Assembly (NCBI GenBank): GCA_963771075.1
Contig: CAVYSE010000003.1
Coordinates: 375,863 to 439,862 of the forward strand
DNA from: a candidate division FCPU426 bacterium
Lineage (GTDB): Bacteria > Oederibacteriota > Muellerivitia > Muellerivitales > Muellerivitaceae
DNA length: 64,000 bases
Direction of reading: 5' to 3'
The notes under the pieces are model-generated. The model was not told where the DNA came from, ran no database searches, and worked only from the letters and a program-made list of their open reading frames with translations. Positions 1 through 64,000 of this stretch are shown here, one piece after another; position 1 is the stretch's first letter, and every line of letters begins with the position of its first letter. Both the position numbers and the translations under genes were made by a program.

Positions 1-921
1 CAGGGCCTTGGAATCCGGTGACGCCGGGAGCTGGCTTCCCCTTTCGGATGCCAGGGAAACGATACGGTCCCACCTCTCCGGGGTCTTCACCACCCGTCGC
101 AGGGTGGGAAAGCCCTTCCGGGTCAGGAACTTTGCGGTAATCCCGTTTGCCGCCACCATCAAATCCTCGATAAGTTCCCCAGCCCGGGTCTGTTCCTCGT
201 GTTTGAGATCGACGACCTGTCCATTTTCGGTGACGGCCCGAGTTTGGAGGGTGGTCAATTCCAAAGCTCCCGCCTCATACCTTCGTTTCCTCAAGCGCTG
301 GGCCGCCGCATCCTGTAGGCGAAGCTGGGCATCCATCCCCATGACCCGTTGGGCTGGTTCGGGAAGAGGCCCTCTTTTTTCCAGCCAGGCCGATACGCTG
401 ATGTAAGCGAGCTTGGCCTTGTTCATCACCCGGGCCCGGAAAACGCTGGACCGGGAAATCGAACCGTCCGCCTCCACATCCATCTCAATGACCAGGGCCA
501 GCCGGGTTTCGTCCTGATTCAAGGAAGTCAAGTCGGTGGAAAGCCTTTCCGGAAGCATGGGGAATGTCTTGACCCCCGTATAAACCGAGGTGGTATTCTT
601 CCCCGCGTGAAGATCCAGGGACGTCCCCTTGGAAACCAGCGAGTCCACGTCCGCCACACCCACCCACAGCCGCGTCCGGCTGCCTCCCAGGTCCTCGCCC
701 ACCGAGATCTGATCCAGGTCCCGGGAATCGTCGTTATCAATAGAACACCAAAGCATGTCACGCATGTCTTTGAGCTCCCCCGAAAGGTCCTGGGCGGATC
801 CGGAGAGACCGCGTAACTGTTGTAAAGCTTCCGATGAAAAATCAGGTTCAAGACCGAACGAGACCATGGTTCGGTCGGCTATCTGTGCTAAATAGCTTTC
901 TTTAGATTCATGGTTTTCCAA
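1..921 (-). CDS. RNB-domain ribonuclease (RNase II/R family), 3' part runs off the window
   Basis: Manual minus-strand translation from TTG at 921 (preceded by AAGGAG) gives SIDNDDSRDLDQ, VGVADVD, TSVYTGVKTFPML and LIEDLMVAAN, which are RNB motifs. Absent from the ORF track because there is no stop in the window. Confidence 0.85.
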   Translation of the reverse strand, partial: MENHESKESYLAQIADRTMVSFGLEPDFSSEALQQLRGLSGSAQDLSGELKDMRDMLWCSIDNDDSRDLDQISVGEDLGGSRTRLWVGVADVDSLVSKGTSLDLHAGKNTTSVYTGVKTFPMLPERLSTDLTSLNQDETRLALVIEMDVEADGSISRSSVFRARVMNKAKLAYISVSAWLEKRGPLPEPAQRVMGMDAQLRLQDAAAQRLRKRRYEAGALELTTLQTRAVTENGQVVDLKHEEQTRAGELIEDLMVAANGITAKFLTRKGFPTLRRVVKTPERWDRIVSLASERGSQLPASPDSKAL

Positions 922-1042
922 AATGATCTCCTTAAACAAGTTGAAGACGATTGGTACAAAAAGGGCCGGTATCGGCGTCGCTACGTTACACTTTCTTTTA
1001 GGAAGGATCTCAACTTTTTCTTGGATTAAACCGGCTTGGGTC

Positions 1043-2518
1043 CTATTTCAGGTTTTGAGACCGATCGGATGGGATTTTAAACTCGGTCATGATTTCCGAG
1101 GTGGCTTGGGCGGCCTTGGTCGCATCAAACACGATCTTCGTGCCGAACCAGGCGTGATCGTCGATCTCAATCACATGGTAGACCCCCAGGGGGCTCTTGA
1201 ACGCCTCAATGAGGTCCTTCATTTCGGAGATAGGTTTTCCATTCACCTTTTCCACGATGAGGTTGTTTTCCTTGTCGTATCCCGTGTTGATGTCATGCGG
1301 AAGGACATGGCTGATGAGGATAACCTGTTTGTGTTCAGGCGTTGGAAAGCCATGCAGGTAAAGGTCTTTGAGTTCAGGTTTGAAATTTTCCCAGTTCCCC
1401 ATTTGGAAATAGTTGGCGGTCAAGGGGACGAACACGAACCCGGCGTACAAGAAATAGGTGGGGTGGGTGTTATCCGGCCGAAAGGGGACAAGCTTGGAAA
1501 TGGCCTTGAGAAGCACCATTAGCTTCATCGCTTGGCCGTTTCGTAATATATCCAGGCTCACCTGCTCATGGATCAGGTAATAGGTAATCAAATAAGTCCA
1601 ATCGATCCTCTGGGACTTGGATAGGTTAATGTCGCCCTCATTGTCGATCGGGTGCCCATCGATCCCGGTGAGGATATCCCCTACCTGTAAAATTCCATCA
1701 GCGGAAGACCCATTCACGATTCGAGTGACCACTACCCCCGTCTTGTCCCCCGGAAGCTTGTAAAAGCTTTGAAGCGCCGGATTTTCGAGGTTTTGCACAT
1801 AAACGCCCATGTCCGGGAACCCGGAATATTCTTGGTGAACCTTGATGTTCCTTAAAAAGGCCTGCACCACATTGATGGGGATGACGGTTCCCGTTTTATC
1901 GGGCTCATGGACGGACTCAAATGTCAGGCCGACAAACTTACCTTTATCAAAAACCGGACAACCGTCTTTTTTGACGTCAATAGGCTCGTAAGTGATCAAG
2001 CCCGGCAGGTACCGTTGGCATTCCGACGACCAAACCATGTCCAACCCGGAAAGGGTATCTTCCTTCTTGGATAACTCTTCCCCTCCGTGAATGAGGATCT
2101 TGTCCCCGGGGGAAGGCATATCTCCGAATTCGGCGGGCAGGGAATCCTTGAAGAATTCCTTGTCTTCAATAGATAACAAGGCCAGATCCATGTCGTAACC
2201 TATCTGCTCCACCTTTGCCACATAACGCTTGGTCTCCCCGAATTTCTGGACCTCGATATAGTTTCCTTTGTTCACGAAATGGGACGTGGTCAGGATGCGG
2301 TTCCCGGGGATAACCACCCCGCAACCCTCCAACTGGACCTGGGTGCCGGGTTTCCAGGGTTCGTAAAAATCGACGTTCTGGATGGTCGTGAAAATCTTGA
2401 CGACGGACCTTTTCAGGTCCTTCTCGCTTCTTCCACGGCAAGCGGACAGAAAAAGCATACCCACAAACAGGATCGCCAAGATCGGCCGGGGCGGGAACAT
2501 TTTCAGGGTAACCCTCAT
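1043..2518 (-). CDS. HtrA/DegP-like trypsin-PDZ lipoprotein, probably catalytically inactive
   Basis: Full-length paralog of 2515..4053 with a lipobox-like LSAC. His (ILTTSH) and Asp (DMDLALL) are kept, but GNSGGP is replaced by KKDGCP. Confidence 0.8.
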   Translation of the reverse strand: MRVTLKMFPPRPILAILFVGMLFLSACRGRSEKDLKRSVVKIFTTIQNVDFYEPWKPGTQVQLEGCGVVIPGNRILTTSHFVNKGNYIEVQKFGETKRYVAKVEQIGYDMDLALLSIEDKEFFKDSLPAEFGDMPSPGDKILIHGGEELSKKEDTLSGLDMVWSSECQRYLPGLITYEPIDVKKDGCPVFDKGKFVGLTFESVHEPDKTGTVIPINVVQAFLRNIKVHQEYSGFPDMGVYVQNLENPALQSFYKLPGDKTGVVVTRIVNGSSADGILQVGDILTGIDGHPIDNEGDINLSKSQRIDWTYLITYYLIHEQVSLDILRNGQAMKLMVLLKAISKLVPFRPDNTHPTYFLYAGFVFVPLTANYFQMGNWENFKPELKDLYLHGFPTPEHKQVILISHVLPHDINTGYDKENNLIVEKVNGKPISEMKDLIEAFKSPLGVYHVIEIDDHAWFGTKIVFDATKAAQATSEIMTEFKIPSDRSQNLK

Positions 2519-4053
2519 TTCAGGTCCTGCGACCGGTCGCTGGGAATGTTGTTCTTGGACAATATCTCCTCGGTGGCTTGTTTGGACCGTGTCGCATCCA
2601 GGACTATCCTTGTGCCAACCTCCACCGGATTATCGATTTCAATGATGTGTTTCCCGTCCTGGGGCTTCTCAAAAGCCTGGATCAAATCTTTCATTTCCGT
2701 GATGGGAACCCCGTTCACCTTTTGGACGACCAGGTTGGTGTACCGGGGTCCGTAGCCCTTGTTGATCTCGTGGGAAAGGATGTGGCTGATGATCACGACT
2801 TGCTTTCGATCCTCCGATGGCAAACCCTCGAAATAGAGGGGCATGAACCCCGAGAAACTGGCCTTGGAAGTCTGGAAGTAATTGGCGCAGAGGGGGGTGA
2901 ATACCAGTCCCCCAAAAATGAAATAGGTCGGGTCGGTGTCGTATTTCACCAGGGGAACCAGCCGGGCGTCCGCCTTGAGGGTTACCGTCAGCTTCAACGG
3001 CTTCTGATCCCGCAGGACGTCGAGAACCATGTTCTCGCCGATCCGGTGCAAACAGAGGGGATACTGGAAATTCACGCGTTCGCCCTTGCGGAAATAAATA
3101 GTCCCGTCATTGGCGATGGGGTAGCCGTCGATGGAGAGTAGAATGTCGTTTTCCTGAACATGTCCCCAGGCGGAAGACCCATAGATCACCTTGGAAACCA
3201 GCAAACCGGTCTGGTCCGGCGCCATGCCGTAATAATTCCGCAGGGCGTCATTTTCCATGAACTCGGTGTAAAGACCCAGGGTGGGGACCGGGCTATAGCT
3301 CCCGGCCTTGATTTGGTCCAGGAACCGCTGGACCAACTGCACCGGAACGATGTAACCGGTGTTTTGAGCGACCATCGCGTTATAGCCCTGGAAGGCCACA
3401 CCGACCATTTTCTTACGGCTGAACACCGGCCCCCCGCTGTTGCCGGGGTTGATCGCGGCGTTGGTTTGGATGCCCAGCAGGTACCGCATCGAGTGGGAGT
3501 AGGGGATAACCTCAATGCGGGAAACTTCACCCTCGGTGATGGACAATTCCTCTCCCCCCACGGGATAGCCGTAAACCGCCACCTGGTCCTTCAAGGAAGG
3601 CACCCCCCCGAACTTGACGGGTTTGGTTCCCTTGAAAAATTTCGGGTCCTCCACCCGCAAAATGGCCAGGTCACAATCATGGGCCACGAATATTTTTTTC
3701 GCGGTGTATTTCTTGGTGTCCCCGTCCTTGAGTACCTGAATGAAAATCTCATTGGATACTACGTGGGCGTTGGTCAGAATCCGGTTTCCCGAAATGACGC
3801 ACCCGCTGCCGCTAACGTTTTCCTCCGGACCCACTCGCCAGGGCTCGAAATAATTGGGGTTCTGGATCGTGGTGAAAATCTTGACCAGCGATTTGCGCAA
3901 AGGATCGTCCGTGGCAGTCGAAACCCTGGGCAAGAGATACGCCAAGGCAAAAAGGGCAAGGAACAGCGTGGAAGCGATTCGTCCAATTTTTAAATTGTTT
4001 AAACTAGGTAATTTCGGGCTCAAAACCAACTCCAGAAGTATGAAAAGGATCAA
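2515..4053 (-). CDS. HtrA/DegP (Deg2-like) serine protease with PDZ domains
   Basis: ILTNAHVV, DCDLAIL and AAINPGNSGGP catalytic triad motifs, with C-terminal PDZ regions. Start codon uncertain. Confidence 0.92.
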   Translation of the reverse strand: MILFILLELVLSPKLPSLNNLKIGRIASTLFLALFALAYLLPRVSTATDDPLRKSLVKIFTTIQNPNYFEPWRVGPEENVSGSGCVISGNRILTNAHVVSNEIFIQVLKDGDTKKYTAKKIFVAHDCDLAILRVEDPKFFKGTKPVKFGGVPSLKDQVAVYGYPVGGEELSITEGEVSRIEVIPYSHSMRYLLGIQTNAAINPGNSGGPVFSRKKMVGVAFQGYNAMVAQNTGYIVPVQLVQRFLDQIKAGSYSPVPTLGLYTEFMENDALRNYYGMAPDQTGLLVSKVIYGSSAWGHVQENDILLSIDGYPIANDGTIYFRKGERVNFQYPLCLHRIGENMVLDVLRDQKPLKLTVTLKADARLVPLVKYDTDPTYFIFGGLVFTPLCANYFQTSKASFSGFMPLYFEGLPSEDRKQVVIISHILSHEINKGYGPRYTNLVVQKVNGVPITEMKDLIQAFEKPQDGKHIIEIDNPVEVGTRIVLDATRSKQATEEILSKNNIPSDRSQDLK

Positions 4054-4235
4054 TAAGCCAGGTTAGAACTAACCCCAAAAGCGCGTCAGTTTAACACGTC
4101 CCGATTCATCCAATAACCCAATTTTCGGGGAAAGGTGCGGCTGATCAAAGGCTTAAATTAGAACCGGGAAGCCCATTGACTTATTGTGAAAAGAGATAAA
4201 CAGGACAAACTCATCAGCCCCAAAACCAAGGGACT

Positions 4236-4691
4236 CTATTCGAAACCATAAAAGGAATAGGGAATCGCCTTGGAGTCCTGTACTGTGCTATTCACATAGA
4301 CAATACCGTTCGAGCTGTCGTACAGCCAGCCCGAGGATGAACCCGTCGGCACTTTATTTTGAGTGGTCACGGATACCAGGTTTCCTGCCGGGCTCGGCGC
4401 GCTGAGCACGCAATAACCCGTTACCTTCACCGACTCCAGATTTCCCATGTACTTACTGAATGAATAAGTGGAAAAGCTATTGAGGGTGGATGGCCAAACG
4501 CCCTGGTTGTCCCCGTAATAAATCGAACTTGCTGATTTTAACGCTCCCAAATTACCCTTCGTGGCGCCTTCTCGTGATTTTTCGATCATCACCGCGAATT
4601 TCGGAATCGCAATGGCGGCCAAAATTCCAATAATCGCGACAACGATCATTAATTCAATAAGTGTAAAACCCTTACTTTTTAAATGAATCAT
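4236..4691 (-). CDS. Type IV pilin / type II secretion pseudopilin with prepilin N-methylation site
   Basis: KGFTLIELMIVVAIIGILAAIAIPKF class III signal. Likely ATG at 4691. Confidence 0.9.
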   Translation of the reverse strand: MIHLKSKGFTLIELMIVVAIIGILAAIAIPKFAVMIEKSREGATKGNLGALKSASSIYYGDNQGVWPSTLNSFSTYSFSKYMGNLESVKVTGYCVLSAPSPAGNLVSVTTQNKVPTGSSSGWLYDSSNGIVYVNSTVQDSKAIPYSFYGFE

Positions 4692-4854
4692 CTCCGCCTC
4701 CCTCAATACCGAAAGCCCATTGACCCTTGACCCCAAACAGGGCCTTCAGTTCATAATATTTTATTACTTTTCAAAATATTTAAATATGAATAAATCGGCG
4801 TTAAAACGATAGTTTTTTTAACCCGATCACTAATTTGCAAAGGATAATCCTTGA

Positions 4855-6792
4855 ATGAATCCGATGAACTCGCCTCCCAGTCCCCCCATCCGTGACAAGG
4901 GGTCAACGGATGATCGTATTCTCCCGCTTGGGGCGATCGCTATCCTGCCCGCCCTTATCACTTTTTTGTTTTACCTGCCGTCGCTCAATAATAGTTTTGT
5001 GAATTGGGATGATCCAGAGAATATCCTGAATAATCCGCATATCCGCAGTCTCAGCTTGGATTCCATTGGGTGGATGTTCACGAACTTTTACCAAGCCTTC
5101 TGGATACCCCTCAACTGGCTTTCCCTCGCCTTGGATTACAGTTTGGGTCATCTGGACCCCGTCACCTACCATTTCCACAATCTGAGCCTGCATTGCCTGA
5201 ATACCCTCCTCGTTTTTTTTGTGAGCCGGAAAATATTCCTTGTGGCCTCCTCAAGCCCGGATACCGCGGATCCAAAAGCTTCTTGGCCCCAGTCCGCGGC
5301 ATTTCTGACCGCCCTTTTATTCGGGCTCCATCCCATTCACGTGGAATCGGTAGTTTGGGTCACCGAGCGAAAGGATCTACTCGGAGGATTTTATTGCTTG
5401 TTAAGCCTGGGGGCCTATTTGGAACACGTAACCCGCCCCGATGGTAAGAAATGGAGATATTTCCTGAGCTTGGCCTTTTTCATCCTTTCGCTTTTATGCA
5501 AGCCCATGGCCATGACCCTGCCCTTGGTATTCATGCTATTGGACCATTGGCCGTTGAGAAGGATAAAAATCTTCTCAGCCCACGGACTTCAGGAAAAAGT
5601 CCCTTTTTTCATCCTTGCCTTCTGCGCAGGCGGGATCAGCCTCCTGGCCCAATCCCATTTCGGCATGGTTCCCAACTTCGATCAATTACCCCTTTCTTAC
5701 AGGATCATGAACGCATTCCATTCCCTCGTTTTTTATCTGGTTAAAATATTTGTTCCCATCCGCCTAGCGGCCCTCTATCCCATCGTGTTATTGAAAACCT
5801 ATTCGCTTGAGTATTTGGTTTATCTTTGGGCAGTCCTGATGATTAGCTTGGCCACTTTTTTAAACCGCCGGACCCGGCCCTACCTGGCCGTGGCCTGGCT
5901 GATTTATATCGTCACCTTGTCGCCGGTATTAGGAATTCAATATGTCGGTATTCAATGCGCTGCGGACCATTTCACTTACCTCCCGAGCCTCGCTCCCTTT
6001 ATGCTCCTATCTTCGGCCCTGGCGGTCATCCTTTCCAACCGTCGCGCTTTTTGGGGGTTTCTTTGCGTGGTTTTAAGCGTCTCCATGGGAATTGCGACGG
6101 CATATCAATCCATGACTTGGAAGAATTCCGTAAACCTTTGGGAAAGAGTCATTAAGGTTGCCTCGCCCTATATCTATGATTTCATTTATGAGCATTTGGG
6201 AGATGCCTATACGGCCGAAAGCCGGTGGGATGAGGCCTCGCGGGCCTATTATTCGGCTCTCGCCCTCTCCCCTTTCAAACCTGGCTTACATGAAAAAAGA
6301 GGGATCGTGCTTATCAACCAAAACTTGCCAGCGGAGGCCGCCAAGGAATTCGAGCAAGAAGTAAGCTTTGATCCTAAAAATCCAATGGCCCACCGTTACC
6401 TCTATTTCGCGTACCAAAAGATCGGGAAATCAACGGAAGCCCTGGCGGAAGTTCAAAAAGCGATCGAAATCGACCCGAAATTGCCTGGGGTTTATAACAG
6501 TTTGGGGGCATCTTATTTTTCGATGAAAAAGTACGACCTGGCGGTCGGGGCCTTTGAAAAGGCCCACGAGATGGACCCTCAAAACCTGGATTGCCTGATG
6601 AATTTGGCGGCGGCCTATACCTTTTCGGGAAAACCGGAGGGCTCGATCCAGGCGCTTAAAATGGCTCTTGCCATCCAGTCCCAAGACCCCAATATCTACC
6701 AAAAATTGGGCGAGGCCTACGAGAAGCTAGGCGATCAAGAATCGGCAAATCAGGCCTTTGCCGCAGCTAACAGCATGGGTAAAAAAGAGTGA
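4855..6792 (+). CDS. TMTC-like membrane protein (GT-C type O-mannosyltransferase-like) with C-terminal TPRs
   Basis: FVNWDD, LHPIHVESVVWVTERKDLL and ADHFTYLP motifs, many TM segments, TPR tail. Confidence 0.85.
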   Translation: MNPMNSPPSPPIRDKGSTDDRILPLGAIAILPALITFLFYLPSLNNSFVNWDDPENILNNPHIRSLSLDSIGWMFTNFYQAFWIPLNWLSLALDYSLGHLDPVTYHFHNLSLHCLNTLLVFFVSRKIFLVASSSPDTADPKASWPQSAAFLTALLFGLHPIHVESVVWVTERKDLLGGFYCLLSLGAYLEHVTRPDGKKWRYFLSLAFFILSLLCKPMAMTLPLVFMLLDHWPLRRIKIFSAHGLQEKVPFFILAFCAGGISLLAQSHFGMVPNFDQLPLSYRIMNAFHSLVFYLVKIFVPIRLAALYPIVLLKTYSLEYLVYLWAVLMISLATFLNRRTRPYLAVAWLIYIVTLSPVLGIQYVGIQCAADHFTYLPSLAPFMLLSSALAVILSNRRAFWGFLCVVLSVSMGIATAYQSMTWKNSVNLWERVIKVASPYIYDFIYEHLGDAYTAESRWDEASRAYYSALALSPFKPGLHEKRGIVLINQNLPAEAAKEFEQEVSFDPKNPMAHRYLYFAYQKIGKSTEALAEVQKAIEIDPKLPGVYNSLGASYFSMKKYDLAVGAFEKAHEMDPQNLDCLMNLAAAYTFSGKPEGSIQALKMALAIQSQDPNIYQKLGEAYEKLGDQESANQAFAAANSMGKKE

Positions 6793-7225
6793 TGTTCTCG
6801 TAAGTTTTGTTGCCAAGGTCGCCGGTTCATGAAAAAGGCTTATAAATGGAACGTTCTTTTTTCCCCTTTTATCATTCCCCATGGGTTCTCGCTCTATAAC
6901 CACCGTAAAACAAAAACGACCTTAAGCCTGAATTGCTAAGGGGCGTTAAACCTCGATTAATAACAGTTAAACCCTGAAAAATATTATTAGTCGGAAATAA
7001 AAAGCAGAAACACGTTGGGTCCATATAGTAGAGCCCTTCGCACGACCTGCTCGCTCAGGGCACACCATATGGCCGCGCCATATATCGTGTTGCCCGAAAA
7101 CAAAAAAGCCCCATAGCAGAGGCACCTTGGGTGCCACGCTATAGGGCATATTTAATTGGGCAACTCTGATTTTTTGCTGGCCCTGAAGCAGAGCTTCGCA
7201 CGCTTCACGGCTCGCCATATTTCGT

Positions 7226-7242
7226 GATTCCCGAAGGGAATC
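7226..7242 (-). terminator. Stable hairpin just downstream of the tRNA 3' fragment (terminator-like)
   Basis: GATTCCC-TTC-GGGAATC on the minus strand, inside a longer imperfect inverted repeat. Confidence 0.35.
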
Positions 7243-7251
7243 TCTGATATA

Positions 7252-7296
7252 TGGCGGGGTTGACGGGGCTCGAACCCGCGACCTCCTGCGTGACAG
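7252..7296 (-). tRNA. 3' half of tRNA-Asp(GTC), attachment-site (att) remnant of the adjacent integrative element
   Basis: Minus strand CTGTCACGCAGGAGGTCGCGGGTTCGAGCCCCGTCAACCCCGCCA covers the anticodon loop, T-arm GGTTCGA and CCA end. No D-arm or 5' half is present, and it lies 55 bp from the integrase stop. Confidence 0.88.
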
Positions 7297-7350
7297 CGGG
7301 ATGATCGCGATTCATCAACCTTCTAAACCCTTTTAATTACAACGAAAAAT

Positions 7351-8451
7351 TCACTTCGAAACTTGCTCACCCTCAGCAGGAGTCTTATTCGTGTCTAACG
7401 ACCTTTTCAACTGATTCAGCGCATCCAGACGGTCTTGCCGGTCTATCCGGTTGTACCGTTTGAACATCGCATAGGTCTTATGGCCCGAAATCGACATGAT
7501 AACCGAGTCGCTTACACCCGCTTTCCTGAGGTTAGTCACAGCGCAATGCCTAAGATCATGAAACCTGAAATCTTTGATCCCAGCCGCGCGGATGGCATTC
7601 CAAAAAGCGGTTTTAATGTTCTTAATACGTTGGCCCTTATGCGTGAAAACGTAAGGGCTCCCAAGGGTCTTCGGTATCCTTTTCAGAAGGTCGATCAGCT
7701 CCTCCGTTAAAGGAATTTCCCTTTTCTCCTGGGTCTTGGTTTCGGTGGCTTCCAGGATGATGACCCTGTTTTTAAGGTCCACCTGTTCCCACCTTAGGCC
7801 AAGAATCTCGCCTCTCCTCATGCCTGTCCAATAAGCCAACTGGACAATGGCACTCAGGCGTGACGAACAACGGCTCAAGAGCGTCCGGTATTCTTCTTGG
7901 GTCAAAGTGCGGTCACGGGATATTTCTTTGAAACCCCTGACTCTCTGGATCGGGTTTTTCTCCAATAAACCATTGAAGACCGCCCGATTCACGATGCACT
8001 TGAGAACACCAAGTTCCCTGTTGACGGTACTACTGGATAAGGGTTTTCCAGGATAGGCGATATTGCCCGCCTTCCTCCGTTGGGTCAAATAACCCTCAAC
8101 TATATCGGGGTTCAAACTATTCAAGGCCCTATCACCAAAATAGACCTTGAGTCGATTGACCATAAACCGGTCGTTCCTATTGGTCTTCCGCCTCGCCTCG
8201 GAATAAGCCAAGAACGAATCAGCCGCCTCGTTGAAAGTTACCTCTGGTTTTTCCCCGGCTAAAAGTCTTCCAGCCAACATATCTTGCATGTGTTGAGCCA
8301 GAACTTTCCTTGCCTGGACCAAAGGGACAGGCCCTAACCGGACCCTTCTCCTAATCCTTTTTTCTCCTTCCTTCAAATAGTAATCTAAAAAGAACCCAGC
8401 ACCATCTTTTCGAAGGTATTGGGGTAATCCGTGGACATTAGGTTTGCTCAT
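7351..8451 (-). CDS. Tyrosine recombinase / phage-type integrase
   Basis: TGMRRGEIL, FHDLRH, SGHKT and RY catalytic motifs; adjacent to the tRNA att site. Confidence 0.95.
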   Translation of the reverse strand: MSKPNVHGLPQYLRKDGAGFFLDYYLKEGEKRIRRRVRLGPVPLVQARKVLAQHMQDMLAGRLLAGEKPEVTFNEAADSFLAYSEARRKTNRNDRFMVNRLKVYFGDRALNSLNPDIVEGYLTQRRKAGNIAYPGKPLSSSTVNRELGVLKCIVNRAVFNGLLEKNPIQRVRGFKEISRDRTLTQEEYRTLLSRCSSRLSAIVQLAYWTGMRRGEILGLRWEQVDLKNRVIILEATETKTQEKREIPLTEELIDLLKRIPKTLGSPYVFTHKGQRIKNIKTAFWNAIRAAGIKDFRFHDLRHCAVTNLRKAGVSDSVIMSISGHKTYAMFKRYNRIDRQDRLDALNQLKRSLDTNKTPAEGEQVSK

Positions 8452-8486
8452 CGCATCCTCCTAATGTCACAGGCATTCGTATTTTA

Positions 8487-8756
8487 TCACTTTTTATCGT
8501 TTCCATTCAAAGGTTCCCACGGCCCATTGTTTTTTGGTTGGTGAAAGGTTTTCTGGAATTCGGACAGCCAAACCCTAGGATGCCTTCCGACCTTCACGAA
8601 CGGAAGCATACCCGCCCATCGCCAGTAACAAACGGTATTTACGGATACCGCCGCCAACAAGGCCACTTCCACGTCGGACAAGAGGTAGTCCGGGTTGGCT
8701 TTCCGCAGGGCGTCCAGGTTGGCTTTCCGTCGGTCCCCTTTTCTTCGGTTTGGCAT
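8487..8756 (-). CDS. Excisionase-like helix-turn-helix protein
   Basis: LLSDVEVALLAAVSVNTVCYWRWAGMLPFVKVGRHPRV resembles an HTH_17 fold; directly upstream of the integrase. Confidence 0.75.
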   Translation of the reverse strand: MPNRRKGDRRKANLDALRKANPDYLLSDVEVALLAAVSVNTVCYWRWAGMLPFVKVGRHPRVWLSEFQKTFHQPKNNGPWEPLNGNDKK

Positions 8757-8780
8757 TTTTTCCCTCAGCTATTTTCAAGA

Positions 8781-9078
8781 CTATTTCTCAGCAGAAGAGG
8801 CGTTCTTTTCCTTCTTTTTGAACTCCACAACCGCCGCCTTTTCAATTTCTTCCTTGGCTTTCTTTGTTGGCGTTACAGAAGTGGAAATACTCGCCATCCT
8901 TTTTGCCGGGTCTTGACGGGAAACCCACAAATAATCCATCGCCATCCTTCTTCTTCACCAAAGTTAGGTCGTTGAAGAAGAACTCGTAACTAGATATTGC
9001 GACCTTTACGTCGAAAAACGCCTTGGTGTTTTCCCCTTCATAGGGGTACATCCTCGTCACCTTGATCTTTAAAGCCAT
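8781..9078 (-). CDS. SpoVG-like protein (apparent +1 frameshift near 8860)
   Basis: KAFFDV..LTLVKKKDGDGLFVGFPSR motif. Removing one A at AAAGAAAGCC restores AKEEIEKAAVVEFKK, matching the paralog's C-terminus. Confidence 0.75.
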
Positions 9079-9109
9079 TTGTTGCCTCCGTTGATTTTTA
9101 TTCCGCCCG

Positions 9110-9451
9110 TCACCTTTTCACTTTTCTCCTTTCTTCCCGCGTTACCTGGTCTTCCTCTATGGGCACCTGCGAGCTTTCCTTGATTTTCTTCTCGTACTCG
9201 GCGATTGCGACTTTCTCAATATCTTTCCGGGTATTCGGGTCCATGTAGCAAATATCGTGATACTCCCCTTCCTGCCTTCCAGGCCTAGAAGGAAGGCCCA
9301 GGAACAAACCATTCCCTTCTTTCTTTTTAACGAGCGTCAATTCGTTGTAACCAAAGACACGACCGGATATTTGAACCTTCGCCCCGACAAAAGCCTTCGT
9401 GTGTTCCCCGTCATAGGGAAACATCCTTGTTATTCTTACTTTTAAACCCAT
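9110..9451 (-). CDS. SpoVG-like protein
   Basis: MGLKVRITRMFPY..KAFV..GLFLGLPSR..GEYHDIC..RKDIEKVAIAEY. ATG at 9451 with AGGAG RBS. Confidence 0.8.
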   Translation of the reverse strand: MGLKVRITRMFPYDGEHTKAFVGAKVQISGRVFGYNELTLVKKKEGNGLFLGLPSRPGRQEGEYHDICYMDPNTRKDIEKVAIAEYEKKIKESSQVPIEEDQVTREERRKVKR

Positions 9452-9491
9452 GTTTTTTCTCCTTTTGAAATGAATGTCCCATGAGAAACCG

Positions 9492-10964
9492 TTACTTCTT
9501 CGCCACCTCCTTGTCGGCCAAGGTGTTCCTGGCAAATTCCAAAGCCTCGTTTTTCGCCTTCTCATTGGCGGTCTCCAAATAAACCCACCAATTGGCGAAA
9601 CCTTTTTTGGCGCAAAAGTTGTGGAGAATTTCCAGCATCTCCGGTGTGTACTTGATTGGTTTTTGGCCGACATCCCTAATAACTCCCCGGAAAACCACCG
9701 TGTTCCTTCCGCCTTCCTTGGCGGCATAAAGGCCGTGATCCGCCGCCGTTAGGATTCCCTCAAGATTGGTCCCATCCTCGCCCCATTCAACGAGTGCTTG
9801 GCTTATGGTCACCGGGTAATGGATGAGAAAAATGTCGTCCTTCTTGTGGTCGAACCCATCCGTAAAGTGCCGTATGTCCTCTTTCTGGATGATCTCATTC
9901 GCTTCAACAACAACCTTTTCCTCGCATTGCTTCCTGAATTGCTCCGCTTTTTCCACTGCCTCTTCTTCGGTCCCGTCGAGCACCCAGACAATCTCCTCGC
10001 CCCCATAACGCCAAATCCTGTTCTTGGTGAAGATTTGTTGGCCCGCCTTCGCTAAAGCTTTCAAGACGGCGTTTCCGACCTGATGGTTGTAGTGGACATC
10101 GTTGAAGGATTTGAAAAAGTCGATATCGGCCATGGCGACGTAAAAATGGTTCTTTCTGCGGGCGGCAAGGGCGGGTATCTGTTGGACCGCCGCCCGGTCA
10201 TTCAAAAGCCCGGTCCTGTGGTCCACCAGGGTTTCCTGAACAAGATCCTCCTGCGTGGTCTGGCTTTCCGATTCGGCCCTCATCTCCTTTTCCAGGAAAG
10301 GGTCAAAAAGTTGGGCAAACACCCATTTGAGGGGTTTGACTTTTTTCAGCTTCCCCAAGGCCTCGTGGCGTCTTTTCTTTTTAGCCATTTCATAAAGCCG
10401 GTTGATTTTGGGGTCCGAAACCCCGGCTTGCATGAGCGTGGTGCAAAGGGTGATGGTCCGGTGGAACTTACCGCTGGCGAAATGCGAAACGGCCAGGAAG
10501 GTCAAATAGTTGTAGTTTTTTGGATACCGCAGGCTTAAGGACTCGAACTTCTCAATGGCGGATTCATACTTTCCCGTTCGAATGCACAGTTCCCCTTCCA
10601 ATGCCACAGCCTCGGGGAAATCCCTCCTCATGGAAGAAATCTCCTTTAAGCTTTCCCGGCAATCGGAATAGAGGCCCATTTGGAGTTGTGCGCGGGCAAG
10701 CAGAACGAGACTTTCCGGGGTCTTGGGGGAAAAATTATGGAGCCGGTTGATTACCTTGAGGATGGATTGGGGTTGTTTGTACTTGGCGTAAATCTTCGCG
10801 GATTCCAGGTGGGCTTCCACGTTCTGGGGCTGGTGCCTAGCTATCACTTCGTCAAAGAGCTTCAAAGCTTCCTTGAACCGGTTTGTTTCCATGCACAAAT
10901 GCGCGGATTGAAGGCACCGCCTTGCTAATTCCGGGTTGATTTGCAATACGTTTTCTTCCATCAC
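9492..10964 (-). CDS. TPR-repeat diguanylate cyclase (GGDEF domain)
   Basis: N-terminal TPRs; DHRTGLLN, DIDFFKSFND, GNAVL, RYGGEE and ADHGLYAAKEGGRN. Confidence 0.9.
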   Translation of the reverse strand: MMEENVLQINPELARRCLQSAHLCMETNRFKEALKLFDEVIARHQPQNVEAHLESAKIYAKYKQPQSILKVINRLHNFSPKTPESLVLLARAQLQMGLYSDCRESLKEISSMRRDFPEAVALEGELCIRTGKYESAIEKFESLSLRYPKNYNYLTFLAVSHFASGKFHRTITLCTTLMQAGVSDPKINRLYEMAKKKRRHEALGKLKKVKPLKWVFAQLFDPFLEKEMRAESESQTTQEDLVQETLVDHRTGLLNDRAAVQQIPALAARRKNHFYVAMADIDFFKSFNDVHYNHQVGNAVLKALAKAGQQIFTKNRIWRYGGEEIVWVLDGTEEEAVEKAEQFRKQCEEKVVVEANEIIQKEDIRHFTDGFDHKKDDIFLIHYPVTISQALVEWGEDGTNLEGILTAADHGLYAAKEGGRNTVVFRGVIRDVGQKPIKYTPEMLEILHNFCAKKGFANWWVYLETANEKAKNEALEFARNTLADKEVAKK

Positions 10965-11305
10965 AAAAGCCTTTGAAAATTGGTGACAAGGACTCTTCCA
11001 TCTTCTTCCTTAGTTTCCATCAGATAAAAACAGATCAAGAAACTCAGGGAAGCCAGAAGAACAAGGGGCCAATTCGCTCTTGGTATCAGTTCCGGGGGTG
11101 CTTGCATTTGTTTGGGTTTCCTGAAAAGGGCGTAAACCAATGATTGGCTTTCTTCCGGCTCGCCCTTTTCCTGGACCTTTAGGAAATCCTCCAAACATCT
11201 CTCTGCTTTCTGGTACCGGTCCTTCTTCCAATAAAGCCGGGACATTACGAGACATCTCCTCGCCAAATTGGGTTTGATCTGAAATAGGATCTTTGTTTCA
11301 TCCAT
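10961..11305 (-). CDS. Small membrane protein, chimera of flanking gene ends
   Basis: N-terminus resembles the GGDEF gene N-terminus; C-terminus resembles the VirB8-like gene C-terminus; one TM segment. Confidence 0.5.
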   Translation of the reverse strand: MDETKILFQIKPNLARRCLVMSRLYWKKDRYQKAERCLEDFLKVQEKGEPEESQSLVYALFRKPKQMQAPPELIPRANWPLVLLASLSFLICFYLMETKEEDGRVLVTNFQRLL

Positions 11306-11307
11306 GG

Positions 11308-11904
11308 CTAAAACCTCTGAAAATCGGTAACAATCAGTTTTCCGTTGTCCCGCTTAACCACAACCACAAGGTGAAAAGGCAACTCGATCTGGGAAGAAGG
11401 CCCCCTGACGTCCGAGTTGTAAAGATTCTTCCCGATGACCTTCACCCAATAGTGGGTCCCGTCCGTGTTTTCCACGCTCGACCGGTCGATCTGCTGGTAG
11501 GAGACATAAGCCTTGTTATCCGATAGAAAGGCGATCCACTTAGGGTCCAGGAAAGCCTCCTGGTAATAGGACATCATGTTGTCGCTCATAAGGCTCGCCA
11601 CCTTGTCCACTTGGCGGTTGACGTCGGTGTAGCTGATGTTGAAAGCCATGATGGAGAACTTCTCGGCGAAATCTGTTATTTCCCTGGTCTGGGGGTCCTT
11701 ATCCCCTATGGGGGAACCTCCACTGGAAACATCCTTCTTGGAATCCACCACCTGGGCAGTCTTTCCCCAAAAGAGGGTTGAACCCAAACCACAGATGGCG
11801 ATAACAAGCCCGATGATGATTTTCCAGGTGTATCCCTGTTTTTTCGGTTCCTCTTCGATGACATCAAGAATCGAATGGCCTTCCTCCTTTTTCGGTTCGA
11901 TCAT
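11308..11904 (-). CDS. VirB8/TrbF-like bitopic T4SS component
   Basis: Single N-terminal TM followed by an NTF2-like domain ending LIVTDFQRF; next to VirB4. Confidence 0.55.
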   Translation of the reverse strand: MIEPKKEEGHSILDVIEEEPKKQGYTWKIIIGLVIAICGLGSTLFWGKTAQVVDSKKDVSSGGSPIGDKDPQTREITDFAEKFSIMAFNISYTDVNRQVDKVASLMSDNMMSYYQEAFLDPKWIAFLSDNKAYVSYQQIDRSSVENTDGTHYWVKVIGKNLYNSDVRGPSSQIELPFHLVVVVKRDNGKLIVTDFQRF

Positions 11905-11980
11905 TTCATGCCGACCTTCCATAAACCTTTTAGGGAGGTCGGTATAGTCCAGATATTCTTTAAAACTATTTTAGTTTTCA

Positions 11981-14554
11981 TCAGGGCATCAATACCTCTT
12001 CCGGCTTATTCACAACCGGCTGGCCGACTTTTTCCTTTTGGGCGGGTTTTAAGACCGTTTTGTTTTCCTTGTCCTCAATCCATCTTGCGATGGCCCCTAA
12101 AGTCGCTACTGGGTCCTCATCAGGCGCGTAAGTTTCCAGATAAAGGTCACGGACTGCGGCTTCAGGGCCGTAAGTGGTTGCGATGTGATAGGCCAATTCG
12201 TCGGGGTAGATGTTCACGATTCCCTGCCGGAGGGTCTGGTGGATCAGGGCTTGGGAATAGACACCTTTGACCAAATGCAGGTTCATCACTTTTTCCACTT
12301 GGTTGGGATTCAGTTGCAAAAGCCCTTTGGCGTGTTCGATGTCGTCCCCGACCAGCTTTAAGAGGATTTTGGTAGATGTGTTCTTCAGGATGGCCTCAAC
12401 GCCCTTCACCCCAAAAAACTCCCCGATCTCCTGAGTGGCAAAAATGGGTTGGAGCCTCAAATGCCGTGCGGTCTTGGCAATCCTAAGTAGGAAGGCTAAT
12501 CCAGCAGGGTATTGGGCCAAGTACCAACACTCATCCATGGCAAGTTGGGACAAACGGTTCAATTCCTTGTTCTGCTTGGCTTTTTGAAGGCAGTAATTGG
12601 AAATGACGAATACCGCCAAACCCACGGCCTTTTTATCGTTGTCGCTTATACCTGACGTGTCAAAAACGATGAAGGAATTATCCGCTTTGACGGTGGATTC
12701 CCTGTCCGTCAGGTTGGCGTACATCCCCTTGCCTGTGAAAAGCTTTAAGACTTCGGCTTGCTTGCGGCAGAGATATTGGAACTCGGCGGGAACTTTTTTG
12801 TCTTCGGCCTTCTTCAGAAGAGTTTCTTTGAGGTCAGTTAATAGGGGCACCCGGCTTTCCCCTATTGTGTTCTGATAAGTTAGTTTGACTGCCTCCTGGA
12901 GAAGGGCCTTGTCCAATTCCTCCGTTTCCTCGATACGGTTTTCTTTTATATTGGCGAGCACTACCCCCAGAAACATGACGATACTGGAAATATGTTCCGG
13001 GTCGATCTCCCCTTCCTTTTCCTTTATCTCATCCAGGGGATAATCGAAAATATTCAGGTGGTGTTTGCTGTCCAGGTCGTAGTTGAGGTATCTCCCCCCG
13101 GCCAAACGACAAAGGGTTTTATAAGATTGGGACTTGTCGATAATCATGACGTAGGGGTTCATGGGAAGGTTCTTGATGAGAAGCTGGTTGATGCTGAAGG
13201 ATTTCCCCGTGCCGGATGACCCCACGACCAGCACGTTCCAGTTTTCCGTTTCCCTGCTCCACAGGTTCAAATGAACCATTTCGCCCGAAAGGGTTTTACC
13301 CAATGGAACCCCGTCCGTATCCGCGATGGGGTCATACAAACACGGAACAGCGTTTGCCATGACCGCCGTGGCCTGGAGATGGTCATGGCCCGCTACATCC
13401 GTGGCTTGTGGAATAGTTGAAAGAAACAATCGCTTCTGCTCCGCGTACCCGGAAAGGGGGTGGACGTTCTTGAACATCCGCGAAAGGCTCTCATAGCTTG
13501 AGGTAAGTTCCTTTTGGCTTTTGGAAAACAAGGTGATGTAGAGGGAGAATTTGGCGAGAGATGTTTTCCTTTCCGAAACGAGGGAAAGGACGCTTTGGCG
13601 GTAATCAAGCGCCGCCTGAGCATCGAAGTTCATGACGTTCTTTCGTTTCCACAAGGCCCCCTGGTCGCTTTGAATCTGTTTTTCCACGATGGATTGGGCT
13701 CGAAACAGGTCTACCCCTTTGATATAGAGGGAAACCTTGAAATCGTCGGTCCGCTCGTAAAGCTCCTGGAAGAAAAGGTTCTGTTCGTTGAAGGATGGGA
13801 ATTCCGTCACATAGAGAGTTTTTCCGAAGGTTTCCCCAACTTTGAAAAAGGTCGGATCGCTGAAATCCCAAGGGGTCGGAGAAAGCATTTCCCGTAGGGT
13901 TTGAATCCCATATTCACCCCCCGAATAACCCGAGGATTTCTTGAACCTGTCAGGATTCCCCTGGAATCTTTCGAGTGATAACTCCTCATATAAGAGGGTG
14001 ATGATTTCCTCTTCGGTGGCTTCCTGGGGCTCCAAACCCACGATATTGAGCTGGGAAACCCAGGATTTCCCTCGCCGAAGGACTTCCTCAATAGGCATAA
14101 CATCCCTCTCTTTGGCTTTACCGGAAGCTTTGGGAGGGGCGACCGTAAAGAGGATGTAAGACCTGAAATGGCAAATCCTTTCCTCCATATAAAACCGCCT
14201 GAGCCAATTCCTCAAAAACTCCGGGTATTGGTTCCTGAAAACTTCCGGGGCATTCTCGTGAATTCTTTCGTCATAACATCGAATGACGTCCTCGACATCC
14301 GCCAAAACCCTTTTGGTAAGGAATTGGACTTCCTCGCCGCTCCTCAAATCCGCCAAAACGGAATCCAACTTCCTGACTTTTTCTCCCAACACATCGGGGT
14401 CTTCCATCCACGGGTTTAACCCACCGGCTAGTTTGAAAAGACAGGCGTATTGGTCCGGGTTCCTCAAGACGAGGTAGCCCGGCCCCACGGAACGAATCCT
14501 CAACAACCCGGCGACAGGGTTGTTCTTAGGTTTTGATCCAAATAGATTCCTCAT
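11981..14554 (-). CDS. VirB4/TraC-like type IV secretion ATPase
   Basis: Walker A GSSGTGKS, IIDK, Walker B MDECW, KTARH and ATQ motifs. Likely start ATG 14554, overlapping the upstream stop. Confidence 0.88.
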   Translation of the reverse strand: MRNLFGSKPKNNPVAGLLRIRSVGPGYLVLRNPDQYACLFKLAGGLNPWMEDPDVLGEKVRKLDSVLADLRSGEEVQFLTKRVLADVEDVIRCYDERIHENAPEVFRNQYPEFLRNWLRRFYMEERICHFRSYILFTVAPPKASGKAKERDVMPIEEVLRRGKSWVSQLNIVGLEPQEATEEEIITLLYEELSLERFQGNPDRFKKSSGYSGGEYGIQTLREMLSPTPWDFSDPTFFKVGETFGKTLYVTEFPSFNEQNLFFQELYERTDDFKVSLYIKGVDLFRAQSIVEKQIQSDQGALWKRKNVMNFDAQAALDYRQSVLSLVSERKTSLAKFSLYITLFSKSQKELTSSYESLSRMFKNVHPLSGYAEQKRLFLSTIPQATDVAGHDHLQATAVMANAVPCLYDPIADTDGVPLGKTLSGEMVHLNLWSRETENWNVLVVGSSGTGKSFSINQLLIKNLPMNPYVMIIDKSQSYKTLCRLAGGRYLNYDLDSKHHLNIFDYPLDEIKEKEGEIDPEHISSIVMFLGVVLANIKENRIEETEELDKALLQEAVKLTYQNTIGESRVPLLTDLKETLLKKAEDKKVPAEFQYLCRKQAEVLKLFTGKGMYANLTDRESTVKADNSFIVFDTSGISDNDKKAVGLAVFVISNYCLQKAKQNKELNRLSQLAMDECWYLAQYPAGLAFLLRIAKTARHLRLQPIFATQEIGEFFGVKGVEAILKNTSTKILLKLVGDDIEHAKGLLQLNPNQVEKVMNLHLVKGVYSQALIHQTLRQGIVNIYPDELAYHIATTYGPEAAVRDLYLETYAPDEDPVATLGAIARWIEDKENKTVLKPAQKEKVGQPVVNKPEEVLMP

Positions 14555-14841
14555 GTTTCCAACTCGCTTGGTTCCCGTCCCGGAAAATAGTTCCTCGGTT
14601 CGTTGTTGTAGCGGATGATGTTTTCCAGGTGTTTCTCCGGCCAAAAACTTTTCATCACGAAATAGAGGGTGGCGAGTGTCAGGATTCCGAAAAAAATAAC
14701 AAGAGACCCTTCCAGGCCCCAGAAGATCATGAAACCAACGAAGGCAAAGGCATTTCCGATGAATACGAACATCAGCTTGTTGAAGTCGGAGGAATAAAAG
14801 AGTCCCCACATTTTGGATTCCTTCTCAAGGGGTATCGCCAT
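14551..14841 (-). CDS. Small two-TM protein, VirB3/PrgI-like
   Basis: 96 aa with two hydrophobic helices, immediately upstream of and coupled to VirB4. Confidence 0.55.
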   Translation of the reverse strand: MAIPLEKESKMWGLFYSSDFNKLMFVFIGNAFAFVGFMIFWGLEGSLVIFFGILTLATLYFVMKSFWPEKHLENIIRYNNEPRNYFPGREPSELET

Positions 14842-16749
14842 TTAAGCCGTCCCCTTTTCATTTCCACCGCTGCCCCCCGGCTTTTTTCCTTGTCGTTCTC
14901 CACCGTCCTGCAACTTTTTCGCGTAGTCGGAAACAAGCTTTCGTTTGGTCCTTTCATCCGGGGAAAGATTTTGGTTGTTTTGGGAATCCCTCTTGAGGCT
15001 TCCGGCGATGATGTTGCCGGATGCTTTCTTGAGAAAACTGGATATCGGGTTATCGGGGTCTCCGCTGGGCCTTGGCCTTCCGCCCAAGGCTCCAATCCGG
15101 GCAATGGTGTTGGCCCCCTTTGCCAACCTCTGGGCGGTCAAGGCACCGCTTGCGGACCCAACCCCCGGAATAACGGAACCGACAGCCGCCCCAACTGCTG
15201 TTGCCGCTGCCTGCCCCGTTTCGCCAGTGACTTTTTTCATTCCCCCAAAAACCCCAAGCCTTGCTTGGTTAGAACCACCAACCGCCGCTTTGGTGTCACG
15301 GGTGAACTGTTTGTAGCCTTCCCCGCTCAAATTCCCTCCCTTGAAGGCAGTGAAAAGGGACGCGAATTCATGGGCGTTGGCGATAAGTTGAAGTCCGGCC
15401 AGTACCGCCACCGCCGTCAGAAGGCTGTTCACCCCGATGGTTTCCACCCCCCAATTGATGTTCGGGATCAGGTAAAGTCCGACCAGGGTGATGGCCCAAA
15501 TGACTGAATAGAGCAAGAGCTTCACGAAGTAACGGGCCGCTCCCCAAAAAATTGGAGCCGTCGAGGGGTGCCCCAAACAGCCGATGAAGATGGGGCCAAG
15601 AATGAACAGAACCCACAGATTCAACACCTGGAAGAATTTCGCAAAAATGACCGAGAAACAGACGATGAGCCCCCAGATGGCGACCCCACATTTCAAAAGT
15701 CCCGCCGAGAATTGGGCCAAACGGCTTGTCGGTGGAGCCGCCGCCGTATTACTCGCCGTCCCGATATTGGGAGAAGCCTGCCCCGATTGCTGGGGGAATT
15801 GAATCCCGTTATCCTGGATTAACCCTTGGAGTGAAAAGTTGCTTTGGGTCTGGCTGGGGATAACCGGCTGGCTTCCGATGGTATCTGCGCCCTTTGAAAT
15901 GAGAACGTGGACAAGGGTTGGCATTCCAAGGATAAGAATGATCCCGGCCATGGCCTGGAAAAACCGATGGTTCCCTTTTTCGGACTCCCCCGCCGAAACC
16001 GCCGAATAGCAGTTGTAAAAGCCAATCACCACCAACCCTAAGGCAACCAGATAAATAAAATCCCAGGTGATCCCCTGGACCGTGATGAAATTTCCCCGGT
16101 AGTCATACTGCGACAACTGGAAGGCGTTGTTCCCTCCGTCCGAGTTCAGGTCGATATTCTGGAAACCCTGCAAAACCCCCGATGTCCTCAATGTGTTCTG
16201 GTTGTAGATGTAGTAACCCATGGCCGTCACGCCGGTCGTCATGTAGGAAAGAATGGTCGGCCAGCCGAAAAGGCATAGAAACGCCCCCACGAATCCGATC
16301 ACGAGATTTGGGTCCACAAACCTGTTCCAAAGGCCGGACGACCTCTGCCCCGTGTCGATCACGAACCCCACGATGAGGATGAAAAGGCCCGTCCCACTGG
16401 TGATCTTCAGGAGATTCAAGACCACCTGGACGGCGTTTGCCCCCGTATTGCTTGAAAGGGCCGTGTAGGTATTGGGTGAGGCCAAATTCGGAATGTATAT
16501 AAGGAAGGTGCCGATATATTTGTCGTAAATCCCGAATAAAGTCTGCAAGGCCCAATTTCCAATCTTATCCATCCCCTGGGCGACCCAATCCCCCGCGTGT
16601 TTCGCCATGGAATCGAAGATCCCAGCCGAGACCCCTTCCTCGATTGTCTGGGACGTTGGCCCACTATCCGTGGATAAAACCGAAAGGGCATAAGTCCTTG
16701 TGGCTCCCAATAGGAAAATGAAGATAAGGAGTGGAAACCACTTAACCAT
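14842..16749 (-). CDS. VirB6/TrbL-like polytopic membrane protein
   Basis: Multiple TM segments, LWVLFILGPIFIGCL..TAPIFWG motif and a Gly/Ala-rich tail. Confidence 0.7.
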   Translation of the reverse strand: MVKWFPLLIFIFLLGATRTYALSVLSTDSGPTSQTIEEGVSAGIFDSMAKHAGDWVAQGMDKIGNWALQTLFGIYDKYIGTFLIYIPNLASPNTYTALSSNTGANAVQVVLNLLKITSGTGLFILIVGFVIDTGQRSSGLWNRFVDPNLVIGFVGAFLCLFGWPTILSYMTTGVTAMGYYIYNQNTLRTSGVLQGFQNIDLNSDGGNNAFQLSQYDYRGNFITVQGITWDFIYLVALGLVVIGFYNCYSAVSAGESEKGNHRFFQAMAGIILILGMPTLVHVLISKGADTIGSQPVIPSQTQSNFSLQGLIQDNGIQFPQQSGQASPNIGTASNTAAAPPTSRLAQFSAGLLKCGVAIWGLIVCFSVIFAKFFQVLNLWVLFILGPIFIGCLGHPSTAPIFWGAARYFVKLLLYSVIWAITLVGLYLIPNINWGVETIGVNSLLTAVAVLAGLQLIANAHEFASLFTAFKGGNLSGEGYKQFTRDTKAAVGGSNQARLGVFGGMKKVTGETGQAAATAVGAAVGSVIPGVGSASGALTAQRLAKGANTIARIGALGGRPRPSGDPDNPISSFLKKASGNIIAGSLKRDSQNNQNLSPDERTKRKLVSDYAKKLQDGGERQGKKPGGSGGNEKGTA

Positions 16750-17112
16750 TCAATTTCCTGACAAGACGGAACTGACTGGCCTTGCTCCGAATTCACCGGC
16801 CTTGAGGATGACGACATTCAAAACAACTCCCGCCATGAGGATTCCCACGATGGCAAGGACGCTTCCCCAAACCCTATCCTTGGCGGTCATATCCCCCTTG
16901 CTGGATTCGGCTAGGTGGTCCAGGACGTTCTTGACGCACTGCAAAATCTTCCAAAGACCATAAGCGTCCAATAAAAAAAGTATGATCGTCTTGACCGGCG
17001 ATAATTCCGGCATACTGGTCAAGGCTTGGGGACTTGCCTCCCCCGCGCAAATGAATAGCCAAGCCGTGATCCCGACCGTCTTAATCCAAACTAACCATTT
17101 TCTTTTTCCCAT
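16750..17112 (-). CDS. VirB2/pilin-like small hydrophobic protein
   Basis: Signal peptide plus two hydrophobic segments; upstream of the VirB6-like gene. Confidence 0.45.
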   Translation of the reverse strand: MGKRKWLVWIKTVGITAWLFICAGEASPQALTSMPELSPVKTIILFLLDAYGLWKILQCVKNVLDHLAESSKGDMTAKDRVWGSVLAIVGILMAGVVLNVVILKAGEFGARPVSSVLSGN

Positions 17113-17128
17113 GTTGAACTCCTTAAAG

Positions 17129-17998
17129 TTATTGTGCTGGCGGTGCCCCACCCGCGTTAGCGGAACCCTGGTTTTGAAGTGACTTTACGGTGACAGCTCC
17201 CAATTGCTGGAGACCAACGCTTCCCCCAGCTTGGTTCGTATTGGTTCCCGAATTTGTAAGGGCTGGTCCGGTGATTTGTCCGGCCCCTGCTGATGACCCA
17301 ATTCCTTGTCCCGAGCCTCCCAAAAGCGAGCTTAAATTCGGTATCCCAAGGGCTTGTAATATCTGGGCCACGGCCATGGTCCCCAGTATTCCGCTCAAGC
17401 TGGCAATGACCGTCCCAACGATTTGGTTGAAGGATTGGGCCAATGAGCTTTCGCTTTGGGTGGGCTGATATCCGGGCGCGATGTACGGCTGTGGAACAGC
17501 GGCGACCTGGTTGGCCGCTTGGTCGGCCCCTTGGACGTTGCCCGCTTGCAAGGCCTGGGCTTCCTGGCTGTAAAGCGCCCCGACCTGTTGGAACTGGGGA
17601 TCGTTACTTTGCTGCAATTGGGTTGAATATTGTTGGAGCTGGGACGCGCTTTGGGGCGCAAAAGCCGTCCCGGCTGTATTGGCAAGCTGTTGGCTCAAGG
17701 TGGAAAGGCCCTGCATAACCTGGGATTTGACCCAATCCGATTTCGAAGCTTGGTTGTATTGGCTGGCGGTAAAGCATTGTTTTTTCCGGGGACTATAAGC
17801 GTAATTTCTGGAAACCAAGGACGAACGGGCCACCTCAACCTTTGGGAATTGGGAAAGTTGTTTCATCAGCCAATCCCTAAAATCAACCACATTTGCCTTC
17901 AGCGCCTCTTCTGTTTTGAGATCATCAGGATCGTTGGAGGCGATCACAGGTGGGTGGGCAACAAACAAAATGAGGAAGATTACAAAAATTCGGTTCAT
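17129..17998 (-). CDS. Secreted Gln/Gly/Ser-rich hypothetical protein
   Basis: Signal peptide from ATG 17998; low-complexity Q/S/G regions. Confidence 0.6.
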   Translation of the reverse strand: MNRIFVIFLILFVAHPPVIASNDPDDLKTEEALKANVVDFRDWLMKQLSQFPKVEVARSSLVSRNYAYSPRKKQCFTASQYNQASKSDWVKSQVMQGLSTLSQQLANTAGTAFAPQSASQLQQYSTQLQQSNDPQFQQVGALYSQEAQALQAGNVQGADQAANQVAAVPQPYIAPGYQPTQSESSLAQSFNQIVGTVIASLSGILGTMAVAQILQALGIPNLSSLLGGSGQGIGSSAGAGQITGPALTNSGTNTNQAGGSVGLQQLGAVTVKSLQNQGSANAGGAPPAQ

Positions 17999-18060
17999 GC
18001 CAACCTTCCATAAAATGGACAAGGTTGTTGGTATTGTCCCGATTTCCTCATTCATTCTTT

Positions 18061-18525
18061 TCATTGAATATCGGGACATTCCGTTCCCATTCCCTTCCTG
18101 GCAAATAACAATTCCGCCACCTCCTGGTGCCTTTCGACCCCGCTAAGGACGATCCCAAAAGGATCTACGCCTGGGATTTCGATAAAGAGGTCCCCGATGT
18201 TGAAAAGCTTTTGGACGAGGTTTTGTTTGCAGGTGATATCGATGATCTTGTCGAAAGGAATGGCCGTGGAGTACTTGACCAGGATTCCGGTCCTGATTTC
18301 AATCCGATCCGGTCGAATGATGTACTTTGTGGTCGCCAGGAAAATCCAAAGGCAAAAAAGCAGGAGTATTTCCAGAATCCAGAATGCCGGAAAGACATAG
18401 GCAATTTCGACCCCCTGAGGAACCAGGAGAAACAAGGCTAAGGGAACGATGAAAATGGAAAGGTATTGGAAGAAGGAAGGATGGAAAACTTTGATTTCTT
18501 CCGTATTTTGTTTTTGGCTTTCCAT
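18061..18525 (-). CDS. Membrane protein with bacterial PH (bPH_2/YdbS-like) domain
   Basis: Two TM segments, then KYIIRPDRIEIRTGIL..IPFDKI..QNLVQKLFNIGDLFIE. Confidence 0.8.
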   Translation of the reverse strand: MESQKQNTEEIKVFHPSFFQYLSIFIVPLALFLLVPQGVEIAYVFPAFWILEILLLFCLWIFLATTKYIIRPDRIEIRTGILVKYSTAIPFDKIIDITCKQNLVQKLFNIGDLFIEIPGVDPFGIVLSGVERHQEVAELLFARKGMGTECPDIQ

Positions 18526-18538
18526 AACTCACCTTTAA

Positions 18539-19045
18539 TTAATAAAGCTGCACGAACGCGGGGTCGCTGTCTTGGGTGACATAGACCGTCAAACCAAAAT
18601 CCTTGATATAGGGCCGGTCCACCCTGATCCGGCACTTGTAGGGGTTGTCCATTGGCGCTCCCCCTTTCAGGAAAACTTCTCCTCCGGATTGCCTTTTCAA
18701 AAGCCAGCCCTGGATGGTCTGGTCGCATGAAATATCGATGATGAAATTGAGGCCTAAATTAGTAACCAAGGCGCTGACCTTGGCTTCGTCGGTTTCGGTT
18801 TGGAAATTGTAGGTTTGGGTCTGGAAAGGGGTCGCGGTGGGGGGCGTCACCGGTTCGGCCTTCTTCCCCCGGCGGGGGCTGGAAATTCCCCCACTTGGGT
18901 TTCCTGCCCAATAGTCGCCCGGAGCCTTATGTTCCATGACCTGTTCAATGGCCCATTGGTCCCTTTCCCGGATTGACACAAAAGGGTTCTCCTCCGCAAA
19001 TGCGGAAGAAAAGATTAAAAAGAACAATGGAATCAATTTCCTCAA
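18539..19045 (-). CDS. Secreted hypothetical protein
   Basis: Signal peptide (SAFA); part of the operon. Confidence 0.6.
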   Translation of the reverse strand: MRKLIPLFFLIFSSAFAEENPFVSIRERDQWAIEQVMEHKAPGDYWAGNPSGGISSPRRGKKAEPVTPPTATPFQTQTYNFQTETDEAKVSALVTNLGLNFIIDISCDQTIQGWLLKRQSGGEVFLKGGAPMDNPYKCRIRVDRPYIKDFGLTVYVTQDSDPAFVQLY

Positions 19046-20265
19046 AACTGGACCCCCGCATCCACGCTAAAGACGTAGGTGTTGTAACCGGGCGAGAGGA
19101 GAGGTATTTCAAGCCCGTCCGTCTCGTTCCCGCCCCCAACCGGCATGGGTAACGGCGTATTGATGTTGTTTTGGTTCAACCGCGCGAAGGTGAAATCACC
19201 CATGGAATCGGTGATGTTGAAGTCGATGAAAATGGAGCGGATTCGAATCCGGGCCTTCCCATACAAAGCGTTCTGGGGCACCCCCCCGGTCGGCGGGTTA
19301 ATTCCATTCCCACCCGTAAAGGGATTATTGGGATTGCTGGCAATCGGAACTTGCATTTCCAGGATGATCCGGTCCAGGGACAGGAAATCAAACGTGAATA
19401 GGTGCTCGGCCCTTGCCCCAAAGGTGAAGGCGTTCGTGTCGCCGGAATGCGCGGAATCCTGAACGCCGTACTCGAAGTAAAGGGTGTAATCCCTTGAGAA
19501 ATTGGCTTCCCCGCAAATGGAATAGGCCGGGTTACCGCTTACCGAGGAATACTGGAAATCATCCGACGCGCTGCCCCCCAAATTGAAAAGTAGGACCGTC
19601 CGGAGATCCCCAAAATTGAGCTTCATTCGGGCCTGCCCCATGAAATACCCCTGGGAACCGTCCAGGACGGCGTCCTGGGCCGAAAGAAGCGTAGGAAAAT
19701 AGAAGAAACTCAATGAAGTCGGCGGGCTGGAAACGCTCTTGTAATCCTCCACCCCAAAGAAAAACTTGAATGGGATATAAACTTTGATCCCATCCAGCCG
19801 CCGTAATCCCATCAGGGGATATCTGCCGAAAAAATGGGTCGTACTGGCGATGTCGGACAAATCCATCCGGCCAACCCTTACCTCTATCCACGGTTCCGAG
19901 AGGGAGAAATTCGCTTCCCTGAGTTGGATTTCCCCAACATCATCCGAGCTTGAAAAATCCTTCATGAAACGGACCGTCCCAAGGGCCGAAACGTCGTTCT
20001 CGTCGAGCTTCCGGACGGCGGACAGGTCAAATAAGGAATATCCCGAAGTCCCCATAGCATCACTTGAGTAATGGGCCGCGACGGTCGCGTTAAGGGCCTT
20101 GGAGTCGTTGTCCACATGTGGAGGGGGCACCCAAACCGGCTTGGGTGCCGGAGTGGGCGTAGAACTCGGGTTTGGGGTGGGAGTTTCGGTCGGTGCTTTC
20201 TTGGCGAACGCGCTACCAGAAAAAGCGAATATCAAAACCACTAAAACCAACGCTTCAGTTTTCAT
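19042..20265 (-). CDS. Putative outer-membrane beta-barrel protein
   Basis: Signal peptide, PT-rich linker, alternating beta-strand pattern and C-terminal Phe (DAGVQF). Likely ATG 20265. Confidence 0.55.
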   Translation of the reverse strand: MKTEALVLVVLIFAFSGSAFAKKAPTETPTPNPSSTPTPAPKPVWVPPPHVDNDSKALNATVAAHYSSDAMGTSGYSLFDLSAVRKLDENDVSALGTVRFMKDFSSSDDVGEIQLREANFSLSEPWIEVRVGRMDLSDIASTTHFFGRYPLMGLRRLDGIKVYIPFKFFFGVEDYKSVSSPPTSLSFFYFPTLLSAQDAVLDGSQGYFMGQARMKLNFGDLRTVLLFNLGGSASDDFQYSSVSGNPAYSICGEANFSRDYTLYFEYGVQDSAHSGDTNAFTFGARAEHLFTFDFLSLDRIILEMQVPIASNPNNPFTGGNGINPPTGGVPQNALYGKARIRIRSIFIDFNITDSMGDFTFARLNQNNINTPLPMPVGGGNETDGLEIPLLSPGYNTYVFSVDAGVQF

Positions 20266-20359
20266 ACCGACCTCCAAATAATTCTTAAAGGAGGTCGGCA
20301 TAGTCCCGATTACCTTTAAGCTTTTAAAAACGGATAATCGGGGCATGCCTTTATCTCCC

Positions 20360-21130
20360 TTATGGAATGGTGTAGGTGACCAGCAGCCTCGGCTTCTGCT
20401 GGCTATTTCCGGTGTTGTCCCAAAAGGTGATAAATCCTGATAGCGTTCCGGTTGTTTCGGGTTCAGGCGAAATTAATATTCCATAGTTGTTGTTGCTCTT
20501 ATTCGCCCAAACCTGGGCCAATGTAGGCGTGATGTTCCATGCTAAAAGGACTTGGTTTGAATTTACTTGGGCAGGGGTCACCGTCACCGCGTCCATAGGG
20601 GTGCTCGCGTAATCCGTCCCGACCGTGATAGGGGAGCTGGTCCCTCCGTCCCAGCCGTAGGGAGAAACCACTACGTTCCAGGTGCTTGAGTCGTTCCAGG
20701 TGATTTGTCCGGCGGGGGGTGGAATAACTTGGTGGACACCAAAAACATCGCTAACCCCGGATAGAATCGTTCCCGTTTCGGTCGTCAATTGAAGGCTTGC
20801 CGCCATGATGTTGGCGTTCACCGGCAAGCCATAGGAAAGGTCAAAGCGGATGAGTCCAAGCGAGGGTTGGAAAGTTCCGTTCCCGTACCCGACTTGGATT
20901 TCCCCCGTCGCGGGTGCGCTGTTTGGGTTGTTTCCGTCAATCCAATGGGAGTCGCAACCCGCGTACCCCGCGTCCGGGTAAACCCCATTCTCAAACTCAA
21001 CCGTGTAGGCCGTGGACCCTGGTCCTGTGGCTCCTTGGGGGCCTGTCGGCCCGGAAGGCCCTTTGTCACAACCTGCCAACAAACTAACCAGCGCAAGAAA
21101 CAGATATTTTTTCATGGGTCTATCCTTCAA
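20360..21130 (-). CDS. Lipoprotein with short collagen-like repeat and DNRLRE/CBM96-like domain
   Basis: LLAGC lipobox, GPSGPTGPQGATGPG, LIRFDLS, NNYGILI and KPRLLVTY. Confidence 0.7.
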   Translation of the reverse strand: MKDRPMKKYLFLALVSLLAGCDKGPSGPTGPQGATGPGSTAYTVEFENGVYPDAGYAGCDSHWIDGNNPNSAPATGEIQVGYGNGTFQPSLGLIRFDLSYGLPVNANIMAASLQLTTETGTILSGVSDVFGVHQVIPPPAGQITWNDSSTWNVVVSPYGWDGGTSSPITVGTDYASTPMDAVTVTPAQVNSNQVLLAWNITPTLAQVWANKSNNNYGILISPEPETTGTLSGFITFWDNTGNSQQKPRLLVTYTIP

Positions 21131-22206
21131 TAGGAATAATTAAAAGCCGTGGCGTTCCCGCCGCTGACGGGGACGGCGACTGAACCCGATTGCCCCTCGA
21201 AGGAAACATATAAAGTCGGTGAATATTGGGTGGTGTTCATGGTGAACCCGTAATTGCCGGGTCCAAGGATGAATTTCGGACCGCCGCAATCTTGAGTAGC
21301 GACCGACTGGCCGTTCATGGAAACGTTGGTAAGACAACAATTGCCGCTCGTAAACCAAACCTGGAAGGATGAGCAGGCATCCGTGGCGCTGATATATAGC
21401 TCTCCACTCCACTCAAAAGAATAATTGCTCCCGCAAGTCCCAATTCCCAAAAGGGTGTTAGTCACAGTTACTTTGGCGTTTGAGCTGAAATTTTTAACGA
21501 TTGTTTGCGGGGCGCTGAATGCCCTGGGGTAAGGCGTGGGCTCAAAATCGAGGGCTGTAACGGCGAAGCTGGGTTGCTGGTCAACGCAATTATTGGCTAT
21601 GACCGTGACCGTACCGGTGTCGGCATTCCCGAAACCAATTGTTGTCGGGCCAAAAGCACCGCTCCAATTGTTTGGAAATGGTGAAAAAGCAATTTTGGCG
21701 GGGATGAAAAGGTTTCCTGGCTGGCTATAAATCAGGTTGAAGGTATAAGGCGCACCAGGGTTCGTTGAAGTGAAGGATTCCGGGACGGTCGGGGTCAAAT
21801 AAAGCGTTGCCCCCGCTGAATTGAAGTTGGCCGTTTCATTGACGACTGATACCGGCATGGTGATCGTGCTCGGTGCGAAGGGGAAGGGTGTTTGAGCCGG
21901 GACCACAAAAGTCCAATTGCCCACTTCCAGGTATGGCGGGTTGAATATGGCTATCCCACTGGCCGTGGTCGATTGACTGAAGACCGTTACCCCGGAAGGC
22001 GGTATAGCCTTGACCATCAGGTTAGGTACGGCGATCCCCTTATCCTCAACAAAGACGTTTACAGCACCATAAATGCGGACGGGAGTTGGAGTAAAAGCAA
22101 TATCGTAAGGTGTGGAGGGACCGTTGTTTTTACAACCCGTTGAACAAACAACAGCAGAAAACGCGACCAACAATATTCTCAAAATGATAACGGATTTTTT
22201 TTCCAT
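21127..22206 (-). CDS. Surface lipoprotein, beta-rich (Ig/prealbumin-like folds)
   Basis: Lipobox-like STGC; Thr/Ser/Pro-rich beta sequence; GGAGG RBS before ATG 22206. Confidence 0.6.
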   Translation of the reverse strand: MEKKSVIILRILLVAFSAVVCSTGCKNNGPSTPYDIAFTPTPVRIYGAVNVFVEDKGIAVPNLMVKAIPPSGVTVFSQSTTASGIAIFNPPYLEVGNWTFVVPAQTPFPFAPSTITMPVSVVNETANFNSAGATLYLTPTVPESFTSTNPGAPYTFNLIYSQPGNLFIPAKIAFSPFPNNWSGAFGPTTIGFGNADTGTVTVIANNCVDQQPSFAVTALDFEPTPYPRAFSAPQTIVKNFSSNAKVTVTNTLLGIGTCGSNYSFEWSGELYISATDACSSFQVWFTSGNCCLTNVSMNGQSVATQDCGGPKFILGPGNYGFTMNTTQYSPTLYVSFEGQSGSVAVPVSGGNATAFNYSY

Positions 22207-22304
22207 AAAACCCTCCATAAACGCCACAGATAAACATCCTTTAACCAAATTGCTTTTGCCTTTGTGTCAAGGATGAGATTTTTAACTATTTATAAAAAGT
22301 TGAC

Positions 22305-22339
22305 CAGGACATCAAAGTCCACCGGACTTTGATGTCCTG
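22305..22339. promoter_or_regulatory. Perfect 16-bp inverted repeat, probable operator between divergent genes
   Basis: CAGGACATCAAAGTCC-acc-GGACTTTGATGTCCTG. Confidence 0.6.
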
Positions 22340-22372
22340 TTGTCACTTTTAGTTTTGAACTACCATTTCCAA

Positions 22373-22705
22373 ATGCCTTATTCAGACCCTTCCGAAATAT
22401 CGTTCCTAATGGAAATCCAACATATCATCGCCATTAAAAGGGCCGAAAAAGGTTTCGGCCAAGAGTATCTTGCCGAGAAAGTGGATGCGTGCGACCGGGA
22501 AGTCCGGCGATGGGAACATAAAACGAAAGCGATTCAAATCAAGATTTTGTATTTGTACAGGCTCGCGAAAATTTTCGACTGTTCAATCCATGATCTTTTG
22601 CCGTATGACCCTGTTTATGGCGGCAACGGGCATAAAACCGTTAGCAGCCGTGAAAAAGCCGGATCTAAATTAGACCCGTCGGATACTTGGAGCCATGTTG
22701 ATTGA
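22373..22705 (+). CDS. XRE-family HTH transcriptional regulator
   Basis: KRAEKGFGQEYLAEKVDACDREVRRWE..LYRLAKIFDCSIHDLL. Start uncertain. Confidence 0.8.
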   Translation: MPYSDPSEISFLMEIQHIIAIKRAEKGFGQEYLAEKVDACDREVRRWEHKTKAIQIKILYLYRLAKIFDCSIHDLLPYDPVYGGNGHKTVSSREKAGSKLDPSDTWSHVD

Positions 22706-22907
22706 AGAAAAGGACAAGAAACGCGTATTAAAGGATTTAGTAGAGCGTTTTAAGAAATTATTGCCTGATGAGAATGTTGAGGGGGACCCCTTTTGGGGGT
22801 TGATGGAAATTCGCGGAGGAAAATTAACGGGTAACTATTATGTTATTCAGTCAGATCTACCGCACCCAAACATGGCGCTCCCTTTGTTTTTTAGAGAAAC
22901 TGAGTAA
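22695..22907 (+). CDS. Hypothetical protein truncated by IS66
   Basis: Its stop TAA (22905-22907) lies within the IS66 terminus GTAAG. Confidence 0.45.
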   Translation: MLIEEKDKKRVLKDLVERFKKLLPDENVEGDPFWGLMEIRGGKLTGNYYVIQSDLPHPNMALPLFFRETE

Positions 22908-22928
22908 GCGTCCTGTCAGGCCATATGT

Positions 22929-24656
22929 TTAGTGAGGGGCAAGCATGGTAGGCGTTTTTTCGGTGGAATCTGGTCGGGCAGTCTGGAAGACCGGCGTTTC
23001 CGGGACGGGGCCGAGGACGTAGGTGGCGGGCAACAGTTCTCGGATACGGCTCATGGGGTGGGTTTTCACCCGGCTGATAATGTCGCGAAGATAAAAGTAA
23101 GGATCAATTTTGTGGCGCTTGCAGGAAGCCACCAGGCTGTAGAGGATGGCCGCCCACCCGCCGCCCGCAACGCTCCCCGCGAACAGCCAGTTCTTGCGGC
23201 CCACCGTCACACACCGAAGTGCCCTCTCCGCCGCGTTGTTGTCGATGTTCAAATCGCCGTCTTCTACATACCGGTTCAAGGCGTCCCATTGGTTAAACAC
23301 ATAAGTCAAGGCCTCACCGAAGGGGCTCTTGGGTAAGGTCACGAGCGCCTGGGTGTCCAACCACTCTTTGAAGGCCTCCAAGATCGGTTTGGATTTCTCG
23401 GCCCTCAAGGCCTGCCACCCGGCGGTATCCAGCGTCTTTTCGTCCGCCTCCCACTCCACCTCGTAGAGTTTTCGAATGAAAGCCATGGCCATCTTGGAGC
23501 GGCTCTTGTCCGACACCTTGGCTTCGTTGAATTTCCTTCGGGCGTGCGCCCAACAAGCCACTTCCACCGCCTTTTCGGGCTTGAACATGCAGTCATACCC
23601 CGTGTAGGCATCCGCCTGGAGATACCCCTTCCAATCGCCCAGGAAAGCCTTCGGGTGCTCCGCCCGCCTATTTTCCGTGAACTCATAGACAATGTTCGCG
23701 TGGGTCTCGTCGCCCACGTAGGTCCACAGGCGGCCTGTCTTCGCCTTACTATGTTTATCTTCCTCTTCGTCCCTTTGCCCCACCGATCCCGGGGGCTCTG
23801 AGGCTCCCGGCGGGGCGCCGTCGTCCAGGTATGGCACCGGCGTATCGTCCGTGTGGATCACCTTGGATTCCAGCACGTCCTGTTTCATGGCCTCGTACAA
23901 GGGTTCCAACAATCCCGCCACTGCTCCCACCCAGCCACACAAGGTGGAACGGCTTATTTCCAGGCCCCCTCTTTCAAATATTTCCGCTTGGCGGTAAAGC
24001 GGCAGGTGATCTGCGTATTTCGCCGTTACCACCTGGGCCAGCAACCCAGGACCCGCGATGCAACGCTCGATGGGCCTCACCGGCGCCTCACTGGTCACCG
24101 GGGCATTCTTACAGCAGGAACAGGCCCATTTTTCCAGGACATCCTGGCGGATATAGGTGACCGCCGGGATGTGTTCCAGGGTGTTTCGCACGTCCTCGCC
24201 CATCTTCGTCAGGGGTTTTTGGCATTCCAGGCAGGTCTTCTTGTCCTCGCTCAGGGGGTGTTCCACCCGCAAGATGGGCAGGTTCTCGGGCGGCTTGTTT
24301 CGCCCATGGCCCTTCTTCCTCGTGTAGGTCAGCGTTTCGGTTTCTTCTTGGGGCTTTTGGGCTGCGGTCATCTGCCCCAACCGTTCTTCGATCTCTTTGA
24401 GAAAAATCGACAGTTGGGCATCGTTGAATTGTTCGGACTTGCGACCGTACCGACTTTTTGCGGCCAAGTAGAGTTGGTGCCGCAGGCGTTCAATGGTTTC
24501 ACCCTGATCCTTCAAGGTTTCGAAAAGACTTAGGACGAGGGATTTTAGGGAAGCGGAATCATCAGGAAGGGTTTTTAAATCGGGAAGAGTAAGAGGAGAG
24601 GTTGGCATCGCTCTTTGAGACGCACCAACCTCTCCCGAAGTTTCAAACAACTTCAA
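22929..24656 (-). CDS. tnpC: IS66 transposase TnpC
   Basis: KYADHLPLYRQ, HTDDTP, LQADAY, CWAHARRKF and IDNNAAERALR. Confidence 0.95.
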   Translation of the reverse strand: MKLFETSGEVGASQRAMPTSPLTLPDLKTLPDDSASLKSLVLSLFETLKDQGETIERLRHQLYLAAKSRYGRKSEQFNDAQLSIFLKEIEERLGQMTAAQKPQEETETLTYTRKKGHGRNKPPENLPILRVEHPLSEDKKTCLECQKPLTKMGEDVRNTLEHIPAVTYIRQDVLEKWACSCCKNAPVTSEAPVRPIERCIAGPGLLAQVVTAKYADHLPLYRQAEIFERGGLEISRSTLCGWVGAVAGLLEPLYEAMKQDVLESKVIHTDDTPVPYLDDGAPPGASEPPGSVGQRDEEEDKHSKAKTGRLWTYVGDETHANIVYEFTENRRAEHPKAFLGDWKGYLQADAYTGYDCMFKPEKAVEVACWAHARRKFNEAKVSDKSRSKMAMAFIRKLYEVEWEADEKTLDTAGWQALRAEKSKPILEAFKEWLDTQALVTLPKSPFGEALTYVFNQWDALNRYVEDGDLNIDNNAAERALRCVTVGRKNWLFAGSVAGGGWAAILYSLVASCKRHKIDPYFYLRDIISRVKTHPMSRIRELLPATYVLGPVPETPVFQTARPDSTEKTPTMLAPH

Positions 24657-24666
24657 AAATTCTTCA

Positions 24667-25041
24667 TCACGCCATCACCGGTTGGGGTTTGTGCGACAGG
24701 CCCAGGCTAAACCGTTTGCGCCTCTGTACTCTCGCCAGGCTGATTCCCTCGATGAGCATCGAAAGCTCCGCCTGGCTCATCTCCACGCACGTTCCTTCAC
24801 CTTGGCGCATCTCGAAGGTCCCGGCTTCCAGGCGCTTGTACCACAGGCACAACCCATCCCCGCCCCAGTACAACACCTTCAGCCGGTCCCCCCGCCGGTT
24901 GCGGAACACGAACAGGTGCCCACTCAAAGGGTCTTGCCTCATCACCTCACCGGCCAGGGCCGACAGGCCGTCAAACCCCTTGCGCATGTCCGCCGCTCTC
25001 GTACACACAAATACTCGGATGCCCGCCGAGAGGGTCAGCAC
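24667..25041 (-). CDS. tnpB: IS66 accessory protein TnpB
   Basis: DMRKGFDGL..HLFVFRNRRGDRLKVLYW..KRLE. Confidence 0.95.
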   Translation of the reverse strand: MLTLSAGIRVFVCTRAADMRKGFDGLSALAGEVMRQDPLSGHLFVFRNRRGDRLKVLYWGGDGLCLWYKRLEAGTFEMRQGEGTCVEMSQAELSMLIEGISLARVQRRKRFSLGLSHKPQPVMA

Positions 25042-25370
25042 GCCTTTTCCTCCAGGGCTCGGACCAATTCAGCCAACGCCGGGGCGGGCATTTCCCGGTA
25101 CAGCCTCAAAACCCGGCCGTTCAAAAGGGTCAATTCCACAACCGGATGGGTTTCGCCACCCGCAGTCACTACTGAAACGGGCAGGAAGGCCTGGCGACCC
25201 CGAACCACAGGGCTCTGGGGACCGGCCAACCGTCTTTTCCAGGCGTAAAAGCTTGGCGGGCTGATCCGACTTTTACGGCAATAGGCCGATCCGCTCAGGC
25301 CACTACGCTTCCAGGCCCGCAAAACCTCCTCCCACCGCTTTTTATTCCGGAATTTGCTCTGCTTCGCCAT
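25035..25370 (-). CDS. tnpA: IS66 accessory protein TnpA
   Basis: WKRSGLSGSAYCRKSRISPPSFYAWKRRL HTH. Confidence 0.9.
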   Translation of the reverse strand: MAKQSKFRNKKRWEEVLRAWKRSGLSGSAYCRKSRISPPSFYAWKRRLAGPQSPVVRGRQAFLPVSVVTAGGETHPVVELTLLNGRVLRLYREMPAPALAELVRALEEKAC

Positions 25371-25381
25371 GGTTTTCCTCC

Positions 25382-26527
25382 CTAGACAAGATTGGTCTCC
25401 ATGGTGGTTTCTACGGGAGGGTGGCAGGATTGGCTAGATGGTGCAACAAGACGCTTACCCTTCAACGCAGGATGAACAATTTTCCCCTGTTCCAGGTTAA
25501 GCGCATGTTGCAAAACCGGGTCGGCTTCCAAAGCCTTCGGATAGCCCTTATTGGCGATCTTCAAGACATAGGGCAGGGTCGAGTTGGTGAGAGCGTAGGT
25601 AGATGTCATGCCCACGGCGCCAGGGATATTGGTTACGCAATAATGAACTACCCCGTGCTTCTTATAAACCGGAGCGCTGTGGGTAGTGGGGTGGGATGTT
25701 TCCACGCATCCGCCTTGGTCGATGGCCACATCCACAATGACCGAACCAGGTTTCATGGCTTTCACCATGGCTTCGGTGACCAGCCGGGGGGCCTTGGCAC
25801 CTTCCACATATACCGCCCCGATCAACAGGTCCGCATCCGCCACTTCTTCCCTTATGACCCTCCGGTTGGAAACCAGGGTGATCACGTTTTTAGGGAGTAT
25901 TTCTTCCAAATGCCGTAAACGGCTGGGGTTGATATCCAGCACCGAAACCCGGGCGCCGATACCCGCCGCCACCTTGGCCGCGTTGGTGCCCACTGCCCCG
26001 CCCCCTAAAACCACCACCTTGGCGGGCTGAACCCCGGCCACCCCGCCTAAAAGGATGCCCTTACCGCCCATGGACCTTTCCAGGTATTTGGCTCCTTCTT
26101 GGATGGCCATCTTGCCCGCCACTTCGCTCATGGGGGTTAGGAGGGGGTGTTCCCCATCGGGCAAGCAGAGGGTTTCATAGGCCAGGGCGATAATGCCCGA
26201 TTTGATCAGGGCGTGGGTGAGAGCCGGTGCGGCAGCCAGGTGGAAATAGCAGAAAACCAACTGCCCTTTGCGGAGGTATCGGATTTCGGAGGGCTGGGGT
26301 TCCTTAACCTTTAGGATCATCTGGGCCTGGCGGAAAAGGCTGGCCCTTTGGGGAACGATTTGGGCACCCGAATCCCGAAATTCCTTGTCCGAAAGGCCGC
26401 TTCCGGCCCCGGCGCCCTTTTCGATGAGGACCTTGTGCCCGGCCAAGGTTAGTTCCTCCACCCCGGCGGGGACGACCCCTACCCGAAACTCGTTGTCTTT
26501 GATTTCCTTCGGAACCCCGATGATCAT
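25382..26527 (-). CDS. ald: Alanine dehydrogenase, extreme C-terminus replaced by IS66 sequence
   Basis: MIIGVPKEIKDNEFRV, LLTPMSEVAG, GGGAVG and DVAIDQGGCVET. Codons after ..HPALK read into the IS66 end. Confidence 0.95.
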   Translation of the reverse strand: MIIGVPKEIKDNEFRVGVVPAGVEELTLAGHKVLIEKGAGAGSGLSDKEFRDSGAQIVPQRASLFRQAQMILKVKEPQPSEIRYLRKGQLVFCYFHLAAAPALTHALIKSGIIALAYETLCLPDGEHPLLTPMSEVAGKMAIQEGAKYLERSMGGKGILLGGVAGVQPAKVVVLGGGAVGTNAAKVAAGIGARVSVLDINPSRLRHLEEILPKNVITLVSNRRVIREEVADADLLIGAVYVEGAKAPRLVTEAMVKAMKPGSVIVDVAIDQGGCVETSHPTTHSAPVYKKHGVVHYCVTNIPGAVGMTSTYALTNSTLPYVLKIANKGYPKALEADPVLQHALNLEQGKIVHPALKGKRLVAPSSQSCHPPVETTMETNLV

Positions 26528-26647
26528 TAACGGCCCCCTACCGGCTCATGTTTGGCTATTTGATTGTAATCTTTATTCGCGACTCTGCGAAATATAGCCT
26601 GATGGACCCTCCCCCAAAACGGTAAATTTGAGAGACACCTAAACAAT

Positions 26648-26971
26648 CGGTACAAATCGATTTATACCGGTATTTATCCGGTATTTTCATGGTATTAGCC
26701 CGGTATGAATGGCGGTATTTACGGTATAAGCCCGGTATTTGCTAGGTATTAATGGTAGTATGAATGGTATTAGCAGCGGTACAAATGGTATTTGTCCGGT
26801 ATGAACCCGGTATAAATGCGGTATGAGTCGGTATTAGTGGTTGTATAAACGGTATTAGCCCCGGTATGAACGGTATGAGCTCGGTATTAATGGCGGTACA
26901 AATGGTATTAGCGACGGTATAAATGGTATTTGTACGGTATGAATGGTTGTACGGACCAGTTGATTCGGTAC
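26648..26971 (+). repeat. Non-coding array of about 27 co-oriented (C/T)GGTA(T/C) motifs at 9-12 bp spacing
   Basis: Counted directly, e.g. at 26668, 26679, 26690, 26701, 26713, 26722, 26733 ... 26935. Confidence 0.9.
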
Positions 26972-27014
26972 ACGGGATGTATACGGCCAGTTTGGCCCTG
27001 TATACACCCTCGGA

Positions 27015-27707
27015 TTAGCTTCTGTGGTGGCGCCCACCGTGTTTACCGCCAGGTGTCGGGCTGGGGCTAGGCTTGGCAACCGGCTGGGTAACCACTTCCT
27101 CGGTGCCGGTTTTCATCAAATCATCTCCCATAAACCCATTAGCATCGCAAACGTGATAGTGCCCATCTTCTAAATAGACTTGGACCGTCGGGGTCTTACC
27201 TGAACCCTGCCACCACCAATAACCCCGGTTGAAATAAAGCCACCGCTCGGCAGTGGGGTCATGCCACCAAAAACGACCCTCCCGCCAGAGCACCCAATGA
27301 AAGGTGTCACCCATGCGCCAGCCATACCAATTCCGGTCCCCATCACGGTAATGGCAGTAGTTCCACGCATTGTAGGGATGCCAATAATACTTTCCCGAAT
27401 GGCTGTCTTTCTGATCGATCTTGGGAACTTGCTGAACGGCGGCGGGTTCGCCCAGATTGCGCATAGACGGGCCAAGGGGCGCTGACTCTTCGTCATTGAC
27501 CAGCTTCAGGGAGGTGCCATCGTTGTATTTCTTGGGGGGCTTGGGCAACCGAAAATGCGTGTTATCAGCAATCTTGTCTTGAGTCGATAGAACCAGGGGT
27601 TTGGGTAACGATGGCGTAGCTTCCACCCCAGGTAGTTGGTCGGAAGCGAAAACAATAGTTCCTATTCCCAAAAACAACATCCCCATCAATATTCGCCACA
27701 CGTACAT
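27015..27707 (-). CDS. Secreted Trp/Tyr-rich hypothetical protein
   Basis: Signal peptide; WYGW/FWWHD/YWWW aromatic beta repeats. Confidence 0.65.
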   Translation of the reverse strand: MYVWRILMGMLFLGIGTIVFASDQLPGVEATPSLPKPLVLSTQDKIADNTHFRLPKPPKKYNDGTSLKLVNDEESAPLGPSMRNLGEPAAVQQVPKIDQKDSHSGKYYWHPYNAWNYCHYRDGDRNWYGWRMGDTFHWVLWREGRFWWHDPTAERWLYFNRGYWWWQGSGKTPTVQVYLEDGHYHVCDANGFMGDDLMKTGTEEVVTQPVAKPSPSPTPGGKHGGRHHRS

Positions 27708-27815
27708 ATTTTGCCTTTATTCGGATTGTCATCTAGACGTCCTGCAACAAGGAAAGGGTTGGGCCAAAGGGCCAAAACAAGACCCGTAAAAGGAGTATGG
27801 CACGTCTAGACACCC

Positions 27816-29974
27816 ATGAATACACCATCATCCCAAGCAACCACAGTTCAACCAATAAACCCGAAAATCGCGCCTTCCCCGAGTCGGGGGGAATGGGTGG
27901 CGTTTACCATCATCCTGCTGTTGGGCGCGGCCCTGCGCCTCTGGGATCTGGATAAGAACGGAACGGGCAACCCCTATTACGCCTCGGCCGTTCGAAGCAT
28001 GCTGATGAACTGGCACAATTTCTTTTTTGTGTCCTTCGATCCCGTAGGATTCGTGACGGTGGACAAGCCCCCGGTGTCGCTGTGGATTCAAACCGCCTTC
28101 GCCAAACTTTTCGGCTACCGGGGTTTTACCCTGATCTTTCCCCAGGTGCTGGAAGGCTTGGGCACCCTCTCCGTGGTTTATTACCTGGTTCGCAAGCGCT
28201 TCGGCGCGTTCGCCGCCTTGTTCGCGGGTCTGGTCATCGCCCTTTCCCCGGTCAGCGTGGCGGTGGACCGCTACAACAATACGGACGAGTGCCTGGTATT
28301 CGTTATGGTGCTCGCGGCCTGGGCCTTGATTCGGGCGGCTGAAACCGGAAGCCGAAAGTTTCTCTACCTAGCCCTGATATTGGTCGGGATCGGATTCAAC
28401 ACCAAGATGATGGCGGCCTTCGTGGCTCTTCCTGTTTTCTATCTGGTTTACCTGATTGGTTCCCCCATCACTTGGCTCCGGAAAATCTGGGTCCTCGTAA
28501 CCGGAACTCTGATATTGCTGGTCGTGGCCTTGTCCTGGCCATTGGCAGTGGATTTGACACCTCCCGAACAACGCCCCTTCGTGGGAAGCACACAAGATAA
28601 TTCCATGATTAGCCTGTCCCTGGGATGGAACGGATTTCAAAGACTGCTCACCCGTGGACGGCGCGGTTCCCCCCCAATGGCCGGGGAGGCAATTTCCCGG
28701 CGGCTGGCGCCGCGACCAACACCCCGCCCAACGCACCCGCCTCGGTGGGCGACACGAACCATTCGGAAGCCGCAGCCGCGTCCCAGGCCCAGGCACGCCG
28801 CCGAAACGGCGGACCCATGAACAACGGAACCCCGGGTCCCCTTCGTTTGGCGGATCGGAACATGGCAGGCCAGGTGGGTTGGTTTTTTCCCCTGGTCCTG
28901 CTGGGTTTCTGGTCGGCGGCCCGCCGAATCCGTTTGACCTTTCCCCTGGCCCCAAGCCACCAGTCCCTCTTTTTTTGGTTGGGATGGATCTTCATCTACG
29001 GGGCAGTTTTCAGTTTCATGAAGGGGGCCATGCATCCCTATTACCTTGTCCTCATGGTTCCCGCCATCGCCGCCCTGGCGGGGATCGGCGTTCAATCGCT
29101 TTGGAACGACTACCGGGAAGGCCGAATCATCCTTCCGCTCCTGACCCTAGCTCTCACAGCTGGGTGGCAGGCCTTTATCGTGACCCAGTACCCCGATTGG
29201 AAACATCAGCTTTTGCCCATCCTGATGAGCGGGTTACTTTTATCCCTGGCCAGTCTTTTGTTGATTTCCCGTCTGGCCTCTCAAAAGCCCGCCTGGCTCC
29301 GATGGGCTCCCTCAGCCTTTGGCCTGGGGCTCTCGGCCCTTTTCTTCTGCCCCACCTTTTGGGCACTGACCCCGGTCTTGGGTTCGGGCCAATCGGTGCA
29401 AGCCGGTCCTGAGTTACTGGACCCTCGCAGCAGGGGCGGATTGTTTCCAGGGTTCGGCGTGAACTTAAACAATGCCAAGCTGGTCGATTACCTGAAAGCC
29501 CACCAGCAGGGCGAATCCTATCTTTTGGTCGCGCAAAACAGTCAGGTCGTTGCTCCAATCATCATTGAGACCGGCGAGCCGGTGGTGGCCATCGGGGGGT
29601 TCATGGGCGGGGATCCCATTTTGACCGCCAACCAATTCGCCCAGAAGGTTCAAGACGGCCAATTCCGCTACATGCTTTTAAACGCCCCGCCTACGAACCA
29701 GAACGGCAGGGGCCCAGGAGGAAACCCCGGAGGATGGGGTGGACCGGGAAACATGGGAAGGATGGGCGGGGCCCAGGCCGAGATCGCCAAGTGGGTGCGG
29801 GAGCATGGAAAACTCGTGGATGCCGCCCTTTGGAAACCAGCTCTTCCACCGGTAATTCCCGTCGTTCAATCCCCCGCCCCCGGAGGGTTCGGCGGGCGTA
29901 GGGGAGGCATTGCCAACCTGCAACTGTATGATTTGCGTCCGGGCAAAGAGGAAAATAAAGGTTCAAAGGGTTAA
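27816..29974 (+). CDS. ArnT/PMT-family (GT-C, YkcB-like) glycosyltransferase, frameshifted near 28660-28680
   Basis: N-part GNPYYASAVRSM..VTVDKPP..GFNTKM and C-part GTPGPLRL..HPYY..AIGGFMGGDP lie in two overlapping frames. Confidence 0.85.
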
Positions 29975-29983
29975 GTTAATCCA

Positions 29984-31348
29984 GTGAGTTCCAACAATCT
30001 TTTACCCCAAACAACTTTGGTATTGGATGTCGGGGAAAACCTGGATTTCCTGCTCGCCAAACTGAATCAAGTTAATTTGGGAAATAAGCCTTCCTTCGGG
30101 CAAATACTGTTGGCTTCTCCCCCTGGACAAAAAACAAAGATTTTTGCCAAACTCCCGGAAAGCTTTAAACACCTCGAAATAGTGGAAATTCAATCGCTTC
30201 GGCTAGACCTCTTCCCTTTCCTCCATAAACCCTATCTGGCCTATTTGCCATCCGACGCCCCCTATTCACCGCCTCAAATTGATTTTGGCGCGGACCTGGA
30301 GAAGCATCCTCTTTTTATCCAACCTTGGGTTCCTTTTTTAAAAACCTCGGATTCGGAGTGGGCACGCGGGGTTTACCTGTCATTGGGTTGGATTTCCACA
30401 CCCAAGCTTTTGCAGAAAATGGACTTAATAAACGGGTTCTCTCTTCGCGACCTGGAAAGATCCATCCGAAACGCCCACACGGAAATTCCCTACTTTTCCG
30501 CCTCGGCTAGCGAATCCCTCAACGGAAAACCACCCGTTCCGCAGGGCCAGCCAACACTCACAAAAGCATCCAGGGTCTTAGCCCTCGTGCCCCACTTCAA
30601 TTGCGAGGAGTGGCTGGAACAATGTTTGTATTCTCTCGTCCATCAAACCCGCCTACCCGAAAACATCGTCGTTATGGACGATTGTTCAACGCATTCACCG
30701 CTAGAAATCGTAAAAAAATTTCCCTCTGTGGCTCTGTTTCGTTCACCTGAAAATGTGGGCCCCTATCGACTTTTACAATCCATGATTGATCAAACCCAAT
30801 TCGACGGTTATATGTTTCAAGACTCGGACGATTGGTCGAGCCTCGATCGATTAGAATTATTGCTCCGGGAAGCGGAAACCGGATGCGCCGACTGGGTGGG
30901 TTCGCAAGAGATCGTCTATTTCTCGGATGCCATTCACACCCTTCGATATCCCCTGATTCTAAAGGATTCCCCCGAATCGCTCATGCGCTATCCGTTTTGT
31001 TACTCGAGCAGTCTCATTTCAAGGTCGTTTTTCAAACTTTTGGGTGGTTTCGCTTCGGGCCTGCGTTTCAGCGGGGACTTTGAATTTTTTTCCCGGGCAA
31101 TATTCGCGGGAAAAGTGATCAATCTCGACCGTTATTGCTATCACCGGAGAGTCCGGAAAGACTCACTCATTACATCCGAAGAAACAGGGCTCGCAAGCCT
31201 TTCACGCAAGGAAGTCGATTCTCAAATCGAGGTAAAAAAAGCGGCCAATCACGTCCTTAGGTCAAAAGGTTTTGCCCCCCTGCTGGAACCGATCAAGACA
31301 GCCCCGCCCATTCGCTTTCAGCATTTGACCGGGCCCCAATTGATCTAG
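29984..31348 (+). CDS. Glycosyltransferase family 2 protein
   Basis: LVPHFN, VVMDDCS, FQDSDD and GDFEF motifs in the C-terminal half. Confidence 0.85.
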   Translation: MSSNNLLPQTTLVLDVGENLDFLLAKLNQVNLGNKPSFGQILLASPPGQKTKIFAKLPESFKHLEIVEIQSLRLDLFPFLHKPYLAYLPSDAPYSPPQIDFGADLEKHPLFIQPWVPFLKTSDSEWARGVYLSLGWISTPKLLQKMDLINGFSLRDLERSIRNAHTEIPYFSASASESLNGKPPVPQGQPTLTKASRVLALVPHFNCEEWLEQCLYSLVHQTRLPENIVVMDDCSTHSPLEIVKKFPSVALFRSPENVGPYRLLQSMIDQTQFDGYMFQDSDDWSSLDRLELLLREAETGCADWVGSQEIVYFSDAIHTLRYPLILKDSPESLMRYPFCYSSSLISRSFFKLLGGFASGLRFSGDFEFFSRAIFAGKVINLDRYCYHRRVRKDSLITSEETGLASLSRKEVDSQIEVKKAANHVLRSKGFAPLLEPIKTAPPIRFQHLTGPQLI

Positions 31349-31395
31349 TCTTCCAGCCTCATTAAAAACATGTTCGCTTGAAGCACCTATTCTTT

Positions 31396-32499
31396 TTATC
31401 TGGCATGCCGGTTTCGAAATCCGTCCATGAACTCCAAAAGTTGGTTTACGTCTTCCTCCGTTACCGAGTTATAGAGGGATGCCCTTAACCCGCCCAGGGA
31501 TCGATGCCCTTCCAGACCATAAAAACCGGCTCGGGAAGCTTCTTCCAGGAACGTCTTATCCATCTCGGGACTCGGCAGGCGAAAAACCACATTCATCTTC
31601 GACCGGTCTTTCTTTGCGCCATGGACACGGAAGAAATCGGGATGCCGGTCAAGAAGATCATAGAGAGACTGGGCTTTTTTCTCGTTCAAAGCCGCCATTT
31701 TCTCCAAACCCCCGATACGGTCTTTTAACCAGCGGGCAACCAGCAGGGTGACATAAATCGCGAAAACAGGCGGGGTGTTGTAAATGGACCCCATTTTCAC
31801 ATGGTTGCGGTAATCGAGCATGCTGGGCAAGGAATCCGGGGAACCCTTTAAGAGGTCCTCGTGGAGGATCACTAGTGTCATCCCCGCGGGCCCCAGGTTT
31901 TTTTGGGCATGGGCGTAAACGAGGCTGAAGTCGCGAATTTCGAAGGGATAACTTAAAAAGTCGGAGGACATGTCGCAAACGCGCGGAACGCTCTTGGCCC
32001 CGGGCAAATAGTGAAACTGCAGGCCTTCAACCGTTTCATTGGAAACGTAGTGGAAATAAGCGGCCTGGGGGTCGTAGGCAAGCTCTTTTTCTTCCGGCAG
32101 GCGGGTATAACCGCTTCCCTCGCCGTCAAAGATCACCCGTACCGGGCCCTCCAGGCGCGCATCGGGGATGGACTTGGCGCTCCAGTAACCCGTCTTCAGG
32201 TACTCGGCGGTCTTTCCTTTTCCCCGCAGAAGCAGCATGGGGATCATGGAAAACTGGAGGGTGCTTCCCCCTTGGAGCTGAAGCACCTGGTAGTCGGGAG
32301 GAATATTGAGGAGGGACCGGAAGACCGCTTCCGATTCATTGAGAATGGCCTTGAAATAGTCCGAACGGTGGCTGATACCCAGGATGGACTGGCTGGTTCC
32401 AGGGGCCTGAAGGATAGCCTCGCTGGCTTGTTCCAGCACCGCCCGGGGAAGCGCGCCGGGGCCGCCCGAAAAATTGAGACTTGTGTGACTGGCCATCAT
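31396..32499 (-). CDS. serC: Phosphoserine aminotransferase
   Basis: NFSGGP, ISHRS, SNETVEG, DMSSD, AQKNLGPAG, YNTPP and GHRSLGGLRASLYN. Confidence 0.95.
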   Translation of the reverse strand: MMASHTSLNFSGGPGALPRAVLEQASEAILQAPGTSQSILGISHRSDYFKAILNESEAVFRSLLNIPPDYQVLQLQGGSTLQFSMIPMLLLRGKGKTAEYLKTGYWSAKSIPDARLEGPVRVIFDGEGSGYTRLPEEKELAYDPQAAYFHYVSNETVEGLQFHYLPGAKSVPRVCDMSSDFLSYPFEIRDFSLVYAHAQKNLGPAGMTLVILHEDLLKGSPDSLPSMLDYRNHVKMGSIYNTPPVFAIYVTLLVARWLKDRIGGLEKMAALNEKKAQSLYDLLDRHPDFFRVHGAKKDRSKMNVVFRLPSPEMDKTFLEEASRAGFYGLEGHRSLGGLRASLYNSVTEEDVNQLLEFMDGFRNRHAR

Positions 32500-33509
32500 G
32501 GCACCCCTATCTTTTTTTTCTTGGAAGCCTCCAGGACATCTTCCAGCAGTTTGCGACTAAACCGGCCGTCACGAAATGGAAAAAGAGTGGCATTGGGGGT
32601 GAAGGTGAACTCGCTGAAATAGACCCCGTCGGGCAAATCGTACAGATCCACCCGAACGAAATCGAAGGGGCCGGAAAGTTCGGAAGCTATTTGGAGCATC
32701 TCCCCCCAATGGGCGGGTTTTTCGGGCAAAGGATCGGGCAAGGGGAACTGGTTCGGGATCGGGATGTGACGGTGGTCCGGCACGTTGAAGAGGGCCTGGC
32801 GGTGGTCGGCGAAGCGCCCCTCGTCGTACTGGCAAAAAAGTACCTTTCCTCGGGATGAATAGAAACGGAAATCGGGCGGGGGGTGGTACCACAGGCCGTC
32901 TTTTCCGGAAGGGATGGGGGAAGGCAGGCACTCTTCCACCAGGATCTTGGGACGCAAACCCCGATACTGTCCCTCGTATTCGTTCCGGAAGTAATCGCGA
33001 CGGGCGAAGCGGAACATTTCGAGTGTCGGTTGAACGACGACTTGGACGTTCGCCCCGCCCAGGAAAATCACTCCTCCCGAGGTATGGGTCGGCTTGGCCA
33101 CCGCGTTTTTCCCGACGAAAGGATAGATGAACTTTCCCACCTGCTCCAGGGGGGTGTCAGGATAGAGGGTCAGCACCGAGAGGGTGCGGGCGATTTGAAT
33201 CCTCGGAGAGAGGGAAACCGCAATGAGCTTGGCGCTTTCTTTGTCGACGCAAGTCTTTTCAAATGGGGTCCAAGGGCCGGTCATACGTTGGAAGATATAA
33301 TCTTCGAAGGTGGCCTGGGCCGAGAAGGGGTCGATCGGCAGTCTTTGGTGCTTTCGTTTGAAATTCGAGCGGGCCAAGAGGCGAGTGGCTCCCGGGTCAC
33401 CCCGAAGGGCAAAAAACAACAAAACCCGCTGGACCCATCGTTTCAAATTGAAAATCCGTTCATCTGGATATGGAGATTTTTTTATTACCTTCCACAGGAT
33501 TAGACGCAC
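32496..33509 (-). CDS. TupA-like ATP-grasp fold amidoligase
   Basis: DK, KPTHTSG, PKILVEE, DFRFY, FDFVRVDLY and YFSEFTFTP. Confidence 0.85.
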   Translation of the reverse strand: MRLILWKVIKKSPYPDERIFNLKRWVQRVLLFFALRGDPGATRLLARSNFKRKHQRLPIDPFSAQATFEDYIFQRMTGPWTPFEKTCVDKESAKLIAVSLSPRIQIARTLSVLTLYPDTPLEQVGKFIYPFVGKNAVAKPTHTSGGVIFLGGANVQVVVQPTLEMFRFARRDYFRNEYEGQYRGLRPKILVEECLPSPIPSGKDGLWYHPPPDFRFYSSRGKVLFCQYDEGRFADHRQALFNVPDHRHIPIPNQFPLPDPLPEKPAHWGEMLQIASELSGPFDFVRVDLYDLPDGVYFSEFTFTPNATLFPFRDGRFSRKLLEDVLEASKKKKIGVP

Positions 33510-33538
33510 GACTTAGAAAAGGGTGCCACCCTGACGGT

Positions 33539-34255
33539 TTATTCCACGATCTCGAATTTTCCAATAACCTGTTCTTCAGTCAGCGCGTCATAGTGCCACC
33601 ATTCGTGGCGCAACTGGCGAAAACCCGCGCCCACCATGGCGCTTCTTAAGATCATCCGATGGTCGATTTGGATCTGAGTCAACTTCCCTTCTTTTAAAAG
33701 CCGGCTTTCCAGTTGAGGTTCGGAAAGAGGAGTGAAACCGTCAAAAGGAGCGCCCATGTCGACTAATTTTCCCTGGGGGTCCAGAAGCCCGATATCCAGG
33801 GCGAAACCATAGTTATGCATGGAACCCTTGTCCGGATCGGCGACATATTTTTGATGGGACGTTCCCTTGACCACGGCCCACAGTTTTCGTTGGACCGAAC
33901 GGGGCCGTAGCGCGTCAAACACGATGAACTTGTAGCCCGGGTTGTTTTTACGGAGAGTCTCAATGGCCTTACGCAACTTTTCGGCCGTAATTTTATGAAT
34001 GTAGCATTTGTTGTAGGGCCCGTAGAGGTTCTTGCGGGTGAAATTGTCGGTGGTTCCATACTTAAGATTCACGGTCACGCCTTGCCAATGGGTGATCTCG
34101 ACGAAATTCGGGCTGGCGGCCAGGTTTTTCATGGAATCCTCGATGGAGTGGGTTTGGGATAGGGCCGATAGCGGGAGCAGAAAAAAGCCGAACAGCAGGA
34201 AAAGGCCCAGGGAACGTTTCTTCAAGGGATCACGTCCCGGGACCTGGCATTTCAA
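33539..34255 (-). CDS. ddpX: D-alanyl-D-alanine dipeptidase (M15D, VanX/DdpX family)
   Basis: KYGTTDNF, FDALRP, GSMHNYGFALD and EWWHYD. Confidence 0.88.
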   Translation of the reverse strand: MKCQVPGRDPLKKRSLGLFLLFGFFLLPLSALSQTHSIEDSMKNLAASPNFVEITHWQGVTVNLKYGTTDNFTRKNLYGPYNKCYIHKITAEKLRKAIETLRKNNPGYKFIVFDALRPRSVQRKLWAVVKGTSHQKYVADPDKGSMHNYGFALDIGLLDPQGKLVDMGAPFDGFTPLSEPQLESRLLKEGKLTQIQIDHRMILRSAMVGAGFRQLRHEWWHYDALTEEQVIGKFEIVE

Positions 34256-34746
34256 GACTTCTTCTTGGGCATCTCATCTTCTTTGCCTTTTTCCGGTGTC
34301 GTATAGAGGCCGTTTTCGTATTTGAGGATCGTCGTGTTCTTGGGAACGTTGTGGTATTCGAGGTTGATGTCCTCATCCGTGAGCGTCACCTCGTAATAAT
34401 AGTCCAGCTTCTTGTTGAACCCCAAAATCAGCTTGCGAATAAAGGTGAAGTCCTCCTTCACCGCGTCCGCGTCCTCCAAGCTCCCGATCAAGGTAACATC
34501 CAGCGTTTCCTCGTCCGGGTTATAAATGATGGTAACCCGAATCGGCTCGATTTTTGAATTAGGATATTTTGTCTGGGGCTTCAACAGCATGGCCTGGGTG
34601 GTCGCCGTCACCATGGTCTGGAGATAACCGGCCACCCTTTCCCCCACGGGAACGCTGTCCCAGGCCCCCAAATTTTCATTCGCGGCTTGGCAGGTCACGG
34701 CCCATAGGAGGGTCCCTAAAATAATGCAGGATTGAATGAGTCTCAT
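34252..34746 (-). CDS. Secreted hypothetical protein
   Basis: Signal peptide; paralog of the broken upstream gene. Confidence 0.65.
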   Translation of the reverse strand: MRLIQSCIILGTLLWAVTCQAANENLGAWDSVPVGERVAGYLQTMVTATTQAMLLKPQTKYPNSKIEPIRVTIIYNPDEETLDVTLIGSLEDADAVKEDFTFIRKLILGFNKKLDYYYEVTLTDEDINLEYHNVPKNTTILKYENGLYTTPEKGKEDEMPKKKS

Positions 34747-35012
34747 GGAGTTTTGATCGGTTCCGAGACAGGCGTTGGGCTCGTTTCAGGTTCGGGAGTT
34801 TTGGCGGATTCTTCCGAAATAACCTTTCCCTCTTTTAAACGCAAAACAATTTTTCCCGTTTTGGTGTTGAGATAGGCCAGCGAAAGATCGTTTTCTTTCA
34901 ATTCGATCCCGTAATCATGGTTGATCTTTTTCCCCATGGAAAGCAGGGTCCTCTGGATCTTTTCCAGTAGGGCCTGGACGTATTTGGAATCACCCTGGTT
35001 TCCGATCACGGA
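34743..35012 (-). pseudogene. 3' fragment of a paralog of 34252..34746; its 5' half is lost at repeat 1
   Basis: VIGNQGDSKYV..KKINHDYGIELKENDLSLAYLN aligns with LIGSLEDADAV..KKLDYYYEVTLTDEDINLEYHN. The apparent start MALPKRMVCN is translated repeat. Confidence 0.7.
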
Positions 35013-35066
35013 GTTGCACACCATCCTTTTTGGGAGGGCCATGTGCAGGCAAAAATTACATGATTG

Positions 35067-35177
35067 TCAACCTTTTAACAAAGCCAATTGATATATTTTA
35101 TCCCGGACTTTCCAACAGACTTTCTCCCGGACTTTCCACCAGACTTTCCCCCAGACTTTATCTCGAATGTTTTTCAT
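35067..35177 (-). CDS. Small phage-like protein with VW-x-K repeats (inside spacer 1)
   Basis: MKNIRDKVWGKVWWKVREKVCWKVRDKIYQLALLKG, encoded by a 12-bp tandem repeat; ATGA overlap with the upstream ORF. Confidence 0.5.
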   Translation of the reverse strand: MKNIRDKVWGKVWWKVREKVCWKVRDKIYQLALLKG

Positions 35178-35318
35178 TGTATTTTATCTCGAATATCAAC
35201 TATTATTATGCGCCCTATTGGAAGCCAAAGATTAGATGCACAATCAAAACCAGCCTGGGAACGTGTTGTTTTTACCACAAATTTTGCCCATGCGTCAAAA
35301 CAAAGTTTATGCAAAATA

Positions 35319-35843
35319 TTATTCATCTTCGAAAGCCAATTCTTTCCGAGATTGCGCCACATTCTTGCTTTCAAGGTAATTGCTTATAAGGAATCCAGTT
35401 GCGAGGTCTGTGAAAATATTAGCCTTATCCCCCAGAATGGTGTCTGTTACTTCCATCCCTATTAAAGAATACAGAAGCATAGACCAAAATCCATATTTCT
35501 TGGCGCAAGGCTTAGGCGTGAACCACCCTTTTCTTTTCAAAAACATGTCTACGGTGATGTGTAATTGATTCTTGTATTTGGAATGTTTTTTATAGAGACT
35601 TTGCTTGATATGCCTCCAATCACCAGCATTATCAAGACTTTCTGTGTTCCAAGTCTCATTTTTCTCAATTTCTCCACTTAAGGCATAGTTTTCAAGGATA
35701 TCGTAGAAAAAACGGTTTATTGGCCCGTTAAACATGATTTTTTTAGTGTAATAGTTTTTCATGATAACGTGAGTATAGAATTTTTTGGTGAGAGAGGACA
35801 TACCTTCTTTGGTAAGGTCGAAGTCTTCAAGTGTTGGTGCCAT
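35319..35843 (-). CDS. Hypothetical phage-like protein (inside spacer 1)
   Basis: 174-aa ORF, strong AAGGAGG RBS, AT-rich, coupled to small downstream ORFs. Confidence 0.6.
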   Translation of the reverse strand: MAPTLEDFDLTKEGMSSLTKKFYTHVIMKNYYTKKIMFNGPINRFFYDILENYALSGEIEKNETWNTESLDNAGDWRHIKQSLYKKHSKYKNQLHITVDMFLKRKGWFTPKPCAKKYGFWSMLLYSLIGMEVTDTILGDKANIFTDLATGFLISNYLESKNVAQSRKELAFEDE

Positions 35844-35985
35844 TGCTAATGCCTCCTTAAGTTTTCAAGTAAACGCAGTGTCCGAAAGTAAAGCGAGAAT
35901 ATGTGTTCTTTATTCTTATTCACTTTATCACGTATCCTGCAAAAATACGTTGCACACCATCCTTTTTGGGAGGGCCATGTGCAGG

Positions 35986-36243
35986 CTTAAATCAGTGGGA
36001 TGGGGTGCTGTGAGCGGGGTTCTGAGTCACTACGGTGGAAAACTGTTCGATAAATATTTGAAGAATCCGTTAAGCTCCGCTGGAAGAACTTTGGGGAGAG
36101 AATTTAACACTGGGACGACAGCCGTTGAAAAACGGGCATTTACCATTGGAGCTAAAAAAGCTGTGGCGGAAACGGGACACGAAGTGGGGGGAGCTTTAAT
36201 TTCGTCTGCGCCATCCCTTTTGGATAAAACACCCAAAAAATAA
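35986..36243 (+). pseudogene. C-terminal gene fragment (Gly/Ala-rich, polymorphic-toxin-tip-like) in spacer 2
   Basis: Open frame from the repeat edge LKSVGWGAVSGVLS.. to stop, with no start of its own. Confidence 0.4.
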
Positions 36244-36339
36244 ACCGACGAATCCATGAGCTGCAACCACGCCGAACGTGGGTAATTGAAAGTTGGTTTC
36301 ATTCTTGAAAAGTGTGAATCATGGTTGAGGGAGGGGAAA

Positions 36340-36738
36340 ATGATATTTTTAAAATATGCCATTGTAGTTTTGGTTGCCTTGGCGGTGAGCGCGGCCGAAT
36401 TTGGTTTGTTCTATGTGCAGGGATTGGCTCAAAGAAGAAAGAATGCTATTTATAGAAGACTAATGATCGTAGTACTTGGTTTAGGATCCTGGGCCGGACT
36501 TATGTTGGGTGCTCCTATTTGCGATTTTTTGGGGATTCAAGATTCGAATAGCAGGCTTTATTTTTTTTGTTTTTGGTCGGTGCCAGTGCTGCTTGGAATG
36601 GGTTTTGGAGCGTACTACGTTTTGTGTGTCATGAAGCCATTTGCACATCGTGGATTGTGTCATGAATGTGGATTTGTGAATGAGAAGGAAGTCAGGGTTT
36701 GCGGGAGATGTGGGCATAAGATGCCTAAAGAAAAATAG
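36340..36738 (+). CDS. Three-TM membrane protein with C-terminal zinc ribbon (spacer 2)
   Basis: GGAGG RBS; hydrophobic helices; CHECG..CGRCG. Confidence 0.65.
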   Translation: MIFLKYAIVVLVALAVSAAEFGLFYVQGLAQRRKNAIYRRLMIVVLGLGSWAGLMLGAPICDFLGIQDSNSRLYFFCFWSVPVLLGMGFGAYYVLCVMKPFAHRGLCHECGFVNEKEVRVCGRCGHKMPKEK

Positions 36739-36786
36739 GAACTCTTATGGTTGCACACCATCCTTTTTGGGAGGGCCATGTGCAGG

Positions 36787-37345
36787 TTCCAAATCGCCGA
36801 ACTGGTTGAAGCAAAACAGGGGATGGTAACAGGTACAGCCAAAGTAACCGTTGTACAAGGAACCTTCCTGATCCCCGTAGGTCTCGCTCACTGAGCTATC
36901 CATGTCGAGGATGATCTGTTGTATGGGCTTTTTCTCATGGACTCCATCGATCCATTGGCCCGATAAGTCAATTAAGCCGGTCAAATTCTTCGACTGGGTG
37001 AGGACCTCCGTCTCGAAACGACCCATCTGGCTGGTGGAGGCGGCCTGTTTTTCCCTGGCCCGTCCTCCGATCACATGCCGCATCGCAGGATCGACACTCA
37101 GGCGTTCTGCGTCGTTGGTATCCTCATAACCGGCCAAGCGGCTGAATACCGACTGGCGAAGAAGCGCCGTCATCGTGTGTTGCGTATTCTTACCGGTCCG
37201 CCGATCCCAAAGGATGTTTTCTGTTCTGTCAGTCAAACCAAAAGCTTCGTCGAGTTCGCGATAGGGAATCAACCCGCCATCGGAAGTGACCTTCGCACCA
37301 TGGAACTCCAACTTGAGGCCAGGATCAAAAACCACCCGAAGAGCG
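36787..37345 (-). pseudogene. Internal fragment of an IS1380-family transposase (entire spacer 3)
   Basis: ALRVVFD..LEFHGAKVTSDGGL..LAGYEDTNDAERL..LDMDSS..YHPLFCFNQFGDLE, cut at both ends exactly at repeats; no IS ends. Confidence 0.88.
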
Positions 37346-37382
37346 GTTGCACACCATCCTTTTTGGGAGGGCCATGTGCAGG

Positions 37383-37486
37383 AAAATTCTTTCGATATCC
37401 TTAAATTCGTGCGTATACCCAAAATCACCAAGATGGTAAACACTATCACCCTTCTTGACCATTTTATTCCAATTTTCTATTAAAAG
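37383..37486 (-). pseudogene. Internal fragment of a calcineurin-like metallophosphoesterase (entire spacer 4)
   Basis: LIENWNKMVKKGDSVYHLGDFG motif. Confidence 0.75.
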
Positions 37487-37658
37487 GTTGCACACCATCC
37501 TTTTTGGGAGGGCCATGTGCAGGGCAGGCATTCCAGCGTCGCCGTCTGGCACTCCTGCAATGTGCCCAAGCTCGTCGAGGTGCTCGACTCTTTCAGGTAC
37601 ACCGGCGCGTTGGTGGTGTTGCACACCATCCTTTTTGCGACAGGCATGTGCAGGATCA

Positions 37659-38066
37659 TCATTTCGAGGCTATCAATCGACTCGAAAAGCAACCAACGAT
37701 ATATATAACAGCGGCTATTAGTAGGGAGGTAGTAAGAAAAATTTTAAAAAAAGTAAAACTTTCAGGATCATTGAACCCCTGCGAAGAAATAAGCAAACAA
37801 TATAAAAAGTAACTCAAACATTGAACAATCACAGCGAAGCAAACAACGGTCATTAACCCCACAAAAAAATGAATGTTTTTTCCAAAAATTAATTTTTGAA
37901 GGAGTGGATACGACAACCCTTCAAAAAAACATAAACCATACATGAAATTTTCAGTGAGAAAGATTGTCGAGAAGAAATTTCTACCAAAGCAATATGCCAA
38001 GCTAACAAGTATGCAAAAAGAACCAAGAAAAAAAACGTTAAATAAAATCAATTTGCTCGTTCTCAT
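37659..38066 (-). CDS. Four-TM membrane protein, immunity-like (spacer 6)
   Basis: 135 aa, very hydrophobic, AT-rich; ATGA-coupled to the upstream fragment. Confidence 0.55.
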   Translation of the reverse strand: MRTSKLILFNVFFLGSFCILVSLAYCFGRNFFSTIFLTENFMYGLCFFEGLSYPLLQKLIFGKNIHFFVGLMTVVCFAVIVQCLSYFLYCLLISSQGFNDPESFTFFKIFLTTSLLIAAVIYIVGCFSSRLIASK

Positions 38067-38336
38067 TGATCAACATGAGGCGTAATTGCCGTCCCTTTGT
38101 TATCATTCGTGAAATTCTTATACTGTTCGTTCGGATTGGTATAAGGACCTTTAACCCCATATAGCGATCCAAGCGGTGGTTGCGCTGACTGAGGGAAAGT
38201 AGCTGACACCTGTCCCGCATTAGCAATTTTGCCAGCTAGATCAGCACAATTTTCCGAAGTACATCCACCATTTTTATCGGTTTGCGCGCTCACACTGTAA
38301 GGCTTATTAAAATTTTTATTACCGAACGACTTCATT
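38063..38336 (-). pseudogene. C-terminal gene fragment, Rhs/polymorphic toxin tip-like (spacer 6)
   Basis: Open frame from the repeat edge, with ..PYSV..SENCADLAGKIANAG..TNPN, followed by a coupled TM gene. Confidence 0.4.
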
Positions 38337-38373
38337 GTTGCACACCATCCTTTTTGGGAGGGCCATGTGCAGG

Positions 38374-38589
38374 CCATTGGTTCAACTGGGTGATTTATTC
38401 TTACTGCCTCCAATTACTACCACGGATTGGACATATTCCTTTCTAACGAATTCAGGGGGTGATTGTTTCCTAGATGCTTGTTCAGGAAACTCTAGTTTTC
38501 CTGTAGTCGTGAGGGTTTGGAAAAATGGGACCGTCGTAGAATCAGCATCGAATACCATTTGTGCCGATATTAACGGGACCCTGCCTTAA
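38374..38589 (+). pseudogene. C-terminal gene fragment abutting the last repeat
   Basis: Open frame PLVQLGD..VRVWKNGTVVESAS..INGTLP* starting at the repeat edge. Confidence 0.45.
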
Positions 38590-38595
38590 ACCCAC

Positions 38596-38799
38596 CTAAA
38601 GCCTTTCACCAACCAATTTTTTCATTTTAAGGGAGTATTCCAGGCGGAGGGTTTCCAGCTGGGCCTCGTTTAGCCTGGTCGTGTCGTCGAGGAGGTTTGC
38701 TTGGTTCTTATAATTGGCAAGGTCTTCCCCGACGGCTTTAAGGATAAGGGCGGTCTTGGCGTTATGGATGGCGGAACGCCAAAAGGGGAAGTCTTTCAT
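38596..38799 (-). CDS. Hypothetical protein
   Basis: 67-aa ORF abutting the upstream gene stop. Confidence 0.4.
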   Translation of the reverse strand: MKDFPFWRSAIHNAKTALILKAVGEDLANYKNQANLLDDTTRLNEAQLETLRLEYSLKMKKLVGERL

Positions 38800-40500
38800 T
38801 TATTCGATTTTAAGTTCCGAAAATAACTCGCATATTTTCTCAACCGCCATTATTACCTGATCAAACCGCCGGTCGGCGTCTTCAATCAATGACCCCTCAG
38901 GCGTATTCCAAGAACCGTGCGCCTTTCCTTGGCCTCTTCGATCTTGGAGATCACTTAAGACTCCGTGAGTTTCGGGCAAACTCTGTTCGTTACCGGTTGT
39001 TTTGATGATGAACTTCAATAAGCCAAGCGACCTAAGTTTCTCATCTTTGTTGCCAAGGTGACCGGCAATTTCTTTAAGCGCCGGTGTTTGCAAACCCTCA
39101 TTTACGGTATTCGCAAGTGCAATTATAAAATCATGCCATTGATTTTGGTTTTCAGTTAATAGATAAAATAGACCCTTTGAGGCCGTCTCCCAACTACCTC
39201 CCTTGGGGGACCAAATTGGCCACATATCATCTCGTAGTTTAATACTACCTAACTTCTCCAAACTATTTTTCAACTTGCTTAACTTAGGTTCTTCATTTGG
39301 GAATCGAGCTTCGAAATCTGTTTGGATTGCTCTTTTAGAAATTCCACCATTGGGTTTTTCATTATATTGTTTCCAATGTAACTGTTCCTTGAAGGGCAAT
39401 CGACTCAGATAAATTGCATATGTATGTACCTGTTTGTACTCGTTAATATCAAATGATTGAAGTTCCCAACCGCCACGGCAGGATATTCTTCGCTCATATA
39501 ACTCATATTTGTCTGGGTTGCCTTTATATTTGTCTAATACCTCGGCATTAAAAAAGATGGGACTGGTTTCGAATGGCAACGGGCTCTCGGTGAAATAATT
39601 CGCAAAGTTGGCCGGGTCGATCGAATAATCTTCGAGGATTCTTTTGTTTTTCCAATCATAAACAATAAAAGAAACATACTTTTTAGTTCCCTCTTCTTCG
39701 TCAAGAAAAGACCAAGAAAGTAATTCCTTTTTGGGAGTTATTGGATTTGTGATTTGAACTCCTCTGAACTCGGAGTATTCAATTTTACCGTTTCCGCTGG
39801 TACGAATTTCGAAACGTCCTTGAAATTCCGGGGGCTCAACCACTTTTGTTTTGCTCTCCAAAATCGGCGGAGATTCACCTAGCCATTTGTTAAAATCAAA
39901 ATATCGGACTAAAACCCACTTACCCAGATGAAGAAGTTTGTCGAGTGTTCGCCTTCTTATCAAGACAAGTTCAACCACATCAGTATTGATCAGCTTTATT
40001 TTTTCAACCTCTTCGCCCATACGATTCACAGAGCAATAAGAGGTTTTGCTTGGGGACCAATGGAGACCAAGAGGGTGAGTCACAAGCTGATTGAACTCAA
40101 TATAGTTCTCTTTTCCCTTGGGGTGGCCGTGGTAAAAACGGTTGAAAAACAATGGCACTTCGGAGCTATTGAAAGTACCTTCTTCTCCCCAAAACGGTTC
40201 AATCCGATGGTCATCACCGCTTATCACATGGTCGTACCCTGCAGGGATGGGGGAAATGCTAAATTCGTGAAGGTTGCCCTTAAAGGCCTCGTCAATTTTT
40301 GCCGCCGGATAAAGCGAAGGGTGCATCCAATATCCACCCTTTCCATAAGAAGACACTTTCAAGACAACCCAGCCATCAAAATCATTAAAAATAAACCCCC
40401 AATTATTGGACATCATTGCTTCGTCCGACGGTTTACTAAGGTGGGAGTTTGTAACCTCCTTTACCAATTCGACTAATTCTTTTAAATTTGCTTCAATCAT
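38800..40500 (-). CDS. Hypothetical 566-aa protein with possible C-terminal HEPN-like motif
   Basis: Long AT-rich ORF; helical C-terminus with LQDRRGQGKAHG (R-x4-6-H). Confidence 0.7.
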   Translation of the reverse strand: MIEANLKELVELVKEVTNSHLSKPSDEAMMSNNWGFIFNDFDGWVVLKVSSYGKGGYWMHPSLYPAAKIDEAFKGNLHEFSISPIPAGYDHVISGDDHRIEPFWGEEGTFNSSEVPLFFNRFYHGHPKGKENYIEFNQLVTHPLGLHWSPSKTSYCSVNRMGEEVEKIKLINTDVVELVLIRRRTLDKLLHLGKWVLVRYFDFNKWLGESPPILESKTKVVEPPEFQGRFEIRTSGNGKIEYSEFRGVQITNPITPKKELLSWSFLDEEEGTKKYVSFIVYDWKNKRILEDYSIDPANFANYFTESPLPFETSPIFFNAEVLDKYKGNPDKYELYERRISCRGGWELQSFDINEYKQVHTYAIYLSRLPFKEQLHWKQYNEKPNGGISKRAIQTDFEARFPNEEPKLSKLKNSLEKLGSIKLRDDMWPIWSPKGGSWETASKGLFYLLTENQNQWHDFIIALANTVNEGLQTPALKEIAGHLGNKDEKLRSLGLLKFIIKTTGNEQSLPETHGVLSDLQDRRGQGKAHGSWNTPEGSLIEDADRRFDQVIMAVEKICELFSELKIE

Positions 40501-40524
40501 TTTGCTTACTCCGTTTCAGTCATC

Positions 40525-40670
40525 TTTATTCAAACCGGCCAGCTTGCATCATGGCGGTCGGGTAGGGCTTTAAAAGACCCTTGAGGATCCCTGCATGCGG
40601 GAATTCAGGGTCCAGTCAGGCGTCGTAGTTCCGTGGGCCGAGGATTACCGGCATTCTGTCGTGAATTTTA
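40525..40670 (-). pseudogene. Degenerate 3' remnant of an SOS-response-associated peptidase (SRAP) gene
   Basis: Translates KIHDRMPVILGPRNYDA*LDPEFPHAGILKGLLKPYP, homologous to the C-terminus of 45022..45813. Confidence 0.75.
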
Positions 40671-40699
40671 GAAAAAAGTTTATTTGTTGTTTATTTTAT

Positions 40700-41158
40700 T
40701 CACAACCCAAGAAGTTGCTTCTTTTTCGCGGCAAATTCATCCTTGGTAAGAACTCCATCGTCCAGTAATTTTTTTAATTTTATAATTTCATCTGCAACAG
40801 AGATTCCAGTGGTTTGGATGGGCGCCGAACTAGATTTAGACTCAACGGCTTCTTTAATCATTAAAGCAATTTGATAGTTATCCTTGCCATTGAAAACAAC
40901 GGCATTTTCATCCAGGAGTGCATCGTAGGTCCCGCCTGTTACTTTGTAGGTACTATCGTGGGCAAACCCTCCGGCAATAGAAAATTTAATGTATCCTGAC
41001 ATAAAGCCCGGTTTTTTGATTTCAATTGACGAGATGTTACGAATAGGAAGTGCTTTTTCCCGTTGAGCGGCAAAAAGCCAACCTTTCTTGATAATAAGTA
41101 TGTTGCTTCCGTCTACAATTACGCTTTTACCTTGGCGTCCTTTTAGTTTTAAATCCAT
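40700..41158 (-). CDS. PH-like (DUF4429-like) protein with C-terminal SHOCT domain
   Basis: SVADEIIKLKKLLDDGVLTKDEFAAKKKQLLGL. Confidence 0.8.
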   Translation of the reverse strand: MDLKLKGRQGKSVIVDGSNILIIKKGWLFAAQREKALPIRNISSIEIKKPGFMSGYIKFSIAGGFAHDSTYKVTGGTYDALLDENAVVFNGKDNYQIALMIKEAVESKSSSAPIQTTGISVADEIIKLKKLLDDGVLTKDEFAAKKKQLLGL

Positions 41159-41195
41159 GAGAAAATTCCTTTTTTTGGAAGTTTGGATCAGCCTT

Positions 41196-42185
41196 TTATT
41201 TTTTGACCTGAAACATTTCCTTAATCATTCCAATAGAACCTAGCACCCCTGATGCCTCATAGGGCACGTACACGACCTTATTGTCTTTCCCAGAAACCAT
41301 TTCCTTCAGCGCATCAATGTATTTAATGGCTATTAAGTACGTCGCTGGATCACCTTTACTATCCTTAATCGTTTCAGTGACCATGCGTATTGATTTGGCC
41401 TCGGCATCGGCCAATTTCAGGCGTGATTCCGCATTCCCTTCAGCCCTGAGAATGGCAGACTTTTTATCGCCTTCCGCCCTAGTAATTTGGGATTCCCGCT
41501 CTCCTTCAGCCACAAGAATAGCCGCGGTCTTTTGACCTTCCGCCTCTAAAATGACCGCACGCCTGCTTCTCTCGGCCCTCATTTGTTTTTCCATCGCATC
41601 TTTAATCTCAGCTGGGGGAGAAATCTCCTGAAGTTCCACTCTGTTAGCCTTTATCCCCCACTTTTCGGTCGCTTCATCCAGAATGGCCCTTAGTTTCGTG
41701 TTAATGGTGTCGCGAGAAGTCAGGGTTTGGTCAAGGTCCAGCGCACCAATCACGTTTCTTAAAGTGGTTTGTGTGAGCTTTTCGATGGCATCCGGCAGAT
41801 TGGCGATCTCATAGACCGCTTTTACAGGGTCCGAAACCTGGAAATAAAGCAAAACATCAATAATGATGGTGACGTTATCTTTGGTTATGACATTTTGTTT
41901 TGGAAATTCATAAACCGTCTCTCTTAAATCAATTCTTTCGACTTCCACTTTTCGGACAATATGATTGCCACCGATATCTGTCAGGGAATACCGCCATTGA
42001 ATTTTTCGGGGACGGTCAAAGAACGGCCAAAGGATATTCACGCCGCTGTGAAGCAAGCGGTGATAACGTCCCAAACGCTCAACGACGACGACTTCCGCCT
42101 GTTGCACGATCATAAAACCTTTAATAGCCATTACGATAACCACCACAGCGACTAATGCGAGAATTATTGTTATTGCCGGTGACAT
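41196..42185 (-). CDS. SPFH/band 7 (stomatin/QmcA-like) protein
   Basis: VVERLGRY, VITKDNV, QTTLRNVIG and AMEKQMRAER. Confidence 0.93.
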   Translation of the reverse strand: MSPAITIILALVAVVVIVMAIKGFMIVQQAEVVVVERLGRYHRLLHSGVNILWPFFDRPRKIQWRYSLTDIGGNHIVRKVEVERIDLRETVYEFPKQNVITKDNVTIIIDVLLYFQVSDPVKAVYEIANLPDAIEKLTQTTLRNVIGALDLDQTLTSRDTINTKLRAILDEATEKWGIKANRVELQEISPPAEIKDAMEKQMRAERSRRAVILEAEGQKTAAILVAEGERESQITRAEGDKKSAILRAEGNAESRLKLADAEAKSIRMVTETIKDSKGDPATYLIAIKYIDALKEMVSGKDNKVVYVPYEASGVLGSIGMIKEMFQVKK

Positions 42186-42195
42186 ATGATCCCCC

Positions 42196-42639
42196 TTAAC
42201 TTTTTATCTGAACAAATAATTTATTTCCTGACAATCTTTCAACTTTCACCCTTTGGCCTACAGCGATAACGGATGAATCCTGGCTGACCGCCCGCCATTC
42301 TTCCCCGCCGATCTTAACCCGGCCGGTTTCTTTTTGAGGGTTGATTTCTTCCGTGACCTTCGCGTCCTTCCCAAACAAGGCATCCGTATTGGTCTCGGTG
42401 TATCCCTCTTTTGGTTTTAAATGTTTTAAAAATAAAGGGCGAATGGTAACCAGGCTAATGATTGTGAAAACAATGAAGGAAATGAGCTGGATATTCAGGC
42501 CGACGCCCAAAAGTGAAACCAAACAAGTTAAGACGGCCGCGAAAGAAAAACACAAGAGGAAGAAACCGGGGATCAAAAGCTCAAAAAGGGCCAAAAAAAC
42601 CGCGCCAATCATCCAATAGAACCATACAGAGAATGTCAT
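42196..42639 (-). CDS. NfeD/YbbJ-family membrane protein
   Basis: ELLIPGFF, TNTDALFGK and GRVKIGGEEWRA; canonical partner of SPFH. Confidence 0.92.
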   Translation of the reverse strand: MTFSVWFYWMIGAVFLALFELLIPGFFLLCFSFAAVLTCLVSLLGVGLNIQLISFIVFTIISLVTIRPLFLKHLKPKEGYTETNTDALFGKDAKVTEEINPQKETGRVKIGGEEWRAVSQDSSVIAVGQRVKVERLSGNKLFVQIKS

Positions 42640-42728
42640 TTTTTATTCTTTCAATTATAATTTGAGATAAATTTTATTATAACTTCTTATTCGGACAAAA
42701 AAATAGGGAAAATAAAAGAGGAAGTCTT

Positions 42729-42959
42729 TCACTTTAATTCCTCGCTCGTCATAAAACCCCGCACCTTCCCTGTCTCCGCACGGGTGTAGAAGGTGCCGTC
42801 TTTATGTTGGAATCCGGTGTTTTCATTTCCTAAGGAATGGAACCCATCGGCTTCGGCGGCGTTGAGGGCGTCGTAATGCTCAATTCCGGTGTAAACCCTC
42901 CCCGAGTTGGGGTCCCGGACGGCCGCTTTGAAGTCGGATTTGAGGAAAGGTTTAGGCAT
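42729..42959 (-). CDS. Small hypothetical protein
   Basis: 76-aa ORF with plausible composition (GRVYTGIEH..GFQHKDGTFYTRAE). Confidence 0.5.
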   Translation of the reverse strand: MPKPFLKSDFKAAVRDPNSGRVYTGIEHYDALNAAEADGFHSLGNENTGFQHKDGTFYTRAETGKVRGFMTSEELK

Positions 42960-42981
42960 GGGATCCCCTACAGAGTTAATA

Positions 42982-43374
42982 TCATTCGAACCTATTACGT
43001 TTTCTTCCCGCGTTTAAAATGTGAGAACCCCGAGGCCCATCTTCTGGATAAATTCTTTCACCCGTTGCTTTCGCACCTAAGTATTGATCGAATCTCTTTT
43101 TTCCGGACAATGACTCTTTTTTTAGAGGAGTTTTATTAATGCTAATCTCAGGAATTCTTTTAATAAATTTTTTCGATATTTTATTTTTTGGAGGTTTATT
43201 GGCTTTTATTATTTTTTCAGTTGGGCCGATGACTTTCTTAATTTCAAACTGAATTTTATCATTTATTTTTGTAAGTATATTCGGTACGGCATAACCAAGT
43301 CTCTTACAGCATTTCAATAACTCCTCGGAAGAAATTCCAAGTTCATTCGCAAAAACGTATATTCGTTTTGTCAT
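42982..43374 (-). CDS. Protein with IF2 N-terminal-like HTH domain
   Basis: KRIYVFANELGISSEELLKCCKRLG resembles IF2_N. Confidence 0.55.
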   Translation of the reverse strand: MTKRIYVFANELGISSEELLKCCKRLGYAVPNILTKINDKIQFEIKKVIGPTEKIIKANKPPKNKISKKFIKRIPEISINKTPLKKESLSGKKRFDQYLGAKATGERIYPEDGPRGSHILNAGRKRNRFE

Positions 43375-43676
43375 ATTTACTCATTCGAAACCTAGCGCTA
43401 GGCCAAAAGGCCCTGGGTTGAGGCCTCAAACCTGAAAACTTCGATTCCTTGCTCTATATTAACAGCATGACAAAACCCGGAGAAAACATAATATTTTTTG
43501 GATTTTGGCAGGGTGATCGCCCATAGCGGAATGGGTAAAAGGGCATGGATCGGGTTTGTGTATTACGGGTCAACCAGGCCGCATACCTTACCAAAGCTAA
43601 AATCGCCGTTCATTCGACCTGGATATATGTAAGGGAGCCGGTCATTATGAGATACTAAGAACTGGAGCGTCGAAGG

Positions 43677-44330
43677 TCATTGCCCCCCTCTAATTGGCCA
43701 AACCGGAGTTCCGTGATTCTTAAAAAAACCAGCGGTTAAAACCCCTCGTTTCCTTGCTTTGGACCCAGTCTTTTTCAGTTCTTTCTCGATCTTTGTCCTT
43801 TCGGCTTCATAAATTCCTTGAACTTCTAAGTCCTCATCCAGGATCACCAAAAGGACGCTGTCCCAAGTCATTTCGGTCTTGATCGCCCCAATTTTTTGGG
43901 TCTTTTTGGAATCCTTTGGGTAAGCCCGGCTTTTGATCTGAATGCGTTTAACATCATTCCCGCGGACCCAAAGGGCGTCAAACCCAGCCGTTCGGGCTTC
44001 GGCTAGGATCAACCCAAGCATATGTGCGGCCCAAAATTCAGCCACTTCCCCAGTGATTCCCAGAGGTTTCCCGGTGACGGCACGGTATTGCTTGTCTAGG
44101 ACGACCGCCTGGTCAAGGAGGGTCTTAATGGCCACAGGATCTGCCCCGGCTCCAGGATACCTGAGCCCGGCGGCCGCCAAAGCGTTGTTCCAACTTCCGA
44201 AGGTCTTTTCGGATGAAACCGCCTTAAAAAGTTTTGGGTCCTTTTCGGCAACATTTTTCGCCGAAAGGTCGATCTCCTGGTCGTTGAGCTTTTTAAGTTC
44301 TTGGAGAAGGTCGGAAAGTGAAGGTTTCAT
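43677..44330 (-). CDS. Restriction-endonuclease-like (DUF6998-like PD-(D/E)xK) protein with N-terminal homing-endonuclease-associated repeat
   Basis: FGSWNNALAAAGL; ITGEVAEF..AGFDA..RIQIKSR. Confidence 0.65.
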   Translation of the reverse strand: MKPSLSDLLQELKKLNDQEIDLSAKNVAEKDPKLFKAVSSEKTFGSWNNALAAAGLRYPGAGADPVAIKTLLDQAVVLDKQYRAVTGKPLGITGEVAEFWAAHMLGLILAEARTAGFDALWVRGNDVKRIQIKSRAYPKDSKKTQKIGAIKTEMTWDSVLLVILDEDLEVQGIYEAERTKIEKELKKTGSKARKRGVLTAGFFKNHGTPVWPIRGGQ

Positions 44331-45025
44331 GGTTTTGCCAATTTCTGAATCCACTTTATCCTTTGCTCAGCTGTGGGCATGTGCAGTTCCAATACCTTTT
44401 TACGGAACGACCGAAGGTAGTTCGACATGGAAAAAACCAAAAATTTAGGGAAGTCCTTCTTTCTAAATGAGTAGTCGGAGTATTCAAACAATGCTTCCGG
44501 CTTCCCTTCTGGGTGGACTGCATCCCAAAAACAGATTACCGGGGTAACTTTGACCGGGCCTTTTTGGCCCTTTGGGATCACCATTATTTCGAGGACTTTT
44601 TCCATTGAGTCGCCCTTAAATCGCTTGCGTTTTTGGTCCCATTTATTGTTCCAACTTCTAATTCGGTGCGTCTTCAAAGAACCCTGGTCAGCGTTTATCT
44701 CCAGCTTCTTACCCCCTATTGCATGAGCAGACCAGTTCTTGATCTCTACCTGGTAAAGATTCACCCTCTTTCCGTTGGGGGCTTTCTCCAACAACCACCT
44801 GTCCAGGCGGTGGCCTTTATTTGTTCCATGGCTCGGTGTTTCTGGGGTGTTTGGATCTTTCATTAGGACTTCGGTCTTTATTCCAGATTCTTCCAGGAAA
44901 TAATTTTGAAGAAGAGCAATTCCAAGGTCTTCCCCCATAACCCCAACAATGGCCGAAGTGTGGTGTTGGCTATCCGGAGGTTCCTCATCAAAGAAATGGA
45001 GGAGGTCTTTTACTTTGATTTTCAT
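44327..45025 (-). CDS. Hypothetical PD-(D/E)xK nuclease-like protein
   Basis: GE..LDRW..QVEIK pattern; coupled to its neighbours. Confidence 0.5.
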   Translation of the reverse strand: MKIKVKDLLHFFDEEPPDSQHHTSAIVGVMGEDLGIALLQNYFLEESGIKTEVLMKDPNTPETPSHGTNKGHRLDRWLLEKAPNGKRVNLYQVEIKNWSAHAIGGKKLEINADQGSLKTHRIRSWNNKWDQKRKRFKGDSMEKVLEIMVIPKGQKGPVKVTPVICFWDAVHPEGKPEALFEYSDYSFRKKDFPKFLVFSMSNYLRSFRKKVLELHMPTAEQRIKWIQKLAKP

Positions 45026-45813
45026 GGCTTCCCCTCGGTTAGTTTCACTTTTAGGATCAACCCTTTCGAATCATCATCCCCCACCTTATTCACTATCCGG
45101 TCCACTGGCCAGGATTGCATCTTGGCGGCCGGGAAGGGCTTTAAAAGGGTCTTGAGGATCCCCGGGTCCTGGAGCTGAAGATCCAGCCAGGCGTCGTAGT
45201 TCTTGGGGTCCAGGATTACCGGCATCCGGTCGTGGATCTTCTCCATTAGGGGATTAGCCTCGGTGGTGATGATGGTGCAGGATTCTAGGACGTCCCCTTC
45301 TTTGTATTTCTTTCCTCCGAGGTTGAGTGGCCACGAAACCGGCTTGAGGGGTTTTCCAGCCTTTTCGGCTTTTTCTAAGTCTCTCTCGTCTTCCATCCAA
45401 CGGACTTTCCAGGATTCATAAAGGCCGGCACAGGCAAAAGGTTCTTGGTCCTTCATGCTGAAGTAGTAGGGTTGGGAGGGTTTAACCGATCGGTCCCACT
45501 CATAAAAGCCGTCCATGATGACCAGGCAACGCATTTTCTTGAAGGCTCGCTTGAATGAGGGCTTCTCCGCGACCGAATCGGCCCGGGCATTCATCGTGTG
45601 GTAAGCGATTTTGGTGTTCTTGGCCCAATAAGGGACGAGGCCCCAATAGTCCCGCTTAATGACCCGCTCTTTCTTCTCTGGATCGACCAGGACGACCGGA
45701 ATTCGGGCGGTGGGGGCGATGTTGTAGTGTTCCTCGAAAGACTCGAAGAGGGAGGCTTGGAACTGTTTGGCGAGCTTGGGAGAAGGGGTTTTAACTGCGA
45801 AACGGCCGCACAT
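45022..45813 (-). CDS. SOS response-associated peptidase (SRAP/YedK/HMCES family)
   Basis: Start MCGRF at 45813; YNIAP, NARAD, GFYEW and IHDRMPVIL. Confidence 0.93.
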   Translation of the reverse strand: MCGRFAVKTPSPKLAKQFQASLFESFEEHYNIAPTARIPVVLVDPEKKERVIKRDYWGLVPYWAKNTKIAYHTMNARADSVAEKPSFKRAFKKMRCLVIMDGFYEWDRSVKPSQPYYFSMKDQEPFACAGLYESWKVRWMEDERDLEKAEKAGKPLKPVSWPLNLGGKKYKEGDVLESCTIITTEANPLMEKIHDRMPVILDPKNYDAWLDLQLQDPGILKTLLKPFPAAKMQSWPVDRIVNKVGDDDSKGLILKVKLTEGKP

Positions 45814-45823
45814 GGGGCACCTC

Positions 45824-46741
45824 CTAAAATAAACCAAAAATATGTGTGTGCAGTTTTGCCAATTCGATAAGTAATTCAGCAGAAACGGCTCCCCCAGCCC
45901 CTTCAAGGATAGCTCTTAAGGAATGAAGGCTCTCTTTTATTATTGAACCCTTGGGCTTTGGGGATTTTAGCTGTGCCTTAATGGAATCAATTTCCGCTTC
46001 CGCCTCTTTTTTAGTGTCTTTACTTAAACCCATTTTGGGAACAAGCTGCCAAAATTTTTCTAGAAAAGCATTCGTGGCTTTAATATCTAGGTTGAAAGTC
46101 ATTTCTTGAACGGAGTCTGTAGTTCCCTGTTGTATTTGAGAATTTACAACCTGACCGTAAAAGTGATTGACGTTGTAACTTGGTGATTCAGCATGGCGCT
46201 TTTCTTCGGGGGTAAAAGTCATTCCTTCTCCAAGAATATCAGCTTTTTCCAATTCCATTGTCCATTTTAGAATTATAGTTCTGACCGCGTCGATTATTTG
46301 GGCCACTTGGGAAAACTGAAGCTCGATTAAAAAGGTAGTTTCAAAATACGATTCGGACATTTGATTTAAAAGAATCCTCGCCTCGGGGCTTACAGGTATA
46401 CCAACCATCGAAGACTTTACTCTCTGGTCCAACATGGATTCCAAAGCGGAAACGCCTTCCGCTAAAACCGTTCTTGATAATAGCTCCTGGTCCTCGCTTC
46501 TATTCATTGCAACAGGAATCCAACCCCCTCGGGGGTGTTTAGCTTTTAATGTTCCACTCAAGCGTCTGTAAAGGGGTATGGTGTTGCCCTCTTTGTAGCC
46601 GCCAAGTTCCGTTTCTATCCAGGAGACAAAATCCTTTAAGTTCAATTTTGTGGCTACAACAAGGGCCTTTTTAAGAAGAGCCGATACTCGAATGGTGTTA
46701 TCAAAGGATTCATGTTGCAATTCCAAGACAATTGAACTCAT
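45824..46741 (-). CDS. AbiTii-domain protein
   Basis: SIVLELQ..VSALLKKALVVATKL..WIETELGGY..PLYR N-terminal signature. Confidence 0.75.
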   Translation of the reverse strand: MSSIVLELQHESFDNTIRVSALLKKALVVATKLNLKDFVSWIETELGGYKEGNTIPLYRRLSGTLKAKHPRGGWIPVAMNRSEDQELLSRTVLAEGVSALESMLDQRVKSSMVGIPVSPEARILLNQMSESYFETTFLIELQFSQVAQIIDAVRTIILKWTMELEKADILGEGMTFTPEEKRHAESPSYNVNHFYGQVVNSQIQQGTTDSVQEMTFNLDIKATNAFLEKFWQLVPKMGLSKDTKKEAEAEIDSIKAQLKSPKPKGSIIKESLHSLRAILEGAGGAVSAELLIELAKLHTHIFGLF

Positions 46742-46811
46742 TTCGAAACCTTTTCATTCAAAGCAGGCAAGGATTTAACAATTTTCATGGTTTCGAGGCT
46801 GACGGTCACCG

Positions 46812-47357
46812 CTAAACCTCCAAAGCTTTCTGCTCGAGGTGACCTTCAATAACTTTAACCTTGCTCCCGACCGTTTCTTCCATCAACTTAAACACGTTTT
46901 GAAGGTTTTCATTATGAATTCGGTTCAATGTTGGAATATTAACAATTTGTTGTTTAAATTCGAATTTATCAATGTCATTCCAATTAATTTTAGCAATCAA
47001 CTCGAATAACCCATCACTTTTTCCAAAATACTTTTTATAAAGGAATAGATTTTTGGAAAGCTCTGCCTTTTGTTCGATCATTTTACTGGTTAGATTACTT
47101 ACCTCGTTTGTGGCTCGCAGGAGCGCGTTCCAAATCTTATCATCGTTAGGTTTTAGCTCATTTGCCTTTCGGAAGTAATTACATTGATAATGTTCTTGGG
47201 TAAGGATGGTGGCGTATTCAGTCAGAATTTTAAATAACATTTGCAAATTCTGAAGAGTTTCTAATTTTTTATCCTTTAATGCCCGTTGTACTGTTAATAG
47301 GTGATATAGGTAACCTCCCAAAAGAACAGTGAAGGCACCGACTAAGTACTGATCCAT
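46812..47357 (-). CDS. Hypothetical protein with N-terminal TM anchor
   Basis: MDQYLVGAFTVLLGGYLYH then a helical domain. Confidence 0.55.
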   Translation of the reverse strand: MDQYLVGAFTVLLGGYLYHLLTVQRALKDKKLETLQNLQMLFKILTEYATILTQEHYQCNYFRKANELKPNDDKIWNALLRATNEVSNLTSKMIEQKAELSKNLFLYKKYFGKSDGLFELIAKINWNDIDKFEFKQQIVNIPTLNRIHNENLQNVFKLMEETVGSKVKVIEGHLEQKALEV

Positions 47358-47361
47358 AAAA

Positions 47362-47535
47362 TTAAACCTTAACCTTGGAAAATTTAGTCTTGAGCTTTTT
47401 AGGCGAATCAGATGAGGCTTCCTTCTGGGTTTTGATTCGTTCCAAAAGAACGGCGGCGGGTTCGTCTTTGGGGTCTTGGGGGACCAATTCCCCACGGAAA
47501 GCTTTGGCCAGGACGGATTGGGTGAGTTTGTCGAA
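47362..47535 (-). pseudogene. C-terminal remnant of a type I restriction-modification specificity subunit (HsdS)
   Basis: DKLTQSVLAKAFRGELVPQDPKDEPAAVLLERIK signature. Confidence 0.8.
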
Positions 47536-47759
47536 GGACCCGCGTTGGATAAAAGTGATGGTAAGCATAAATCCCCGAATAATATAATAGAAGCTACAGT
47601 CCTAATATAAGTGCATTTTAACAGCTGGAACAGGAAAGAAAATTCAACTCTGTACGTTTGGGATGACCTCAACCCTCACGAATGGGATTGGGTTCCTACT
47701 TCAAATGCAACACTTGGCCGGGAAGGGGTCTACTTGGTTAAGGGTAGGGGCTTCGGAGC

Positions 47760-48325
47760 CTAGCCAGCCTCTTTAAAAAGTTTTAACTTATCCGAATAAA
47801 ACTTGCGAAGGGAAATGAGCTGGTCCTCTGTTAATGCCTCTTTAATACCAAGAGTTTTAGTCCGAGACTTATATTTAGCCAGGGCCTTCCCGACCTTCTC
47901 AAGCACAGTCAATTGGTCAGCTTCGAGGATCTTTGTGCGCCAATAGATGAAGCTTTTGATGGGGTAACTATTCTCAAATTGAGGCGCGGAAGGATTAGGA
48001 GACCGAGGCAAAAGAGTAGATTTGTAATTCGAGAATAGTTTACTGAAGTCCTTCAAAAACTCTTCAAATTCTTGGATTTTCTGATCTTTACCACCCAGGT
48101 GATATGCAATGAAGTCGGTACGCGCAAAAGCCGCAACGAAATCCCTGCTACCATCGGTCCTTCTGGGAAGGAACCACCAAATGCTAGGCCCTTCGCCAAA
48201 ATCTATAAAAACTGGAGCATCACTGTCGGCCCACTCCCGCAGAATTGGGCACTTATCAGTGTAAATATTAAACACATTCTGATTCGGGAAGACCCGGACA
48301 CCAGAATTTAATGCATCAATAAATT
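47760..48325 (-). pseudogene. 3' part of a gene (possibly CoiA-like) truncated by IS66
   Basis: Frame open up to the IS66 edge; ILREWADSDAPVFIDFG. Confidence 0.45.
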
Positions 48326-48350
48326 GTAAGCGTCCTGTCAGGCCATATGT

Positions 48351-50078
48351 TTAGTGAGGGGCAAGCATGGTAGGCGTTTTTTCGGTGGAATCTGGTCGGG
48401 CAGTCTGGAAGACCGGCGTTTCCGGAACGGGGCCGAGGACGTAGGTGGCGGGCAACAGTTCTCGGATATGGCTCATGGGGTGGGTTTTCACCCGGCTGAT
48501 AATGTCGCGAAGATAAAAGTAAGGATCAATTTTGTGGCGCTTGCAGGAAGCCACCAGGCTGTAGAGGATGGCCGCCCACCCGCCGCCCGCAACGCTCCCC
48601 GCGAACAGCCAGTTCTTGCGGCCCACCGCCACACACCGAAGTGCCCTCTCCGCCGCGTTGTTGTCGATGTTCAAATCGCCGTCTTCTACATACCGGTTCA
48701 AGGCGTCCCATTGGTTAAACACATAAGTCAAGGCCTCACCGAAGGGGCTCTTGGGTAAGGTCACGAGCGCCTGGGTGTCCAACCACTCTTTGAAGGCCTC
48801 CAAGATCGGTTTGGATTTCTCGGCCCTCAAGGCCTGCCACCCGGCGGTATCCAGCGTCTTTTCGTCCGCCTCCCACTCCACCTCGTAGAGTTTTCGAATG
48901 AAAGCCATGGCCATCTTGGAGCGGCTCTTGTCCGACACCTTGGCTTCGTTGAATTTCCTTCGGGCGTGCGCCCAACAAGCCACTTCCACCGCCTTTTCGG
49001 GCTTGAACATGCAGTCATACCCCGTGTAGGCATCCGCCTGGAGATACCCCTTCCAATCGCCCAGGAAAGCCTTCGGGTGCTCCGCCCGCCTATTTTCCGT
49101 GAACTCATAGACAATGTTCGCGTGGGTCTCGTCGCCCACGTAGGTCCACAGGCGGCCTGTCTTCGCCTTACTATGTTTATCTTCCTCTTCGTCCCTTTGC
49201 CCCACCGATCCCGGGGGCTCTGAGGCTCCCGGCGGGGCGCCGTCGTCCAGGTATGGCACCGGCGTATCGTCCGTGTGGATCACCTTGGATTCCAGCACGT
49301 CCTGTTTCATGGCCTCGTACAAGGGTTCCAACAATCCCGCCACTGCTCCCACCCAGCCACACAAGGTGGAACGGCTTATTTCCAGGCCCCCTCTTTCAAA
49401 TATTTCCGCTTGGCGGTAAAGCGGCAGGTGATCTGCGTATTTCGCCGTTACCACCTGGGCCAGCAACCCAGGACCCGCGATGCAACGCTCGATGGGCCTC
49501 ACCGGCGCCTCACTGGTCACCGGGGCATTCTTACAGCAGGAACAGGCCCATTTTTCCAGGACATCCTGGCGGATATAGGTGACCGCCGGGATGTGTTCCA
49601 GGGTGTTTCGCACGTCCTCGCCCATCTTCGTCAGGGGTTTTTGGCATTCCAGGCAGGTCTTCTTGTCCTCGCTCAGGGGGTGTTCCACCCGCAAGATGGG
49701 CAGGTTCTCGGGCGGCTTGTTTCGCCCATGGCCCTTCTTCCTCGTGTAGGTCAGCGTTTCGGTTTCTTCTTGGGGCTTTTGGGCTGCGGTCATCTGCCCC
49801 AACCGTTCTTCGATCTCTTTGAGAAAAATCGACAGTTGGGCATCGTTGAATTGTTCGGACTTGCGACCGTACCGACTTTTTGCGGCCAAGTAGAGTTGGT
49901 GCCGCAGGCGTTCAATGGTTTCACCCTGATCCTTCAAGGTTTCGAAAAGACTTAGGACGAGGGATTTTAGGGAAGCGGAATCATCAGGAAGGGTTTTTAA
50001 ATCGGGAAGAGTAAGAGGAGAGGTTGGCATCGCTCTTTGAGACGCACCAACCTCTCCCGAAGTTTCAAACAACTTCAA
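48351..50078 (-). CDS. tnpC: IS66 transposase TnpC
   Basis: Near-identical to 22929..24656. Confidence 0.95.
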   Translation of the reverse strand: MKLFETSGEVGASQRAMPTSPLTLPDLKTLPDDSASLKSLVLSLFETLKDQGETIERLRHQLYLAAKSRYGRKSEQFNDAQLSIFLKEIEERLGQMTAAQKPQEETETLTYTRKKGHGRNKPPENLPILRVEHPLSEDKKTCLECQKPLTKMGEDVRNTLEHIPAVTYIRQDVLEKWACSCCKNAPVTSEAPVRPIERCIAGPGLLAQVVTAKYADHLPLYRQAEIFERGGLEISRSTLCGWVGAVAGLLEPLYEAMKQDVLESKVIHTDDTPVPYLDDGAPPGASEPPGSVGQRDEEEDKHSKAKTGRLWTYVGDETHANIVYEFTENRRAEHPKAFLGDWKGYLQADAYTGYDCMFKPEKAVEVACWAHARRKFNEAKVSDKSRSKMAMAFIRKLYEVEWEADEKTLDTAGWQALRAEKSKPILEAFKEWLDTQALVTLPKSPFGEALTYVFNQWDALNRYVEDGDLNIDNNAAERALRCVAVGRKNWLFAGSVAGGGWAAILYSLVASCKRHKIDPYFYLRDIISRVKTHPMSHIRELLPATYVLGPVPETPVFQTARPDSTEKTPTMLAPH

Positions 50079-50088
50079 AAATTCTTCA

Positions 50089-50463
50089 TCACGCCATCAC
50101 CGGTTGGGGTTTGTGCGACAGGCCCAGGCTAAACCGTTTGCGCCTCTGTACTCTCGCCAGGCTGATTCCCTCGATGAGCATCGAAAGCTCCGCCGGGCTC
50201 ATCTCCACGCACGTTCCTTCACCTTGGCGCATCTCGAAGGTCCCGGCTTCCAGGCGCTTGTACCACAGGCACAACCCATCCCCGCCCCAGTACAACACCT
50301 TCAGCCGGTCCCCCCGCCGGTTGCGGAACACGAACAGGTGCCCACTCAAAGGGTCTTGCCTCATCACCTCACCGGCCAGGGCCGACAGGCCGTCAAACCC
50401 CTTGCGCATGTCCGCCGCTCTCGTACACACAAATACTCGGATGCCCGCCGAGAGGGTCAGCAC
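50089..50463 (-). CDS. tnpB: IS66 TnpB
   Basis: Near-identical to 24667..25041. Confidence 0.95.
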   Translation of the reverse strand: MLTLSAGIRVFVCTRAADMRKGFDGLSALAGEVMRQDPLSGHLFVFRNRRGDRLKVLYWGGDGLCLWYKRLEAGTFEMRQGEGTCVEMSPAELSMLIEGISLARVQRRKRFSLGLSHKPQPVMA

Positions 50464-50792
50464 GCCTTTTCCTCCAGGGCTCGGACCAATTCAGCCAACG
50501 CCGGGGCGGGCATTTCCCGGTACAGCCTCAAAACCCGGCCGTTCAAAAGGGTCAATTCCACAACCGGATGGGTTTCGCCACCCGCAGTCACTACTGAAAC
50601 GGGCAGGAAGGCCTGGCGACCCCGAACCACAGGGCTCTGGGGACCGGCCAACCGTCTTTTCCAGGCGTAAAAGCTTGGCGGGCTGATCCGACTTTTACGG
50701 CAATAGGCCGATCCGCTCAGGCCACTACGCTTCCAGGCCCGCAAAACCTCCTCCCACCGCTTTTTATTCCGGAATTTGCTCTGCTTCGCCAT
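50457..50792 (-). CDS. tnpA: IS66 TnpA
   Basis: Identical protein to 25035..25370. Confidence 0.9.
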   Translation of the reverse strand: MAKQSKFRNKKRWEEVLRAWKRSGLSGSAYCRKSRISPPSFYAWKRRLAGPQSPVVRGRQAFLPVSVVTAGGETHPVVELTLLNGRVLRLYREMPAPALAELVRALEEKAC

Positions 50793-53351
50793 GGTTTTCC
50801 TCCCTAGACAAGATTGGTCTCCATGGTGGTTTCTACGGGAGGGTGGCAGGATTGGCTAGATGGTGCAACAAGACGCTTACGGGTCTCGCCCCAATCAATA
50901 CAAAATACAAAGGTCGCAAAAAACGTTTGGAATGGTTCTTTGGAACCATTTCGCTAAATGGCGAGAAGATGAAGGTCGGCGGATGGAATATACCTCTCAA
51001 GCAACCCACAGGCCTCACAAATTCTGGTTTCATCAGTCTCGGTAGACTGCTTGGACGTTTTCTGTAGACCATCTAGTTAAGTAGAGAATACCTTCCCCTA
51101 ACTTCGGCCACCTTCGGTGATCCTCGACACTCTCTCCCCTCTGTGGGCTTACGTCACAAACCCATATTTCAAGCTTAAAGCCACATGCTAGACAAACCCT
51201 AGTACCTGGGTAGAATCGAAGCTGATTAATAGAAATATTCATCGAATAAAAAAGATAAGTCGAACATTAACAAATAAAACTTTTAAGTTTATGGTTTTTG
51301 AGAGAAGGGTTCATGCCTGATATAGAAATTGAATACCAATTTTTCCCGTTAGGTGCAAAGCTTCCTGAAAATCCTAAGGAAGATGAGATTTGGATTAATT
51401 TAGGTGACAGAATTGCACCTCGGATTATCGATCACCACGGAGGCAGTGAAAAATATTGGAGTTGCTCTCAGATCGTTCAAGAGCGCCAACGAGAATTGAT
51501 TATTGATCCCTTTCAAAGTCGTAGTAAGGCCATATTAATATTGAGATCGCAAATTGATATCGATGCAGTTTTCTCTGCATGGTTAATCACCCAAATCCTT
51601 AAACATAGAACCGTTCTTGAGCCTGATAAATCTTTAATGAAAATGCTTGATGCGGTTAATGATAACGAGCAGGGTTATACCCGTTTTGTAGACGCAGTCC
51701 GGAGTTGGGCCACCGTCATGAAAGCATCGGTTTTCACTTTTAATAATGGAGATAGCATACTAAAAGAAGGGTTTAAATTTTTGGATCGAAGCTACCGTTT
51801 TTTGTGCGATGGAATGAATCTCGAGGAAGTATCAGAAACCATCTGTACCAAAAACATCAGAATTGCCTTGTCAACTGCCCACAATACTTATTTAGAAGAT
51901 CTTTCTCGCTCTACTCGATTTCAATTAAGACTTCCTTTGCGAAATTTTGAGATTACCGAGGATAAGGAGGACATCATTGATGATCTCGGTTCTTGGAAAT
52001 GGGGTGTAGCTGACGCTGTTTTTCTCCGTGAACCTCAGAGCATACTTTTCAAAGAATTTGCGAGAAACGACCACGAACATAGTTTGCAAGGTAACGGGTT
52101 TGCTTTGATGGTGGTCTCGAGAAAAGTGCATAGCGAGCTAAATGGATCATCAATGTATCATCATGTCATCAGTACCGATCCTTGGTCAGGATTCCATTTG
52201 CGTGGGTTGGGCGAAACTCTTGAGGCACTAGAACAAGATAAAGAGATACGGGAAAACCTCCCCCTCCATTCTGGAAGAGAGAGGGTGGAATTTGGTAAAG
52301 GACGTCATGGATCGAATGTCGCTTCTCCTTGGTATGACGGTAGAGGTCATCACTACACGATCATTGATTCGCCTGCTATTTCGGTCGAGACACAAGCAAT
52401 ATACGCCTCAAATCTTCTTCCAGAAGAAGTGCTCAACGCGTTGTGGAATCATGGAGACCCTTCCCGGTTTATGAATGTCGAAGAAGCGCAACTGACCGTT
52501 TATATTCCTCTTAAATCGGATGTGATTTTATCAGGAAAAAGTGAACCAATTATCCCAAAAACCGATAGATTGATGAAGGAAATGATGGTTCCAGCTCGAA
52601 GCATGTTGGAAGAAATTATTTACCGCCCATCAACACTTGAGCGGCAAAGAATTGATAATCTTGAATACATAACTGACGAAATATGGACGATAGAACCAAA
52701 GAAGGCAGTTTCTGTTTCCCGTTTTGAAATTAAGAATATCAAAACCATATACGATCTTCTGGTAACACTTCACAATATGTCGCTCACAAGCCTAATCGAT
52801 ATTCTTCCAAATAAACTTTTGGATTCTAATAAATCCCCTTCTTTTTTAATTTCATGCCGACTCAAAACCCAAAATGTCAACTTGATTGAAGAAGAAGGGC
52901 TTACGAGAGAAACCCTATCACGTTTGACAAAGATCGCCGACAATCATTTTTCCGATAGGTGTGGGACACATGAACAAATTGATATGTTGACGGCTATTTC
53001 TCAGGATGAGCAACACGCATTATTTGTTGGTGAGAAATGCGCTGTTCAGATATCAGTTGGAGAAAAATCTTTTTCTCAGGAGAATGGCTTCTATTCTCCT
53101 GAGAATATCGCCATTGTTCAGGGGGTTGTATTGTTACAAAACACGATTCTAGAGGAACTTTATAGTCAATTCGTAACCCATCGAAATCACCGGAATCCGT
53201 GGAAGGTCGGAGACATGGTGTTGAAAGACAGGGTAAAATTAATTGATTATGAACAGAAATACGCGTTCAAACGTTTGACCCATGATGATTTTGGACAACA
53301 GATTTACGACATATTTTCACGCAAGAATCAAATTACCAACCACCTTCAGGA

Positions 53352-54709
53352 CCCCGCGTCAAGAATTTGGGTGTAAATTTTCACGGGCGTCTTAATCAAG
53401 CGGCTTGAGCTTCTGCCTCCTTCCTTGAGGTGTGGACTTTAAGCCTATCCCATCTTTCTTGTTGGGCCTCGGCCACTGCCCAGACCAATTTAGTCAGTTC
53501 CAATTCATTCTGCATCATCCCCGCCGGCCTCAGCCTTCTCCTGAGCTCCAGGTTGAACCTCTCGATGAGGTTGCTGGAACGAGTAATCAGCCAGTACTTT
53601 GGTTTTTCCCCAAAGAATCGGGTGTAAGCCTCGAATTTTTCCTCCGTCATCTCCACCGCCTTGGGATATGTCCTGGACCACCTGGTCTTGAGGCTTCCCA
53701 AAGCTATCAAGGCTTTTTCCCGGCTTTCGGCCCAGTACACTGCCTTGAAATCGGCCATAAAAGCCTTTTGGTCCTTCCAGGCCACCCGGAAACGGACGTT
53801 CTTCATTTTGTGCACCACGCACAGTTGGTGGGTAACTCCCAAACGTTTTTCGACCGCCGCGATAATCCCGCCATGCGCGTCGGAGACCACCAGCCTCAAG
53901 GTTTGGCGGTCCAATCCTCGGTTCAACAGGTCTTCTACCATGGTTGTCCAGGAAGCTTCACTCTCCCGGTCGCCTACCAGATATCCCAGAAAATGCCGTT
54001 TGAGATTCCCATCCACCCCGATAGCCACCAGCAAGGCTTGTTTCACGCCAGCCTCTTGACGCCTGACTGTCAGGTAAAGCGCATCCAGGTACAGGTATCG
54101 GATCCCTTCGGGTAATGGCCGCTTCTCCCATTCCCGCAACGTGGGTTCCAAGGCGTTGGTCATCTGGCTGATGTGGCTGGCCGTCCATTTCGTTCCAAAG
54201 GCCTCGTTCATCCCCGCCGCTACCGACCGGGTGGAAGCCCCTTTCAGCCAGAAATTCATTCCCAGGTAACCCATCAGGGCTTGGCTGCCTTCCCTCAAGG
54301 CTTTCAAAGTCTCGGAAACGAACCCTTTGCCCTTCCTCAAAACTGGTTTTCTCAATTCCAATCGGCCTAAAAATCCAGGCACGAAAACCTGCTTGAAACC
54401 ATTACGGTAACGGGGTTTTTCCTGTCTTTCGTAGGGTTGGCTACCCAAGAACTCGTCCCGTTCCTTCTCCAATTGGGTATTGAAAGCCTCGGAAAGCTGC
54501 TGGTTGAGAGCCTCGCCGACCCATTGGCCGATCTGTCGGCTTCCGACCGCCGACTTGACCATGGCTTGGGTTTTCTCCCTTGCCAAGGCCTCTAAGGCTA
54601 GGTGTATATTCTTCATGGGCGTAACGTCCTTTCACAAAAGGGATATGGTGTCGTGAACAAACACCATGTTACGCCCGCTTCTTTTTACACCCTTAAATTT
54701 TACGCGGCC
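53352..54709 (-). mobile_element. IS256-family insertion sequence
   Basis: Imperfect IRs (CCGCGT..GGGTGTAAA) and a flanking direct repeat CTTCAGGA (up to 10 bp CCTTCAGGAC). Confidence 0.9.
53396..54616 (-). CDS. IS256 (mutator-type) transposase
   Basis: YRNG, YLYLDA, LVVSDAH, QLCVVH and SSNLIERFN. Confidence 0.93.
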   Translation of the reverse strand: MKNIHLALEALAREKTQAMVKSAVGSRQIGQWVGEALNQQLSEAFNTQLEKERDEFLGSQPYERQEKPRYRNGFKQVFVPGFLGRLELRKPVLRKGKGFVSETLKALREGSQALMGYLGMNFWLKGASTRSVAAGMNEAFGTKWTASHISQMTNALEPTLREWEKRPLPEGIRYLYLDALYLTVRRQEAGVKQALLVAIGVDGNLKRHFLGYLVGDRESEASWTTMVEDLLNRGLDRQTLRLVVSDAHGGIIAAVEKRLGVTHQLCVVHKMKNVRFRVAWKDQKAFMADFKAVYWAESREKALIALGSLKTRWSRTYPKAVEMTEEKFEAYTRFFGEKPKYWLITRSSNLIERFNLELRRRLRPAGMMQNELELTKLVWAVAEAQQERWDRLKVHTSRKEAEAQAA

Positions 54710-55105
54710 CTTCAGGACGCCAAGACTATGATTGAATCCCTTTCCGAACATTTTAAAGATGTTCGATCAGCATTTTATGAACAAGTTGCGTTTTGGATCA
54801 CTGTGATTTTTGCCCCTCTAGTTATGACTACAGCCTTGTTCGGGGGCTCACAGTCGGAAAAAGCTTTTATTAGAGACCGATTACCTTTATTCCCTATCAA
54901 TTACGAACCCGTTGGTTGGATTCAATTCGGAATATGTTGGTTTTTATTTACTATAATAATTATTGGAATTTGGCTGTTGCTTGATCAAATGATGAATAAA
55001 CAAAGAAAATTTGGCTCTTTATAATTGCTTATATTATGGAAATCCTTTTCGATCATTAATTTCATTATTGGTTTTTTAGCAATATTTCTTCACTAGGAGA
55101 CATTT

Positions 55106-58100
55106 ATGTTGAAAGACGTAGAACTGGTCGAAAGGCTTAAAAAGGGTCCAGCTGTTTTATTTTTAGGTCAGAGATATTTGGCATTAGAATCCGGAAGTGA
55201 TTCTCTGCTAAAAGAAGTTCTTCGTAAATATCCACCTCCTCTAAATAATCAAACGACCGGTTATAGTCAAATATTGAATCGGAATTTTGAAAATGCTGGC
55301 AAATCCGGCTTAGCTTGGGCAGACGAACTTTGCAAAAAGTTTTCCCCACCTGAATGGTTGAAAACAGTTTCTTCTTACCCATGGAATGCAGTTTTTGCCT
55401 CTTCAATTGATTCGATTTGGCCTGCATGTTTTCGAAATGAATGGAGAGTTATAAGCCCCATATTTGAAGAAAATACGATCCCATTAGATTCACGTAATCA
55501 ATTAAATTTGCACTGTACTTTTCTTTTTGGTTCAGTTAACAGAACAAATGAAGAAGAGCGACCACCATTATCTATATTTGAATTGATGAAAAAAAAACAA
55601 GTTGCAGTATCTCTTGGACGCCGTCTGGCAGATATTTTAACACCTTGGGGGACCTTTTTTATAGAAGGGCATTCAGGATCAGACGATTGGTTTTCCTTAT
55701 CGGATCTATTACCAATTATTGATTTGCTGAACGAACACCAAACACACATATTCAGTATAACGGAAGAATTTGCGTCGAATCCTCTTGTGAAAATGTTAAT
55801 AGATAATAATAAGATTCAACTTCACCAAAATAGCCTTGCCAACTTCCTCATCGAAGCAAACGGGAATGGATATATTAATCTTGGTGAATCACCCGAAAAT
55901 ATAGGTTCAGGCCGAAGAATATATATTGAAAAAAAGCCAGTTTCGCTTCCAAAAGACAACCTTCAAAATATTTCCAGATCTGCGAATATTCTTGATGAAA
56001 CAACACTAAAACCCCCTCCCCCAATGTCTGAGGAAGCAACATATCGAGAATTCTTAAGATTTCTATCAGCTGTTGGAAAGCCGCGCTGGTCGGATTTTGC
56101 CAGGGGTTTTGCCTTTAAACGTGAATATCAAGAAAAACTTGAAAAAGTTGTAAAACGTTGCCTTGAATCTAAAAGACTTGGTGATGAGCAAATTATTCTT
56201 CATGGACAATCTGGTTCCGGAAAGACTGTTTCTCTTGAACAATTAGCTTTTGATATATGCAAAGAGAAAAAATATCCAGTTTTATTTATTGAACGTTCAG
56301 TCCAAAGACCTAACCCATCAGAATTAAGAGAATTTTGTAAATGGGCTGATGAGTCCGGTGCAACATCGTGTCTAATCATTTGGGATGGCATGCTTGCCCC
56401 AAAAGAATATAACGATCTTTTACGATACTTGACAGGGCGAGGGCGACCGGTAGTTTTAGTTGGAAGTTCCTATGTTATTAACGAACCCAGATTAATTTCA
56501 GATCCTAACTATATACCTGCCCCAACAAAACTATCTGTATATGAGCGAGGACAATTTTTAGAATTTCTCAAAAAGTTTTACTCATCTTTTTCAGAAATGC
56601 AAAGCTTTATGGTAGCTGATGACTTTTTAGTCGCGTTATACAGATTATTACCAAATACCCGATCAAATATTAAAGACGGTCTTATCCTGGAAATAAGCAA
56701 AGCCGAATCTAGTTTAACGGGAGAAAACCGTCCCATTGAATTGTTAAAAACATCTATTTTGGCGAGAGCTCTATTTGCTGCAGGATTGATCCCTGACTTT
56801 CCAATAATAAATGATGTGAACATTGTTGTTAATGAAGAAACAATGACCGAAGCTCAAAAATTAACGGGGCTTATTATGGTTGCTGGTCGTTTTGGTTTAA
56901 CTATCCCATTTGAACTTTTGTTGCGTGCTCTCGGGAAAAATGCCTATTCAAAATTACCGGAACTCTTTAACAATCAGGACATATTCCGTTGGAAAAGTGA
57001 TCATCTTGGTAATATTGAGGTAGGCCCACGTAACTCACTTGAAGCAGATATTATTGTCAGTGCGCGACTTGGTGGTCCGCAAATGGAAGTATCTTTTGCG
57101 AAGGAACTTTTAATCGAAGTTAAAGCTAGTGGCCATTTCACGGGAGACCGTGAGGTAAACTTTGCCGTAGATTTACTTAGGGCTATGTCAGCTAAAGGAG
57201 AATTAAGCAAAAGTTATTCACCTTACTACTATGATTTAGCAAAAATTCTTCGTCAATTAAGGGAAGAAAGAAGTTTTGAAAATCCGCGTATTATGCTGCA
57301 AGAAGCACATTTATTAAGACTATGGGTTACCAATAAGGAGAAGAGGGCGGAAGGAGTAAATCAATCTGATGAAGCACTTGATCAAGCTGAAGAGGTTCTC
57401 AACCGTGCACTTGAGCTAACAGAGGGAGATGAAAAGTGGCGAGACATCAGAAGTCATTTATTAGTTGAACTCGCATCAACGATGAGTTTTAAAGCTCAAA
57501 GATTACTAGAAAGTAATAAAACATTGGGCAATGCCCTTTCAATATTCCGAACGGTACGTCGCTTACTTGCTGATGCTCGAATGGCTGATCCTAGAAATTT
57601 ATACTCTCCCGATAGACTTTCTAGAATAGCACCTATCTTTATAAACTCTGGAACCCTACCACCCGATGAAAAGGCCGAAACAATAGCGGAAGTTCTTTAT
57701 GCCTTTCAGGTTGCTAGTGCTGAAGAACTCGAACCAAGTGAAAGAGACCATTTGGATGGAAATCGACTATCTTTCGCACAACTTGTAAATATCAATTCTC
57801 TTGCAGATGAAGCGTTTGATGCATTGGCTGCACGAGGTTCCTGCGCAGGTTACTACTTGCGAGCATTACATATGTCCGGTATTCAAAATACAGTGATACA
57901 AACAGCAACCGGTGATTTCACTCAACAAATAAATGCTTTCCAATACCTCCAAAAAAACATTGCCCTGATCAATAAGGACGTTGCCTGTCTTGAACTGTAT
58001 TTTGATCTATGGTGGATTGTAAAAGCTAAAACAAAGCCTTTTCAAATTGAACGGTTATGTCCTCCTTTTACCGAAAATGACTGGAAAGAATGTTTGAAGA

Positions 58101-58516
58101 TAATTGATGATTTAGAAAAAACCGGACAACCCTCCAGACCATTGCGCCTCTCTTTTTTGAAAGGGCTTGCGCAGTTTCACCTAGGATTCGTTGATGTCGC
58201 TATACGGAATTTTCATGACGTCTATATTGAAGCATTAGGTTTACATGGTCGCTGGCGAATAATTAATAGTTTTATTGCAAGCAATCCCGACGGTACCCCT
58301 AAAAAATATCACGGGGATATTGCTGAAATATTAGAAAATGGGAGAAGAGGCATAGTTTATGTGGATGAGTTAAGAAAGGAAATTAAATTCATAACAGCAA
58401 ACTTTGGAAGAATGGATTTCGTCAAAAGAGATGCTCTTCCAGAATTTCATATTTCGTTTAACTTTTTAGGACCCATTGCGGAACCTGTATCGTATTACCA
58501 ATTACCTAGGTTGTAA
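55106..58516 (+). CDS. Large P-loop NTPase (STAND-like): degenerate SIR2-like N-terminus, Walker A/B, helical/TPR region, C-terminal OB/cold-shock-like fold
   Basis: AVLFLG..PWNAVFASSID..FLFGSV; GQSGSGKT; CLIIWDG; C-terminal GIVYVDE..FHISFNFLGPIA. Confidence 0.7.
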   Translation: MLKDVELVERLKKGPAVLFLGQRYLALESGSDSLLKEVLRKYPPPLNNQTTGYSQILNRNFENAGKSGLAWADELCKKFSPPEWLKTVSSYPWNAVFASSIDSIWPACFRNEWRVISPIFEENTIPLDSRNQLNLHCTFLFGSVNRTNEEERPPLSIFELMKKKQVAVSLGRRLADILTPWGTFFIEGHSGSDDWFSLSDLLPIIDLLNEHQTHIFSITEEFASNPLVKMLIDNNKIQLHQNSLANFLIEANGNGYINLGESPENIGSGRRIYIEKKPVSLPKDNLQNISRSANILDETTLKPPPPMSEEATYREFLRFLSAVGKPRWSDFARGFAFKREYQEKLEKVVKRCLESKRLGDEQIILHGQSGSGKTVSLEQLAFDICKEKKYPVLFIERSVQRPNPSELREFCKWADESGATSCLIIWDGMLAPKEYNDLLRYLTGRGRPVVLVGSSYVINEPRLISDPNYIPAPTKLSVYERGQFLEFLKKFYSSFSEMQSFMVADDFLVALYRLLPNTRSNIKDGLILEISKAESSLTGENRPIELLKTSILARALFAAGLIPDFPIINDVNIVVNEETMTEAQKLTGLIMVAGRFGLTIPFELLLRALGKNAYSKLPELFNNQDIFRWKSDHLGNIEVGPRNSLEADIIVSARLGGPQMEVSFAKELLIEVKASGHFTGDREVNFAVDLLRAMSAKGELSKSYSPYYYDLAKILRQLREERSFENPRIMLQEAHLLRLWVTNKEKRAEGVNQSDEALDQAEEVLNRALELTEGDEKWRDIRSHLLVELASTMSFKAQRLLESNKTLGNALSIFRTVRRLLADARMADPRNLYSPDRLSRIAPIFINSGTLPPDEKAETIAEVLYAFQVASAEELEPSERDHLDGNRLSFAQLVNINSLADEAFDALAARGSCAGYYLRALHMSGIQNTVIQTATGDFTQQINAFQYLQKNIALINKDVACLELYFDLWWIVKAKTKPFQIERLCPPFTENDWKECLKIIDDLEKTGQPSRPLRLSFLKGLAQFHLGFVDVAIRNFHDVYIEALGLHGRWRIINSFIASNPDGTPKKYHGDIAEILENGRRGIVYVDELRKEIKFITANFGRMDFVKRDALPEFHISFNFLGPIAEPVSYYQLPRL

Positions 58517-58523
58517 CTCAGTC

Positions 58524-59444
58524 ATGACAGCTCGGAACCCAAAAATTCTGATGTACGAAGTCATTCAGGCTGTTCAGGAGCTTAATCGTATTTCTGAGAG
58601 CCTTATGGGTAATGCATATAAAGTATTCCCACAAGTTTCCATTAATTATCCAAAGTTTAAACCGGCCGAGCTTGGATTCATTCTTGTCGTTTCATGGCTT
58701 TATGTGCATTATTTTGAGACCGGTAAGGTTGGGGTAGAGTTTTTAGAATCAAAATTAGATGTTTATATTCCAGATGGTATCAGTAAATATAAAGACCATC
58801 GTAAGTTAGTTAAAATTATGAGAACTTTCCATCACCATCATCTCAATTGGCAAAGCGATCGTGACAAAAAAACTCAAGAGATTTGTGAAAGTTGGTTTAA
58901 TTCAACCTCAGCAACAAAAGTTCCGCGATATGAAAAACAGTGGCGTGATTGTCTTATTAAAATTTTGGAAGATTCTTATGGTTTCCTTTGTGAACTCATA
59001 ACTGTTTTGCGAGGAATAGAACGTGATGAGTCGCGAGAAGAGATTTGTAAACAATGGATGAGTAAGGTCGATAGAAATTTTTCGCCTAATGAAGTGGACA
59101 AAATAATTTCTATAGTGGCAAATGATATGGGAATTGATTACATAAATCCTATGAAATTCAGAACACAGTTCTACGAGCGATGGTCAAATCAAATGCGGCA
59201 GTTAAGCGAGAATTGTGATCTCCCAACAGAAGCACGTCGAATAGTGGAACACTTACTAATTACAAATGCTGTTTCTGCTTTGCCTATTACTGGCAAAGAT
59301 ATATTAAACACTTTTGAGATATCACCTGGACCTAAAGTTAGACAGTTGTTAGAAGAAGCACGGAAATCATACGATTTAAATCCATGCTCTAAAGATATTC
59401 TTTTAAATAGATTAGGCGAGATAATTAAACACACACCTCAATAA
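58524..59444 (+). CDS. HEPN-like protein with C-terminal CCA-adding-enzyme tail-like domain
   Basis: IMRTFHHH (R-x4-H) in a helical domain; LPITGKDILNTFEISPGPKVRQLLEEA. Confidence 0.6.
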   Translation: MTARNPKILMYEVIQAVQELNRISESLMGNAYKVFPQVSINYPKFKPAELGFILVVSWLYVHYFETGKVGVEFLESKLDVYIPDGISKYKDHRKLVKIMRTFHHHHLNWQSDRDKKTQEICESWFNSTSATKVPRYEKQWRDCLIKILEDSYGFLCELITVLRGIERDESREEICKQWMSKVDRNFSPNEVDKIISIVANDMGIDYINPMKFRTQFYERWSNQMRQLSENCDLPTEARRIVEHLLITNAVSALPITGKDILNTFEISPGPKVRQLLEEARKSYDLNPCSKDILLNRLGEIIKHTPQ

Positions 59445-59839
59445 ATTTTCCTCTTTTATATCCGGGATGTGTTTCCCCCGGATCCCCCAGAATCGAAAAT
59501 CTTGTAGAAAACCGAACCGGGGGCGGCTTCGCCGTTGGGGTCGGACAGCGCCTAAACGCCAGGCCGGCCGGACCTCGTTCCTCGGTAATTCCGTCCGCAC
59601 AGATGGCCTGACGTTTCCCCCAATAATGCTAAATACGAAATACGCACTTCCCCCCGGATTCGGTTTTCCATAAACGAACACCTCTTCTCACTGGGCAACC
59701 ACTTTGACCCCGTCTGGGCAGAACTTTGACCCCCCTAATTGGGAGCTTTAGCCCCTACCGATTCAGACCTTTTTCCCATCCTCGATTTGGTGTCATTACG
59801 CCCGGATTCAATTTACTGTCCTAGTTCAATTTTCTTCAA

Positions 59840-60619
59840 CTACTTTTGTGTCTCGTCCGCCTTTAGTGCTGACTTCGTGGTTCTTGACCCCATTTTCCGA
59901 GCCCGATAAGAAGCGCCCGTAATGGTCAATATGTGGGCGTGGTGCACAAGGCGGTCCATGGCCGCCGAGGCCAGAAGCGGGTCTTGGAACAAGTCCGGCC
60001 ATTCCTTCAAGTCCAGGTTGGAAGTGATCATCAGGGAACCCTTTTCGTACCGTTCGCTGATGATCTCGTAGAGGTCATCGGCGCAGGAACGGTCGAAAGG
60101 CTTCAAACCCCAGTCGTCCAGGATCAGCAGATCGGGTTTGAGGAAGCCTGACAACCGGGCTTCCCAACTGCCGTCTGCCCGTCCCGCCTGCAAGTGCCGC
60201 AACGCTTGGGAACATTTGAGGAAAAGCACGTCGAACCCCTTCCGGCAGGCCTCGTGGGCCAGGGCGGAAGCCAGGTGGGTCTTGCCCACACCCGAGGGCC
60301 CCACGAAGAAGACGTTTTCTTTTCGGGTGATGAAGTCGCCGGAAGCCAAATCCTTGACCTGCTGGCGGTTGAGGGTGGGGTTGAAGCCGTAATCGAACGA
60401 CTCCAAGGTCATGTCCATGGACGAGCCGGCTTTCTTCAACCGCCGTTGGAGCTGTAGCATGTTGCGCCGTTCCACCTCATCCAAAAGAAGCAATCCCAAA
60501 AAATCCAGGTAGCCGATTTGTTTCTCGACCGCTTCCTGGTTCCGCCTTTCCAGGGTGTCCAACACACCCGAAAGTTTCAGCCGCCTCAAGTGAGGCGCCA
60601 ACTGGTGAATCATTTCCAT
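59840..60619 (-). CDS. istB: IS21 helper ATPase IstB (element A)
   Basis: GPSGVGKT, LLILDDWG, ITSN and DRLVHHA. Confidence 0.93.
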   Translation of the reverse strand: MEMIHQLAPHLRRLKLSGVLDTLERRNQEAVEKQIGYLDFLGLLLLDEVERRNMLQLQRRLKKAGSSMDMTLESFDYGFNPTLNRQQVKDLASGDFITRKENVFFVGPSGVGKTHLASALAHEACRKGFDVLFLKCSQALRHLQAGRADGSWEARLSGFLKPDLLILDDWGLKPFDRSCADDLYEIISERYEKGSLMITSNLDLKEWPDLFQDPLLASAAMDRLVHHAHILTITGASYRARKMGSRTTKSALKADETQK

Positions 60620-60630
60620 ACGCAGCCTCC

Positions 60631-61191
60631 TTACTTCGTGTTAGCCGCCTCATTGAGGAAGTCCTCAATGGGTCTGGCGAAAGCAAAAGTCTTCTGGGCG
60701 CGTGACACTTCCACCTCACCCGCGTCTGGCTTGGGAATATCCAGTTTCTTTTGAAGGATGTTTTTGACGACTTGGTAGGTGAAGACCCCGTGGGAAGATG
60801 CCCTTTGGCAGGCGGCTTCAAGCCTTTCCCGCCCGAAAGTTCTTTTCAGCCGCAGGATGCCTTGCGCACGCCTCAAGTAGTCCAGGGGGTGGGCTTGGTT
60901 CAAGAGGTGACGAATGAATTCGTGGGTAGAAGGTCCCGTTTGTTCGGCCTCCCGCAGGCACCACTGGGGGCTTTCCTCTAAATAGGCCACTTTGGAGGGC
61001 GGATAATGGTCCCGCACGGTGGTCCTCATTCCTTTGCGATAGGTACGGATATGGGAAGCAACCACTTGGTGATCAACGAACACATCCACCATGCTGTCAG
61101 TGAGGCGCACCAGGACTCCCAGGCCGCAGAAACGGTGAGGCACCGAGTAATAGGCCCCATCCACGCTCACGTGGCAATCCGTGTGGACCTT
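60631..61191 (-). pseudogene. istA: 3' part of IS21 transposase IstA (element A), interrupted by element B
   Basis: KVHTDCHVSVDGAYYSVP..RLEAACQRA; the 5' part is replaced by the IS at 61192. Confidence 0.85.
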
Positions 61192-61502
61192 TGGGTATAC
61201 CGACGAAAAAGCGCGCCGATTCCGATCCAAAGTGCGCAGTGATTCCGCCGCAAAGTGCGCAGTTATTTGACCAGCTTAGCCGGAAGCGACAAGGGTGTGG
61301 GAATGGTGTTGCACACATTTCGGAACATGGTTCCATTCCTATGCTGTTGAGGGAATCTCCTTTCTTTTTTTGATCATACATTCTGATGTGCCTGGTGAGG
61401 AAATATTTATTCTTCACCATGCCCCGAAACTCAACTCCATCTCCGATCACCCAAAAGAAGGGCCGTTACGTGCATAAAATATTTCTCTCCCCATGACAAA
61501 AA

Positions 61503-62243
61503 TTATTTTTTCGTTCCCCGACGGGTTTTCCTCATGGACTCCCCTTTCATCGTGATCTTGTGGGAGTTGTGCACCAAACGGTCCAGGATGGCGTCGGAGA
61601 GTGTCGGGTTTCCCAAAGCTTCATGCCACTTCTCCACCGGAATTTGGGCGGATACGAGGGTGGACTTACGGTCGTAGCGGTCTTCCAGGATCTCGAACAA
61701 GGCCCTTCGTTGTTCATCCACCAATGGCATGGAAGCCCAATCGTCCAGGATCAAAAGGTCAAACTTGGCCAGGTTAGAAAGGAATTTCAAATATTTTCCC
61801 TCCACCCGGGAGATGGCCAATTCCTCGAAGAGCCTTGGAAACCTCAAATACAACACCCGATGACCTTCCCGGCAGGCCTTTTGACCAAAGGCACAAGCCA
61901 GATAACTTTTGCCTGCCCCGGTGGGTCCCACAATCAGACAGTTGTCGTGGTCTGAAATCCAACCGCAAGAAGCCAGGGACATCACTTGGCCTTTGTCCAG
62001 GCCTCGGGGTTGCTTGAAGTCCAAATCCTCCATACAAGCGTTCAAGCGCAGCTTGGCCGTACGCAGACGGCTGACGAGTCTTTTGTTCTCTCGTACCGTC
62101 ATCTCCCGGTCCACCAAAAGCCCGAGCCTTTCCTCGAAACTCAAGGATTTGCAGTTCTTGTTTTCTATTTGCTCCTTGAAAGCTTTCAGCATTCCTTCCA
62201 GGCGTAATGCGGACAACTTTTCCAACATCGGTTGAGCCAACAT
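61503..62243 (-). CDS. istB: IS21 helper ATPase IstB (element B)
   Basis: GPTGAGKS, LLILDDW and DAILDRLVH. Confidence 0.93.
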   Translation of the reverse strand: MLAQPMLEKLSALRLEGMLKAFKEQIENKNCKSLSFEERLGLLVDREMTVRENKRLVSRLRTAKLRLNACMEDLDFKQPRGLDKGQVMSLASCGWISDHDNCLIVGPTGAGKSYLACAFGQKACREGHRVLYLRFPRLFEELAISRVEGKYLKFLSNLAKFDLLILDDWASMPLVDEQRRALFEILEDRYDRKSTLVSAQIPVEKWHEALGNPTLSDAILDRLVHNSHKITMKGESMRKTRRGTKK

Positions 62244-62253
62244 ATAGTCTCCT

Positions 62254-63801
62254 TTAGTTTTGAGTTTGGTAATACTGCGCGCCTCGGACAAACTCATGTT
62301 CCAAGGCGGGTAATACCGGCTGCTCTTCTACCAATGGCTTTTGATCCAATCCCGATTGGAGAATGGCATGGATCTGACGCAACTTGGGATCAGCCAGTTT
62401 CGAAACTCTCCGACAAGCCGCTTCCAGGCGATCGGGCCCATAGGTTTTTCCCAAGCGCATGATCCCCAAACAGGGCCTAAACCCCTGTTGAGGATGCACA
62501 TGGTTGGACAATATCTTTTCAACTACCGCCTTCGTGGCTTCCCCTGATTGGGCGGCCCATTGGGCCAATCTCACGGGCGTCCATTCGGCATATTCCCTGT
62601 GGTTTTGAGGCATATGTTCCACCAGCGTGGTGTAGCCGTAATCGACGAAGGATCGAACGTGGCTGGCCACCCTCTGGCCTTTGTGGAAAATCTCCACCAC
62701 CGCGCTTGTGACCCTCGCTTCCAACTGCTGGTGTGCCAGTTGATAGGGCGCGCTGTAGTAGTGTTTTTTCAGCTCAACGTGGTAGTCAATGTTCACACGC
62801 ACCTTTTTCCATTCAGCAAACTCGTAAGGGTATTGGGGAAGGGGCTTTAATGCTGGTTTTTCAAGGGTTTCAAACTGTTGGAGACGGCTTCCCGGCAGTT
62901 TTTGGAAAGGCTTTTCGTTGTAGTCCTTCAGGCGTTCCCAGAGGGCCTCATTGAGTTCATGCAGGGAGAAAAAGGTACGGTTTCGCAAAGCCGCCAGAAT
63001 CCATCTTTCCGCCACCTGGACCCCCGATTCCACCTTGGCCTTATCCCGGGGTTTGAGGGGTCGGGCTGGAAGAATCGCCGCTTGGTAATGCCGAGCCATT
63101 TCCTGATAGGTAGCGTTCAGGGTGGGTTGTAGCGGTGGGCCAACACGACTCCACTTTTGAGATTATCTGGAATTAACAGTTCACTGGTTCCGCCAAAAAA
63201 TTCAAATGCCCTGACATGGGAAGCGATCCAATTAGGCAACTCTTGGGTCCAGGTGGCTTCCACGTAGGTGTAGCTGCTGGCCCCCAAGACCGCCACGAAG
63301 ATCTGGGCTTGTTTCACTTCGCCGGTTTTCGATCCACTACTCCCATCGTCATTCCGGCATAATCCACGAACATCTTTTCCCCGGCCTTGTGAGACTGTCT
63401 CATCACCACGTCCAAGGTTTTTGCCCAGGCACGGTAAAGATCGCAGAATCGACTGTATCCATATCCTTGGGAATTGGCTTGGCTGTATTCGCTCCACAAA
63501 AGCATGAGCGTCACGCCTTTTCTCTGAAGTTCCTGGTGAATCCAGGAAAAGTCCGGAAGAGTTCGATTCTCGGTGGGAATACAGGGGTAGGAGGAAAAAG
63601 CTGTTTTTCCAGCATTTCATCCGTTAAATCTTCCGGCAATGGCCAGCTCAGGCGGCAAGCGTTCAACTTCTTGAGATATCCCCTCACTGCGGTGGGACTT
63701 ATTCCACAGGATTGGGCTATCGCCCGATGACTTAACTTCTGCTCAAACCTTAACCTCAATACTTCTCGAATTTGACGCATGGGGATTTTTTCCCTCGGCA
63801 T
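62254..63801 (-). pseudogene. istA: IS21 transposase IstA (element B), split by about three frameshifts
   Basis: Successive frames: MRQIREVLRL / [15 protein letters not shown] / [18 protein letters not shown] / PRDKAKVE. Confidence 0.85.
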
Positions 63802-64000
63802 GGGCCCTCCTCCTGATGGATTCAAAAGGAAGCACCATACCAACTAACAGGAATTCACCCTGCGTCGCTTTCACCGAAAAGCTTCTCCCGAAACAACGTG
63901 CCAAAGTTGCGCACTTTGCGTCGGAATCACTGCGCACATTCGATCGGAATCGGTGCGCACTTTAAATCGGAATCAATGGGCACTTTGACTCGGAATACCC

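What the first reader, a model, noticed from the sequence alone, without database searches (positions are those of the whole stretch)
35013..38373. CRISPR-like array with giant (94-899 bp) spacers made of foreign gene fragments
Seen: seven co-oriented copies of a 37-bp repeat (minus strand CCTGCACATGGCCCTCCCAAAAAGGATGGTGTGCAAC, terminal stem TGCACA/TGTGCA), six of them identical. They are separated by unrelated segments of 899, 764, 559, 104, 94 and 682 bp. These segments differ in base composition, carry genes in both orientations and are cut mid-gene exactly at the repeat edges. Known: 36-37 nt repeats with paired ends finishing in (TG)CAAC occur in type V-F-like and VI-B CRISPR arrays, and Cas1-Cas2 integration duplicates the repeat. 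However, normal spacers are about 25-50 bp and uniform, and integron cassettes carry whole genes with variable attC sites. Inference: this is a DNA-capture/memory array without a length ruler. It could be an atypical CRISPR adaptation system or an unknown recombinase/integrase that inserts random mobile-element fragments at a fixed site. No cas, RT or dedicated recombinase gene is adjacent, so the machinery would act in trans.
Basis: partly seen in the sequence, partly recalled or inferred. Interest (0 to 1): 0.92.

Follow-up and report, generated by a model that had tools for sequence, protein, structure and literature searches.

The report
CRISPR-like array storing gene-sized DNA
A row of CRISPR-type repeats in an uncultured bacterium holds DNA pieces of about a hundred to many thousands of bases instead of the usual 35, and the repeat belongs to a stand-alone pair of CRISPR DNA-inserting enzymes elsewhere in the genome, which points to a natural enzyme that pastes DNA of almost any length at a fixed site.

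Summary
Confirmed: seven co-oriented 37-bp repeats, inserts of 899, 764, 559, 104, 94 and 682 bp. The genome holds 30 copies. On another contig one lies 22 bp after a Cas2-fold gene and a cas1 with intact catalytic residues; no effector was found beside them. Across nine genomes of the family, 73 gaps run 30-45,717 bp (median 1,792), 71 co-oriented. Four inserts map end to end onto uninterrupted donors, including window spacer 3 (inside a resident IS1380). There is no PAM or target duplication, but both insert ends share an internal bias (G at position 3 in 8 of 209), the mark of one enzyme gripping each end. The window array is a satellite, far from cas1, beside conjugation genes. Best reading (0.85): a Cas1-Cas2 integrase without a length ruler. 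The scan noted this layout before in Patescibacteria; new here are a larger-genome host, satellite arrays, donors, self-capture and the end bias. Nine literature searches found no description. Not shown: activity, reads across these junctions, transcription, benefit.

The parts
35013..35049 (-). Repeat 1 (37 bp; read leader-to-array on the minus strand)
   Evidence: orientation from the cas2-leader-repeat order on G000 C1
35050..35948 (.). Insert 1, 899 bp, GC 0.37; holds a 174-aa ORF (35319-35843, minus) of no known family and a short tandem repeat
   Evidence: a 190-nt piece is identical in run X4
35949..35985 (-). Repeat 2
35986..36749 (.). Insert 2, 764 bp; 3' end of one gene plus a whole 150-aa membrane protein with a weak zinc-ribbon hit (36286-36738, plus)
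   Evidence: identical pieces in runs X1, X2, X3
36750..36786 (-). Repeat 3
36787..37345 (-). Insert 3, 559 bp; inner piece of an IS1380 transposase gene, both ends mapped to intact copies
   Evidence: 100% or 99.8% identical to G000 C7, C8, C12 and to G004, G044; Pfam DDE_Tnp_1_4
37346..37382 (-). Repeat 4
37383..37486 (-). Insert 4, 104 bp; open frame across its length, piece of a phosphoesterase gene
   Evidence: PHROG 547, E 2.6e-7
37487..37523 (-). Repeat 5
37524..37617 (.). Insert 5, 94 bp, GC 0.63; origin unknown; may form one 813-bp captured piece with repeat 6 and insert 6
   Evidence: inference
37618..37654 (-). Repeat 6, variant (4 differences); the variant that follows the intact cas1-cas2-leader in G014
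   Evidence: followed by leader in run X2
37655..38336 (-). Insert 6, 682 bp; 3' part of one ORF and a whole 135-aa ORF (37659-38066); no match in the phage collection
38337..38373 (-). Repeat 7; not followed by the leader
22904..35012 (.). Left flank: IS66 plus a 9.6-kb chromosomal-type gene block cut mid-gene at repeat 1; probably a large insert that lost its far repeat
   Evidence: 22901-34637 is 99.9% identical in G014, another genus; 26831-34077 is a complete repeat-bounded insert in G001; an X3 contig runs through 35013 into other sequence
38374..64000 (.). Right flank: low-GC accessory DNA (SRAP, AbiTii, SPFH/NfeD, IS66, IS256, IS21) starting inside an ORF at repeat 7; no further repeat or leader before the contig end
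7351..22248 (-). Context: integrative-conjugative-element-like backbone (tyrosine integrase, TPR-GGDEF, VirB4-like ATPase, VirB6-like protein)
   Evidence: similar genes on C8 and C12

Best explanation
The array is the product of an effector-less Cas1-Cas2 integrase that keeps CRISPR target choice and repeat duplication but has no spacer-length ruler. Steps: (1) shown: cas1 and a Cas2-fold gene lie directly before a 22-bp leader and this repeat on G000 C1 (cas1 44652-45692, cas2 44320-44655, repeat 44261-44297); (2) shown: inserts are contiguous pieces cut from other DNA (IS elements, conjugative-element DNA, relatives' chromosomes, the cas locus itself) with no PAM and no shared terminal repeats; (3) shown as a statistic, read by inference as an enzyme footprint: both insert ends share the same short internal bias, so each end is probably gripped separately, as a transposase grips two ends; (4) inferred from known Cas1 chemistry: the two 3' ends attack the two edges of a repeat and repair duplicates it; (5) inferred: the window array is a satellite. 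It was either built at a mobile leader-repeat copy and later parted from it (about 60%), or built in place in trans on a leader-less repeat (about 40%); (6) inferred: the likely effect is homology-independent uptake of incoming DNA, whole genes included, rather than guide-RNA immunity.
For: Cas1: TIGR00287 E 2e-71; E172, H232, E247 invariant in 29 aligned relatives (their catalytic role is from my knowledge of Cas1). Cas2: the first 16 ranks listed in the fold search are Cas2 proteins or entries I recall as Cas2 (best E 1.2e-4), weak Pfam Cas2. Same cas1-cas2-leader-repeat unit in G004, G014, G044. Repeat in 9 of 31 family genomes and 0 of 68 other genomes of the phylum; this Cas1 in 5 of 31, all 5 with repeats. 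73 gaps: 30-45,717 bp, median 1,792, 2 in the 25-50 range, 71 co-oriented. 24 of 207 junctions have an uninterrupted donor among DNA held; four inserts (559, 7,247, 379, 885 bp) map at both ends to one contiguous donor; no base bias outside the cuts (13 and 11 donors). End bias: G at inward position 3 in 8 of 209 ends against 23% background (p 1e-11), motif in 53% against 26% inside; also at outer flanks, 18 of 26 and 22 of 48. Clade: 40 of 52 usable metagenome loci have a 37-nt repeat 340-470 nt after cas1; 0 of 37 have a second copy within 100 nt; 5 have one at 183-7,672 nt; 10 of 19 distant Cas1 loci have ordinary arrays; the long-insert Cas1s fall in one clade, support 100/98. In G044 a repeat is followed directly by a cut cas1, cas2, leader and repeat.
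Against: No biochemical or in vivo test. No read or contig shown bridges a junction of this array (91 pieces not displayed). Four genomes (89-99% complete) have repeats but this Cas1 was not found in them. No leader was found for the window array. 183 of 207 junctions have no donor among DNA held. The end bias is not seen in distant clade members (14 of 45 against 25%). 12 of 52 clade loci lack the repeat motif. Some long gaps are inflated by later IS insertion (an IS sits in a 1,891-bp gap on C27). Genomes are related, so p-values overstate. Cas9, large Cas12 and Cas13 families were not searched genome-wide.
Confidence: 0.85

Rival explanations
1. The repeat is a recombination site or element end used by another enzyme (the IS200-like Y1 transposase, a conjugative-element integrase or a serine recombinase); cas1-cas2 only donated the repeat.
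For: 6 of 14 repeat clusters in G000 lie within 2 kb of a Y1 transposase gene, against 2.3% of the genome; several leader or repeat copies are cut at the Y1 end motif; arrays sit near conjugation genes; four genomes have repeats without this Cas1 found.
Against: No Y1 gene within 67 kb of the window array and only 5 of 36 clusters in relatives' fetched stretches are near one; donors carry no site at either cut; the repeat follows cas2 at a fixed distance across a Cas1 clade while its middle sequence changes.
Confidence: 0.06
2. An ordinary short-spacer Cas1-Cas2 built the arrays; long gaps arose later by IS insertion and by recombination between arrays.
For: Two gaps are 30 and 38 bp; the type I-E array of G000 has one long gap caused by an IS; repeat variants are mixed within arrays.
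Against: 71 of 73 gaps fall outside 25-50 bp; four inserts match contiguous donors base for base up to both repeat edges; spacer 3 lacks IS ends; the end bias is present on both ends of long inserts; the same genome's I-E array keeps a 59-64-nt period in 42 of 43 steps.
Confidence: 0.04
3. The 37-mer is a miniature transposable element inserted singly, clustering by chance or hot-spot.
For: Copies occur on 11 of 28 contigs, several singly; flanks show a symmetric A/T bias, as a target preference could give.
Against: No flanking duplication beyond chance (89 of 118 none, 24 one base); in 3 of 3 copies with both flanks traced the flanks come from different places; 71 of 73 neighbours co-oriented; fixed position after cas2.
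Confidence: 0.03
4. Assembly chimera or adapter artefact.
For: Contigs of this genome break at repeated elements; no spanning read was seen for these junctions.
Against: Eight other genomes and independent metagenome contigs show the repeat with other inserts and with the leader; natural sequence variants track with lineages.
Confidence: 0.02

Closest known systems
CRISPR adaptation module (Cas1-Cas2, leader, repeat array); nearest solved Cas1s are 4n06 and 7cr6, best subtype profiles I-G and I-D, both far below their cut-offs
   Same: Cas1 with conserved catalytic residues, Cas2 fold, cas1-cas2-leader-repeat order, 37-bp hairpin repeat bounding each insert, co-orientation. PMC8390005 (passages read) describes insertion as cut-and-paste transposition with repeat duplication and a ruler-like second strand transfer.
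   Different: Insert length 30 bp to at least 26 kb, no PAM, no Cas4 in G000/G004/G044, no effector beside the module, 22-bp leader, divergent Cas2 with a C-terminal extension, many satellite arrays.
Casposons (casposase, Cas1-solo)
   Same: A Cas1-family enzyme joins the two ends of a long DNA into one site and duplicates the target; PMC6977970 (passages read) proposes that Cas2 binding turned this two-end reaction into single-spacer integration and notes the two paths may not be exclusive.
   Different: Inserts have no terminal inverted repeats and do not encode the enzyme; target duplication is 37 bp, not about 14; Cas2 is present; the Cas1 scores as CRISPR Cas1 (TIGR00287 above cut-off). 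A return to two-end integration would be a reversal of the proposed path.
Integrons and CALINs (my own knowledge)
   Same: Arrays of accessory genes separated by repeats, integrase able to act in trans, satellite arrays without integrase.
   Different: No IntI; repeats nearly identical rather than variable attC; inserts cut at arbitrary points inside genes and in both orientations; no evidence of circular cassettes.
Effector-less Cas1-Cas2 with kilobase spacers noted earlier by this scan in Patescibacteria (unpublished AI notes)
   Same: Same Cas1 clade (nearest named relatives are Patescibacteria at 57-70% identity), same layout.
   Different: Here a 4.4-Mb non-reduced host family, Cas1 96-99% identical across four genera, dispersed satellite arrays, mapped donors, self-capture and an end bias.

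Membership tests
CRISPR adaptation module / CRISPR array | Cas1 with catalytic residues linked to the repeat | tested here: met
CRISPR adaptation module / CRISPR array | Cas2 next to cas1 | tested here: met
   fold search and weak Pfam hit; binding to Cas1 not tested
CRISPR adaptation module / CRISPR array | Leader followed by direct repeats that bound each insert | tested here: met
   met at G000 C1, G004, G014, G044; no leader found for the window array
CRISPR adaptation module / CRISPR array | Short spacers of uniform length | tested here: not met
   2 of 73 gaps in 25-50 bp; range 30-45,717
CRISPR-Cas immune system | Effector module for this repeat | tested here: not met
   0 of 84 neighbouring ORFs hit an effector model; G000 lacks PF07282, RAMP, PF01881 hits; its Cas3 belongs to a separate I-E locus. 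Cas9, large Cas12 and Cas13 not searched genome-wide
CRISPR-Cas immune system | PAM beside protospacers | tested here: not met
   no bias in 13 and 11 donor flanks; small sample
CRISPR-Cas immune system | Array transcribed and cut into guide RNAs | not tested
Casposon | Terminal inverted repeats on the inserted DNA | tested here: not met
   insert ends are arbitrary donor sequence with only a 3-base bias
Casposon | Element encodes its own Cas1 and a family B polymerase | tested here: not met
   inserts in the window encode neither; cas1 lies outside the array
Integron / CALIN | attC sites and whole-gene cassettes in one orientation | tested here: not met
   near-identical 37-bp repeats, mid-gene cuts, both orientations
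Integron / CALIN | IntI integrase | not tested
   not searched genome-wide; the window integrase at 7351-8451 is 26 kb away beside conjugation genes
MITE / IS end | Target-site duplication and contiguous flanks at the empty site | tested here: not met

The most novel reading that the evidence does not exclude
A CRISPR-derived gene-capture system: Cas1-Cas2 has gone back to casposase-like two-end integration and pastes arbitrary DNA of 30 bp to tens of kilobases (up to nearly whole conjugative elements) at a 37-bp site, with no homology or terminal repeats needed. Leader-repeat seeds spread on mobile DNA and serve as portable landing pads filled in trans, so the family has an integron-like route of gene exchange built from CRISPR parts, taken over from Patescibacteria.
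Probability: 0.5. Interest if true: 0.95.

Novelty: new variant of a known kind. Interest (0 to 1): 0.87.

Why it matters
Cas1-Cas2 is the textbook molecular ruler; a natural clade that inserts kilobases at one site would show how the ruler can be lost and makes the proposed casposase-to-CRISPR transition directly testable in reverse. It would be a route of gene uptake that needs neither homology nor element ends, here moving 99.9% identical blocks between genera. A two-protein, site-specific integrase for long DNA with arbitrary ends would also be a useful tool for genome writing and molecular recording. Standard CRISPR finders would miss these arrays because they expect short even spacing (my inference).

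Tried and rejected
Cas genes in the window: none among 62 ORFs. Type V-F link: no PF07282 match in G000, G001, G002, G004, G044; one below cut-off in G014. The second Cas1 of G000 (C3, type I-E) has its own different repeat and even spacing, and its spacers match nothing else held except an IS in one gap, so it is not the source. PAM search: none. Target duplication: none. Shared junctions between genomes: 0 of 207, so the order of acquisition could not be read. Repeat in viral contigs: one 19-nt match, not a full repeat. Insert 6 against phages: no match; the array against plasmids: the ten rows shown, of 190 records, all cover only the IS1380 piece. Insert 1 ORF in the protein atlas: scores under 0.9, lead only. 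Rfam: nothing near a gathering score. Promoters in the array: fewer than in shuffles. Idea that the repeat is selected to be stop-free for gene fusion: true of the window variant (5% of shuffles), but the commonest variant has a stop; rejected as general. End bias as a clade-wide trait: not seen. The single repeat 70 kb left of the array as partner of repeat 1: unlikely, the DNA between includes ordinary chromosomal genes. A Cas1-Cas2 complex model was not available. Host taxonomy could not be named. Literature: nine searches listed no description of this system; the library lacks most subscription papers, and no supplements were read.
Full report
Observation. Inserts differ in GC from 0.32 to 0.63 and do not resemble each other. 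Two details need correcting: insert 3 is a piece of an IS1380 resident in this genome, and inserts 1, 2 and 6 each contain a whole ORF.

The repeat is genome-wide. G000 (96.7% complete, 3.2% contamination) has 29 copies within 9 mismatches plus one cut by a contig start, on 11 of 28 contigs. C8 has seven co-oriented copies over 77 kb. Six copies share the same flank on one side. On C1 this flank is a 22-bp leader followed by a 111-aa gene and a 346-aa gene; in the other five it is the leader plus 51-223 bp counted from the repeat, ending inside the small gene.

The machinery. The 346-aa protein is a Cas1 (TIGR00287 E 2e-71, above cut-off; all subtype models below theirs). E172, H232 and E247 are invariant in 29 aligned sequences; that these are the catalytic positions is my knowledge of Cas1. 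The 111-aa protein has only a weak Pfam Cas2 hit (E 0.006), but its predicted fold (pLDDT 72, last 34 residues unreliable) matches Cas2 structures best. No Cas12f/TnpB-type, RAMP, Cas4 or PF01881 Cas6 match was found in G000. Its Cas3 and second Cas1 belong to a separate type I-E locus with 44 repeats and a 59-64-nt period in 42 of 43 steps. G004 (99% complete) has arrays and none of these five families. Of 84 ORFs of 170 aa or more taken from set ranges around cas1 in 15 loci, none hit an effector model; hits were a reverse transcriptase in G044, RecD-like and other defence models. Cas9, large Cas12 and Cas13 were not searched genome-wide.

Distribution. The repeat is in 9 of 31 genomes of the family and 0 of 68 other genomes of the phylum. 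This Cas1, 96-100% identical, is in 5 of 31, over four genera, all with repeats; four genomes have repeats without it being found. Beyond the family the nearest Cas1s are 83% and then about 70% identical, and the named ones are from Patescibacteria. In a tree of 49 chosen rows (29 of the homologous proteins, 20 loci), all long-insert rows fall in a 39-row clade with support 100/98 and G000 nests among Patescibacteria-named rows; I ran no clade test, so the direction of transfer is inferred. Of 80 metagenome loci, 52 had at least 40% identity and 450 nt downstream; 40 of these have a 37-38-nt repeat of the same build 340-470 nt after cas1 (one doubtful), mostly after a leader ending GGCT or GGCC; 0 of 37 with room have a second copy within 100 nt and 5 have one 183-7,672 nt on. 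Among 19 loci at 37% identity or less, 10 show ordinary arrays.

Insert lengths. Over 120 repeats in nine genomes, 73 neighbouring gaps under 50 kb (three longer G000 gaps left out; only fetched stretches for relatives) run from 30 to 45,717 bp, median 1,792; 2 are 25-50 bp, 15 exceed 5 kb, 71 are co-oriented. In G004 the two gaps next to the leader are 26,097 and 24,728 bp and hold metabolic genes. In G000 the leader-proximal insert (3,477 bp) ends inside a dnaX that is 74% identical to the genome's own. Later IS insertions inflate some gaps.

Donors. 24 of 207 junctions tested have an uninterrupted match (93% or more) in DNA held, and none is shared between genomes. Four inserts map at both ends to one contiguous donor: window insert 3 (559 bp), a 7,247-bp G001 insert equal to window 26831-34077, a 379-bp G002 insert, and an 885-bp G044 insert lying inside a G004 insert. 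Bases outside the cuts show no PAM (13 and 11 donors). In 3 of 3 repeats with both flanks traced, the flanks come from different places, and flanking duplications are at chance level. The window's left flank is shared DNA: 11.7 kb is 99.9% identical in G014, and by the record coordinates in table 8 an X3 contig covers 34118-35013 and goes on for 1,341 other letters, an X2 contig for 15 (the loose-end row for that place was not displayed). No displayed piece bridges a junction of this array, so read support for it is still open.

End bias. Reading inward from either repeat edge, positions 3-5 are biased in the same way: G at position 3 in 2 of 92 and 6 of 117 ends, A/T at 4, T at 5 (p 1e-11, 3e-8, 5e-10 pooled). 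The motif is present in 53% of ends against 26% inside. It holds in the outer flanks of arrays and single repeats (18 of 26, 22 of 48), so these look like enzyme-made joints too. In the window, 8 of 14 ends carry it and none has G at position 3. It is not seen in distant clade members (14 of 45). Related genomes are not independent samples.

How satellites arise. In G044 a repeat is followed directly by cas1 cut near codon 104, cas2, leader and a repeat: the module's own DNA was integrated. Changes of repeat variant between neighbours go with short gaps (7 of 16 under 250 bp against 3 of 57), and two repeats are inverted, as expected if repeat-bearing pieces of other arrays are captured. This explains repeat 6, whose variant follows the intact module in G014: inserts 5 and 6 with repeat 6 may be one 813-bp piece (inference). 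The window's main variant follows a truncated leader in G001 and G002. Many truncated leaders end at the terminal motif of IS200-like Y1 elements, and arrays lie by conjugation genes. Either route could have placed the window array; I cannot decide between them.

Mechanism and comparison. Shown: linkage, clade-wide layout, precise cuts, no PAM, end bias. Inferred: catalysis by this Cas1-Cas2, two-end attack with repeat duplication, action in trans, and gene uptake as the effect. PMC8390005 (matched passages read) frames spacer insertion as cut-and-paste transposition with a ruler-like second step; PMC6977970 (matched passages read) proposes that Cas2 converted a two-end casposase into a single-spacer integrase. 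This system works like the first in target and like the second in cargo, and fails a defining test of each family, and of integrons and MITEs. PMC13059738 (matched passages read) concerns other Patescibacteria CRISPR loci and does not describe it. Other papers were seen as search listings only; no supplements were read.

Novelty. Nine searches listed no description. The scan's own unchecked notes report the layout in Patescibacteria; my reading was fixed before I saw them, and I tested the clade claim on my own loci. I file it as a new variant of the CRISPR adaptation module, with an even chance that it is a distinct gene-capture system. Interest 0.87.

Noticed in passing
G000:C3 about 181,800-197,500 (L031, L085): Separate type I-E locus with cas1, cas2, cas3 and a 44-repeat array; one spacer is interrupted by a 1,055-bp IS that also sits in a long insert on C27.
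   Followed up: partly
G000 C1, C3, C5, C6, C15, C27 repeat clusters: IS200-like Y1 transposase genes with a DnaA-type C-terminal helix-turn-helix lie within 2 kb of 6 of 14 repeat clusters; their end motif marks many truncation points of leader and repeat copies.
   Followed up: partly
window 7351-22248; G000 C8 60-80 kb; G000 C12 7-18 kb: A family of conjugative-element-like regions with a TPR-GGDEF gene next to VirB4-like genes; on C8 most of one lies in a 45.7-kb gap between two repeats.
   Followed up: partly
window 22901-34637: IS66 plus alanine dehydrogenase, glycosyltransferase, serC-like and D-Ala-D-Ala dipeptidase genes, 99.9% identical in G014 of another genus.
   Followed up: partly
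window 26689-26951: Degenerate tandem repeat; two independent insert ends (G001, G044) fall inside it.
   Followed up: no
window 11905-11959, 17994-18048, 20261-20315: Three related 55-nt partly palindromic sites between genes of the conjugative region.
   Followed up: no
L010:2020-4397, L012:436-2589, L014:14747-16525, L015:13314-15842: Long ParB-like genes, 90-98% alike in part, lie just beyond four truncated leader copies.
   Followed up: no
window 34743-35042 and 37325-37624: The repeat supplies in-frame ATG codons and has no stop in the window variant, so cut genes gain new starts or fuse across repeats; not general across variants.
   Followed up: partly
G044 C3, C15, C16: Three full-length copies of the cas1-cas2 module (one with an in-frame stop) plus a captured fragment; a reverse transcriptase gene lies about 4.5 kb from one copy.
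   Followed up: partly
window 22904-25458, 48326-50880, 53352-54709, 61196-64000: Two IS66 copies, an IS256-family element and IS21 elements; the contig ends in an IS21 that also begins C12 and lies near the start of C8, so the join is ambiguous.
   Followed up: partly
window 35097-35156: 12-nt tandem repeat inside insert 1.
   Followed up: no
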